DNA from: Nemertoderma westbladi
Lineage: Eukaryota; Animalia; Xenacoelomorpha
Direction of reading: 5' to 3'
Length of the DNA: 64,000 nucleotides
Assembly (NCBI GenBank): GCA_032718475.1
Contig: JAUCBJ010000011.1
Coordinates: 62,001-126,000 of the forward strand
The stretch's first letter is position 1, and each line of letters opens with the position of its first letter. The position numbers were made by a program, and so were the translations under genes. Below the pieces are notes generated by a model. The model was not told where the DNA came from. It did not search any database and saw only the letters and a program-made list of their open reading frames with translations. Shown one piece after another: positions 1-64,000 of this stretch.

Positions 1-25
1 GACACGCCTTTCAAACTCGAGATCG

Positions 26-1861
26 ATGAAACACTTATTTAAATACTTTAAAAGTCTCCGCAGATCATCACAACTACCACCAGTTTTGCATTACAGAAAT
101 CACATTGCCTCCACGGACATTGAACAAGCTGAGCTTTTTAATGAATTTTTCCAATCTGTCTTTAAAACACCTCGACTACCTACTAGCAAGGTCTCCCCTC
201 CAATTGATATTGTTGATCCCCCAAACTTCACAACGTCCAGCAACTATGATGTATCGGTAGAGACCGTGGAGAATATTCTGTCCGCTCTTGATGTTACTAA
301 ATCCCGAGGACCAGATAATATTTCGCCTGGGTTTCTTAAATCGTTAGCGAAAGTCCTTGCACCTTCTTTGTCTACAATATTTAAAATACTGAAAAAAGTC
401 AACTATTTTCCGATTTTGTGGAAACATGCGTTAGTAAATCCCCAACATAAAAATGGGAGTAAAATTAAAATAATTTTATACCGTCCGATTTCACTTCTCG
501 CAATCCCAGGGAAAGTATTCGAACGGTGTATATTCATTGCGGTATATGAACAGGTGAGGGAGCGACTACACAACGCCCAACATGGCTTTAGAAAATGTAG
601 ATCAACAATTACACAACTTCTTATTTTTTTGGATAATGTATACAAAGGTATGGATGATGGACAGTTGGCGGTGGAGACAGTTTACTTGGATTTTCAAAAA
701 GCATTTGACTCAGTTAGCCACGAATCCCTACTTAAAAAGTTGTGGAGAATAGGAGTACGAGGAAATCTCTGGTATATTATTCGTAGTTATTTATCTGGAA
801 GAACTCAATCTGTAAGGGTTGGCAAGGCGACATCCACCGCTAGAGACGTAGCTAGTGGCATGGCACAGGGATCTCTCCTGGGCCCCCTCCTTTTCCTCAT
901 CGAGGACAATGACCTCCCCGAAGTCTGTGGTGTCAGCATCCCTTATCTTCTCGCAGATGACTGTAAATTAATGTCAATATCACCGATAAACGATACGATA
1001 AACACCCAACTCGATATTGATCAACTTGTTACTTGGGGTCTGGAAGCCGGGTTAGAATTTAATGAGTCGAAGTGTAAGCAGATAGTATTTCGTGGGGATA
1101 TTGAAGGGCGCAGTATAAACTCAAAATTAATATCGCGCGTTGATAAAGAAAAAGATTTGGGAATAACAATTACGTCTAATTTGTCCTGGACGGCGCATAT
1201 CAAGGAGAAATGTAAAAAGGGAAATAATGCATTTCAATTAATCCGAAGAAATTGTGCAGCAACACTTCCTATTCTGGCAAAGTTGAATTTGTATAAATCC
1301 ATGGTGTTACCCATAATTCTATATGGGTCGGCCTGCTGGTATCCAAACAAAACTGATTCCCATCTGGTAGAAAGCATCCAACGCAGAAGTACAATTTGGA
1401 TATTAGGCAGTGATGAGTATACATACAAAGAAAGACTATTAAAACTAAATGTACTACCAATATCTTTATACCTCCAATTATGTGACCTTCTAACACTATC
1501 AAAAATAATAAATAATAAATATGACATCGACTGGACCCAGCACATCAAAGTAAAGACGCACAATCGGGACAGGAATACTCGTAGTACAGATCACCTTACA
1601 TTCGATATATCGCAACCACGGAAATGCATTTCGAAGCAAAATTTTTGGTTCCGTGCGCCGCTTCTAGCTAATCAGTTACCATCGCGAACTGAATTTTTTA
1701 ACCATGTTGGACTAAAGGCTCGACTCCTAGACCTATTCTGGCGACACTTCCATAAACGATATGACGTAGATATCAACTGTACATGGAGATTAAACTGCGA
1801 TTGTGTCCAAATGAATTGTAATTTGTGTCTCCCGAATCTTGATGACCTACTCAACCCATAA
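26..1861 (+). mobile_element. CR1-group non-LTR retrotransposon, ORF2 reverse transcriptase region (5' part outside the window or truncated)
   Basis: 611-aa ORF with LINE RT motifs GPDNI, YRPISLL, QHGFR, YLDFQKAFDSV, QGSLLGPLLF, LADD, EKDLG and a Cys-rich C-terminus. Several motifs have drifted (GMAQG, LIEDNDL). An AT-rich region with internal duplications follows to about 2400. Confidence 0.92.
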
Positions 1862-2416
1862 TCATTAATCATAATCAAACGCCTTACTTAGACCTAAGTG
1901 TTGTTATTTTGATGTAAATCATTAACCATTTTAAGTAAATACTGTACATATATAATTTTAATGCAATCGTTTTATTTAAAAACCAAACCATTTTATATTT
2001 TACTGCACTATGAAAATTTTATTGAATTTTTAGTCTTTTAGTAAATATTGTTATATTTTTCATAATATATTTTCCATTTCATATAAATGCGTGTGACCTC
2101 ATAATTTTATAGTATTGTACTTTGTTATTTTATGAAATTTTACAGAATTTTTAGTCTTTTAGTAAATATTGTACATTATGTAATTTTAATCCAATCATTT
2201 TACTTAGAAACTGTTTGTTATTCTTATGAATTTTACTGTATAGCTAAACCATTTTAAATACAAGCACGTTGTCACAATTTTATAGTACTTAGTTCTGTTA
2301 TTTTTATGAAATTTTATTGAATTGACCTACTGTACCTGTAATTTTACTTAATTTTACTGCATAGCCAATACACTTTACTGTATGATTTATACAATGAGAT
2401 ACTGCTTGACATTTTA

Positions 2417-2472
2417 GGGTAAATCTTTTCGACCTACGCGTAGGCCTACGCGTAGGTCGAAAAGATTTACCC
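2417..2472. mobile_element. 56-bp perfect palindrome: TIR-only derivative of the element at 8747-9768
   Basis: gggtaaatcttttcgacctacgcgtagg|cctacgcgtaggtcgaaaagatttaccc, flanked by the 9-bp direct repeat gacatttta (2408-2416 and 2473-2481). Confidence 0.9.
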
Positions 2473-2659
2473 GACATTTTATTTGTTTAACATCTTAATG
2501 TACATAAAAAATCGATCCTAGACATGTGTTTACCGGTATTGTACAATATAAACTCTCTTTCTCTTTCTAAATTCAATACCGTAAGATATTTTAGATAAAT
2601 TTGTGCGTTGTAATCTCACTAGGGGGCGACCCCGTCACGTTATCGTGTAAATCCATTTT

Positions 2660-2900
2660 AATAATAATAATAATAATAATAATGGGCGTACAGTACTCGA
2701 GTAAAGGGCGCACATAGCATTTAAATGCAGCAATTAAAGCTCTACAGTTAGTTGTATGAAAACACTTAAAAATCAAATTCGTCATTTTGAAGGACATGGC
2801 CAACTTGTTCCCTACAATAAATATCAATATTTACACTACTGCACAGCACATTGTAATAATAGCCAAGTCTCTACAGGAATCGTCAATAATTAATGTATTG
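2660..2900 (-). pseudogene. Decayed CR1-type LINE RT C-terminal fragment
   Basis: Translation contains DSCRDLAII and FKCYVRPLLEYCTP, typical of the CR1 thumb region; ends next to an (ATT)n tract. Confidence 0.7.
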
Positions 2901-2936
2901 CTACCGTGGTCCTAAATAGAAAGAGAAACGACTTAC

Positions 2937-3435
2937 ACATACAACAATTCATCAGCTCCGGTTACAGATTGTAACAAACATTGCGAATTGGTTAAGGAAT
3001 TCACCGAGCTGTCCTCTAGTAGCCGCCTCTCCATTAGCAACTGCGCAGTAAATCCACTACCGAACTCCTTTCTAAAATCCATTGGAATAAAACCGCTTGG
3101 GTCGTTTTCCTGGAGACACAATGAGTTTATTACAATTTAAATACCGTAACATAAAGTTGTACCGGTATGGGGGTACGGTAGTGCGTACTGCAGTCCCGTG
3201 TATTGCAGTATTGTGTCCAGGCCGACAGGCACATAGAAACTTCATAAGTTCTGAAGTTGCAATAAAACTAAATCTTGCAATACAAAAATTATCGTAATTT
3301 CGGAAATTAGCTGATTAGGCTGAAACTTACAAGGTCATTAGATCTCTGCAGAGATTGTAGTAGTGGATGACTTCTTTGTACAGATTCGGAATAGTTCTCA
3401 CTGGTATTATTACCAAGTTTTTTTGGAGACGCCAT
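2937..3435 (-). CDS. First two coding exons of an unidentified host gene (exon 1 3435-3331, exon 2 3109-2937), presumably continuing leftward
   Basis: ATG at 3435 opens 35 codons (MASPKKLG...RSNDL) ending at a GTAAGT donor. A tctccAG acceptor resumes in the same phase (ENDPSGFIPMDF...ADELLY) and ends at a second GTAAGT donor (2936-2931). Confidence 0.6.
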
Positions 3436-4246
3436 AATCAGATAATGCAAATCAGTGTACAGGTGTAGGATTATTATTACAGTATTACTATACCAGTATA
3501 CCGTAGGCTATCGGTATTCGGTATTCAGTACTCCAGTACCGGTATTACTGTAACCGGTATTACTGTATTACCAATAAATATTTTACGGTCTCGCTGTTGC
3601 TACTAGCTGATTTATACTACTGTACTCGGCTGCTCGGCCTACTGCTGTACTGCTACTAAACTGGTGAAAAAGTACAGTAGGCTTTACTACGGCACCTAAT
3701 GGATGTTATGTTTTTAAGTGTGTTATGTTATGTAATGTTATTAAAGTCGACAGAACAATAATAAAATCAATTGCACATAAACCAAACAGAAGCACATCTG
3801 GCAAAGTACGCCAATCGGCGTATAGAAATTATAAAGAAAGTATATGCTAATGCCTACTGTACATATATTAGGACTACTGTACATATATTATATTATATAG
3901 GCCTACTGTATACATATTATATAGGTCTTTGCAATGGCAAATAAAACACATTTTAAAAGTTAATTAGAAAATAAATGAAGATTATACACGATAAATGAAA
4001 AATATTTTTTTAAAAATATTCAATAGAAAGTATAATAAACACACAATTAGGGCAAAAATATAACTAAAAACGGATCTTTAAATTAAAAATTAAAAATATG
4101 TACACGTCACAAACAATAGTTACAGTGGATACAAAATAAAATAAATAAAAAAACATAAAAAACCATAGCAATGCATAGTTAGTTATACAAAACTTAAATT
4201 AAGTAGCGTTATTAATATTAATTATTATTATATATTAATTATTTAA

Positions 4247-5690
4247 TTAAATTAATAAGTAGCGTTGTAGGGTGAAATTTGCAATGGCTACCTGTCTCAC
4301 TGGTGCATCACTGAAAATATTAAATTTTGTGGCCATTTCACTGTCAAGTCTTGTTTTGAAATAATTCAGACAAGGGTTACCGTTTATGTCCCGCGCATTC
4401 ACTACTGACTCTGATAGGAGGTTCCATGTTTTCACGACTCGATCTGCAAAGTTATTACACCTGCGTAGTGATCTACACCCGGATCGTTTATACAGAGCGA
4501 GCGATGAGCCACGTGTTCTATAATTATGTAGTTCACTCCTAAACTGAAAGAAGTAACAGCGATCTATATTGTCGATTCCATCAAGAAATTTGTATGTCGA
4601 TATCAAGTCTGCACGAATTCTACGATATATCAGTCTGGGAAGCTAAAGCGACTTCAGTCGGTCCTCATAGGGTAGATCTTGTAGGGATGGGATGAGTCTA
4701 GTAGCTCTGTGCTGGACTTGCTCGAGAATATCAATGTCGCGCTGAAGAAATGGAGACCAAACCACAGTACCATACTCCAGGAGAGGGCGGACAAGCGACT
4801 TATACAGTACGGTGAACATGGAGGGTTCCAAGTAGGTGAAAGTTCGTCGGATAAGGTGAACTACACGCACGCACGGGCTGCTGTCTGGGAATAGTGAGTT
4901 GAATATCGGAGGTAAAAGTTATGCCTAGGTCTCTCTCTTCTGAAACTGTCGACAGTGGCTGGCCATTCATAGAATAAGTAGATAATGTGTTGCTATACCC
5001 CAGGTGCATCACCTTACACTTTGTGCTGTTGAATTGGAGGTTCCAACGATTGGACCAAGCGAGAAGTCTTTCTAAGCCAGCTTGCAAGGACTCAACATCA
5101 TCGGCATTATGAACGGGTCTATATATCTTAGTGTCATCGACAAAGATCTTACACAGGGAGGATACAAATGTGAGGAAGAGGATCGCTGCAGTAACTGTTC
5201 CTTGTGGAACCCCACTAGATACAACTACTGGCTCACTTAGAACACCTCCAACACGAACACGTTTTGTTCTATTGGTCAAGAAGTTATTTATCCATGTCGC
5301 GAGTTTACCTCTTACACCATAACCATACAGCTTGTGCATTAAGTGTACAGTGTCGAATGCCCTTGGAAGATCAAGGTAAATGACATCCGCACCTTTAACT
5401 TCAGGGTCATCAATATAGACAGAAAGATCTTCAAATACCTCTAACAATTGGGTTACTGTTGATCTATGTGCTCTTCCACCATGTTGGGCATCCGCAAACA
5501 GTTGGTGACCTTCACAATGAGATTGCGTATAAACTTTTCACAGACTTTGACGATGATGCATGTTAATGAAACTGGATGATCGTTATCTGGTAAGCACTTC
5601 GGTTGTTTTTTGAGAATTGGGGAAACCATTGCATCTGGCCAATCAGGGGGGATTTCACCTAACTCGAAAGATAATTCGAAAATACATTTA
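4247..5690 (-). mobile_element. Degenerate CR1-type LINE (RT and C-terminal region, frameshifted)
   Basis: Fragmented ORFs 4800-5447 (YLDLPRAFDTV, GVPQG, FVDD, ERDLG), 4643-4870 (LYKSLVRPLLEY, EQVQHRAT) and 4247-4606 (RVVKTWNLL). Confidence 0.9.
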
Positions 5691-6389
5691 CAAATACATT
5701 AAAAACAAAAAATAAAAACATTTAGTAGTGTACAGTACGGTATTGTGATGATTATATGATACAGGTGGTAACTACAGTAGTAGTGGGGTAACTATATGAA
5801 TATGATAAAATATAGTAAGGCAATGGAAATTTTATGGAAATAAAAACAATACAATGTAATTAAATAATTCCAATTTAAGAATGACGTAAAATAAATAATA
5901 TAATTAATTAAATAGTGACTGGATTATATGAACTAATCCCAGTGTTCAACTGGACAATATGTGACTTCAAATTATAATTACGAATTAATTCTACGAGAGA
6001 AAATTTGCAAATTGTTAGCACCAACAATATCTTGAGATAAGGAATTCCAGATTGGCTCAATACGATAGTTAAAATAATGTTTATTCAGTTCAGTAGGTCA
6101 CTAAATATCACAAATTTCATTGGATAGGCCTACTGTGTACTGCTTTGTTATGTGTTTGTGTTACATTAGGTTTTAAGGGAGAATTACAGACAACCAAAAC
6201 ATTAAAAGAAAGTTTCGATAGTACTGTAATTATAAAACGACATTAATTTTGAAACAAATTTATTTCAAAATTCCGACGACACAATTTTTGCGCGGAACCC
6301 AGCAAAGACACATCCGGCTAATATCCGGATAATATCCAGCTAAACCCCACTTGCTTGGTTCTTAGCGTATTAATCAGGCTAGGCTAATT

Positions 6390-6834
6390 CAGAGGCGTAG
6401 CGAGCCCTTTTGGCGCCCGGGGGAATGAAGCTGAGATGGCGCCCCCCCCCCCCCCCCCCACCTTCAATAATTTAAACTTTTCATTTATGACGGTTTTTTT
6501 TAAATATTATATATATATTACAGTATACTATATCAAATCATGAAATCTATTATATACAAGTTTGATATACAGTAGTAGTACAGTACAATACAGTAGTATA
6601 GTAGTGCAATTATAATATATGGAATGGCGAGCGAAGTGAGCCGATAAAAATTTTACATTTCTCGTTTATGACACATGTCCTGTATACTGTACTGTATTAC
6701 AATCCCTGAATTTTCACTGATTTGTCTTATTTTTACAAGAATATCCTGACTTTTGCCTGGCATTTCAGCGCCCCCGGGTGAGTGCGCCCGGGTGAACATT
6801 CCCCCCCCCACCCCCCCCCCTCGCTACGCCTCTG
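6390..6834. mobile_element. hAT-like MITE
   Basis: 15-bp TIRs cagaggcgtagcgag / ctcgctacgcctctg, subterminal gcgcccg motifs, and a decayed 8-bp TSD (ggctaatt / agctaata). Confidence 0.75.
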
Positions 6835-6844
6835 AGCTAATAGC

Positions 6845-6925
6845 TGGATTTCGACCGTTTCCTAGTGTTTTTACAAAAAAAAACACACCCCGCCACTCGA
6901 TTCAGGGCACCTTGTTACCCCTTAT
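6845..6925 (+). repeat. Dispersed repeat segment (second copy at about 19505-19585)
   Basis: tttcgaccgtttcct...aaacacaccccgccactcgattcagg.caccttgttaccccttatt occurs twice in the window. Confidence 0.7.
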
Positions 6926-7217
6926 TGGATTGTTTCTAGCCCAACAATTTTTTCGCGCACCAACCCTATTACAACTCTAGCTTTATCGCGAACGCCTGTT
7001 GGATGGGGTTTGTTCAAACCATCCCAGGCCAATGACAGAGCCGAAAATATTTATAGCCTTCATTGTTTATTGTTGTATCTTCATGTTGACAGATTTGCTT
7101 TTAGATCTCACTTGTTTCTTTAGGTCCGGGTAGCGAGACCTCCTAGTATTCACTGTTGTTGTTTGTGGCGGTGTTGTTGTTAATTTCCAGTTGGGTTTTC
7201 ATTTTAAGGCTTCCTAC

Positions 7218-7290
7218 GGCGCAGTGGCGAATTTGATAGAGCTTAGGGCTTGGAATCTCTAGGTACCGAGTTCAATCTCTAGATAAAGGT
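7218..7290 (+). other. Degenerate tRNA-like sequence, possibly a SINE head
   Basis: A-box-like gtggcgaatttg and B-box-like gagttcaatct at tRNA spacing; no proper acceptor stem. Confidence 0.3.
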
Positions 7291-8695
7291 GATTTTTTTT
7301 TGGTAGTAAGCCATTCAAGGGGACATTTCTAGTTCATGCGTTAGTATACGCTTACCTTTGCGCGATTTCGCGTTTGTTAATTTACTTGTCAATGGTAAAA
7401 CGGCTACGGACTACCCAACAGCCATTGGTACCGGCTGGGCTGGCACCATGATTCAGTTTTCTGGTTTTGTTGTATAACCGAAAGAGTGTTGTAAACGTCC
7501 CAGATATACAAAACCTACTAAGCCTTTACATTACAATAGACCATACATTATATAGTGGATACGATATATAAATGATGCACTGCTTGACATTAGTCTAACT
7601 GAATGAATACAGATAAAACACGTTCGTGGGGCGTCGCGCAGCAAGCGACCTTGAACAAGTCCGATTTGATCTGGAGTCAAAAGTTCGAGAGGTATTTACC
7701 AGTAACTTTCAAAAATATTGGAATTTTTTCTCTAGTATACCTATAAAAAATTTGGTTGAAAATTGTTAAAATCTTCAAAAGTTATTTACGAATGAATTTT
7801 TCATTTCAGGCGGACAGACAGACGGACATGAAATGCTGCCCTATTTACTAATTATAATTGTGCGCTAAGGCTCGCCCTGACTGCGTGGCTCGCCCCACAA
7901 TAATTAACTAGCGATATCTGATATAATTAATGTACGTATCCAAACTCCAATGGACAATAATAATTAGTGAAATGTTGATCAGCTGTCAAAGTGTGGTTGT
8001 GGGTATTTTTCATTTCGCGTCCCATAATGTTGATTATACAGTATGCAAATCAATATCGCACATCGAAGCGTTCCCAACTTTTTTATTCAACAACTAGGTA
8101 CTAATTGATAATTGATAAATAGTTGCGTTTACAATTTTCCATTCCTACATGGTTTGAAGCCATTTGTGGTTATCCTATACATAGAAACACGTTGTGGGGT
8201 CTTCGAGCAGCACGTGTTCAAATGTTCAATGACTGAGCAGCGACTAATTAACAAATTTATGAGAGATTCATTGACCGCAGCTACAGACAGATCAATATTG
8301 TGACATATATTTTAGTTTAATGTTTGATTCAATTAGAGGCACAAATTAAAAAGGCTACAAATATATAGGGGTGAATAATTAAATTAGTCACCCATTTAGG
8401 CCTAAAAGGTAGCCAAATATAAGTTGCAATCTATATAAATTTTTAAATTCAGTAGTGTGGGTGTGTTGTGTATTGATTCCGTAGATTTCATGTTGAAATA
8501 GCGTTCATTAATTTAATTTCTATTTAATGATTCATGCATACTAATACACACATTAAATTAGTTCGCGTGTGTTAAGTGTGTAAGATTTGATTGTTTCGTC
8601 ACGAAACCATTAGGGCACAGAAACTGACGGATTCTTCGCGAATTTCGCAAACGTCGCAAACTTCGGGAATTTGTTCTACAATTTTGACTCCTTAA

Positions 8696-10101
8696 GCAAA
8701 AGGGTCCCGAATGAGTTTTTTTAACCTTTATTTTTTGTGATTTTGAGGGTAAATCTTTTCGACCTACGCGTAGGCCTACGCGTAGCTACGCGTAGTTTGT
8801 AACTTCCATTCCTGTCATTTACCGGTAGGGCCAGACTTACTGCCTTTTTTACAACTACGCGTAGGTGTTTTAAAACTACGCGTAGTTATTTTGGAACTAC
8901 GCGTAGGTATTTTGAAACTACGCGTAGGTGCTACGCGTAGCTACGCGTAGGTGCTACGCGTAGCAGTCCTGATAACAATGATTTTTCATTTCAGGTCCGG
9001 TAGGGTTGAGTTGTTAGGCAAGTATCGGTACATGTCAGGTATCTGATTATCAGACAAATGTAATATCAGAATCGGAAACTCATATCTCTACATACAGCAC
9101 TGGTAATAAATAATATTCGGCTCTTTCACATACAAACACAGAGGATGAATAAAAAGTAAACTTAAAATTCACGTCTCATGATAGACAATTTAGTCTCCCC
9201 CTTCCCTTGTCAAGGGGTTAACATATTAAAAACAGTATATCCTAGTTGCCCTATCGTGAACAAAGGCAATAAAAAGCATAGAGAATCGATAAGAACCATC
9301 GGCCTATTTCCTTTGTAAACTATTTTTGAACTCTAAACATTAATTATTAACACATTTTACCGCCCGCAACGCATGAAGTGAAGAATTATGTAGTTTTCGC
9401 GTATTCCTCTATATAGAGTATACAGGTATAGGATACATTACTGTTGAAAGCATTTGATGGTTGTGGGTTGTTTATTGAACATACCGTATTGTGTCTTATT
9501 TTAGTACTGACTCGCTTGGAATACGTAAGCCTACTAATGATAAACGACGTATAGGCATAGTTATGGGTAGCACCTATGCGTAGGTCGCGTAGGACCTACG
9601 CGTAGCTACGCGTAGCACCTACGCGTAGCTACGCGTAGCACCTACGCGTAGTTATTGTTAAAACTCTGAAACTGGTGATATATGACCCAATGTTGCGAAC
9701 TACGCGTAGCTACGCGTAGCTACGCGTAGCTACGCGTAGGCCTACGCGTAGGTCGAAAAGATTTACCCGATTTTGAGTGCTTTTTTTATACTAGTGAATA
9801 TTCTAGAACCTTAGTAGATTTTTAATGGTATATAGCTAGTATTTTTTACTAGCTAGTAATTTTTGGAAATTATTTTGGTCATTAATATATTCTTCAACAG
9901 TTTAACCTGAAATATCATGGACTTTCACTTTTTTTATAATTTCAAAAAATACTTGCTTGCAAAAAATCACTAGCTAACATAAAAAACATATCTACTAATG
10001 TTGTAGAACTTTCACCAATACCAAAAAAATTAAAAAACTCTAAAAAAGGATTGGTGAAAAATGGCTGGGGTGTCGACAGGGCGAAGTAGGGACCGTGTTG
10101 C
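8696..10101. mobile_element. TTAA-flanked palindromic MITE, interrupted by the Mutator-like element
   Basis: TTAA at 8692-8695 and 10102-10105; imperfect TIRs gcaaaagggtccc / gggaccgtgttgc; internal inverted symmetry at 9780-10050. Confidence 0.55.
8747..9768. mobile_element. Non-autonomous Mutator/Foldback-like DNA transposon with CTACGCGTAG subterminal arrays
   Basis: TIRs gggtaaatcttttcgacctacgcgtaggcctacgcgtagctacgcgtag at both ends, many copies of the palindrome ctacgcgtag, and TSD gattttga (8739-8746 / 9769-9776). Confidence 0.9.
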
Positions 10102-10349
10102 TTAACCCCTTAGAGCCTATGACGTCCACTGCACGTCACCATGGTCAGCACGAAGACGTGCAGTGGACGTCATGCTGGAATACATGTTTTATTGGAAGGC
10201 TCTTGGAGTAGGTATACTGGTGGATAGTATTAATGACATTTATTGCTCTTCGTGGCAAAAAATCCATTCTGTACTGTAGATAGGCTGTATTGTAGACTGT
10301 ATTATTAGTGTTAGGTATATGGCGTAATGCCAACCACAGTACAGTAGTT

Positions 10350-10890
10350 CAGACTGACAGTAAGACCGACAGACAGACAGACTAGATTTATGTAAACGTG
10401 TAAACTGACATCAGAAATGAAATCAGCAACCCTTAAACCCCCATAGCGAGAATGTTGGTTAGTTAGTATACTTTCTTAAGTTTTCACAGACTGACTGACA
10501 GAAAGACCGACAGCCAGACAGACTAGATTTTTTTTAAACGTGAAAACTGACATCTGAAATAAACTTAGCACCCATTAAAACCCCCATAACGAGAATGTTA
10601 GTTAGTTTGTATTCTTTTTTAAGTTTTGACAGACTGACTGACTGACAGAAAGACCGACAAACAGACAGTCTAGATTTATGTAAACCTGAAAACTGACATC
10701 AGAAATGAAATCAGCACCCCTTAAAACCCCCATAGCGAGAATGTTAGTTAATTTGAATTCTCTTTTATGTTTTGACAGACTGACTGCTGACAGAATGACC
10801 GACAGACAGACAGACTAGATTTATGTAAACGTGAAAACTGACATCAGAAATGTAATCAGCACTCCCTAAAACCCCCATAGTGAGAATGTT
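10350..10890. repeat. Four tandem ~145-bp units containing (CAGA)n, Helitron/Helentron-like
   Basis: Unit gacagacagactagatttatgtaaacgtgaaaactgacatcagaaatgaaatcagcacccc...gagaatgttag recurs near 10380, 10521, 10669 and 10813. Confidence 0.85.
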
Positions 10891-11632
10891 AGCGACAAGT
10901 TTTAATTATTAACCATATTTCGTAAGATATATTTTAAAACATTTATTTATTAATAATGCAATAACTGAATAACCAGATAACGGAACGACAAACCGAATTG
11001 AAACTTTTAATTACTAATAATAATTGTGGTGAGAGGTGATGGAAATCAAGGATATATGTTGTTATGTTATGGAGCACGCGTTGGTAGGCACAGGCAATGA
11101 ATTGATGTCTGTTGAGATGTATTGAAGGAGCACTATTCCTTCATTAGTAATAATATTAATGTCATTGAATAACTGATACCTAAACACACACACACCCCCC
11201 CGTCAGCCAGTTCTATGGGGAGTGAGTGAATGGATAGGGAATTAATGCTATCCTACCATCCCCAACCAGCAGCAGTCTGCCTCTAACAGGCCAGGACATT
11301 CTCAGCGTTGCTAAGACACGGGAAGGAATTACTCCGTATTGACTGTCATTAGGCGGTTAGAGCCTGCGTGTGAATTAATTGATAAAAATGCAATTTTAAT
11401 TGTAAATCAATAAATAACTATAAAACTTGACATTAATCTCGAGTATAAAGTAAAGACTTTGATAGAATGGGACACGGCGAATCTACCCATGTTAATTTTA
11501 TACCAGATGGGATAAATGTTACCCCCCTAAATAATTAATTACCGATAGAAGAATCGAAATAATTCGATTCAACCATACAATTTAGCTGAAGATATTAACT
11601 TAGATTATGGCTTCCGACATTTATGGCTACCG

Positions 11633-11666
11633 ACACACACACACACACACACACACGTCACACACA
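11633..11666. repeat. (CA)n microsatellite
   Basis: Direct reading. Confidence 0.9.
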
Positions 11667-12110
11667 GACTTTTGAGAAACGGCCATAGTATAATTATATC
11701 AGTTCGCTGATGGCTCGCCATACGTGTCTCGCCCCACAAACATCCATAACTGTACAAACACCCCCATACTGCCATACATACACATTGTCCGGCCTCCGCT
11801 TGAGACAAAAACTACCCAGTCTCAAGACAGATTCGTTATTACATAAAGTACAGTACGCCCTACTTAAAATAATGCATAATTTCATTATTTTTTTGACACC
11901 TTCAAACCTTATGGCTGTATGGTGCTAACCCTGTAACCTATTTATAATACAGTAATACTGGTTCTGGTATGGTAAGGTACAGAAGGTACGGCAGTACGGC
12001 TGTACGTTACGTGTACAGCTGTTGCTGTACGGACTTTGTCTGTTTTTGACCTGTTCAATCAATACTGCAATACGGCAATATAGCCTACCGGTAGAACTGT
12101 AGAAATCACG

Positions 12111-13142
12111 ATGACCCAAACTCTTCTCCACCACCTGTGTTCTGTACCGGTAGAGGATTCACCCGGAGACTTCTCCTACACGAGTTCATCTTCCCTCGCT
12201 AACGACTCGACCCCCCAGTCGCCCCCCATGGAACACCGGCGGTTGTACAAGGATAATCTCGCCCTCGGTTATTGGGACCCCGATCTGGCAGTGACCCCCG
12301 AACAACCGCCACCTACGGACGATGTCCGGCCCGGAACTAAACCCTCCCGGGTTCGCTTTAGTATGAACACGGAGATATTCGAGCGGTCTGCCTCCTCCGC
12401 AGATGCCGATAGTACGCTAACAGGGGAATCCCCTGATGGGTCGAATAACGGTTCCTTTGGTTCGGGTGGTTCTACGGAGTTGTACAGTTCAGTTGGTTCC
12501 TCCCCAAGAGGTCCCGCTACGCATGGTTCCGATGAATCCCCGTCCTATGTTTCCGCTCTCCCTTCGTTCCAGGGCGTTCTCTGCTCCCGTTCCGCATCCG
12601 ACACGGAAATCCGCCGGAAGTCGACGGAACTTTCGGACGACGGTTCCGACGCCCTTCCGACTAGCATCCGGTCGGAACCTGAGACACCGGTACCCGCCAT
12701 CCTCTCCAACCCGGTTCTCCATTCGACTCGCCAAATCGCGGAACAACTGAACCGCCTGCGAGGAACGGAGTTCGCCGTTAATAAGGCGATGTCGGATCGA
12801 CTCTCGTCGGATAAACCGACGCGCTCGCGACTGTTGGGTCGGAGTGGCGTCGCGTTGGGGTTCGCTCCGACAGAGTCGGCCTTCTCCGACCTACATACGG
12901 TCGACGTGAACCCCGAGCAGTTCGTCGGACGTCCGTGTCGGACAGTCCGTCGGACCCCGTCCGTACCGGCTACCGAACCCGATATCTGGCGGTTCTACGA
13001 GTCGGACTTCATTAAGGAATCCTTCGATTTCGAGCCGACCGTTCCCATATCAACCCAACTATCTACAACATCCGCTAAAACATTGCGAACCGCATTCCAG
13101 CCGTTCCATAAACTCAAATTGCGAAACAAATTCTCTCAGTGA
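12111..13142 (+). CDS. PPP1R35: Protein phosphatase 1 regulatory subunit 35-like (centriolar protein), single-exon CDS
   Basis: RVRF PP1-docking motif, Ser/Pro-rich linker, then a C-terminal block (PVLHSTRQIAEQL...EFAVNKAMSDRL...FSDLHTVDV..EQ...EPDI..FY...F..FHKLK) that resembles the PPP1R35 C-terminal domain as I recall it; GC-rich coding-like composition. Confidence 0.75.
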   Translation: MTQTLLHHLCSVPVEDSPGDFSYTSSSSLANDSTPQSPPMEHRRLYKDNLALGYWDPDLAVTPEQPPPTDDVRPGTKPSRVRFSMNTEIFERSASSADADSTLTGESPDGSNNGSFGSGGSTELYSSVGSSPRGPATHGSDESPSYVSALPSFQGVLCSRSASDTEIRRKSTELSDDGSDALPTSIRSEPETPVPAILSNPVLHSTRQIAEQLNRLRGTEFAVNKAMSDRLSSDKPTRSRLLGRSGVALGFAPTESAFSDLHTVDVNPEQFVGRPCRTVRRTPSVPATEPDIWRFYESDFIKESFDFEPTVPISTQLSTTSAKTLRTAFQPFHKLKLRNKFSQ

Positions 13143-14111
13143 ATCTCTTCCATTCGGTTGGAGATCGTTTCAATATAAATTAATTACCCGGTGTAACAGG
13201 CTGATATAGAGAGTTAATAGAAAGAGGGAGTTATCTCAGCCTTGTACACCGGCTCTGGTTTTCTCAATACAAATAATTTTCTTAAGAGAACAAAATGTTT
13301 TGCCACCAAATATATTTTTTCTTTCATTATTTTTATTGAGTTATTCAACTAAATTTCACCTTTATAATAATATTAACTACGAGATACTATTTTTGTACAG
13401 TAGATTTAAATTAAATAGACAGACTTTATTTACCGGGCGAGGTCAATAAGATAGGCCTGTTTTATCTCCGCTTAAAGTTTATAATCCTTAACAACAACAA
13501 TCCCAATAATCCCATTACGATAATGATACCACTGGTTCATAACTAAACGTCCTTTAATACGGTTTCAGATTGTGAGGAAATAAAGTGTACTTTATAAACC
13601 GCAGCGCCATAGACTGGGCGATAAATTAGATCAATTTGAGTAATAAAATACCAAATCGAGAGATTTTATATTTTGTTTAAAATAAACTAACTCCATCCCA
13701 CTACTACACAACAGTGTTCACATGTTTTATAACATTATTTATATTGGTTTGTTTATTTCCTATTTTATATTACACCTTTACCCTTAATATAACATGTTTC
13801 ACATTTAGCAGCCCCCCCCCCCCCCTCAATGTTTTATTAAATGCTACAACGACATTAGGTTGATGGGTTAGCGAACCCGGAAACTGCAGATAAAGAAGAT
13901 TCGGTTCGATTATATTTAAAAAAATTTATAATAAATATATAGAATAGATAAGAGAGCCTCTATCCCTCTATCTATTTAGAAAACCCTAAATAGATAGGGT
14001 TTTGATAATTATTTTGAAAAAATTGCTAACTTGAGGAACATAAATTTTTTTCACAATTTAATTAAAACACTAAAACACAATCCTACACCAAATTCTTACT
14101 AACTTCTATAA

Positions 14112-14300
14112 ATGGCAACAAAGACTCAAGATTGGAATTCTAAGAAAGTGGTTCAATTGCGAGATGAATTGGAATCTCGGGGACTTACCAAATCAGGAAG
14201 TAAAAAGGAAATGATACAACGTTTGAAGGTCTATGAGAAGAAATTACTAAGTGTGAGTTTATCTCAACTAAATGAAGAAGAAGATTCTGGTTTGCTTTAA
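14112..14300 (+). CDS. Small SAP-domain ORF (62 aa), possibly transposon-derived or a first exon
   Basis: WNSKKVVQLRDELESRGLTKSGSKKEMIQRL fits the SAP consensus (L..LKV.ELK..L..RGL...G.K..LI.RL). Confidence 0.6.
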   Translation: MATKTQDWNSKKVVQLRDELESRGLTKSGSKKEMIQRLKVYEKKLLSVSLSQLNEEEDSGLL

Positions 14301-14586
14301 CATAGTATAACATTAATCATACAGTTGTTGTGATTCACTCCATTCCCCATCCCTTGTAACACTAATTACTTGAACAGTTCGCTTCATTGTGTGATCTGCA
14401 CAAGTTATGATTTCAGGGTTGCCGCTCTATTCATTTTCAATTTTCCCTGACTTAAAAAAAAAATTATCTGACGGTAGGTGTACAGGTATACACTAGGGCG
14501 GTGCGTTTTTTACTTTTTTCGATTTCATTGTGTAAAAAATTAAGGCAGAGAAAATTATCTGACGGTAGGTGTACGTACAGGTACAC

Positions 14587-15144
14587 TAGGGCGGTGCGTT
14601 TTTTACTTTTTTTTTCGATTTCAAGGCAATCATGTTGACTTGTGCCGGAATTCACATTTTCTGAGATATCTCAAGAACTATTCGTTTGTTTTGAAGGTGT
14701 CTACCCCCACTAAATCGGTCATTGCGGTTCGATTGAGCATAATATTAATGCTGTAGGAGAAATAAAAGTTGGCCATCGCGAAAATTGAGAATAAGAGTAA
14801 CTTGCGCCAAAGAGTAGTTTTTGGCGATGTGCCTGTGGCACTACTTCCCTTGGTCCCAAAATCAAAATTTTGGTATCTAACTAAGTTTGGACCCATTTGA
14901 TGACATTTGATGCATGAAGGAAGTTCTTTTTTGAGTCATTGATCTTTCATCAATGTGTTTTATGGTTATAAATTTCATTATGGTGCATCACGATGGCTCA
15001 AAATTTCAACCCTCTTGGCATCCGTGAAGATATAGATGAAATTTATAGAAATTTTTTTTGCCTTATTTTTTTACCATTTGGCAACTTTTGTTCACCGGTA
15101 GAACAATGAAATCGAAAAAAAAAAGTAAAAAACGCACCGCCCTA
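14587..15144. mobile_element. hAT-like MITE; left end tandemly duplicated at about 14460-14530
   Basis: TIRs tagggcggtgcgttttttactttt...cgatttca / tgaaatcg...aaaagtaaaaaacgcaccgcccta; flanks aggtacac / gtgtacac. Confidence 0.75.
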
Positions 15145-16813
15145 GTGTACACTAGATGTTGATAAATATATTATAATATTCATTCTCACCAAAAGCCCCA
15201 AACACTGTCTGGATTTTGTTCAGTGGCTTAATGTTGGAAGTTTTGACAAAAACCAAGTACCATACCACGAAAGGAAATTTTATTTCCAATTGCGTCAACA
15301 TTTTTTCAAATTGCAGGAAATATGTTATTATTAAAATTAATTTATGGAAAAAATGGATGGTTTTAAATGTCCGCAAGTAAAGTAAGGTTATATTTTTAAT
15401 ATACCGCTACCGCTACACCACAAACAGCACCAGAAAGAGGAAATAATTCTGCTCATAATATGCAATATGGTCCGCATTTATTAATTCGAGTGTTAACGCT
15501 TCGCCGACAACCGGCAACCACTGCCGACAACAGCAAATATTATGAAAATGTAACCTGAGTTCGTGACTCTCGTTTATTGTTTTGGTTAGAAAAACTTTCC
15601 ACTGTATCCTGTTCCTTTCCCTCACTTAATAAATGTCATTAATTAACTTTAATAATGTTTTTGTCGGCGTTGGAGAAAACGAACTTCGAATGTGGATGAG
15701 GTAGCCAAGGTTCAAGTTTTCCTGAATTTAATATATTATAGCACGAAGGCTAGGGATGTGCCGGATTGACTATTTTCAAACCGGCCAGGCCGGAGCCGGA
15801 TTCGTAAAAAAAAATCCGGCCGGAATTCCGGCCAAGCGGGATTTTTTTTATATATCACCACTTTTTGCTTTGAATCAGCTATTTTATGCATGAACAGAAC
15901 TGGAGGGAGGGAGGCGACCACGTTATTTGGTCCTTTTGGCGTTAGGTCCTGTATTGATAGATAACGTGCTGGATCATTATCAGCAAGGTCATGATGATAA
16001 GGACTTTGACTTTAATAAGAATTCAGAAGTAGATAAGTAAGTATATGTCAATTATCCCAACTGAACGGGACGAGATGAGCGTTATGAGTTGGTGGCTGCA
16101 AATAAGGAATCATTTCCTAATTTACAAACCTTGTACATATATATTTAGTATCACCAGCGTCTTCAATTTATTCCGAGCGAATATTTGTAGAGGCTGGTAA
16201 TGTATTTGATAAGAAACGCTCTCCTCTACTTCCGGATCGTGGAGATAAACTAATATTTTTGTACCATAACCTACGCCGATATGATATACCGTAATGGATT
16301 GATTTGATGAATAAAGTGCAAATTGAAAAATAGAACGAAGAAATAATAGGTGTAGTTTTTTTATACTCTCTGAGTTAAATTGGATTTACTAGAGTTACTA
16401 AATTGCCTGTCGAATATATAAACTGGTCATTCACGGCGGTAAGCTTAATATCAATTTACAACAAACCTAGCTAGAGCAAACATCAACGCTTGTGCGCTGG
16501 GACAATGTAATAATTATTGACTAGTTATAATTAGTATATGGGTATATACATGGTTCAATGCCGACCATATAGACCAAGTTACGTACGGGACAACAAATAT
16601 ACAAACATGTAAATCATTCGAGAATGAATGGTCGGTTGGCCTTGATAATTTGATCGCCAGATCCACCATATTCGGTCCCCTCCTGCTGTGATACACTCCG
16701 ACCACAGTTTGTTATAGAAAAAGCTACAACGATTAAAAAAAAATCGTTACTTACGGGGCAAATTTCAAATATTATGATTGTAATTACGGGCTCATTTTGG
16801 CCATTAAAATTAC

Positions 16814-17346
16814 AATTACGGTGCCAAACGATTAATATCCTTGCTGAGTATAATTCCGGTGCCAAACGATTAATATCCTTGCTGAGTATAATTCCGGTGC
16901 CAAACGATTAATATCCTTGCTGAGTATAATTCCGGTGCCAAACGATTAATATCCTTGCTGAGTATAATTCCGGTGCCAAACGATTAATATCCTTGCTGAG
17001 TATAATTACGGTGCCAAACGATTAATATCCCTGCTGAGTATAATTACGGTGCCAAACGATTAATATCCCTGCTGAGTATAATTACGGTGCCAAACGATTA
17101 ATATCCCTGCTGAGTATAATTACGGTGCCAAACGATTAATATCCCTGCTGAGTATAATTACGGTGCCAAACGATTAATATCCCTGCTGAGTATAATTACG
17201 GTGCCAAACGATTAATATCCCTGCTGAGTATAATTACGGTGCCAAACGATTAATATCCCTGCTGAGTATAATTACGGTGCCAAACGATTAATATCCTTGC
17301 TGAGTATAATTCCGGTGCCAAACGATTAATATCCTTGCTGAGTATA
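16814..17346. repeat. 38-bp minisatellite, about 14 copies
   Basis: Unit ggtgccaaacgattaatatcc[t/c]tgctgagtataatt[c/a]c; no spacers. Confidence 0.95.
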
Positions 17347-18011
17347 TTTCCTGTGAACAAATAAACGTAGCTTTGTAGTAAATTTGAGATATCAGAAATA
17401 CAAAAAAAATATTAATGTGGTCCGATTTTTTGTTACACAACGTGACACTCGGTAAATGATTAATTTAATGGCCTATAAATTGTCAAATATGGGCCAATAA
17501 CCCGATGTGTTGACACTTCCACTCATATTCTTCCATTTGAATCAGTTAGATTGGCAATTTTTGGTGACTTAGCAGTTCATATGAATATATTCCGTGAGCG
17601 TCTCCAAAATGGTCCAAAAAAGTGTCCCATACTTAACGGAGGTTTTTTTTTTTATCAGAAAACGCGAACTCATCTAGATTTAGATCACCACATCCATTTC
17701 TCAGATAGTTTTGCCATGTATGTATGTGTTGTATCAGTGAGACTGCTACGTAAACATTTATTTGGCCAGGTTGAAAAAAACTGCCATGTCCCATAACGTG
17801 ACAGGGTGTCCCATACTTTACATTGTGTTGGGGGCAGAAGTTAATCATGGTCTAAACAACTAAGTACTTACATTTAATTAATGGTTGGGGGATTTCCAGT
17901 CACAGATAAACTGTAACCTGCTCCTTCCCATTAATTACAATAGATCAAATTAATTTATTACCAAATTAACCGTTTGTGGAAAGGGTTTAGAGATTGGGAC
18001 ATTAGTTGAGA

Positions 18012-18125
18012 GTGGGATGGAAGTTGGGAATGGAACAGGAGTTGGCAGTGGGATGGAAGTTGGGAATGGAACAGGAGTTGGAAGTGGGATAGAAGTTGGG
18101 AATGGAACAGGAGTTGGCAGTGGGA
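18012..18125. repeat. 36-bp tandem repeat, 3 copies
   Basis: gtgggatggaagttgggaatggaacaggagttggca repeated three times. Confidence 0.9.
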
Positions 18126-21100
18126 AGGTCGATAAACTGGATTTAAATTCTAGTACGGAGGAGTTGTTTGAGGAATTTTATGATTTGTTTTTAATTGGAA
18201 AATAAATGTCAAAATTTATAATAATAGTTTCCATGTAAATTCCTTCCTATACCATATCAATATGTCCCATGACACCAAAAACTGTCTATTTACATTTTCA
18301 AATTAATTGTTTGATATAAAATAACGGTTTTCAGTTGACCATATGCAACAGTTTTGTGTATCACATTGTTATTAACATGAAAAAAACAATTAGTTCCACG
18401 GCAAAGTTTCCCAGAAAGTGAAACTTTGTGTTGTCACTCTATAAAAAAATTATTTTTAGCGACATAATTTTTGATTTTTTTCTCACCAGAAAACTTTCCA
18501 CTTCGATCTGATATCTCTTGCCGGACACCTCAATACCGCCATTAAACGACTGTTACTTCAAATTTTCAAGAATATGGACATAAAGAACGAAAAAAATATT
18601 TACCGGTATAAATTTTCCCTATGTGACAAAAATTTATTCTCAATTTTTGCATTTCGTAATATTTCTCTCAATAACGGCCAATAAATTTTTGGGGCTTTTT
18701 CTGGTTTCATATGCAGAAATTATCGCTCTTTCTAACCATCAATATGACAAATTCTCAAAGTTAATTTCAAAATTCAACAAATTTCAAAAATCACAATTGG
18801 TCAATATGGTTGGCATTGACCCACATGTACTATTTATTACCTATTATATAGTAAATATTAAAGTGTTAGTGAGGCTGAGCCCAACCAAATACAAATATTA
18901 TTGGTATAACAAGTAGTCCGTCAGCTCAGCATGTAGATAGTTACAAAATGATAGCTCTTCTTTAGACCCTATCATATGGTACAAACTATGAAAAAATTGT
19001 ATTGTATTCCTTTGTATTTGCTTATGTTTAAATTTGTTTGAATTTAAAAGAAAATTTATTTTTATGTTTTTTTTTTTGAAAATTTACATTAATTGTAAAT
19101 ATCCGGCACACCCCTAGCACGAAACTAATGTAAAAAAAAATAGGACTGTATTAGGCCTACTCCGATACTGCAATGCAATAGATGGATAGGGCTCATTGCT
19201 TGAGTTGCATAGCATACAACGGGGTCAGGCAATCTACCAAGTTTACAAAGTTGCAAACAGTATTTTATGATCATGTTCATGATCATGAATTTAAGTGATT
19301 GTAGTGTTAAAAGACGCGCAAGACTCAATTGATATAAGCCATGTATAAAATGGTTGAGATTAAATGTGTATTTGAATGGATCTAAAATCACCCACCATAG
19401 AAACCAATGTAAGAAATTATCAGAGCACTGCGTAGTGACGTCAAATCTGTAGCAGCCAATCACAGTCGATTTTCAAAATTGGCTTCCCGCGCTTATTTAA
19501 ACCCGCTATTTCGACCGTTTCCTCGTGTTTTTTTCAAAAAACACACCCCGCCACTCGATTCAGGACACCTTGTTACCCCTTATTAATTCGCTCACCAACT
19601 CTATTGCAACAAATTTATATCATTATGAATATGAATACAGCTAGCGAGCTCGGTTGCTAGGTATATCGGACAAGATGATTCGTCCTTCATGTAACATATT
19701 GAGGTAAATAGTAAATGTTTATCATTGCGCATCCAATGAGTACATGTGTACTCATTGTGTACCCAATGAGGTATAACAATACATAAATTTGTTATCTGTG
19801 AAAGACTTAGCCTACACGACGCATTGGACGAGATCATGCGTCCATTCATGTAACGCGTCCGCATGTAACGCGTCCGCACGTAACGTGTAACGCATCGTCA
19901 CATGAAAGGGCCATCCTTCATGTAACACACTGAGCATGATAGAGTGGTCGAATCCCTGTCTGGTATTGAAGTATTGTAGCCTCTGGTCCAATAGTTAGCT
20001 GCAGTTCTGGAGTACATTGTATGTTTATCGCGTTGGTACTGATCACAGGTCAGGGTGTGGGGGTCAGTTTCCTCCAAGCATGCTTTAGCTAGTGATAGTA
20101 CCGTGCTAAAGCCAGTACCTAAGGTTCTTGACTGTCTTGTTTTGTGTATCTTTCTTATCTCGTGTATCTTTTTTGTGGATGAACAAATATTTTATTAACT
20201 ACTACAGCATACAGCGCTGTTGCGTACAGTCAAACGGACGCTAGCTGAAGTAGTACTCTCATTATTATAGTGTTAGTATTCGTCTAGTATTCTCCACTAA
20301 TCTCCATTAGATATATGAAAACCGCCTGTCCAAAAATATCAATAAATAAATTGTTAAGTTTGCCCTTGCAAGCATTAGGCCTAATTACAATTCATAAAGC
20401 TACTTACTAGTTCGCCCTCTAGCGGAAAAATTTAGAAGTAAACATGGAGCAGCGTCACTACGATTAACTTCGATTGAATGGCGAGGTGAGCGGAGCGAGT
20501 AGATAATATTTCACACATTTTCGCTTATGTCACATTTCCTGTATAAATAGGTCTATCAAATTACCTGACTTCTCCCTGATTTGTCTATTTGTTACAAGAA
20601 TTTCCTGACGTTTAAAGAAAAAATGAAATTCCCTGTGAGTGGCAACCCGTTCTGTCATTGATGAAGCCAATTCTGGTCTCATTTGAACCGCTAAGCGTAG
20701 GTCTGGATTGTTCTTCTCAATTTTTTTGAAAACTGATGACTAGCAAACTTAAAAGTACTAAAGCGAAAATACTAGGAGGTCGTCCATAAATGACAATAAT
20801 GACATACATGTAAATCCCGTATATTAGGACCACCCTCGCCCCCCTTCCCCTCACCGACCAAGGATGTCTGGATTTGGCCCGTAGGAAACAGAATCATGAT
20901 TGCTAATTGGGTTGGAATTAGGTTTTTCGAATTATTTAAATAACTATTTGGCAAATTAAATTGTATTATTAGCCTTGCATGTTGCGTTTACTTCTAACAT
21001 CACTTAGTGAATCGGGGTGACTGGCAGTGAATATGGTTACAATCCAATAGGATTCCTTCGTCCTACTAAACCAAAGGGGTTTCATACCACGGATAAATAA

Positions 21101-21551
21101 ATAAAAAGGGATTAGATATTAATAACTTATTGTGCTGCATATTTATAGTGCATATATACCAACATCATTCTCTAAAAACATTGAAATTATTAATAACTAA
21201 CTGCTTAAAAACAAACCAGACGATACAAATTATTAATCAGGGTAATTAATTACGTGCTCAAAATTAGCGACCTGCAGAACTTATATAATCAAATGTTAAA
21301 GCTTACAATCAAAGACGAGCGTAACAAAATATAATTGGTTTAGCACAATGTGTACGAAAATAAGAGAATCTATTGAGCAGTTGTGTAATATAATATTATT
21401 TGTGTGGCACAAAGTGTATTATATAAAATAAAGTATTCGAATTCAATATAAACAACAAAACTGGTTCATCAGTGTAGCAGTTTGCAGCCATAAGGTGGTA
21501 AACAGCATAGCCAGGTCCTATCGGAATGGTTACAGAAGACGTACAGATGAT

Positions 21552-21790
21552 TCAACTCACTGATTGGTTGGTTATCTCAGGGCCCGAGTTATTAAGTCGG
21601 GGCCCGAGATAATTAAACTCACTGATTGGTTGGTTATCTCAGGGCCCGAGTTATTAAGTCGGGGCCCGAGATAATTCAACTCACTGATTGGTTGGTTATC
21701 TCATGGCCCGAGTTATTAAGTCGGGGGCCGAGATAATTCAACTCACTGATTGGTTGGTTATCTCAGGGCCCGATTTATAAGTCGGGGGAA
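21552..21790. repeat. ~62-bp tandem repeat with internal hairpin, about 4 copies
   Basis: Unit tcaactcactgattggttggttatctcagggcccgagttattaagtcggggcccgagataat. Confidence 0.9.
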
Positions 21791-22196
21791 AGCTGGGCGT
21801 GGATGAATTCCAGATATTATGTAAAAAACATTTGAATTTGGTTGAGAAATAGCTGAGATATGGGCGTTAGAAAGTTGCATGTATTTGCTTCAATTGCCGG
21901 ACATTTATTATATTTAATAAATATACCATGTTCTAGAACATTTTATTAATGTATGAATATTCAAGTCGTAGTAGTATTATTATACAGTATTTGAATTGTA
22001 TTGTTGCACAGCTACTGCTGTTGACCAGCTGAGATAAACAAAATATTCCAGAATATTGATTAGTTTTTAAATAGAACAAAATAGCCTTTGTGCAGGTGTA
22101 AACCCATGCAACTTTTGATCGCTCAAATCTCAGCTATTATACGACGAAATTCAGTTTGTGTTACATTCAGTTTGAATCCTTGCATGGCTAGCTTTC
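21788..22196. mobile_element. Palindromic MITE-like element (diverged long inverted repeat)
   Basis: gaaagctggg...aatagctgagat...aaagttgcatg is mirrored by catgcaactttt...atctcagctatt...ctagctttc. Confidence 0.55.
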
Positions 22197-22595
22197 TAGC
22201 GGTACCAACAAATCACTATAAGGTAGAAGAAAAACTGCAGTGGGAATGGTACAATATCGACGGATGACGGATGGATTTTTGTAAACACTTGTAGCAAAAG
22301 AATGAAAGCGAAAACAACAGGCTGGCTCACCCAGTAATGAGGACGGAGGTGAAACAATCTTTGTTTCAAACGAATTACGAGTTATTTTTATTTACGATAA
22401 TACGAGTTATTTCCAATTTTTAGTTTTATAAATATCTATAAATTAGTTAAAAAATATTAGAAATTGTGATTTTTATTTATAAATTTCATATTTAGAAAAA
22501 AAAACGCTGCTCCTACCGGTACGGTTGAACAATTAGCAATGGAGACTTACATAAAATTAACTGAAGATTTTCTCATCCCTTTACATCACTTATGA

Positions 22596-24845
22596 ATGCC
22601 CTCTTAATTAACAGGTAGCATTGATGCCCTGCCCCCTTAATTAACAGGTAGCATTGATGCCCTGCCCCCTTAATTAACAGGTAGTATTGATGCCCTGCCC
22701 CCTTAATTAACAGGTAGCATGGATGCCCCCTTAATTAACAGGTAGCATTGATGCCCTGCCCCCTTAATTAACAGGTAACATTGATGCCCTGCCCCCTTAA
22801 TTAACAGGTAACATTGATGCCCTGCCCCCTTAATTAATAGGTAGCATTGATGCCCTGTCCCCTTAATTAACAGGTAACATTGATGCCCTGCCCCCTTAAT
22901 TAACAGGTAGCATGGATGCCCCCTTAATTAACAGGTAACATTGATGCCCTGCCCCCTTAATTAACAGGTAGCATTGATGCCCTGCCCCCTTAATTAACAG
23001 GTAACATTGATGCCCTGACCCCTTAATTAACAGGTAGCATTGATGCCCTGCCCCCTTAATTAACAGGTATCACGGATGCCCCCTTAATTAACAGGTAGCA
23101 TGGATGCCCCTTTAATTAACAGGTAGCATGGATGCCCCCTTAATTAACAGGTAGCATTGATGCCCTGCCCCCTTAATTAACAGGTAGCATTGATGCCCTG
23201 CCCCCTTAATTAACAGGTATCATGGATGCCCCCTTAATTAACAGGTAGCATGGATGCCCCTTTAATTAACAAGTAGCATGGATGCCCCCTTAATTAACAG
23301 GTAACATTGATGCCCTGACCCCTTAATTAACAGGTAGCATTGATGCCCTGCCCCCTTAATTAACAGGTATCATGGATGCCCCCTTAATTAACAGGTGGCA
23401 TGGATGCCCCTTTAATTAACAGGTAGCATGGATGCCCCCTTAATTAACAGGTAGCATGGATGCCCTGCCCCCTTAATTAACAGGTAGCATTGATGCCCTG
23501 CCCCCTTAATTAACAGATAGCATGGATGCCCCCTTAATTAACAGGTAGCATGGATGACCCCTTAATTAACAGGTAGCATGGATGCCCCGCACCCTTAATT
23601 AACAGGTATCATTGATGCCCTGCCCCCTTAATTAACAGGTAGCATTGATGCCCTGCCCCCTTAATTAACAGGTAGCATCGATGCCCTGTCCCCTTAATTA
23701 ACAGGTAGCATTGATGCCCTGCCCCCTTAATTAACAGGTAGCATTGATGCTCTGCCCCCTTAATTAACAGGTAGCATTGATGCCCCCTTAATTAACAGGT
23801 AGCATGGATGCCCCGCACCCTTAATTAACAGGTATCATTGATGCCCTGCCCCCTTAATTAACAGGTAGCATGGATGCCCTGCCCCCTTAATTAACAGGTA
23901 GCATGGATGCCCCCTTAATTAACAGGTAGCATTGATGCCCTGCCCCCTTAATTAACAGGTAGCATTCATTCCCTGCCCCCTTAATTAACAGGTAGCATGG
24001 ATGCCCTGCCCCCTTAATTAACAGGTAGCATTGATGCCCTGTCCCCTTAATTAACAGGTAGCATGGATGCCCTGCCCCCTTAATTAACAGGTAGCATGGA
24101 TGCCCTGCCCCCTTAATTAACAGGTAGCATTGATGCCCTGCCCCCTTAATTAACAGGTAGCATTGATGCCCTGCCCCCTTAATTAACAGGTAGCATGGAT
24201 GCCCTGCCCCCTTAATTAACAGGTAGCATTGATGCCCTGTCCCCTTAATTAACAGGTAGCATGGATGCCCTGCCCCCTTAATTAACAGGTAGCATGGATG
24301 CCCCCTTAATTAACAGGTAGCATTGATGCCCTGCCCCCTTAATTAACAGGTAGCATTGATGCCCTGACCCCTTAATTAACAGGTAGCATGGATGCCCTGC
24401 CCCCTTAATTAACAGGTAGCATTGATGCCCTGCCCCCTTAATTAACAGGTAGCATTGATGCCCTGCCCCCTTAATTAACAGGTAGCATTGATGCCCTGCC
24501 CCCTCAATTAACAGGTAGCATTGATGCCCTGCCCCCTCAATTAACAGGTAGCATTGATGCCCTGCCCCCTTAATTAACAGGTAGCATTGATGCCCTGCCC
24601 CCTTAATTAACAGGTAGCATGGATGCCCAGCCCCCTTAATTAACAGGTAGCATTGATGCCCTGCCCCCTTAATTAACAGGTAGCATTGATGCCCTGCCCC
24701 CTCAATTAACAGGTAGCATTGATGCCCTGCCCCCTCAATTAACAGGTAGCATTGATGCCCTGCCCCCTTAATTAACAGGTAGCATTGACGCCCTGCCCCC
24801 TTAATTAACAGGTAGCATGGATGCCCAGCCCCCTTAATTAACAGG
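22596..24845. repeat. 33/28-bp minisatellite, about 70 copies
   Basis: Unit ccttaattaacaggtagcattgatgccctgccc with a 28-bp deletion variant; contains the palindrome TTAATTAA. Confidence 0.97.
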
Positions 24846-26078
24846 GCCTCCTTGACTAACACTTACACTTAAAACAAATATTCTGCAGGTCGTAAGCGAA
24901 AAAATTCTTACGGAAAATTAATTGACTTTTAGTTAAAATTAAATGTTAACATATAAAGTTTCATAACGCTGAATACAAAATATAAAAACAACCACAATTA
25001 ACCCAATAAATTAATTCGATATTATTTTAACTATGTGAGTGGTGACCGAGAGAGAGTTGGATCTGTCTGTCAGTCGCAGGTTGTTCCGCTTAGTGAAAAA
25101 TAATCATTAAAAATATCACCTAAATATTAATGATTAATATTTAATTCTAATTATAATTATTAATAATATATTAACTGTAAAAGATAATATCCAAATAAAA
25201 TATTATTGTGACATGGTTAGGATACCTGTGAGTGAATAAGTAACATTAAATACAGAAAACTACTGCAAAAAAAAACCCAACTAATAGACAGAAACACAAT
25301 CATATAACCTGTGCCGTGCATCAGTAAATATAGTCACTCCTCGGGGGAAGAAATATGTTAAAACTATAAAAAATAGAGCGTTACTGTGAAACATTTAGTC
25401 AAAATATAGTAAATATAATATAATTTTCATATAAACGCAAATTGTTTCAAGACAATATTTCTTAGTTAATAACATTTACTTCCATTGTTATAGTCCAGCA
25501 GGAGATAAGATACACTTTGTGTCTCTCCTTTTAATGCCGCGCACTGTAAGGTTATTAACTACTAGATATAGTTATTGTATTCGGAAATGGAAAAATATTA
25601 AACATTAAACCACCTAGTGTTACATATCCGTTAATAATTCCGTAATTCCATTAACCATACCGCCACGACATAGCGGTGCTGTCTATTTAAGGTTAGCTAC
25701 CGGTACAGCATACAGATGGACTGAAAATCAAAGTAATTCGTAATTCTTTGTCCTATGGAGTATGGATGCTGCAGGTTTCTTACACGCTGTATAAAGTCAC
25801 ACATTATAGACATCCTGTACTTCCTTCTGAATTATATAATAATATTTCCATTTTCGAATAAAAAGTATTACAAATATTTATTTAGTAAACTGTTTCATCA
25901 ATTGGCTTACATTTTTTAAATAAAAAATGTTGTTAAGCGAATTTCAATAAAAGTACAGTTTATCATTTTGTGTGAGGAAGTTTATCAAAAATTATAACTG
26001 CGACACGTGAAAAATAAAGCGAAGAAAAAACACTAATACTACGACATCAATGGGCTCCCTGCTCAATAAAGAATATAC

Positions 26079-29000
26079 TTAAACTGTGACCTCAGCGGTA
26101 TTCGCCCCTTCTATAATAGCACCTCGAGAGTTTGAAGTAACTGGTTGGGAAACAGTCTGCTCCTTGGCGAAGTTAACAAAAACCTGATCCAAAGTGGTCT
26201 GAGTCACCGAGAAGTCGTTGATAAGTCCCTGAGTGGTCCACAACTGTATCTGAGTGAACACACGAGCCAACGAGGGTGAGTTGTACTCGAAACGGACGAA
26301 GTTGTGGTGGCGATCCTTAACTGCAGCACCAGGGAACACGTTGGGGATCTCGGCTAACAGATTGTCCACGTTGTCGGTAGTTGAACGCAGTGAGATCGTA
26401 CAGCCCTGACTGTATTTACTCTTTAGATGGAAAGGACTACCCAGACAGACGAATCTCCCGTTAACCATAATCGCGATACGGCTGCACAAAGTCTCGCATT
26501 CCTCCATGAGATGCGACGTCAGCACTACGCTCTGTCCGCGTCGTACTGCTGCAGTCACAGCGGCCCACAGACACCGTCGGGCTTTGGGGTCCATCCCAGT
26601 CGAGGGTTCGTCAAGGAGTAGCAACGGAGGCGACCCAACCATCGCCATCGCAGTACTCAATTTCCGTTTATTACCGCCGCTCAATCGACCCGCCAGTTTC
26701 CCCCGGAAATGTAGCAGATCCAGTTCCGCAATCAACGACGAAACCTCATGATCTATGAGAGACTGCGGGATTCCGCGTAGTCGCGCGTAGAGGTACAGAT
26801 GCTCGGACACCGAGAGGAGGTTGTGCAGGCCATCAAACTGCGGACAGTAACCAAGATGCTGACGGCTCGAATTCGCCCCGGAATCAATCGAGTTTCCATT
26901 GACCGCAGCCGAGCCGGAGGACATCGGGATATCCCCGGTTAGCATCCGGAAGGTGGACGTCTTCCCGGCACCGTTCACACCGAGCAGACCAAAACATTCG
27001 CCCTTATGGACCCCAAAGGTGAGTTTATTAACTGCGATGACCTTCTCATGTCGTGATGTGTAGGATTTCACCATATTAATGACCTGCAGGATATCGGGTT
27101 GATCTCCCGAACTAGTTTCAACCCGTCTCCTCTCGCTGTAGACATCCTCCTCCTCGCAGTGCTCACACAGAGGCTGCTCTACATTGCCAATGTTGCCATC
27201 CCACAACAACAGACTAACAACTCGATCCCAGACAACCCTCCATATAACGAGTCGGTACTCAATGCAGATAACGAGCATGAATGCTAGTGTTCCTTGGATA
27301 GCGAGGGTCGTCAGTAGACGTCCATTCTCCCGCCAAACAAAAGGATTTACAGCCTCGAACGGAAGATCGAAACGAGCCATCAGTGTAGTCAGACCCTCTA
27401 GGAAGGCCATGTTGATGAGACCACGACCCAGACAATACGGCGGGAAGATAACGAATATTTGGTCCAACAGAGACGCAACAGCGACCAGTTCGGGGTCGTC
27501 ACGGAACATCTCGAGCGTCGCCACAGTTACGGTGGTCGTCATTCCGAAGAAGAAGTTAATAGAGACCAGAACGACGTACGCAACAGAGGGAACATTGAAA
27601 ACGAAACAGAAGGGATACATGATGGGGATAATAGCCCATCCATATAACAGGAATAAACACAATGAACAGGGGGCGTTACTCGGGGAGATGTAACTGCTGA
27701 ACTGGAAAGCAACGAAAATGATCAAACACAAAGAGATGCATATCGTGTACTTCAACATGTCCCATATGAGGTTGCTAGTCCAATAGAGTAGAACCGATAC
27801 CCCAGACACCATCTGGAGGTGTTTTGCTCCAGATACTCTTTCCGATATTAGGTAGACAACGAAACTGGATGGGACAAAACATAAAGCGAATAATATAGAG
27901 ATAGCGAGAGTCAACTCTAGTCGTACTCGTCGCAGGTACAGATGTTCTAGTTGAACCTCGGTGGCTTCCATAGGGTGGTTGTAGGCCGTGATCCCGTACT
28001 CTCTTGGATCTAACTCTGGTGGTAGCGATGCTCGCAGTAACGCGTTGTTCATTATGTTCACGTAGATTACCAATGAATGCCAGCCCTTGTTGTTAAACCA
28101 AACCTTAACGTTGTGTCTCCTTGATGAAACACCTCGTATTTGCTGGAGGGTCGACATGATATCCTGCAACTGGTTCAATAATTCCGCGTCTTCCACGGCA
28201 TTTATTCGCTCATCTAGACGCCTCCAATAGTCACTTACATTTCTTTCACCAAAAGTTTTTGCCATCGATAATTCAAGGCCGCCGAATCGTAAGAGAATAA
28301 ACTTCTGCATGGTTTTAACGAGGTAGTCGGATATATTCCGACCGGTTAGGTCGACCAACAAGTCGCTGGTGTTTACTTTGGTGACCGGTGGTGGGGGGCC
28401 ACCTGCGGTGGCTGGGCATTGAGCGTACCCCGAGGAGCAGTCGCAGTTTGGTGATACCGAGGGAATGTTGGAAATGTTCCGGCTATACGCAGTCGAGGTC
28501 GACGAATTCAAACAGGGGAAACCTTCAACTCGATAATTAGTCATGCAACGTGTTCCTAAACCCGGTTGAGATAACACGGCGTCTTCGAGAAGTTTACTTT
28601 GAGTTGCATTTGGATCTTTTCCTAAAGTATAGAATGTATAAAGTTCGGGGTTGTTGTACCACCACGGATGGAGTTCCAAAGAGCCTTGTACATCTTGAGA
28701 CGGTAAAATGTACATGACGGCCATCGCCAAACAGACGAATGCTATTGGTAGGACGACTTCGGCTATGAACCCCTTCAGGTTCCGTTTGGTGCCATGATAC
28801 CTCTTTATAATGAGTGCAGTAAACCTGACCCATAGTAGTTCTCTACCGTGGAGATGAGCCACTTGAGATGCTTCTCTGACACATTCTCCGTTTACCTGAG
28901 TGGAACTGCTAACGTAACTGTTCACTTTCCCTTTATATTCCGCCCCATTTTCGATTAACTTCCTAACAACGGAATTGTCAATAACATCATAATCATTATC

Positions 29001-32000
29001 CGGCTTTCTACAATCTGCATTGAGTTTTGAAGCTGTCAACCTCAAAAATATCTCATCAATCGATGAATGGGACAATGCGAAAGATTTAATTCCCATTTCT
29101 AACTGATGTGATTCTAAAAACAGCAGAAGTTTATTAATGTCTTCTGGTTTGGAAGAAGAAATATGGTAACAAACTTCCGACTGCGCTGCTTTATCCACCA
29201 GACTAGCCGAGGGAACAAATTCATTAATAGTTTGTTCCAATAACTTGTAAACATTGAGTTGCTCTGCAGTATTGTTTTCTTCTGAGATGGAACCAGTAGT
29301 AGAACTAAGTTCAATGGAAGAAACTAATGACTCGACTTTCTGTTTGCGACTCGATATAGTTGGCAATGACTTGCCCACAATGTTGGTAATAGTTAGAAGG
29401 GAAGGTTTACGGAAGTTACGTACTGATTGCGATTTAGTTTCAGTCTTCCTTGCTGGACTGTCTGTAGTTGTGTTGAGGCCTAAAGCAGCAACATCCATGA
29501 GCTGAGGGGAAGAAACAAACAGACTTTGTTTGCTAACATCCGTAAAATCCAAACTCAATCCATTGGTTGTATCTGTCTTGGACTCATTGAATCCGCTATC
29601 CATCATACCCGGAGTTGAAACTGAAATGGGGAGGCCATTAATGAACGCGATCTTCCGCACATCTTCAGTAACAGGTTCCAAATTACTATCAATAAAATCG
29701 TCCACACCATTAATCTGGTCCCTGAGGGAGAGTGTTAGATAATATCCGGAACCGAAACGACTCCGGAGGTAGACTGGGCTGCCGACACAGCTGAGTCGAC
29801 CCTCAGACATTATGGCGATGCGGTCGCTAACAACATCGGCCTCATCCATGTTGTGCGTTGATAGAAGGATAGTTCGATTGGATTTCAGCTTATAAAGTAA
29901 ATCCCAAATAATTCGCCGGGAAAATGGATCAACACCGGAAGTCGGTTCGTCCAAAACAACGATCTTGGCATTACCAGAGAAGGCAGTGGCTATCGATAAC
30001 TTACGCTTCATACCACCACTCAGGTTCCCAGCCTTCTTATTGGCTTCCCCACTGAGACCAGTTGCTATGAGAAGGTCGTCGATGCCCATAGCAACGGTGC
30101 CATTACGCAACTGGCTGTAGAACTTGAGATGCTCAAGGACCGTGAGATCATTGTAGAGAACATTGTGTTGGGGACAGAAACCGAGAGTACGACGGATCTG
30201 TTGGAGGTCCTTCGAGAGTTCCATGTTGTTTATATTAACCTGTCCAGAGGTGGAGGGGAGTAATCCTACTAGGATCGACATTGTCGTCGTCTTCCCAGCG
30301 CCATTGTGACCCAATAGGGTTACTATTTCGCTGTCATATAAATTCAAACTCAACCCTTGGACAGCAACCATTGAACCATACAGCTTCCTCAGCTTTCTAA
30401 TCCTCACTGTAGGTTCAACATTAACATCGGAATCAACGAGTTCGAAACAATTACCGTCAGCGGGTTGGTCCGAATATTCCAGATCTCCTGAAGTAAAACT
30501 TGGGCTTTTATGAGAGCGAAACAGCGGCAGAACGAAGAAATACCAGGGCTGGGCCACACCAATATGGCCGGGCCAGACTTTCTCTATATACAAAGCAACC
30601 AATAGATACAACACAGAGTCCATCATCAGCATGCAACATGCCTGGGCCAAACTAAAGCCATCGGTGACGATAGGCGTGCTCACAAAGTTACTGAACTGGA
30701 GGCCGACGCCCTGCTGCTCGTAGAAAGAGAAGTACTGACAGCCGTATCCAAAGGCAACGGGCATCGATAAACAAGCGATGTATTTGTATGAGGTGGTCAT
30801 GTATTCGTCCCAATGTATACAAAATAAATACGGGAGATACATAATGAAGTAAATGACAGCACCACAAGCGGCAGCGAGATTCGCCTTGTCGAAGAAAACG
30901 GTGATAAGGAAACAAAGATTGACTGTCGCGAAGGTAAAACATATAAAAAATATAAGAATTATAAAGATGCTGGAATGTGATAGAATGCCACCGAACTTTA
31001 ATATAAACGAAAGTAAAACTGTTGTTAACCAAATCGTTGTAAAACTTGAGATAAACCAGCTGAGCCACAACGTTGATTCTCGGAGCCCCATAACCCGCAT
31101 AACCTCCTTGAGACGTTCCTCTTTCTCGTAGACAATGCTCTTAATCAGCATCGATATGGGGTAAACCCAAGCGAGGGTCATAAACAGTGGGAGAGTTCGG
31201 GAGATAGCCAGAACGAAGACGTCCCTTATGTAGCAAGGGTATGGGAACTGGTGGATGTAGACGCCGTAGTTGGTAGGAGCAGTGGGATCGGTTGCGTTGT
31301 GGGAGCTGAGGGGAACACTGGGATCGGTCGCATTGTGGGAGCGGAGCGGAGCAGTGGGATCAGTCACATTGTGGGAACGGAGGATGGCTGATATAATCCC
31401 GTGCTCGATCATATCCTGCAGGAAGACGAACCCCGAGCGGATGTTCTTCATATCGACGATGGGATCGGCCCGGGGTCCGGGGACCCAGAAGCGATCCCGG
31501 ATATGTCGGCTGGACTCCACTATCTCCTGCTCCATCCGGATCTTGTAGGCGACGTGTTGGAGGTCAGAGATCCTCTCTGGGGGATCCTCGAACACAATCC
31601 CGGCCCAGAAACCCCCAGAATCAATTAAACCCATCCCGAGTTCCAACAACTCTATCTCTGTGGTGACGCCCTCCCATTTATCGAGGACAGCGCACTCCGT
31701 GTAATTGAGAATCAATTCAATAAAATTATCAAACACATCGAGATATTCGCTAATTTGTTCTTGACTGTCATCCACGTCTATAAAGTATTGTATATTAGGA
31801 TCATTTAATATTGAATCTTTCCGATTCACCGAGGATTCCAACCAATCTCCCAGGATTACTCGCAACCTCGCGATCTGTTCGAATGTCCCGTTGGCTGCGG
31901 TTACCAGCTCCCTGGTTACTGGGGTATCTGGTGTGAATAAAAGCTTCCCAAACACAAATGGCTTGATGTACTGCCAGAAATAACGACCGACTCTGGAGGA

Positions 32001-33113
32001 TTGGATTTCTTTAAAGACGCCGTTACAGAAGGGAGTGAAGTCGGGGTCGTAAACGTAGTCGTCGACCTCGAGTTTATCCAAGTTCTCCTTGTCGTTACCC
32101 CGAGTTATTGATTTAGGGTTGAATTCCCCAAAGAATGAGATTGGTCCCGAGGCGGTTTCGAGATGCCCGCTGTGTCCGCAGACAACCATCTCCAACCGCA
32201 GTAACGTCTGGCTGGAATTGTCGTCGGAAAGTCCGTCAAGCGTTTCCGAATAGTTAAACACAGTTTCTAACGAAGGTAATAATTTAAATTGTTTCTCAAT
32301 GTCGCTAATAAGTTGAGTAAAATTTTGACTTGAAGGCGAAAATAAGGATGATTTTAAATTCAGGTTAGGTATGCTTGATAAAATGGCTGGTATGTTAATT
32401 TGTTTAAGGAGAACATCACGAAACTTTTGCAGATCCTCAGGTTTTAGAACGCAGAGTTCCTTAGTAACTTGAGCAGAAAGATCAGGGTCGGGGGCCTTGA
32501 AGAAACCTCGGAGAAGCTCCGCATCACAGCGGATTCTACTTAAACTTTCAGTTCTCAACAAGGATGATATATTCCTAACGTCGATTTCAGTAGTCAGAAG
32601 AAACCCAATTACTTCAGGACTAATCCCTATTAACTGGAGTTCATTAACTACAGTGGTAGTATTGGGAATAAACTCTTCAATTGATTGCATAAACTTATCT
32701 TGTTCCAACGAACTGTAGTTGGTAAATGTTGCTAAATGCTCCAAATCCCGGAATATAAGCTTGAGCTCTTCCATTTTTACAGAGGCATCCATAAATGTCT
32801 CGATATTGTCCATTATTGCTGTAAGCGTCGAATTGGACCACTGGTTGTGTTCCTCTGTGACCAAAGAATTATTATGACATGTGTTCTGAGTTGTACATAT
32901 AAGCGACTGTAGGAATGGAATAAGTCCAGCGGAAGGGAGAGCTTTGGAATCAAAGAAGCATTGACTTTGATATGTCGGCTCTTCAGCGTGTCTAACCGCT
33001 ACTAATATTAGAAACAACGCCAATGGTAATATTAGTTCCAGAACTAATCGCCGCCGTTGCCTCTTATGGAGTGTAAAATTCTTCCACAACAGTAGACGAA
33101 GTTGCGAAACCAT
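26079..33113 (-). CDS. ABCA1: Full-length ABC transporter subfamily A (ABCA1/4/7 group), 2344 aa, intronless CDS
   Basis: N-terminal QLRLLLWKN; large ECD1; YEKEERLKEVM; NBD1 GHNGAGKTT / LSGGMKRKLS / LDEPT; ECD2 VWFNNKGWH; ERVSGAKHLQ; NBD2 GVNGAGKTS / LSGGNKRKLS / LDEPS; C-terminal VFVNFA. Exact orthology among ABCA1/4/7 is not resolved. Confidence 0.95.
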   Translation of the reverse strand: MVSQLRLLLWKNFTLHKRQRRRLVLELILPLALFLILVAVRHAEEPTYQSQCFFDSKALPSAGLIPFLQSLICTTQNTCHNNSLVTEEHNQWSNSTLTAIMDNIETFMDASVKMEELKLIFRDLEHLATFTNYSSLEQDKFMQSIEEFIPNTTTVVNELQLIGISPEVIGFLLTTEIDVRNISSLLRTESLSRIRCDAELLRGFFKAPDPDLSAQVTKELCVLKPEDLQKFRDVLLKQINIPAILSSIPNLNLKSSLFSPSSQNFTQLISDIEKQFKLLPSLETVFNYSETLDGLSDDNSSQTLLRLEMVVCGHSGHLETASGPISFFGEFNPKSITRGNDKENLDKLEVDDYVYDPDFTPFCNGVFKEIQSSRVGRYFWQYIKPFVFGKLLFTPDTPVTRELVTAANGTFEQIARLRVILGDWLESSVNRKDSILNDPNIQYFIDVDDSQEQISEYLDVFDNFIELILNYTECAVLDKWEGVTTEIELLELGMGLIDSGGFWAGIVFEDPPERISDLQHVAYKIRMEQEIVESSRHIRDRFWVPGPRADPIVDMKNIRSGFVFLQDMIEHGIISAILRSHNVTDPTAPLRSHNATDPSVPLSSHNATDPTAPTNYGVYIHQFPYPCYIRDVFVLAISRTLPLFMTLAWVYPISMLIKSIVYEKEERLKEVMRVMGLRESTLWLSWFISSFTTIWLTTVLLSFILKFGGILSHSSIFIILIFFICFTFATVNLCFLITVFFDKANLAAACGAVIYFIMYLPYLFCIHWDEYMTTSYKYIACLSMPVAFGYGCQYFSFYEQQGVGLQFSNFVSTPIVTDGFSLAQACCMLMMDSVLYLLVALYIEKVWPGHIGVAQPWYFFVLPLFRSHKSPSFTSGDLEYSDQPADGNCFELVDSDVNVEPTVRIRKLRKLYGSMVAVQGLSLNLYDSEIVTLLGHNGAGKTTTMSILVGLLPSTSGQVNINNMELSKDLQQIRRTLGFCPQHNVLYNDLTVLEHLKFYSQLRNGTVAMGIDDLLIATGLSGEANKKAGNLSGGMKRKLSIATAFSGNAKIVVLDEPTSGVDPFSRRIIWDLLYKLKSNRTILLSTHNMDEADVVSDRIAIMSEGRLSCVGSPVYLRSRFGSGYYLTLSLRDQINGVDDFIDSNLEPVTEDVRKIAFINGLPISVSTPGMMDSGFNESKTDTTNGLSLDFTDVSKQSLFVSSPQLMDVAALGLNTTTDSPARKTETKSQSVRNFRKPSLLTITNIVGKSLPTISSRKQKVESLVSSIELSSTTGSISEENNTAEQLNVYKLLEQTINEFVPSASLVDKAAQSEVCYHISSSKPEDINKLLLFLESHQLEMGIKSFALSHSSIDEIFLRLTASKLNADCRKPDNDYDVIDNSVVRKLIENGAEYKGKVNSYVSSSTQVNGECVREASQVAHLHGRELLWVRFTALIIKRYHGTKRNLKGFIAEVVLPIAFVCLAMAVMYILPSQDVQGSLELHPWWYNNPELYTFYTLGKDPNATQSKLLEDAVLSQPGLGTRCMTNYRVEGFPCLNSSTSTAYSRNISNIPSVSPNCDCSSGYAQCPATAGGPPPPVTKVNTSDLLVDLTGRNISDYLVKTMQKFILLRFGGLELSMAKTFGERNVSDYWRRLDERINAVEDAELLNQLQDIMSTLQQIRGVSSRRHNVKVWFNNKGWHSLVIYVNIMNNALLRASLPPELDPREYGITAYNHPMEATEVQLEHLYLRRVRLELTLAISILFALCFVPSSFVVYLISERVSGAKHLQMVSGVSVLLYWTSNLIWDMLKYTICISLCLIIFVAFQFSSYISPSNAPCSLCLFLLYGWAIIPIMYPFCFVFNVPSVAYVVLVSINFFFGMTTTVTVATLEMFRDDPELVAVASLLDQIFVIFPPYCLGRGLINMAFLEGLTTLMARFDLPFEAVNPFVWRENGRLLTTLAIQGTLAFMLVICIEYRLVIWRVVWDRVVSLLLWDGNIGNVEQPLCEHCEEEDVYSERRRVETSSGDQPDILQVINMVKSYTSRHEKVIAVNKLTFGVHKGECFGLLGVNGAGKTSTFRMLTGDIPMSSGSAAVNGNSIDSGANSSRQHLGYCPQFDGLHNLLSVSEHLYLYARLRGIPQSLIDHEVSSLIAELDLLHFRGKLAGRLSGGNKRKLSTAMAMVGSPPLLLLDEPSTGMDPKARRCLWAAVTAAVRRGQSVVLTSHLMEECETLCSRIAIMVNGRFVCLGSPFHLKSKYSQGCTISLRSTTDNVDNLLAEIPNVFPGAAVKDRHHNFVRFEYNSPSLARVFTQIQLWTTQGLINDFSVTQTTLDQVFVNFAKEQTVSQPVTSNSRGAIIEGANTAEVTV

Positions 33114-33115
33114 TT

Positions 33116-33469
33116 CTAAATTTATATATTAACAAGTCTCATCTACTCATAAATTATAATCTCAGGCCACAGGCGCATATTATAATTTCATTTAATTTAT
33201 TTAATTTAATTTAATCTAGGCCTATTTAATCTAATTCATATAATTTAGCCTACCGTAATTCAGTAATTGGCTGATTGGCGGATTGGTACCGGTAGTCTGG
33301 CTGTCTGGTAGTCCAAACACAACATTTGTATAATGGCCTAGTTCTCTAGTTGTAGCCTAGCCCTACACCTACACCCTACTCAGTACTTCTACTACTTTAC
33401 CTGTTTACAGCTTTACTTACTCCATACTCTCAAACATCAGTATCAGTAATCAGTATCACTCATACTCAC
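33116..33469 (-). other. Putative 5'-UTR intron of the ABCA gene
   Basis: AAG|GTGAGT donor at 33469 and an AT-rich tttAG acceptor at 33117-33116, 2 nt upstream of the ATG. Confidence 0.5.
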
Positions 33470-33978
33470 CTTACAGTACTCGCAGGCTACCGATAAGAAA
33501 AAAATGGTAGAAAATTTCCACCCCCCTAAAAATTCACCTTCTGGCTGTCTGGTTAAAATTCCCTACCGCCTGACCGCCAGACCTGTAGTGCATTTTCACC
33601 CCCAGTCAGCCGGTCAGCAGTCAACCGGTTAGAATTCAATAGGGTACCGGCAGACCTGTCAGCCGGTATTTGGCTTTATCCACTACCGGTATCACACAGC
33701 AAGCGTCACTTTTTCTATGGCAGTTATAGAAAGCATACAGTGTTATTTTATTTGGCTAGGCCGGTAATGTCACAAATCCGTACCCGTGGGCCGTGCATAT
33801 AATTTTTTTGCTCGAAAACAGGCAGACAGATCTCTCTGAGAAAAGACTCAAACTTTTTTTTTTCAAAATTCATTTACTAGCCGGTCTCCATGTGCCGTGG
33901 GAAAACACTCCGATATCTTCGGGAAGTTTGGGATTTTGGGAAAAAATCGGGTAAAAAATTTAATTATTGTTACCTCAA

Positions 33979-34300
33979 TTGTTACCAATTGAGGGAAAGG
34001 AGCAGGTTACAGAGGCAGCCTTTTCTAACCAAAACAATAAACGATATTGTTAACAATAGAGGGAAAGGAACAGGTTACAGAGGCAGGCTTTTCTAACCAA
34101 AACAATAAACGATATTGACAGGTTACAGAAGCAGGCTTTTCTAACCAAAACAATAAACGGTATTGCTATCAATTGAGGGAAAGGAACAGGTTACAGAGGC
34201 AGGTTTATCTAACAAAAACAATAAACGATATTGTTACCAATTGAGGGAAAGGAACAGGTTACAGAGGCAGGCTTTTCTAACCAAAACAATAAACGATATT
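33979..34300. repeat. ~68-bp tandem repeat, about 5 copies (related inverted single copies at about 15570-15625 and 61172-61230)
   Basis: Unit caattgagggaaaggaacaggttacagaggcaggcttttctaaccaaaacaataaacgatattgttac. Confidence 0.9.
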
Positions 34301-34829
34301 TAACCATTAATAATTAAAACAACAGGTCAGGGTGTCTATATCAGTATATACCGGTACCTTTCTAGTTGGGGTAAAATTGAGTAAAACACTTTGCATTAGA
34401 CGTTCGAAAAAAAGTAAAATTCAGAAAAAAACAAAAATCAATGAAAATGTTTCGTGCTGCGCGAAGCGGAAAAATATGACATAGGCCTATTGAAATTTTT
34501 TTTGTTTTAAGTTGGTCACTATACAGCTATAGATGAAACCATATAGTTCATTATCATTATATTCAACTTTTTCTCACTATTTAGTTAAAGTTACAAAATT
34601 AAATTCCATCAAATTTTTCAAAATTACCGGTATATTAAAAAGATTTATAAATACCAAATTAATAATTAAATTTATATATTAATATAATTATTTAAATATT
34701 AGCAGTTAGCCTTAGCACCATTCAGCCATTAAACGGTTGATAACCAGTAATACACATTAATAGTAAAATACACAGTAATAATAGAAGTAGAAGCTTGAGT
34801 AACCAATAATTATGAATTCTATTTATTTA

Positions 34830-37800
34830 GTTATCAAGCACCTTAGTAAAAAACCTGACCGGTAGGTGGTGTTACTTAGTACAGTAGTACCAAAGTATGT
34901 AAAAAAAACTAAAAAAGCAACAAGACCTACTGTACAGAAGACGTTGCATGCAATCAGTGATCAGCTGGCAGCAGCCAGCTGATCGGTAGGTTTCGCCACG
35001 CATTCTCAGGAGGCCAAAGCCAGGAAATGTAGAGATAAATTCACAAAGGGAGACAGAACGAGTATTGAAATGAAGACTACTACTACTACAGTAGGATCGG
35101 CATGCTGCATTGCAGCTGCATTTTTAAGAATGCTGTGCCGGCTTGTCGACAAAATTGCGCCGCCACAACTCCCTATCCCCCATGACATTTGCTAGATCAT
35201 CCCCATCTTCAAGGCCAGTGTCCTTTAAGATGCGTCTCAAGAAAGTCATGGGCTGTCCACCATGCTTTTTCACTCCATGAGACTGCCAAAGAACAAGATT
35301 ATGCACTGGCTGGTCCTCACTGCGAAAGCAATGTCCTGCAAAGCGGAGGCGATTTTGTTCAAGTGTCAAGCTTGGGGGAACCAATGAGACACCTCCAATG
35401 TTATATATATATTTGGTCTTTCTGGAGTTAATAAAAAGACCAACACTAGAAGCAGCATGTTCTAATGAGCTGAGGAGCCGTTGGGCTCCCTCTAGTGATT
35501 CTGAGAGTACTCTCAGAAATCAGCATAGTATCAGATTGCTAAGTCATCAGCAAAGTCTAGATCAGTTAGGTACTTGGCAGGATTTCCTCGACTTCTGGAG
35601 CCAGTAGGTGGAGTTATCATCACCCCATCATCATTATGATGATCTAAGGACATTCGTAGAACATAGTCAACCACAATTATGAACAAGAATGATGCAAGTG
35701 CGTCTCCCTGGAGGACGTCCCATAACACTTCAAATGGTTCTGTGTCACCGTCAACAGTAGACACAAATGTTGTCGAACCACCGTATACTGATCTGATTGC
35801 TGCAATCATTTCATCAGGAATCCCATATAATGAAAGTATGCTGAACATACGTGAGCGAGAAACTGAATAAAAGGCCTTGACAAAGATAACATCCAGATGC
35901 CTGTCTTTCTTTTTTGATAACTCTTCAATTATCCTTCTAAGTGCCAAAATGGGCTCCATGGTCCCACGATCTTTACGGAACCTATTCTGATTTCCACGGA
36001 GCAGTCTCTCAATGGGATCCCTGATGCGATTTAATAGAATTCTATTGTATAGCTTTGCAGCAATCGAGATCAATGAGATTCCCCGAAAAGAACCATAGAG
36101 TGTTAGGTTGCCCTTCTTGGGAACTGGCACCAACTTATTTGTTTTCATTTCTTGTGGGACTCTTGTTGTTCGGTACATGTCTACTATGATGGGATACATG
36201 ATCTTTAAACATTCAGGTATTTTAAAGACCTCAGGGGGAACACCGTCTACTCCACTGGCACGATTGGTCTTAATGCTCTTAAGCCGCCTTCACTTCTGTA
36301 AAGGAGATATCGCCAATGGGAATATCTGGGAGTACAGACTCAGACACTTTTACTTCTATAAAGTTATCAGGCAATACCATGTCATTATTAATTAGCTTTT
36401 CAAAGTGGGACTTCCAGCCATTGAGGCGATCGGCTGGTGATTCAACCTTAACCTTGGTGGTTGGTTGGCTTTTCCGCCCAGTAAGCAAGTTGATCGATCT
36501 CCATGCCTGGGATGATTGCCTGCTGTCGTCAGCATCTTTGATGGCATCAACCTGTTGGTTTATTAGCTCCTGTAGATTAAGAGTACTGCCTGTTCAGGGA
36601 CCTAGATACAGCCTTAATTGCATTCTTGGCCGCTGTAGTCTGTTTGAGTCGGGACTCTTTCTACGCCTTATAGAGGTCATTTCGGCACTTCTGAATTTTG
36701 TTGTTAGTCCAGGGGGCCCTTTTCCAATTTCGAGGGTATACTGTTTCTGCAGCTGCTAACTTAATTGCTTCTGTGAAGGCAGTATAGCCCAACAGGCAGA
36801 CAGAACGAGTATTGAAGTGAAGAGAGAGGTTTTGTAGGTAACTAACCACTGGGAAGCAACACCACAAACTACGCCAATCAAGTTTCTGCTTGTTGATACT
36901 GTAGCGGGCTTGCGTGTTTGAATGTAATACATTTTCAAACTTTTCAAAGACTGGCCGGAATGGGTGTCTGGCAATTACACCTTGACATGTTTAAACAATT
37001 CACACCAGTCAGTCAGACAACGTGTATTGGGCTCGCCGCGGTGCGTCATGATGTGTGGCTGTGCACATTCTTACCCTGTTCGCTCCCATCCTTGGCCGTC
37101 CCATCCTGGTGCTGTTTCCCCCTTACTGTACTGTCTTACAAGAGGGACAACAGAAAGAGTAAACGACATTAGACGCAAGGATGTCCGGGACGGGATGTTT
37201 TAAAGATGTGAGTGACTGGCGCAGTTTAGACGTAGTGAAAACGAACCGAACTGGTCGTGTGCAAGACCTGGGTATAAGTCCTCGCATCTTTCGAATAAAC
37301 AGATCGGTCAGGGTCAGTCGGTTGCCCGACCTCGGTACTCAAACTTACAGATAATCGGCTTTGAATCATCAGCAGCTGCCTGGTCCACCAGGTCACAGAC
37401 CTTGGCGGGAACAACTGTTGGTGCTGGTGCTCGCCCCCAGAACCACTACTTGCAAGCCCCCTAGCGGCTAGCACATGCTCTACCACCGCATCAGTATATT
37501 GGTTATTGCTTAGAATATTCTTAGCATCGCCATAGCGGTATAGAGTTGAGAACCATCACCACCCTTACTGGCGTTAAAGATGCGATGTAATATACCACGA
37601 ACTACTCCGCGTTTATAAGACTCAGGGGCATTGATATACTGGGCTCGTTCTCAATACCACTGCGTGTGCCCCTGCTGCCTGCGTCTTACAAACGGTGAGT
37701 CTTTGTAAGGGGGAATATGTTGGACACACCATCCAACCACTTGTTTGAACGCGATAGACAGCACCAGGATGGGCGGCCCGGATGAGAGCAATACTAGGGT

Positions 37801-38280
37801 AAGACTGTGCACAACCACATCACGACGCACCGCGGCGAGCCCAATACACGTTGGCTGACTGACTGGCGTGAATTGTTTAAACATTTCAAAGTAATTGCTA
37901 TAGTCACCCATTGCGGCCAGTCTTGTAAAAGCTTGAAATGTATTACATTCAAACACATAAGACAGCTATCAACTAGCAGAAACGTGATTGGCGTAAGTTT
38001 GTGGTGCTGCTTCCCAGTGGTTAGTTTCCTACAGACCTCTATCTTCATTTCAATACTCGTTCTGTCTCCCTTTGTGAATTTCTCTCTACATTTCCTGGCT
38101 TGGCCTCCTGAAAATGCCTTCAGCTGCGGGGCGAAACCTACCGATCAGCTGGCTGCTGTCAGCTGATCACTGATTGCATGCAACATCTAGCAGTCAAGGT
38201 CTTGTTGCTTTTTAGTTTTTTACATACTTTGGTACTAACACATCTACCGGTAAGGTTTTTTACTTAACGTACTTGATAAA
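34830..38280. mobile_element. Foldback-type element with ~520-560 bp inverted arms; left arm interrupted by an RTE LINE
   Basis: 34830-35076 plus 36798-37115 is the diverged reverse complement of 37758-38280; the spacer 37116-37757 has no convincing ORF. Confidence 0.8.
35077..36797 (-). mobile_element. 5'-truncated, degenerate RTE-clade LINE
   Basis: FRGISLISIAAKLY, NQNRFRKDR, VLQGDALASFLF, DLDFADDLA and RLRFAGHC motifs; (TAG)n 3' tail; 26-bp TSD agacagaacgagtattgaa[a/g]tgaaga (35051-35076 / 36798-36823). Confidence 0.92.
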
Positions 38281-38305
38281 CTATATAAACTATGTATAAA
38301 ACAGT

Positions 38306-41300
38306 AACTAGAAAGCCAGCAAGCTAGCTGGCTGGAAGGAGCCCGGGGGAAAAATCCTAGCCAAGACTATTACAAAGAACTATGTCAGTAAGCAGTAAGT
38401 AAACTAAACAATTGTCTAAACTGCAAGGCGTGAGGCTAGCTGACTTTGTGGCTCGCCCCACATAATAAACAATGCACAACTTAGCTACCACTAACAAAAT
38501 TATAATATGAAGCAAATAATTTCATTATCAAGCACGTTTACAAGATATAAGATACGATTCCCGAATATTTATAAAAAATGCCCATGATGCACAACCAGAT
38601 AAATAACAACGAATAGAGCCAAATGTCAAATTTAGTTTCCTTCTATAGGTATTACCCCGTCGTCAAGCGGAATATCTCTTCCCAGTGAATCCTATGTGAA
38701 TATGTAATATAGGTACTCCTTAGGCGGTAGGCCAGAGCGGGCTCCTTAAATACATGCAACTACTGTATTATAGTGTAGGTCAACTATAAAACATTTTGCA
38801 ATCCACAGTGAGTATCGACTGCAATAGGAGACAACACACTGCTTTGTGTAACTAAAATTCATTCTCTTGATCCACCCCCTAACATAGCAGAGTGAGTAAC
38901 CTTATTGTAGATATACCTACTAGGAGAGCAATCTACTGGGAGAACAATCAGCTTATGGGGTAGTACATTACAAACCAACAGCTTATGTGTGAGTAAACAT
39001 TGCCTTTCCTTATAGCCTACTAGTTAAACTTGGCAACCAACACGTTTTACTATATTATACCATATTTCATATATTAAGCCATATTTCATCATGAACACCA
39101 GCTGTTATTTTACCATTGCTTTTAATTTCGCGACAAAATAATGTCAAAAAACTAAATATATCGAATACCACACATAGAATCGATCTAAAATTTTGTAACG
39201 CGATTATGAACCACCAAAGCAATGTACTTGCAAAATTTCGTCAAAATCGCCAGGCAGGAAGTGCCTGAACCTGGATAATTATCAGTCAGTCAGTCAGTCA
39301 GTCAGTCAGTCAGTCAGTCAGTCAGTCAGTCAGTCAGTCAGTCAGTCAGTCAGTCAGTCAGTCAGTCAGTCAGTCAGTCAGTCAGTCAGTCAGTCAGTCA
39401 GTCAGTCAGTCAGTCAGTCAGTCAGTCAGTCAGTCAGTCAGTCAGTCAGTCAGTCAGTCAGTCAGTCAGTCAGTCAGTCAGTCAGTCAGTCAGTCAGTCA
39501 GTCAGTCAGTCAGTCAGTCAGTCAGTCAGTCAGTCAGTCAGTCAGTCAGTCAGTCAGTCAGTCAGTCAGTCAGTCAGTCAGTCAGTCAGTCAGTCAGTCA
39601 GTCAGTCAGTCAGTCAGTCAGTCAGTCAGTCAGTCAGTCAGTCAGTCAGTCAGTCAGTCAGTCAGTCAGTCAGTCAGTCAGTCAGTCAGTCAGTCAGTCA
39701 GTCAGTCAGTCAGTCAGTCAGTCAGTCAGTCAGTCAGTCAGTCAGTCAGTCAGTCAGTCAGTCAGTCAGTCAGTCAGTCAGTCAGTCAGTCAGTCAGTCA
39801 GTCAGTCAGTCAGTCAGTCAGTCAGTCAGTCAGTCAGTCAGTCAGTCAGTCAGTCAGTCAGTCAGTCAGTCAGTCAGTCAGTCAGTCAGTCAGTCAGTCA
39901 GTCAGTCAGTCAGTCAGTCAGTCAGTCAGTCAGTCAGTCAGTCAGTCAGTCAGTCAGTCAGTCAGTCAGTCAGTCAGTCAGTCAGTCAGTCAGTCAGTCA
40001 GTCAGTCAGTCAGTCAGTCAGTCAGTCAGTCAGTCAGTCAGTCAGTCAGTCAGTCAGTCAGTCAGTCAGTCAGTCAGTCAGTCAGTCAGTCAGTCAGTCA
40101 GTCAGTCAGTCAGTCAGTCAGTCAGTCAGTCAGTCAGTCAGTCAGTCAGTCAGTCAGTCAGTCAGTCAGTCAGTCAGTCAGTCAGTCAGTCAGTCAGTCA
40201 GTCAGTCAGTCAGTCAGTCAGTCAGTCAGTCAGTCAGTCAGTCAGTCAGTCAGTCAGTCAGTCAGTCAGTCAGTCAGTCAGTCAGTCAGTCAGTCAGTCA
40301 GTCAGTCAGTCAGTCAGTCAGTCAGTCAGTCAGTCAGTCAGTCAGTCAGTCAGTCAGTCAGTCAGTCAGTCAGTCAGTCAGTCAGTCAGTCAGTCAGTCA
40401 GTCAGTCAGTCAGTCAGTCAGTCAGTCAGTCAGTCAGTCAGTCAGTCAGTCAGTCAGTCAGTCAGTCAGTCAGTCAGTCAGTCAGTCAGTCAGTCAGTCA
40501 GTCAGTCAGTCAGTCAGTCAGTCAGTCAGTCAGTCAGTCAGTCAGTCAGTCAGTCAGTCAGTCAGTCAGTCAGTCAGTCAGTCAGTCAGTCAGTCAGTCA
40601 GTCAGTCAGTCAGTCAGTCAGTCAGTCAGTCAGTCAGTCAGTCAGTCAGTCAGTCAGTCAGTCAGTCAGTCAGTCAGTCAGTCAGTCAGTCAGTCAGTCA
40701 GTCAGTCAGTCAGTCAGTCAGTCAGTCAGTCAGTCAGTCAGTCAGTCAGTCAGTCAGTCAGTCAGTCAGTCAGTCAGTCAGTCAGTCAGTCAGTCAGTCA
40801 GTCAGTCAGTCAGTCAGTCAGTCAGTCAGTCAGTCAGTCAGTCAGTCAGTCAGTCAGTCAGTCAGTCAGTCAGTCAGTCAGTCAGTCAGTCAGTCAGTCA
40901 GTCAGTCAGTCAGTCAGTCAGTCAGTCAGTCAGTCAGTCAGTCAGTCAGTCAGTCAGTCAGTCAGTCAGTCAGTCAGTCAGTCAGTCAGTCAGTCAGTCA
41001 GTCAGTCAGTCAGTCAGTCAGTCAGTCAGTCAGTCAGTCAGTCAGTCAGTCAGTCAGTCAGTCAGTCAGTCAGTCAGTCAGTCAGTCAGTCAGTCAGTCA
41101 GTCAGTCAGTCAGTCAGTCAGTCAGTCAGTCAGTCAGTCAGTCAGTCAGTCAGTCAGTCAGTCAGTCAGTCAGTCAGTCAGTCAGTCAGTCAGTCAGTCA
41201 GTCAGTCAGTCAGTCAGTCAGTCAGTCAGTCAGTCAGTCAGTCAGTCAGTCAGTCAGTCAGTCAGTCAGTCAGTCAGTCAGTCAGTCAGTCAGTCAGTCA

Positions 41301-42456
41301 GTCAGTCAGTCAGTCAGTCAGTCAGTCAGTCAGTCAGTCAGTCAGTCAGTCAGTCAGTCAGTCAGTCAGTCAGTCAGTCAGTCAGTCAGTCAGTCAGTCA
41401 GTCAGTCAGTCAGTCAGTCAGTCAGTCAGTCAGTCAGTCAGTCAGTCAGTCAGTCAGTCAGTCAGTCAGTCAGTCAGTCAGTCAGTCAGTCAGTCAGTCA
41501 GTCAGTCAGTCAGTCAGTCAGTCAGTCAGTCAGTCAGTCAGTCAGTCAGTCAGTCAGTCAGTCAGTCAGTCAGTCAGTCAGTCAGTCAGTCAGTCAGTCA
41601 GTCAGTCAGTCAGTCAGTCAGTCAGTCAGTCAGTCAGTCAGTCAGTCAGTCAGTCAGTCAGTCAGTCAGTCAGTCAGTCAGTCAGTCAGTCAGTCAGTCA
41701 GTCAGTCAGTCAGTCAGTCAGTCAGTCAGTCAGTCAGTCAGTCAGTCAGTCAGTCAGTCAGTCAGTCAGTCAGTCAGTCAGTCAGTCAGTCAGTCAGTCA
41801 GTCAGTCAGTCAGTCAGTCAGTCAGTCAGTCAGTCAGTCAGTCAGTCAGTCAGTCAGTCAGTCAGTCAGTCAGTCAGTCAGTCAGTCAGTCAGTCAGTCA
41901 GTCAGTCAGTCAGTCAGTCAGTCAGTCAGTCAGTCAGTCAGTCAGTCAGTCAGTCAGTCAGTCAGTCAGTCAGTCAGTCAGTCAGTCAGTCAGTCAGTCA
42001 GTCAGTCAGTCAGTCAGTCAGTCAGTCAGTCAGTCAGTCAGTCAGTCAGTCAGTCAGTCAGTCAGTCAGTCAGTCAGTCAGTCAGTCAGTCAGTCAGTCA
42101 GTCAGTCAGTCAGTCAGTCAGTCAGTCAGTCAGTCAGTCAGTCAGTCAGTCAGTCAGTCAGTCAGTCAGTCAGTCAGTCAGTCAGTCAGTCAGTCAGTCA
42201 GTCAGTCAGTCAGTCAGTCAGTCAGTCAGTCAGTCAGTCAGTCAGTCAGTCAGTCAGTCAGTCAGTCAGTCAGTCAGTCAGTCAGTCAGTCAGTCAGTCA
42301 GTCAGTCAGTCAGTCAGTCAGTCAGTCAGTCAGTCAGTCAGTCAGTCAGTCAGTCATAGTCAGTCAGTCAGTTATATATCCTGAGATTTTTACAGAAAGT
42401 ATCCCTGAGACTTTTATTACAGTAAGTATCCCGCCGCTGTCAAGCGGGCTCCTAAA
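38306..42456 (+). mobile_element. HINE / DINE-1-like non-autonomous Helentron carrying an expanded microsatellite
   Basis: Subterminal inverted repeats aggagcccg (38337) / cgggctcct (42445), terminal hairpins (agccagc..gctggct; cccgc..gcggg) and an internal tetranucleotide microsatellite. Confidence 0.55.
39282..42372. repeat. (CAGT)n tract of about 3.1 kb (~770 units)
   Basis: Appears uninterrupted to 42356, with one interruption near the right end. Confidence 0.99.
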
Positions 42457-43365
42457 CAGTAATCATACAGTAATGTCACATTATTTAGATAGGGGGCGTT
42501 TCCTTATGAAAATTATTGTGTTTTTTAGCCATTATCCAAAATTCGGGGTAGAAAATGATGGAAAAGCTCATACAAATATTTTCCAGTTTTCTGCATAATT
42601 GTGATTTGTATAGTGGACTGTCAGACTGTGTGAGGCGAGCCACGAAAGTAAGCGAGTTTCAGCTTAGCATAGCGGTACCACTATCTACAGTATATCTCAT
42701 CGGTGTGTCTGTCGATCTGTATGTAGATCGGTATATTTATAAACATTAATAACTCAGCCAATGCTCTATTAATTATAACCAAACTTGGTACACATGTTGT
42801 TTGGCAAAAGTTTAGAAATGTTCCAAATAGAATTTTACATGTGGCCTTCGAGAAGCTAAGATACAGTAAAAGCAGTTAATTAGGTAATGAAGTTGATTAC
42901 GGTAAAAAACATAATTTAATGCCTGTTTTTCATGGAATTTAATTATTTTCTAGTAAAAAGATTTAAATAATTACACTTAAAAATTATACAGCTAGAATCC
43001 CCATACCCCATTCCAAAATAATACAATTATTCAGAGTTCGCTGGAATAAAAACAATTTTTAAATTAATTGGCCCAAATCATCCAAACGCACCTTACAAAT
43101 CTGCCATATCGCCACATTATTAATCGAACCAAATTAATTAATATACTGTATACAGTAATATTATACATGCTACCGGTACAGTATACAGTATACATCGTAT
43201 ATGAAACATTAATGGCTTTATATGATGTTTGCTTTATGTAATGTTTACTAACTGAAATATTTAATTCCGACAATCGACTCTTTTTACTGTAGGGCCCTAC
43301 AAATATATAAGTTAATTTATAATGATAGCTTCCTTCTTCCTCCTGTAAAGGTACAACTACAGTCC

Positions 43366-44533
43366 TGTTCGCGCTTTCAGACCTTTGGCAGTTTAACCCG
43401 CCAAATTAGGATGTCTTCTAGATAATAATTCGCTTTTAGCCTATGACAAGTATTTGATTCACTACACTAGTCGAAACCAATCTGTGCGCGATCATTCACC
43501 CGCTGGATATACCCGGGAGATTGGGTTCGACGGCTTAATCGTATTGCTATGTAGGCCTAATGTATTATTCGACTGACAGTATTATATAATCTCTGACAAT
43601 ATTATTCACCTTCGGGAAATATTAACAGTTCCTTTAGGACGTGGCGCTCTACCTATATAAACAGAGTTATGACTTAAACTACTCACAACGATATGGCTTA
43701 GTTATAATTCACATATATGGCGCATTCTTTAGGAAATGCTTCGTTATCAGTCTCACTCATACACAATGCTGCACAATACTGCACACTGATCTGCCGATCT
43801 TCACTGATTTTAGTCACATATAAAAGGAACACGGACCGAATCATGTAGGGTCTATCAAATAACATTAGATTCACTTCAAACCACTTTAACATAAGTCACA
43901 ATCGTTATATGTAACCTTTCTCTCTTACCTTCGGTATATCAAGAATATTGGGTTTTCGGGGTTATTTATCGTTATTCCAAATATAATAATTCATCAACCA
44001 TATTATGAAGAACTGACAGTAAATAGCAGTATAACAATATAACAGTATGCACAGGTTGTTTGATTAGGTATGGTATGTTATGTTTAGATATGATAACGGA
44101 TATATGTCCTTATAATTAAGCCTACTAGTGTAAGACTAAAAACTGGAAACACGGAGGTGCCAAAAGCCGGTTCTTAGGCTCTGGGCAAAAACATAACACT
44201 GAACCGATAAGAATAATCTTATTTACAAAGGCTTCCACCCACCACAGAGAAAGAGCATACAGATAGGAAAATTCAGTTCAGTAGATCTGTGATAGGTCGA
44301 AATCAAAATCAACTCAAATCCTATTGGCAGATACAGAAAGCAGGGCTGTGGGGCAACTTTCCCAAGCTGGTTGGACAATCAAACGTAGCCCAGATCCCTT
44401 CGCACAGCAAATCAGCCAATCAGCCGGTAGCTTGCGCTATTCGAGTTATAGATCCCTTTTTAGAGTATTCCAGCGCCTGGGGGGAACTGGTTAGCAAGGC
44501 AAACGAATCAGTTATCCCACAAAAGCTTTTACA
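43366..44533 (-). repeat. 3' LTR of the BEL/Pao element
   Basis: Matches 59325-60492; I saw only 2 substitutions by eye. Preceded on the sense strand by the purine-rich gggagcgg (PPT-like, 44534-44541). Confidence 0.97.
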
Positions 44534-45005
44534 CCGCTCCCAGAAAATGGGATTTATGTCTATAAAATATAACAAATCACAGTTTCTAAAATATAAAAAA
44601 TACTCTAAACAGTTAGTCTTTCTTACGCAGACGGCGTTTACGCAGTTTTTTGAGGCTAGCAAGAGTCCTTTTCTCTTTGGGGGGAGCCACTTTACTAGGT
44701 GGGCTATAAATCCTGGGTGAAGGGTGCAATATGATTGCATCAGAAGGTGTAGGATTATGGTCGGGGTATCCGCTGTTTCGATATGCTTCTCCTCGAGCTG
44801 ATTTTCCTCCGCTCGTAGCTGGATACGTTCATCCAAAAACTCTCGCAGAGAATGGGGTTGTCTAAGTGCGATATATTCTTAGAGATTCTGGATTTCACAA
44901 TCGAACTGAGATAAAGACAATTCGTTTATCGCTTGGACTTGCTGTTACAACTTACGTTTATCTGAACAAACGTAAGTTTCCTTTCTGATCTTTGTAGAAT
45001 AGCGT

Positions 45006-46142
45006 TTAACTCGTTTGGTACAACGTTCTCCGACACTCTGGTGACAGGTTATATCGTGTCAAGCCGGGATGATGGTAAGGGTTAAACGGCGATATTAAAT
45101 GTCCGCGTCCCAATCCGGCTAGGTAGGATGGGCTAATATCTAAGAAACCCACAACTGGGGTGCCACCGACTAATCGTTCAGGTAACACTAGATCTTTGAG
45201 CAGTGAGTACAGCTCGGGAGGATCCGTCATACTAATAGGATCAAGAGTCTGAGGTCTCACTAGGGAATGAGGAGCTCTGATCGAGTATTCCGAAACTCTG
45301 ATCATTGGTTTATTTAAGGATCGTCTGAGTCGAACGAGCGTAGGTGATACATTGAACAAGTTTCGCTCGAAACTCCCGTAAGTATAGCGAGTAAAACCGT
45401 GTTCAAAGCAACGTCTCCGCGGATGTTTATGCCTTTCCGTTTGTTGGTTGGGTCTTGGGCATTCATCGCAATAATACCCAAAAACGTACGTCTTGTAGGG
45501 GAAACGCGAGTGATCTTTCTCCAGCTTACAATATTCCTCCATCCGTTCGAAGCTATTCGGTACAACAGGTAGCGGTCGATCGGCGGTAAGATACATCATA
45601 GGGGAATCGAGCCGTTTGAGTTCTACCATGCGGTCATGATGTATACCTTGAGGATATCGAGTTTCTAGATTTTGTTGACTGGCAATATTGAGATATGTTT
45701 CTATCAGGAATTCCAGATTATCGTTGAAGTCGCTGCGTTTATCCGGCTCCTCAACGTCTTCTCTTTCGAGTCTGTTTCGAATAGAATTCTCGTGTTCCAT
45801 TCTCGGTTTATCGTTCCGCCTCCGCTGGGTAGGATATTTCAATCGTACCATTTCCCTTTTGGTGTCGACATTGTCCGTATCGTGTAAATCGATAGGATGA
45901 CCAGTAGTTAAGAAGTCCACATACGTACCATTACGATGCGCATAGCGAGCGGTGAATTTCTTATAGTCCAACTCACGCGTGAGCTGCTCTTGGGACATTG
46001 GCGGTTCGATATAACGATCATCGTCCTCCGCAGCAGTTGGACCAGCGTCGCCGTCAACCAGCGTCAAGCTATCAACAAACGCTTGTAAAGGTAGAGTATA
46101 TCGCTCCCTGATACCAAGATCATCTTCTATCAACTCAATCAT
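45006..46142 (-). CDS. Accessory ORF (378 aa) of unknown function between pol and the 3' LTR
   Basis: Sense-strand ORF; hydrophilic with no signal peptide or TM segment; CxxC...H.H....C..H cluster; tagCAG acceptor 2 nt upstream of the ATG. Confidence 0.7.
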   Translation of the reverse strand: MIELIEDDLGIRERYTLPLQAFVDSLTLVDGDAGPTAAEDDDRYIEPPMSQEQLTRELDYKKFTARYAHRNGTYVDFLTTGHPIDLHDTDNVDTKREMVRLKYPTQRRRNDKPRMEHENSIRNRLEREDVEEPDKRSDFNDNLEFLIETYLNIASQQNLETRYPQGIHHDRMVELKRLDSPMMYLTADRPLPVVPNSFERMEEYCKLEKDHSRFPYKTYVFGYYCDECPRPNQQTERHKHPRRRCFEHGFTRYTYGSFERNLFNVSPTLVRLRRSLNKPMIRVSEYSIRAPHSLVRPQTLDPISMTDPPELYSLLKDLVLPERLVGGTPVVGFLDISPSYLAGLGRGHLISPFNPYHHPGLTRYNLSPECRRTLYQTS

Positions 46143-47763
46143 ATCTGCTATATAAATTTATCCATATTATAATGAGTTTATATTTAGGCGAGCGGGCGTC
46201 GCTGCCTACCCCAATCAGCCCCCGGACAGTGCGAGATCCTCAGCGCCGATGTGTTGTCGCCGCTGTACTTTCGCCAACGACGTAGCCGCACAACGACAAC
46301 GACAACCGGCACAAGTCACTCCACTGTCCGTCCCAAAGGCTTAGATGTACTTCAGGTTTTTCTTGGAGAGTTAGGTTACTTTCACGATTGCGACTAGCTA
46401 CTGTAAACACACTTTAGCAGTAACATTCACCTATAAACTCACAAATACCACACAACTGGTCACAACTACGCACATTCGGGCCATTTGTCCGTTAGTCAAT
46501 GCCTTCCAGAATGTCACTGTATTATTATGTATCCTTGGATACTAGCAGTGCGCTATTTATTCCCTATGCTATTCAATGGGACAAGCTTTCTATTGTTCTT
46601 TTAACTCAATTCTAATTCTAGCGTGGTTGTTGCCATGGTGACATTATGCAAAGCTAGCGGTAGAATTAGGGTAATTCCAATGCATACAGATCTGGGATGT
46701 TATTTAATAGTATTCTTTAATAGTCAATGTTCTGTTTTATACATGACTTTATGAATTTTATCGGCTATTGACTATGTTTGGGAGACTTTCGCACACTCAT
46801 ATGCATAATAAGATAAATCTCCGCTCCCTTGATCTATTAATTAATGGAATTTTGGGAATGTTATACATTGCGTAAAAATGGCAATTTATTAAATTCATTA
46901 AAAGGCATGAATTTAAATTATTCCCTGAAATTTTATTATTTGATAATTAAATGGACATATTTTGATTCTAGAACATGTCTGGGGACACAAGATCCTTAAT
47001 TCTATGACAATTGTCTTTTTAAGAATATCGGTAAATGCTACGATATCTTAATTGACTAGAATTGTTGAAGGATCTGAATTTTACAGATTTTGATTTATTA
47101 GATTTGCAAATATTAAATAATTAATATTTGAGATGGGCACCGATTTATTCCAGAACTTGTCTGGGAACGTTAACCACTGATTCTAGAATTTGTCTTTCAA
47201 GTATATCGGTGGGTGCCGCGATATCTTAATCGACTAGAATTACAGATGGTCAAAGGGTTTAACAGATTTATTTTGCGTTATACGCTACTGTTAAAGGGAC
47301 ATCACGCTACTATATGTATTATTTAATATACGGTATGAGAGCAATATCGCACGAAGCAATGTCAGTGTGAAGAGGCAAGTCGTTTCCAAGGTCTACCCAG
47401 AGCTTGGTTTAGCCGAGACACGAGGATCTGAACTTTGCATTCCTAATACTCTGCCTACCAATAATACTTTAATATAGTAGTGGCTTTATTGTACTTTAAT
47501 AAGTACGGACATTTCATCTTACTGTAGTTACGTATTTATAATATAATACGGACAGTAAGGAAAGAGAAAAAATAATTATTTCTTCGCCGTCGCACTAAAT
47601 ATAATATAAGTAATTACGTACGCAATAAACACGAATATATTGCACTATTCTACAAAATAATCGCTAAATAATATTCTACTAAATTAAATAAAACGATTAT
47701 AATAAAACTACATAGTAATACATACATAAATATAAAATAATAAAATAATATAAAATAATAGAG

Positions 47764-50700
47764 TCACACTGTCGGTTGAATTAGGGAAGTGGTCGTGGGA
47801 AGAGTTTCTTGTCTTCCATAGTTTCCGGAGAGCTCTCTGTCTCTTTCCAGTAAACATAAACGACCCACTGGGCGATTGAGCTGTTGAGTCTCAAAGACTA
47901 TCCCTGGTTTCTTAAAGTTACGCCGCATGACGACGAGCTCTACTGATCGCGCACCAAACCATCGCTCGAGATATGAGTCTCGATGATACGTCCTGTTTGC
48001 CATCGCTTACGTGGGAGATCGGGGTCCACAATAAGCACCATGTCTCCAGCGCTGACGTTTTCTTGCTGCGCAAACCACTTAGTTCGAAGTTGTAGAGTGG
48101 GCAGGTAATGTTTCTCGAAATGGTCAGCGAAACGACGGGATAGCAACTGCATAAGTTGCCAGGTTCGACGGCAGTACTCGTCTCCGTCTGTGATCTCCGA
48201 TCGTGGGAGCATGGCTACGGGTTTCTTCAGTAGAAAGTGCGCGGGTGTTAGCGCTTCCAGGGAATCAGGACTTGAAGAGACTGGCATAAGCGGTCTTTCG
48301 TTGAGATAGGCGGCGATTTCCTCCATTAACGTCCGCAATAGTTCGTCGGTGAGATAAGCGCGACAAGGTACAATAAAGTGGAACGCAGTCTTCACGCTCC
48401 TAATCAATCTCTCCCAACTTCCTCCCCACCAAGGGGCGTCGGCGGCGTTGAAGGTCCAGCTAGACGCTGTTATCTTTAGCTGATCGTCCACCTGTCTTTT
48501 GTTCCAGTCCTTTACGTAAGCTTGAATTTCGTTGTTGGCGCCAATGAAGTTCGTTCCCTTATCCGATCTCATCGTGTTACTGGTTCCGAAACGAGCGATC
48601 TGTCGTCGTAAACTCAACACGAAGCTGTTGGTGGATAGATCGTTTACCATATCGAGATGGATAGCTCTACAAGTCATACAAACGAAGATGACACACCATC
48701 TCTTGACTATAGTCCGGGCACGATATACTTCAATAGGGCCAAATAAATCCACACCGGTATTAGTAAAGGGTGGTTCGTAGAAGCTTACTCTTTCCCTAGG
48801 TAATTCTGCCTCTCGCTGTGTCAAAGGCCTACTGAATGCTTTCCTACAGGGTATGCAGTTCCTAAGGACTTGGTTCAGAGCCCTACGGGGTTTATAAAAA
48901 TAGTAGCGAGTTCGAATTTCGCTCAGAACTCGTTCTCTTCCCGCATGATACAGTTTGCTATGAACATCTACAATCATCTTGATTTGTATGTCAAGATTTC
49001 TAATGAGTATGGGAAACTTAGTGTCAAAGGATAAGGGGGCGTTGGTGAGCCTGCCTCCAACACGTATTAACCCATCTATCATGGTACTAGAGAAGCGATC
49101 CCTTAAGCGCATCTGCGGATTTCTTAACAACAGGAAATACTTATCAGGATCCTCATAGCATTGTAGGAGTCTCAGCATCTGTTTGTTGGTTTCATCATGC
49201 TCCTGGTAACTGATCTTCTCCTTTAGAAACCTGTCGGATATCTTGTATTGGGGAAGGTCTTTAACAATATGGACTCGTGCAGATGTTGATGGAGCATCAT
49301 CACTATTGGTCTTTGTCCCAAAGTAACGATGATGAAAACATCGTTTTAAATAGGTGACGGCTTTGCAGAGCCGATTCCAGGTGCTGTAGTGACATATCGC
49401 TCTCTGCAAGAGGGGTGAGAGTCCTTGTGCGATATCTGGTATTCCAGATTTCCAATCCTTGTCACGGATTTCCAAGACTTCTTTAGTCGTGGTGGTGGGT
49501 TTCTGATCCAAAGCATCCTCTCCGGAAGTAAATAATACAGATAGATCAACCGCAGGTTTAAACAACTTCGATTTACTCGCTCGAGTTTTGGGTTTAACTT
49601 TCTCCGCTCCCTTGGCCTGTCTGATCTCTGCTGTTGTGAGATGGGGAGGCCATTCTTCTTCTTCTTTGTAGAGAAAGTCGGGTCCACCTAACCATTCGGG
49701 AGTATTTACCAATTCCTTTGGAGTCGCTCCTCGGGAAGCGATGTCTGCTGGATTAATCGTTCCGGGGCAATGTCTCCATTGGTCCATCGTCGTGCGACTA
49801 AGTATGATGGCTACCCTGTTGGTAACGAAGACGCTGAACTGACAGACTTCATTGGTTATATACTCTAACACGAGTAAAGCGTCGGTCCAATAGACAGTTT
49901 TCTCTAATGGATATTCAATCTGTTCTGTTACATTCCGGCCGATGGCTGTAGCGTATAGAGCCGCTTTTAACTCCGCTCGAGGAACTTTCAACTTGTTGTT
50001 GATTAATGCCTTAGAAGTAACCAAGGCGACTTTGATTCCATCCGGAGTTTCCACTCTTAGATAGGCTACTATACCTATTCCCATATCGCTGGCGTCTCCA
50101 AACACATGGAGTTGATAGGAATACGTAGGGAGAACATGACCAAAATATGAACGGGAAATTATAAAATCCTCGATAGCCGGCAGAGAATCTTCCCATTTCA
50201 TCCACTTCTTCAATAATTCTCCCTTAAGTGGATCGTCCCATGAGTGGTTTTCAAGCCATATTTGTTGTACCAAACTACGAGCAATCAATATAACTGGGCT
50301 AATAAATCCCAATGGATCGAAATAAGTGCTCAGTATACTTAAGCAAATCCGTTTGGTTCGAACTGGATTATCTCGCTGTTTTAGCTGGAAAAACAGAATA
50401 TCTCGCTCTGTGTCCCATTTCAAGCCGAGTGTCTTGGTTTCTGGCAGATCATCTTTGATCAAATCTAGATCTTTCGCCCCTCGATCTTCTGCAGGGATCG
50501 ACTCCAGAAACTCACGGGAGTTGCTGGTGAATTTTGTTAATCGAAACCCACCTCTTTTTAAGCACTCTACCGTTCCTTTAGCGACCTCAATGGCTTCCTC
50601 AACTGATGGGAGGGACTTCAGATTGTCGTCCATGTATATGTCTCTCTTGATGTTGTCGATCACTTCCTTAGAGAATGCCTCTCGGTTGTCCTCTGCAGTA

Positions 50701-52112
50701 GTACGCACTACCGAACAGGCGTTGGAAGGGCTTGAGATTATCCCAAAGGCCTGGATGGTCATCCAGTACTCCACCGGTTTCTGGTTGAGGTCTCCTTCGG
50801 GCCACCACAGAAATTGTAGACTATCTCGATCCCTATCTAGCACCTTGACTTGTAAGAACATGCCTTCTATATCGGAGGCGAAAGCAATCGAATATTGTCT
50901 CAATCTTAAAAGAATTCCCAACAAAGATTGAAGTAAGTTGGGTCCGGGTAACAATTCAGAGTTAACTTCATGTGGTTTACCGGGTTTAGGAACGTAATGG
51001 TGAGTTAAGTAATACGTTCTTTCAGTCACAGGTGTTTCTTCCGGTACTCTCTCCGCGTATCCCTTACTAATAAATTTCTCCAGCTGCGTTTGATACATTG
51101 CTTTAGCTGAAGAATTAGCCGTAAGGCGTCGATGGAGTTGCGCGATTCTTTTTTCCGCCAAGGGTCTGTTATTGATGAACTTCGGTTCTCTCTTGCGGAA
51201 AGGTAGACCGACTTCATACCTACCTTGATCTTTGAGAAAACGTGTAGTTGTCTCTTGGATCTGCTTGGCCCTTTCCTCTTCCACCGACAAGGCTTTATCG
51301 TAGGAATTGGGCTCTACCGCCTCTTGCGTAAAGAATCTTACGGCATGTTCATCTCGAGTCTTGGCGTTACAACGCTCAATGACGTCATTTAACTCGTCGT
51401 TATAAGCTTCTCGTTCAGTTGGATAAAGAAGTTGACATAAGTTCACTTGGTTTTGCCAAGCCTCGTTTTCCTTAAGGAGATCGATGATATTCTCCTCATC
51501 AAAAAGCTGGTGAATGTCGTCGTTATCTGAGGAGTATGGGGTTCCCTCAGTTAAATCGTCTCCCTCACTAGTATCATCTTCCCATTCACTCACCTGGTAG
51601 ACGCGCTCTTGCGGTAGTCTTTCTCTGAGTGTTCTACGGGAAGGGCCAGTAAAGTACCAACCTACTCTAGTTCTTACCGCATAGGTCTGTAGTGGCTGCG
51701 GTTGAGCAGGCCGTTTCTCCAATGTCTCCAGCGCCTCATGCGCGTTTTGGCCGATGAGTATTTGCACTCCAGGATAATCAGTCTGGAATCGAGGTATCTT
51801 AAGATGTTGGATGCTCTCATCCTCGTCCCAATTATAAAGGTCTGCTTGAGTAGTAACGAAGTTCTTTATAGCCACCATTTTCACCGACCTTATGCTATGT
51901 TCTCCTAGTTCGTCTTGTGGGGTGGACAACGCGCCTATATAATAATCAGCTGTTACTGTAGATTTCCAAACTTGCATAATGCCGGACATGTTTAGCTTAG
52001 TTCGGAACTTGGGTTGTCCAACGAAGATGTCTTCGGCTAGTTCTTTATCCATGAATGTTCCTGTGCTGCCGGAGTCCAGGAGGGCGTTCACTATATCGCT
52101 TGCGTCCTTCTG
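47764..52112 (-). CDS. BEL/Pao Pol (protease, RT, RNase H, integrase); C-terminus frameshifted into 47764-47950
   Basis: ALLDSGS (PR); SDIEGMFLQV and YMDD (RT); FDPLG, HVFGDAS, PRAEL, YWTD (RH / peptidase A17 region); H-H-C-C plus GVDLFGP, SDKGTNF, GGSWERLI (IN). Confidence 0.95.
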
Positions 52113-53348
52113 GGCTCCTCCCCGAGGCGCACCCATGAGGCGGACGCTGTCCCACTACCCTTGGGGCCAGTCCGACTCCGTTTTTATCAGACCGGGCCGG
52201 AGGGTAGCCCGATGCTTCCCGGGTTCACTTTTCAATCCCCCGATCACACCGGCACAGCTCGTCGGTGTAGCCAGATGGTCGGCTACTGTCAACTTACTGT
52301 GGCCTGACTGTACATTGAGCCAACTCAGAGAGTCAACCGGCGGGTGGACCAGTCGATAGCGATCGAGCATCAAGGTCGCCCTTGAGCCAAACCGACGGTC
52401 TTGTCCCAAGCGGGCTTGCGCTACCCACATGGAATATTGACCGTTTTCACCCGCCTCGCCGGCAGTATTGAGGGGAAGTCGGTTCCGCAAACAATACTGA
52501 CTAGCTCGAAAGCTAGGAACAAGTAACCACTTACCAGTCACTGTACACGTGTACTCAACAGATGTTCACAATATCAAGTACACTACGGTAAACACAAAAT
52601 CTGACGCATACCAGAGGACATAATCGGGGAAGACAAAATCGGTGACAAAATCAGAGGGGACAAAATTGTATCGACTAATAAAAAGTCAAGAGTACTTTAT
52701 TTTACCGACAGGGTAAAATAACTTTGTGTGCACAAAGTATGCTGGGGCGCAGTAAAATATGGTCCTACTAATAACCGGCGGCGACTGAACCAACCGGCAA
52801 GGTTTCCCACACTCACTCGCAGTGGCCATACATACACTCACGTATACCACGTACACACACAAACCACAGATTCCAGAGTATCATTCACTCGGACCACACT
52901 ACAACACCAACCCCTCCTTGCAGCCGATATTCCGGGTGCCACCTCCATTCCAATAGTAGTACCAACAGAATCATCAGAACCTGTCCATTCCGATGCAACA
53001 CCTCCATTCCAATAGTGCTACCCTGGGAAAAAACACGCTTTGGCAACCGATCGGAGACAGTACAGAGTCTGGTCAACTCATACATACCAAACATAGACCT
53101 ACCACATAAACCACATAAACCACAGATCACACTAAGCCACCACCCCTACTGTGTACAGGACTGGCAGTACGGCAACAGGCCGACTAGACGGTACCACGGC
53201 ACCATGTTAATTCATGGTTCGCTAGACACGAGGGCCTTCAGTAACTCCCTTGCACTATACTCAGGATTTAACGTGCCCCCAGACCCTCACGAGTCCGCCG
53301 CCGCCTGTTAGAGCCACCCCTATAGAGACCTCACCTCTTTGGGTAGCT
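52113..53348. mobile_element. Unclassified 1236-bp insertion splitting gag-pol
   Basis: Flanked by the 6-bp direct repeat cttctg (52107-52112 / 53349-53354). Removing it restores the in-frame VHGPQK-DASDIVNALLDSGS. Confidence 0.85.
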
Positions 53349-54926
53349 CTTCTGAGGTCCATGGACCCGTAACTGGACTACAGGAAATTCTCGGATTCCT
53401 ACATTGGAAGTTGGTGCTTTCCACGATGGTTGTCGCTCAGAAGTAGTTAGAGTGAAGTCGTTGTCTGTATCCTTTTCATATGTGAGTGCTCGATACACTG
53501 CGGTATTTATCATGTAACAGGATTCGTTTTCGTCGGAGAACTCGTCTGTATAGAATCCTTCCATCTCAGATTGATCAGTGTCGTTCACATCACTGAATTG
53601 GACATGTAGCTCGGAATCACTTACCTGATTCGGACTATTTCGCTCGAATTCAGCGTGCAACAAGATATGATGCTTCGCACCACACTTTGCACACCTTATG
53701 TCAGAGAAACAGGTACGCCGTTGGTGTCCTTGTCTGAGGCAATTATAACATAACCGCTTATCCCACATGACTTCGCGTCTCTCCGTTAATGACTTCTTCA
53801 GGAATTCATCACACATATTCAAACGGTGGGTCCCGTCACACAGCGCACATTTCGGTTTGATGTTACTTACCTTATTTTGAGTCACATTGTGTACACTTGC
53901 CTTTTCTTCGGGCTTTCTCACCGGAATTCTCTTGGGAGATGTGGGAGGAGTTTTTCTTACCTGTTCTCTCCTGTCATTTGCTCGAGACTTGAATTTACTT
54001 ACCTGATCTTTAGGCATTTTATTGACATAATAAGATCTATCAGTGTCTTTCCCGCTATCTTCTCCTTGAGAAGTCTGGCTTTCGCCGTCGTCTGTATAAC
54101 ACACTGGTGTTACCTTTCTCCTAGAGACGGGTTTTTCACTTACCTTGTTTTCCGGTGTCTTCTCTCTGGACAGTTTCAGGAGCTGTAATTTCACTTCTCC
54201 ATCTAGGAATGACATGAGATCAGCCATGGTAGGGTCTCGTCGTTGTTGTTCCATCATATATAACACTTTCTTATCCCAGCGTGTACCTACTCCACCCTTC
54301 GGTAAAGTAGAAGCCACTGCTCTAATAACCATAGCATTCTGATACTCCTGAGACTTACCTAGCCAATCTAATTGTCTACAGATCTCCTGAATCTCATCGG
54401 AAAACTCGATAATTCCGCTGCTAATAAACTTTCGGGGCGCTACCAATTTTGCATACAAATACCCAGCGATGTTATTCCTATTACCATACCTGATGTTTAG
54501 TGTATCCCAAACTTGTCTTAATCCGTCTGGATGTCCAATAAACTTTAACGCCATTAACTTGGGAGATCCTTCCAAGCACTCGATGAGGTATCTAAGTTTT
54601 TCTCCATTAGATAGTACAGAGTTCTGTATGTTATCTTTGTAATATTCATTAAAAGGTAACCATTTCATCTCATCTCCATTGAACTTGACGATCTCTCCCA
54701 CCTTTACCGCTTGCCGGGCTTCGGTTCTAGCCATTTGACGCGTAAAACTTTCTTGGGCCATCGTGTTATTTAATATCGAGTTATCGGTATATAAATTTCT
54801 CGGATTATGATCAGTTCTATAGGGAATGTCATTATCAACAAGTCTATAATTACCCTTAATAGGGTTCACTATAGGAGTTTCTACTTCGCTAGCAGTATAT
54901 GCGTGTAGGCTCCACACCTTGCGCAT
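53349..54926 (-). CDS. BEL/Pao Gag (capsid-like DUF1759-type region plus three zinc knuckles)
   Basis: KFNGDEMKW..F...EKLRYL...LEG...RYG; CALCDGTHRLNMC, CYNCLRQGHQRRTC, CAKCGAKHHILLH. Confidence 0.93.
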
Positions 54927-57078
54927 GAGATACTTCAGACCTAACAGGTTGACACATTGTTACAGGGGGTGGTGGTATACCCCTTTGTGTATTTACTAAT
55001 TTATCGCGTTCTAGCGCGATACTTTGCTGCACTTCTTGCAACTCAAGCCTACTTTCCCTTACTGTGCCCTTGAATTGCTGAACCGTCTCCTGCATCTGCC
55101 CGAGCAGGAGATCCATCCCCCGCCGTCTCTCGTCCACCCATTCGACCGCCGAAGCGGGAGTCGCCAACGTTGTAGCGAGCGGACGAGGGACAACGGGCGA
55201 CAAATCAGGAATATTTCGCTCGGGGTCCAGGACCTGAACTGTCTCCTGGGCAGTTCTACGGGGCACAGGTAGCTTAGTGCTATGCAGAGGGAATTTAGAG
55301 GTAGTTTCAGGGAGCACAGGTGTGTCTATCACCGAAGGGGTGATTTCAAGAACAGGCCTAATTATTTCAGGCTCATCTACTATAGTAGGGAGTCTTTCTA
55401 TTTTAATTATTTGGTCTGTGGGCTCTGTACTACCTAAGTTGGTGTTATTTAGTTGCCTTCTAACAGCTGGAGGCAAATCAGGCAATTTCTGACGGTGGAA
55501 TGTTCTTTTACGTCTGCTTAGACGAGATCTATTTCCTTTGCCTTCAGTATCGGTGGTATCGCCTTCCTCAGATGATGTATATCCCTGTCTTTTGGGAGTA
55601 GATCGATTCATCATCTGCATATTACTAGCTGCTAACTGTTTATTTATGCAGTCTTGATTCTCCTGAATGTTTTCCAATTCTAATTGGGTGGTTTCTTCAG
55701 CCGCTTTCCGTTCTGCTTCTGCCACTTTTGCCTCTGCCGCTGCCTCTGCCGCTGCCTCTGCCGCTTTTGCCTCTGCCGCTGCCTCTGCCGCTTTTGCCTT
55801 GGCCGCTGCCTCTGCCGCTTTTGCCTTGGCCGCTGCCTCTGCCGCTTTTGCCTTGGCCGCTGCCGCCTTTCTTTCTGCTTCTGCAGCTACCACTGCTGCT
55901 TTCTTTCTGTCTTCTATACGTTTTTTCTTTACTTGTTCTTCTTGGACTCGTGTGATGCGGAGTTGTTCATCAAATTTAGCCTGATTCGCAGCCCTCATTT
56001 CCACATCGATGGCATCCAACACAAGCTTGGTTCCTTCACTATTAGGGCTAAGTCCCTCTAACCTTCTCCTCAACTCGTCATCACCTAAAAAACGTTGATA
56101 GTCTGACAGATAGATGTCAATGGCATCCCTCTTATGCGGTTTCTCTGCCGTCGCTTCACTTTCCACTTGGGAAAAAGTAGCGTCTGTTGATTCTCCATGG
56201 GTTGAGCGCTCCTCTAGCTGAGCTTTCCACTGAGCTGTTCCTTGAACCTGGAGACTCAACCTTTGAAACCAAGTCTTTACGGCAACTTGCAACGACGTGT
56301 CTTGTCTTCGTTTAGAAGCCTCCTCAAAGGCCGATAATATTAGCCTGATTCGTAGAATTCTTTCTCTAACTTGATAAAGCAGTTGTCCCTGCTCTTGAGG
56401 TCCTTGTGGTTGTTGAAACAGTTGTCCTTTTACTCGCTCCATAGAGCTGAAGAATCCCTGTGCGTATCCGGCTGCGGACCTCTTCCACACAGCTGGATCT
56501 ATGGTTTCCTTGGCTACTCCCATCCGGTGTATGTCTTCCCAGGCAGCTTCTGATAAATCAAACGGGAGTCCGGGTCCGGGGAAGTTCCATTGCGACTCGA
56601 CAATAGACTTCAGTTCTTCACTCGTGTATCCCGCATAATTATCTTTAGTTGATCGTTGACTTCTCGCCCAATCGATCTGGTGTTCTTCCACTGCAATCAA
56701 TAACCTAGTGAGTACGGCTGCAGGAAGGATGAGAAGGGGATCCGAATAAACCGCATCCATCATCTTTGCTCCGCGTTCTGGTGTCAGTTCTACAGTATCC
56801 TCACTACTGGAGCTGTTGGGCCGTTGAGAAGTAAGTTCTTGGCTCGCGGGTTGTTGCTGTTCTGCTGCTTCTTGGTCCCGCTTGACCTGAGCTCGAGTGC
56901 CTATGATAGACCTACGATGTTGGACCAGCCTAGGTTCTGTTATTACTACAGGAGGGATGACCTTCCTCACAGTGGGAGGTGAACTGAACTTACGACTAGA
57001 CGGTTCTACGCCTCTATCTGAGTCGCAGATAGTTACATCTAATAAACTGTCTGACAGGTTCTGCTTAGTATCAGACAT
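54889..57078 (-). CDS. Upstream ORF or Gag N-terminal extension (729 aa, coiled-coil and Ala-rich repeats)
   Basis: Long sense ORF overlapping gag in a different frame; 30-bp tandem repeats encode AKAKAAEAAA (55720-55870). Confidence 0.8.
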   Translation of the reverse strand: MSDTKQNLSDSLLDVTICDSDRGVEPSSRKFSSPPTVRKVIPPVVITEPRLVQHRRSIIGTRAQVKRDQEAAEQQQPASQELTSQRPNSSSSEDTVELTPERGAKMMDAVYSDPLLILPAAVLTRLLIAVEEHQIDWARSQRSTKDNYAGYTSEELKSIVESQWNFPGPGLPFDLSEAAWEDIHRMGVAKETIDPAVWKRSAAGYAQGFFSSMERVKGQLFQQPQGPQEQGQLLYQVRERILRIRLILSAFEEASKRRQDTSLQVAVKTWFQRLSLQVQGTAQWKAQLEERSTHGESTDATFSQVESEATAEKPHKRDAIDIYLSDYQRFLGDDELRRRLEGLSPNSEGTKLVLDAIDVEMRAANQAKFDEQLRITRVQEEQVKKKRIEDRKKAAVVAAEAERKAAAAKAKAAEAAAKAKAAEAAAKAKAAEAAAEAKAAEAAAEAAAEAKVAEAERKAAEETTQLELENIQENQDCINKQLAASNMQMMNRSTPKRQGYTSSEEGDTTDTEGKGNRSRLSRRKRTFHRQKLPDLPPAVRRQLNNTNLGSTEPTDQIIKIERLPTIVDEPEIIRPVLEITPSVIDTPVLPETTSKFPLHSTKLPVPRRTAQETVQVLDPERNIPDLSPVVPRPLATTLATPASAVEWVDERRRGMDLLLGQMQETVQQFKGTVRESRLELQEVQQSIALERDKLVNTQRGIPPPPVTMCQPVRSEVSHAQGVEPTRIYC

Positions 57079-58402
57079 GTTTATGTGTACAGTTGAATGT
57101 CTACTGCTGTATTACAGTCTGAGCAAGTCTAGTAACTCAGTATTAACTGCTAGCCTAGTAATTAATTACCGGTACTGCTACTCAGTGTAGCGTGATATAT
57201 ATAATATATTAGAATACCGGTATGATTATAGTATATATAACTATTATTACAGACTAGGTTTATCACAGAATACCGGTATAATTTTAGCACAAATATATAT
57301 AAATATATAATAGGCCTATCGGGAATACCGGTATACAGCTTACAGTTTTGTAGTATATATAATTATAATTCTGGACTAGAATTAATTATAAAGTACCGGT
57401 ATAGTTTCAGCCTAAATTTATAGAAATAAAGATAATAGGCCTATCGTAAATACCGGTATATCAATTATTTTAAATAATTGAATTTCTGAATTTTAGGGTT
57501 ACTTGGTTACTTTACTTACTTTATTACCGCTATTTGAGCAGTAGTCCAACTGATATTGAGACCTAATGGTTGTATGGTAGGCCTACTATTTATAAATCGT
57601 TAGATTTGATTTATAATATATATATACCCGTTTTAATGGGTTTTGTCAGTATTTGAAATAAATGTTATTATTTCTGGGGGGTAATCACTACACAAAGCGG
57701 TACGCTTTCAGTGAAGTGTTACTTATAGGACACTAAAACAAATAATGCTAATTTACCTAAGTTACTTAATACTACAAATTACGTACAATTCGGGTGAGAT
57801 TACAATCTCTAAATAAACACAAAAATTTACAAAAAACACAAAATACGAATTTTCAGGGTAATTTTACAAGAAGTCTACAAACCAGCCTAACAAAGGGTTA
57901 GAAATCTGGTTATTACAACGGACAGGGTACTACGGTATTTGAAAATAATAAGTAGTAGTAAAATACACTGCGTTGTCCAGATAGGAAAATACCACCGCCT
58001 GACGACCTATAGCCGTATCGCTATAGGTTCTACGTTATGTATCACAGAGTGTTCCTACCTAGAAATTAATAGAGCTAATCGAACGTGCCTATCAACCACT
58101 TTACAATACAAATATAATGCCTACACTAATTACTTTCGGAAAGCACTGTACACTAAACCCTGAATTAGGTACGAGTACTTGTACACCAGATAATCAGTAG
58201 TTAAATATACTTGAACAGCTAAAAGAACCACGGCATCTGCTGGAGTGACCGGTGCACAAAATCACCAGTCTTTACCTACGCCAAGCAGCCCGTGTAGTAC
58301 CGGGGTTAATTTAACTATAGCGGTATGTATAACAAACATAATTACTGTAGGAACAAACTTGGGGAATGAATGTTGCGAATAATTGCATAAACTCTGAATA
58401 AT

Positions 58403-58970
58403 AAATATTACGCTACGCGTACAAACTACTCAAACAAAATGCAGACCAAATACTGACAGACTACTATCAAGCCTAAATAAACTACAGGACATGCAGACTC
58501 CGAAATGATTAGGTAGTATGCGTTCTAACCCAGTAGTACGACTTATTCTTTAGATGGGGGTTTACCTTACAGCTTTGGCTGCCCCTACTTCCTAACCGTT
58601 CTTTATCGGACAGAGGCTCTACACACACTGAAATCCTTCAGACCTAATAACAGCCAGACAACTATCCAGCCTACAAATTATCTAAATAAATATTATACGC
58701 TACCTGTACAGACTACACAAACAAAGTACAGACTAAACGATGGCAGACTACTCTCAAGCCTAAATAAACTACAGGACATGCAGACTCCGAAATGATTAGG
58801 TAGTATGCGTTCTAACCCAGTAGTACGACTTATTCTTTAGTTGGGGGTTTACCTTACAGCTTTGGCTGCCCCTACTTCCTAACCGTTCTTTATCGGACAG
58901 ATGATCTACACACACTGCAATCCGTTCAGACTTAACAGCAATCAGACAACAGCTCAGCCTACAAATTGTC
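58403..58970 (-). repeat. Tandem duplication of a ~287-bp module in the retrotransposon 5' leader
   Basis: aagcctaaataaactacaggacatgcagactccgaaatgattagg... at about 58469 and 58756; the same doublet occurs in the second element at about 62965-63530. Confidence 0.9.
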
Positions 58971-59313
58971 TGTACAATCTGATCAGGCTTACACGCCTTC
59001 TGTTCAATACTGGCCTACAAACAAATAAAACTTGACAGAAATAAGTAAAAATCTCAATAAAAAACCAGGGCTGCAGTCCCTGATTAATTAGTAAGGCCTA
59101 CCGGTATATAATTATCAAAATCGAATAATACTGCTGTACCTATACTGCTGTAGGTACCGGTCCGGATGATCAGGCAGTCAGGCCTACTGGTTACCGATCG
59201 ACCGGTACTTTCGACTAGATTGCTTACACCGCAATCCAGAAGCAATATCTGTTATTGTTCTTACCAGAACAATATTAAACTGTATTTAATGCCTACACTG
59301 CAATACAGACTAA

Positions 59314-59324
59314 ATATCCGTTAT
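59314..59324 (-). promoter_or_regulatory. Non-tRNA primer-binding site candidate (self-complementary to LTR 60052-60062)
   Basis: Sense ATAACGGATAT abuts the LTR end and is the exact reverse complement of sense ATATCCGTTAT within the LTR. Confidence 0.7.
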
Positions 59325-60492
59325 TGTTCGCGCTTTCAGACCTTTGGCAGTTTAACCCGCCAAATTAGGATGTCTTCTAGATAATAATTCGCTTTTAGCC
59401 TATGACAAGTATTTGATTCACTACACTAGTCGAAACCAATCTGTGCACGATCATTCACCCGCTGGATATACCCGGGAGATTGGGTTCGACGGCTTAATCG
59501 TATTGCTATGTAGGCCTAATGTATTATTCGACTGACAGTATTATATAATCTCTGACAATATTATTCACCTTCGGGAAATATTAACAGTTCCTTTAGGACG
59601 TGGCGCTCTACCTATATAAACAGAGTTATGACTTAAACTACTCACAACGATATGGCTTAGTTATAATTCACATATATGGCGCATTCTTTAGGAAATGCTT
59701 CGTTATCAGTCTCACTCATACACAATGCTGCACAATACTGCACACTGATCTGCCGATCTTCACTGATTTTAGTCACATATAAAAGGAACACGGACCGAAT
59801 CATGTAGGGTCTATCAAATAACATTAGATTCACTTCAAACCACTTTAACATAAGTCACAATCGTTATATGTAACCTTTCTCTCTTACCTTCGGTATATCA
59901 AGAATATTGGGTTTTCGGGGTTATTTATCGTTATTCCAAATATAATAATTCATCAACCATATTATGAAGAACTGACAGTAAATAGCAGTATAACAATATA
60001 AAAGTATGCACAGGTTGTTTGATTAGGTATGGTATGTTATGTTTAGATATGATAACGGATATATGTCCTTATAATTAAGCCTACTAGTGTAAGACTAAAA
60101 ACTGGAAACACGGAGGTGCCAAAAGCCGGTTCTTAGGCTCTGGGCAAAAACATAACACTGAACCGATAAGAATAATCTTATTTACAAAGGCTTCCACCCA
60201 CCACAGAGAAAGAGCATACAGATAGGAAAATTCAGTTCAGTAGATCTGTGATAGGTCGAAATCAAAATCAACTCAAATCCTATTGGCAGATACAGAAAGC
60301 AGGGCTGTGGGGCAACTTTCCCAAGCTGGTTGGACAATCAAACGTAGCCCAGATCCCTTCGCACAGCAAATCAGCCAATCAGCCGGTAGCTTGCGCTATT
60401 CGAGTTATAGATCCCTTTTTAGAGTATTCCAGCGCCTGGGGGGAACTGGTTAGCAAGGCAAACGAATCAGTTATCCCACAAAAGCTTTTACA
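59325..60492 (-). repeat. 5' LTR of the BEL/Pao element
   Basis: 1168 bp; sense TGTAAAAGC...GCGCGAACA. Confidence 0.97.
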
Positions 60493-61051
60493 AGTCCCAA
60501 TCCCAATAAACATTAACTTGGTCATTTTGGCGGCCAAAATTACCAAAATGGCCAAGTAAAAACTGCGGTATTCATGAAAGGAACTGCTGAGGCACGTTGG
60601 CTTGTCAATCACAGCCAGTGAATACAGGCTGAGTGTTAGTAAAGCCCAGCATGTTGGCGCTGAGGTAGAGTTCTGAGGTAGAGTTCTCTCTACCTTTAGG
60701 TAGAGAGAAAGGCTCCAGTGTAGTAATGGCTGGGCTCGCCACTGTAGTAAACAACATGCCCGTAAGAGTGCAGTGTGAGGCGCCCTAACTTATTATTTTC
60801 TACATATTTTTTACTAATCTAATAATTAACACACCTTTACCTGTCACTTAGGTTAAAAAGCAGTGTGCTAGCACTTGCAGCGTAATAATTAATTATTTAC
60901 TTTAATTCTATTTGATTGGTATTAAAAATAACAAGTTCATATATTTAATTTGTAAAAATTCTTTAAAATATGAGAAAAGTACTTTACATAGATTTTTCTT
61001 TATTTAGCTGTTTAGTACGCTATAATATAAATGCTCTCATAAATACAGTTA

Positions 61052-61301
61052 GGGGGGGGGGGGGGGGGGGGGGACTGGACGCAATAAAAATGCATCACTC
61101 TCTAGGGGAAATTTGACGCAAATAATAGATGATTACTCTCAAAAATAAAACTGTAATGTTCATTTATGTTTAATTTATTGTTTTGGTTAAAATAACGTGC
61201 CACTATAACCTGCTCCTTTCCCTAAATTGAGAATTTAACATTGAGGAGGGATATTAATTCGCCAAGGCGAGTTTTGCGTCCAGTCCCCCCCCCCCCCCCC
61301 C
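61052..61301. mobile_element. Small MITE with poly-G/poly-C termini
   Basis: TIRs (g)n-actggacgcaa / ttgcgtccagt-(c)n. Confidence 0.75.
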
Positions 61302-61450
61302 TTGTCTCGATAAATAATAATTACATCATCATAAATTCACCCAAATATGCCGACTCTGTTGACTGTTAGCACAGAGCCAGAGCCTGATATTATATTGTTT
61401 TCAGTTACTATCGCCCTCGAATTCAGACCCAGCTACTAGAAATAGGCCGC

Positions 61451-64000
61451 TGTAAAAGCCTTTGCTGAATTGCCCCGTTATTTTTATTATCTTTTACATT
61501 AAAATACTCTGTAGTTGATTTAATAAGTGTAAGAGACCGTATTATTGCTGTATCGGTGTTTTTAGAGGATCTAAGACCTATTTCCTCCGTATGTGTACTG
61601 TGAAAGGCATATTTTATGATTCTATGGCAATTCGTGACGCAAAGGGGTGATAGCTACTCTTGAACAGTAGTTACTATGACTACGGTTAACAGCTGACATT
61701 CATACGTGTTGATTTCCTTTGTTCTACGGCGTCTCTCAGTTCAGTCAGCCAATGAGAGCGTTTTTGTGGCTCCTTGTACAGAAAATTTCCGAGAAATGAC
61801 GCAATGCCTATGTGCAGTGTTTACATTCAGTCCTGAGCCTAAGAAAGAACGGCTTGGAAGTATTTTGTGCCTTACTGTTTTTGGTCTTACACTAGTAGGT
61901 TTAATTATAAAGGGCATATATCCTTTAACATACCTAAAGACTACTGCTAACTGATCATACATCCTGACTGCTGAAACATTGCAAACTCGTAACAATCAGT
62001 GTTCAGTTGTTGTTTTATACTGCTATTTACTGTCAGTTCTTCATAATATGGTTGATGAATTATTATATTTGGAATAACGATAAATAACCCCGCAACCCAA
62101 TATTCTTGATATACCGAAGGTAAGAGAGAAAGGTTACCAATAACGATTGTGACTTATGTTAAAGTGGTTTGAAGTGAATCTAATGTTATTTGATAGACCC
62201 TACATGAGTCAGCCTGTGTTCCTTTTATATGTGACTAAAATCAGTGAAGATTGGCAGATTAGTGTGCAGTATTGTGCAGCATTGTGTATGAGTGAGTCTG
62301 TTAAAGAAGCAATTCCTAAAGAATGCGCCATATATGTGAATTATAATTAAGCCATATCGTTGTGAGTAGTTTAAGTCATAACTCTGTTTATATAGATAAA
62401 GCGCCACGTCCTAAAGGAACTGTTAATATTCCCGAAGGTGAATAATATTGTCAGAGATTATATAATACTGTCAGTCGAATAATACATTAGGCTTACATAG
62501 CAATAAAAATTAAACCGTCGAACCCAATCTCCCGGGAATATCCAGCGGGTGAATGGTCGCGCACGGATTGGTTTCGACTAGTGTAGTGAATCAAATACTT
62601 ATCATAGACTAAAAACAGATTTAATATCTAGAAGACATCTTAATTTGGTGGGTTAAACTGCCAAAGGTCTGAAAGCGCGAACATTAAAGGATATAGCTTC
62701 TTTATTGCAGTAAGCAATAAAGTCGAAAGTACCGGTCGACCGGTAACCAGTCGGCCTGACTGCCTGATCATCCGGACCGGTACCTACTTCCGTATAAGTA
62801 CAGCAGTATTATTCGATTTGATTATATATGCCGGTAGGTCTTAATAATTAATCGGGGACGCCTGGTTTTTATTGGGATTTTACTTAGGCCTATTTCTGTC
62901 AGTTTTATTTGTTTGTAGGCCAGTATTGAACAGAAGGCGTGTAAACCTGATCAGATTGTACAGACAATTTGTAGGCTGAGCTGTTGTCTGATTGCTGTTA
63001 AGTCCGAACGAATTGCAGTGTGTGTAGAGCACTTGTCCGATTAAGTACGGTTAGGAAGTAGGGGCAGCAACGCTGTAAGGTAATCCCCCAACTAAAGAAT
63101 AAGTCGCACTACTGGGTTAGAGCGCATACTCCCTAATCATTTCGGAGTCTGCATGTCCTGTAATTTATTTAGGCTTGAGAGTAGTCTGCCATCGTTTAGT
63201 CTGTACTTTGTTTGTGTAAGTCTGTACGGGTAGCGTATAATTTTATTTAGATAATTTGTAGGCTGGATAGTTGTCTGGCTGTTATTAGGTCTGAACGGAT
63301 TGCCGCGTGTGTAGATCATCTGTCCGATTAAGTACGGTTAGGCAGTAGGGGCAGCGAACGCTGTAAGGTAAACCCCCAACTAAAGAATAAGTCGCACTAC
63401 TGGGTTAGAGCGCATACTCCCTAATCATTTCGGAGTCTGCATATACCGTAGTTTGTTTAGGCTTGATAGTAGTCTGTCAGTGTTCGGTCTGTATTTTGTT
63501 TGAGTAGTTTGTACGCGTAGCGTAATATTTATTATTCAGAGTTTATGCGATTATTCGCAACATTCATTCCCCAAGTTTGTTCCTACAGTAATTGTGTTTG
63601 TTATACATACCGCTATAGTTAAATTAACCTCGGTACTACACGGGCTGCTCGGCGTAGGTAAAGACTGGTGATTTTGTGCATCGGTCACTCCAGCAGATGC
63701 CGTGGTTCTTTTAGCTGTTCAAGTATATTTAATTACTGATTATCTGTTGTACAAGTACTCGTACCTAATTTAGGGTTTAGTGTACAGTGCTTTCCGAAGT
63801 AATTATTGTAGGCATTATATTTGTGTTGTAAAGTGGTTGATAGGCACATTCGATTAGCTCTATTAACTTCTAGGTAGGAACATTCCGTGATACATAACGT
63901 AGAACCTATAGCGATACGGCTATAGGTCGTCAGGCGGTGGTATTTTCCTATCTAGACAACGCAGTGTATTTACTACTACTTATTATTTCAAATACCGTAG
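61451..64000 (+). mobile_element. Second, related BEL/Pao element: 5' LTR (61451-62683) and leader, continuing beyond the window
   Basis: Starts tgtaaaagcc and ends gcgcgaaca. 62015-64000 is a close inverted homolog of about 57930-59995, while the first ~430 bp of the LTR are strongly diverged. Confidence 0.92.
62684..62695 (+). promoter_or_regulatory. Non-tRNA primer-binding site candidate of the second element (complementary to 61917-61928)
   Basis: TTAAAGGATATA abuts the LTR end and is the exact reverse complement of TATATCCTTTAA in its own LTR. Confidence 0.7.

Follow-up and report, generated by a model that had tools for sequence, protein, structure and literature searches.

The two BEL/Pao retrotransposons in the window, the 64,000-nucleotide stretch of the Nemertoderma westbladi genome analyzed here, likely prime minus-strand DNA synthesis with a piece of their own RNA and not with a tRNA (probability about 0.7, judged from the sequences of the elements and their relatives). 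In both elements, the site adjoining the 5' LTR pairs perfectly with a site inside the same LTR, and most related families retain such pairing with different letters. The preliminary description of this DNA proposed that the mRNA starts with the LTR 11-mer as its first 11 nt, which is not supported, since the primer of most relatives exists only once an intron has been removed, and the primer is thus probably internal to the RNA.

Structure and classification of the elements

Element 1 is a full BEL/Pao element of 17,127 bp on the minus strand (43366-60492). The ends of its 1,168-bp 5' LTR (TGT...ACA; 59325-60492, minus strand) were set by the 3' LTR copy (43366-44533, minus strand), which has 2 differences in 1,168 positions, and by the AGTCC target-site duplication (60493-60497, with the other copy at 43361-43365). 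Paired LTRs, TG..CA ends, the duplication, and a polypurine tract (8 purine-rich nt preceding the 3' LTR) were all found, for element 1 only, and this element is a young insertion. Four ORFs lie on the minus strand, namely, a first ORF of 740 amino acids with Ala-rich repeats and no Pfam match (54889-57111), a gag-like ORF with DUF1759 and two Cys-His motifs (53331-54959), a pol ORF (47940-52154) with a protease-like start, reverse transcriptase (RT; YMDD), RNase H region (Peptidase_A17), integrase, and DUF5641, and, between pol and the 3' LTR, an extra ORF of 383 amino acids without a Pfam match (45006-46157). The pol frame is not continuous with gag. The pol protein is collinear with P0005 in the order protease-RT-RNase H-integrase, with about 14 residues absent from the N-terminal part of the RT relative to P0005, and the element's own RT looks damaged.

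The DUF1759, Peptidase_A17, Integrase_H2C2, and DUF5641 families are typical of BEL/Pao and support the original placement of the element, and PF05380 was present in all 120 listed homologues. In the tree, the element lies among unnamed BEL/Pao loci on a long, deep branch, with a best identity of 43%. With BEL/Pao domains and no chromodomain match in its proteins, element 1 is not a member of the Ty3/gypsy chromoviruses (Tf1/sushi).

Element 2 is the sister of element 1 and runs off the window, with its 3' end beyond it. Its 1,233-bp 5' LTR (61451-62683, plus strand), delimited by alignment to element 1, is followed by its primer-binding site (PBS), then by a noncoding leader (62696-64000, plus strand) with 93% identity to the element 1 leader over 1,327 columns. 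A search of positions 57000 to 64000 against Rfam gave no matches, and no tRNA gene was found within the 64-kb window.

Complementarity between the PBS and the LTR

No TGG tRNA site is present in the 40 nt after either LTR, and rereading confirmed the coordinates and letters first given for the PBS and LTR sites. The element 1 PBS (59314-59324, minus strand) adjoins the LTR and reads ATAACGGATAT from 59324 to 59314. It is perfectly complementary over 11 nt to the candidate self-primer at 60052-60062 (minus strand; LTR positions 431 to 441, 727 nt from the LTR end), which reads ATATCCGTTAT from 60062 to 60052; a second copy of the 11-mer lies inside the 3' LTR (44093-44103). The element 2 PBS (62684-62695, plus strand), also directly at the LTR, reads TTAAAGGATATA and pairs perfectly over 12 nt with the candidate self-primer at 61917-61928 (plus strand), which reads TATATCCTTTAA. 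The elements differ by two matched changes, and the PBS of one pairs with the LTR of the other over only 7 and 5 nt. The second PBS-like copy described for element 1 is present at 59245-59255 (minus strand), reads ATAACAGATAT with one change, and is preceded by GAACA, as at the LTR end; an LTR site matching it exactly was found in one run X3 contig. The contig variants (runs X1, X3, and X5, the last possibly RNA) represent the best-supported differences, with 158 more beyond them, and are unphased, with no piece spanning both primer and PBS. A core of 6 to 7 nt is common to several family variants in the contigs.

In dinucleotide shuffles of the LTR, the observed match was reached at offset 0 in 1 of 2,000 (element 1) and 0 of 2,000 (element 2) and at offsets 0 to 6 in 6 and 2 of 2,000, respectively. 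Elsewhere in the window, 52 of 120,318 positions have a complement of at least 11 nt in the element 1 LTR. When G-U pairs and bulges were permitted, an energy test reached significance for element 2 (P = 0.003) but not for element 1 (P = 0.10). On the upstream side of the core, additional pairing was not significant in the window (P = 0.33 and 0.10), and a third compensatory pair there (GGAC/GTCT versus GGGC/GCTT), seen by eye only, was dropped. An intron at the window 11-mer was also rejected, since allowing a GT/GC..AG junction gave no better match than the contiguous one.

The candidate primer ends a conserved island (60052-60099, minus strand; 61884-61928 in element 2) with 88% identity between the two LTRs. 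At LTR positions 394 to 441, 43 of 49 columns are identical, whereas the adjoining columns reach only 24 of 49 on the upstream side and 33 of 85 on the downstream side, and the end of the island coincides with the 3' end of the primer. The island noted earlier is therefore real, but the LTR around it is diverged only in its 5' 40%; the two LTRs reach 94% identity past position 496. One run X1 contig diverges directly past the primer, and the match of one run X5 contig stops there. A 16-nt island motif had four matches in viral contigs, unrelated beyond the motif, and no BEL relatives were found in these contigs.

Local folding predicted hairpins before and after the PBS, which may or may not amount to pretzel-type duplexes flanking the primer helix. 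The first lies close to the LTR 3' end, in U5 (59343-59364, minus strand), and its element 2 counterpart (62644-62665) is kept through a C-G to U-G change; the second directly follows the element 2 PBS (62700-62722, plus strand). Runs X3 and X5 include contig variants with inverted repeats resembling the latter. In global folding, the primer-PBS helix of element 2 was predicted only if the RNA starts no more than 7 nt from the site (probability of about 1 near the site, 0.27 at -20, and 0.03 at -40), and that of element 1 had a probability of 0 at all four starts.

Pairing and candidate intron-split primers in related families

Among 16 related families whose LTR ends were fixed independently by the 3' LTR and flank, 12 have a PBS that pairs with their own LTR over 10 to 15 nt. 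The loss of complementarity named beforehand as refuting was therefore not seen, as related families maintain the pairing with different letters, and the proposal of self-priming outside the Tf1/sushi group is well supported. Nine of the 12 pair across a GT-AG intron and three are contiguous like the window elements. The pairing of the spliced families across a GT(A/G)AG..AG junction was reached by none of 150 shuffles for eight families and by none of 60 for the other. A TGG site is present in two of the 16 families, and these plainly TGG-type relatives pair over only 4 nt; L052 is a miss. This set leaves out L020, with an unextracted LTR, and L044, which has the same PBS as L040, and the rest of the 79 loci are family duplicates or have no readable 5' LTR end. 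For loci with guessed ends, 11 of 17 fit under a null corrected for the guesses, and three of the six misses fit post hoc only. In a later set of 29 loci, an LTR pair was lacking in 20, and of the 9 that had a repeat pair, 4 were excluded (contig-edge end or not LTR-like); 3 of the 5 tested loci fit, and L086 misses. Since the relatives share ancestry, the family counts are not independent events.

The sisters L090 and L091 differ by three exon 1 letters and the three facing PBS letters, which change together. One family contains both intron-bearing and precisely intron-less forms, with L074 lacking exactly the GT..AG segment of its sister L079 and both retaining the same 11-nt pairing. Covariation of PBS and LTR need not mean selection, as the PBS could be renewed by copying from a self-primer. 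An A lies second from the primer 3' end in all 25 cases, including the window, with L090 and L091 breaking this rule if the longest match is taken, and it is only an indirect sign of a possible RNase H cut at that end. Extra pairing upstream was weak in 24 relatives, a count that, like that of A(A/T)TAAA below, excludes L047, L061, and L052 (2 of 24 under 0.05; Fisher P = 0.02). By eye, no TATA box was evident at a fixed distance upstream of the relatives' primers. The AG before their sites was considered as an initiator and dropped, since splice junctions explain it.

Proposed mechanism and alternative explanations

In the proposed mechanism, transcription would start at or upstream of the LTR primer site, which would fold onto the PBS. 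By analogy with Tf1, RNase H of the element would cleave the RNA where the helix ends on its 3' side and so free a 3'-OH, from which the RT would extend strong-stop DNA over about 727 to 755 nt of the LTR. Most relatives would gain the primer only once the LTR intron has been removed. In the window elements, the primer would be present without splicing, either because an intron was lost or because their deep lineage never contained one. Strong-stop DNA is predicted to bear at its 5' end RNA of the element that stops at 60052 or 61928. Weighing against the mechanism are the TATA-like motif, the distance of the primer from the LTR end, and the absence of AATAAA and ATTAAA from the element 1 LTR (all described below), together with the global folds, the element 1 energy test, the nonsignificant upstream pairing, the misses among relatives, and the damaged look of the element 1 RT.

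Self-priming could also draw on the 3' LTR copy or the RNA 3' end, in cis or from a second RNA, with the 5' start downstream of the 11-mer. This alternative is unlikely, but it would account for several features of the window. A TATA-like motif lies inside the island about 12 nt upstream of the primer (TATAAAG, 12 nt before the 11-mer, in element 2; TATAAGG in element 1), and if TATAAAG works as a TATA box, transcription would begin downstream of the primer, about 18 nt into the site or beyond it. At 727 to 755 nt, the distance between primer and LTR end is unusually large compared with 46 to 278 nt in 23 fitting relatives, and CA directly follows the site in both elements. Downstream of the primer, no conserved AATAAA was found in the window LTRs, and neither AATAAA nor ATTAAA was found in the element 1 LTR. 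However, the element 1 motif is not a consensus TATA box, and in 19 of 24 relatives, A(A/T)TAAA follows the primer downstream. In addition, relatives keep the intron in both LTRs even though the primer needs splicing, which points to the 5' copy, or else a separate RNA, as the primer, with the 3' copy left unspliced.

The helix may instead be a structural or regulatory RNA element acting in packaging, dimerization, or as a translation or splicing switch, with something else priming, although this is somewhat less probable still. Long-range leader pairings are common in LTR elements, and predicted hairpins flank the PBS. Against this explanation, the PBS partner always lies 0 to 6 nt past the LTR end, where a primer must sit, the match is perfectly Watson-Crick over 10 to 15 nt, and the TGG-type relatives have no pairing, with no other primer site present. 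Priming by a host tRNA half or other small RNA, with an incidental LTR match, is very improbable. Half-tRNA priming exists in some Ty1/copia lineages, as stated in the part of PMC6317226 drawn on here, and the shared 6- to 7-nt core would suit it, but the PBS letters vary, both from one element to the other and across more than 20 families, and the LTR changes along with them in each case, a pattern that no fixed host RNA can account for. A coincidental match in AT-rich sequence is close to refuted by the dinucleotide shuffles at offset 0, the matched changes, and the recurrence among families, although the element 1 energy test and 1 of 60 crude shuffles reaching 11 nt would favor it.

Origin and implications

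An independent origin special to this lineage had been suggested but is not supported. The trait is widespread among marine BEL/Pao elements, and the trees, built from 43 of 87 rows (labelled families, the TGG clade, and 9 distant loci), neither show nor reject one origin (approximately unbiased [AU] test of one versus independent origin, P = 0.475). It is reasonably probable, though less so than self-priming itself, that in a large, old marine branch of BEL/Pao, tRNA priming was replaced by an internal self-primer, assembled in most families by the host spliceosome across an LTR intron, which would spare the unspliced 3' LTR copy from cutting. The window elements would then either represent the form that needs no splicing, or stand for a separate, second invention of the trait on a deep branch. 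Literature searches found no report of self-priming in BEL/Pao. If confirmed, self-priming would occur in all three LTR superfamilies, against the reference description of Belpaoviridae as tRNA primed. It may also explain failed PBS searches on many BEL/Pao elements and would let the elements escape control by tRNA fragments.

Comparison with known systems

Cer7 of Caenorhabditis elegans is reportedly a BEL/Pao-type element for which a self-encoded primer has been proposed, said to be a tRNA-like sequence near the 3' end and not an LTR site. The window candidate differs from this in being an LTR site.

Like Belpaoviridae (Semotivirus), element 1 has LTRs, a DUF1759 gag, a pol with protease, RT, RNase H, and integrase in order, and a polypurine tract. 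The 2021 ICTV description gives host-tRNA priming with an 18-nt PBS for tRNA-Arg or tRNA-Gly, a described trait and not a basis of classification, and a genome of 4.2 to 10 kb (PMC8742986). In contrast, a tRNA site is absent from both window elements, and element 1 reaches 17.1 kb.

For the plant elements Tcn1 (Ty3/gypsy) and TAR (Ty1/copia), self-priming was predicted from LTR complementarity of at least 10 nt starting 0 to 5 nt past the LTR (PMC6317226, in the portion used here). Both window elements resemble them, with 11 and 12 nt of complementarity to their own LTR directly at the LTR end. Unlike the relatives of the window elements, these plant elements belong to other superfamilies, and the same portion of PMC6317226 describes no intron-split primer for them.

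Self-priming with a primer of 11 nt and cleavage by RNase H is an established property of Tf1, according to the excerpted text of PMC7175516. Like Tf1, Tf2 (Schizosaccharomyces pombe), Tj1 (S. japonicus), Tosmo1 to Tosmo3, and the Tf1/sushi group, the window elements have no tRNA site and carry a PBS of about 11 nt after the 5' LTR that is complementary to their own LTR. The part of 10.1101/2022.12.06.519325 cited here places the end of U3 divergence in the Tosmo elements 9 bp ahead of the primer, a pattern that resembles the island in the window. Unlike Tf1/sushi, the window elements belong to another superfamily, without a chromodomain match, and their relatives build the primer across an intron. 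An internal primer that is spliced in relatives would exceed the Tf1 model and couple reverse transcription to RNA processing.

Two sister BEL/Pao elements and their surroundings

The minus strand carries element 1, which is 17,127 bp long, with LTRs at 59325 to 60492 and 43366 to 44533 delimited by the LTR pair and a flanking target duplication (AGTCC). Because the LTRs differ at just 2 of 1168 positions and the duplication is present, element 1 is a young insertion. Its ORFs match DUF1759, Peptidase_A17, Integrase_H2C2, and DUF5641; among the matches listed, the closest proteins are BEL/Pao polyproteins (34 to 41% identity), and the named nearest ones come from marine invertebrates and one fish. 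About 14 residues are missing from the N-terminal part of the reverse transcriptase (RT) relative to P0005, the protein used for comparison, and pol and gag lie in different frames, so this copy may be non-autonomous. An additional 383-aa ORF without a Pfam match lies between pol and the 3' LTR (45006 to 46157, minus strand). Element 2, on the plus strand, starts at 61451 with an LTR of 1233 bp and leaves the window. Its LTR past position 496 and its leader are 94% and 93% identical, respectively, to those of element 1. Both elements are of the BEL/Pao type and are not members of Tf1/sushi. They stand head to head, separated by 958 bp (60493 to 61450) with runs of G and C, and both carry a 287-bp tandem duplication in a 2.2-kb non-coding leader (58409 to 58923 and 62962 to 63506).

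Elsewhere in the window, a single uninterrupted 2349-aa ORF (26079 to 33128, minus strand) encodes an ABCA transporter with two ABC_tran, two ABC2_membrane_3, and R1_ABCA1 domains. Animal ABCA genes usually contain dozens of introns, and thus the ORF may be a retrogene. A 352-aa ORF with a PPP1R35 C-terminal domain occupies one frame at 12084 to 13142 (plus strand), inverted-repeat arms at 34939 to 38188 enclose a LINE-type RT fragment (35531 to 36289), and a four-base microsatellite of about 3.2 kb occupies 39200 to 42400.

Pairing between the PBS and the LTR

The preliminary description held that neither element has a PBS starting with TGG, the usual start of a tRNA-type site, and that the PBS is instead perfectly complementary to a site in the element's own LTR. 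Both claims were borne out, and all five short sequences reported were confirmed by reading the window: no TGG occurs within 40 nt past either LTR, and the PBS pairs over 11 nt with LTR positions 431 to 441 in element 1 and over 12 nt with positions 467 to 478 in element 2. Against the other element's LTR, just 7 or 5 nt pair. A complement of at least 11 nt to the element 1 LTR was found at 52 of 120,318 other window positions, and the observed pairing was matched by 1 of 2000 (element 1) and 0 of 2000 (element 2) dinucleotide shuffles. An energy test allowing G-U pairs and bulges gave a P value of 0.003 for element 2 and was not significant for element 1 (P = 0.10). The LTR site, the candidate primer, forms the end of a conserved island between the two LTRs; the island, also described previously, is identical at 43 of 49 positions, versus 24 of 49 and 33 of 85 in its flanks. 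The pairing is a real feature of both elements. It is contiguous, with no intron improving the match in either element.

Variants were drawn from contigs of four public runs (unphased, one contig per variant). A run X3 contig carries the LTR site ATATCTGTTAT, the exact partner of the second PBS copy of element 1. Variants at the PBS position were ATAACAGTTATACC in a run X3 contig and ATAACAGTCATTGC in a run X5 contig. Divergence begins one base past the primer end in a run X1 contig, and the match ends at the primer end in a run X5 contig.

Contiguous and spliced pairing in related families

A metagenome scan yielded 79 related loci (35 to 42% identity) from the best 80 of at least 552 matches. 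In 16 families the 3' LTR and its flanking sequence pinned down where the 5' LTR ends, with seven LTR starts hand-picked after the polypurine tract, and most of these families lack TGG. A covariation check in family members had been proposed in the preliminary description; complementarity is kept in 12 of the 16. Nine families pair over 10 to 15 nt solely across a GT(A/G)AG..AG junction, which 0 of 150 shuffles reached in each case (0 of 60 for one), and three pair contiguously over 10 to 12 nt, as in the window. A pyrimidine tract and AG precede partly complementary LTR sites in the relatives. Among the remaining families, a TGG site is present in L047 and L061, whose pairing with their own LTRs is limited to 4 nt, L071 fits over 10 nt solely with a non-consensus donor, and L052 has neither a contiguous nor a spliced fit. 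In 17 further loci the LTR end was guessed among ACA sites, and the null allowed the same set of guesses. A fit emerged in 11 of them (7 spliced and 4 contiguous); of the six others, three could be fitted post hoc and the rest had truncated LTRs or lacked a fit.

MAG contigs later supplied 29 more loci, five of which had testable LTR pairs. L090, L091, and L105, the last a repeat of the L025 family, fit across introns; L086 has no fit, its 8 nt being reached by 6 of 100 shuffles. L099, a distant locus, carries a TGG site instead. These 29 BEL/Pao loci (L084 to L112), located in prokaryote MAG contigs, are most likely animal host DNA in prokaryote bins.

Between L090 and L091, three exon-1 letters changed and the three facing PBS letters changed too. 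The GT..AG segment of L079 is exactly absent from its sister L074 (a contig sequence, either DNA or spliced RNA), and the same 11-nt pairing occurs in both, which links the spliced and contiguous forms. Among the fitting cases, which come from related families and are not independent events, A is second from the primer 3' end in 25 of 25 and the last primer base is C or T in 24 of 25, the window included; L090 and L091 obey the former rule solely if the match is shortened by one base. On the upstream side of the core, additional pairing gives a weak signal across 24 relatives (Fisher P = 0.02) and is not significant in the window elements (P = 0.33 and 0.10). The primer lies 727 to 755 nt from the LTR end in the window versus 46 to 278 nt in the relatives. 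The LTR 3' ends of L020 (2140 to 2165), L074, and L105 (4670 to 4690) read TATA or AACT in place of CA beside a fitting PBS. An apparent gag start codon lies at most about 20 nt from the LTR end in L048 (207 to 230), L052 (155 to 180), and L027 (1150 to 1170), falling within the PBS in L027.

In a quick RT-RNase H tree (LG+G4, 43 rows) with nine distant BEL/Pao loci as the root, the window sits on a long branch of length 1.06, and its sister is a clade that contains both self-complementary and TGG families, with SH-aLRT values of 90 for the sister clade and 99 with the window added. A constrained tree uniting the window with all self-complementary families was not rejected (AU P = 0.475). One origin with a return to tRNA and two origins are both possible.

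Proposed priming and comparison with known systems

A minus-strand primer must occupy the position just past the LTR end. In every fitting case the partner of the LTR site starts 0 to 6 nt past that end, and the LTR-complementary site stands in place of a TGG site, not alongside one. In Tf1, according to the available text of PMC7175516, the 11 bases at the start of the RNA anneal to the PBS, and RNase H cleaves right after them, between bases 11 and 12. By analogy, the primer site would pair with the PBS, the RNA would be cut at the helix end, and RT would extend from the cut primer. The PBS could then be recopied from the primer; if so, the perfect Watson-Crick matches, even to the spliced junction, would be explained, and the covariation would be a footprint of the mechanism, not of selection alone. 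In the relatives the primer is probably internal to the RNA, since an upstream exon is needed, and the persistence of the intron in both LTRs suggests that splicing acts on the 5' LTR copy and spares the 3' one.

Alternatively, the primer might derive from the 3' LTR copy, with RNA starting past the 5' site. TATAAAG lies 12 nt upstream of the primer in element 2, and TATAAGG lies at the same place in element 1; a working TATA box there would put the RNA start roughly 18 nt downstream of the primer's first base, already beyond the primer, and therefore keeps this variant alive. In global folds, the primer-PBS helix of element 2 formed solely with an RNA start within 7 nt, and that of element 1 never formed; 800-nt folds are unreliable, but these lend the pairing no support. 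We give Tf1-like priming of elements 1 and 2 a probability of roughly 0.7, with the place of the candidate primer in the RNA putative.

Cer7 reportedly has a self-encoded primer. Our search of mainly open-access literature found no report of self-priming in BEL/Pao, and a prior note may exist in subscription papers, Repbase Reports, GyDB pages, or supplements. The words primer, PBS, tRNA, and priming are absent from PMC3118150, and BEL/Pao self-priming is unmentioned in the available parts of PMC554778, PMC2774666, PMC8556966, PMC8220671, and PMC13524379. In the ICTV description, Belpaoviridae use tRNA-Arg or tRNA-Gly of the host as primer (PMC8742986), whereas the window elements lack TGG in the 40 nt past the LTR. 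For Tf1/sushi, Tcn1, and TAR, the available portions of PMC6317226, PMC7175516, PMC4600332, PMC6934838, and PMC3601003 describe self-priming or predict it, and Tf1-type priming needs a three-duplex structure, according to the portion available of 10.1101/2022.12.06.519325.
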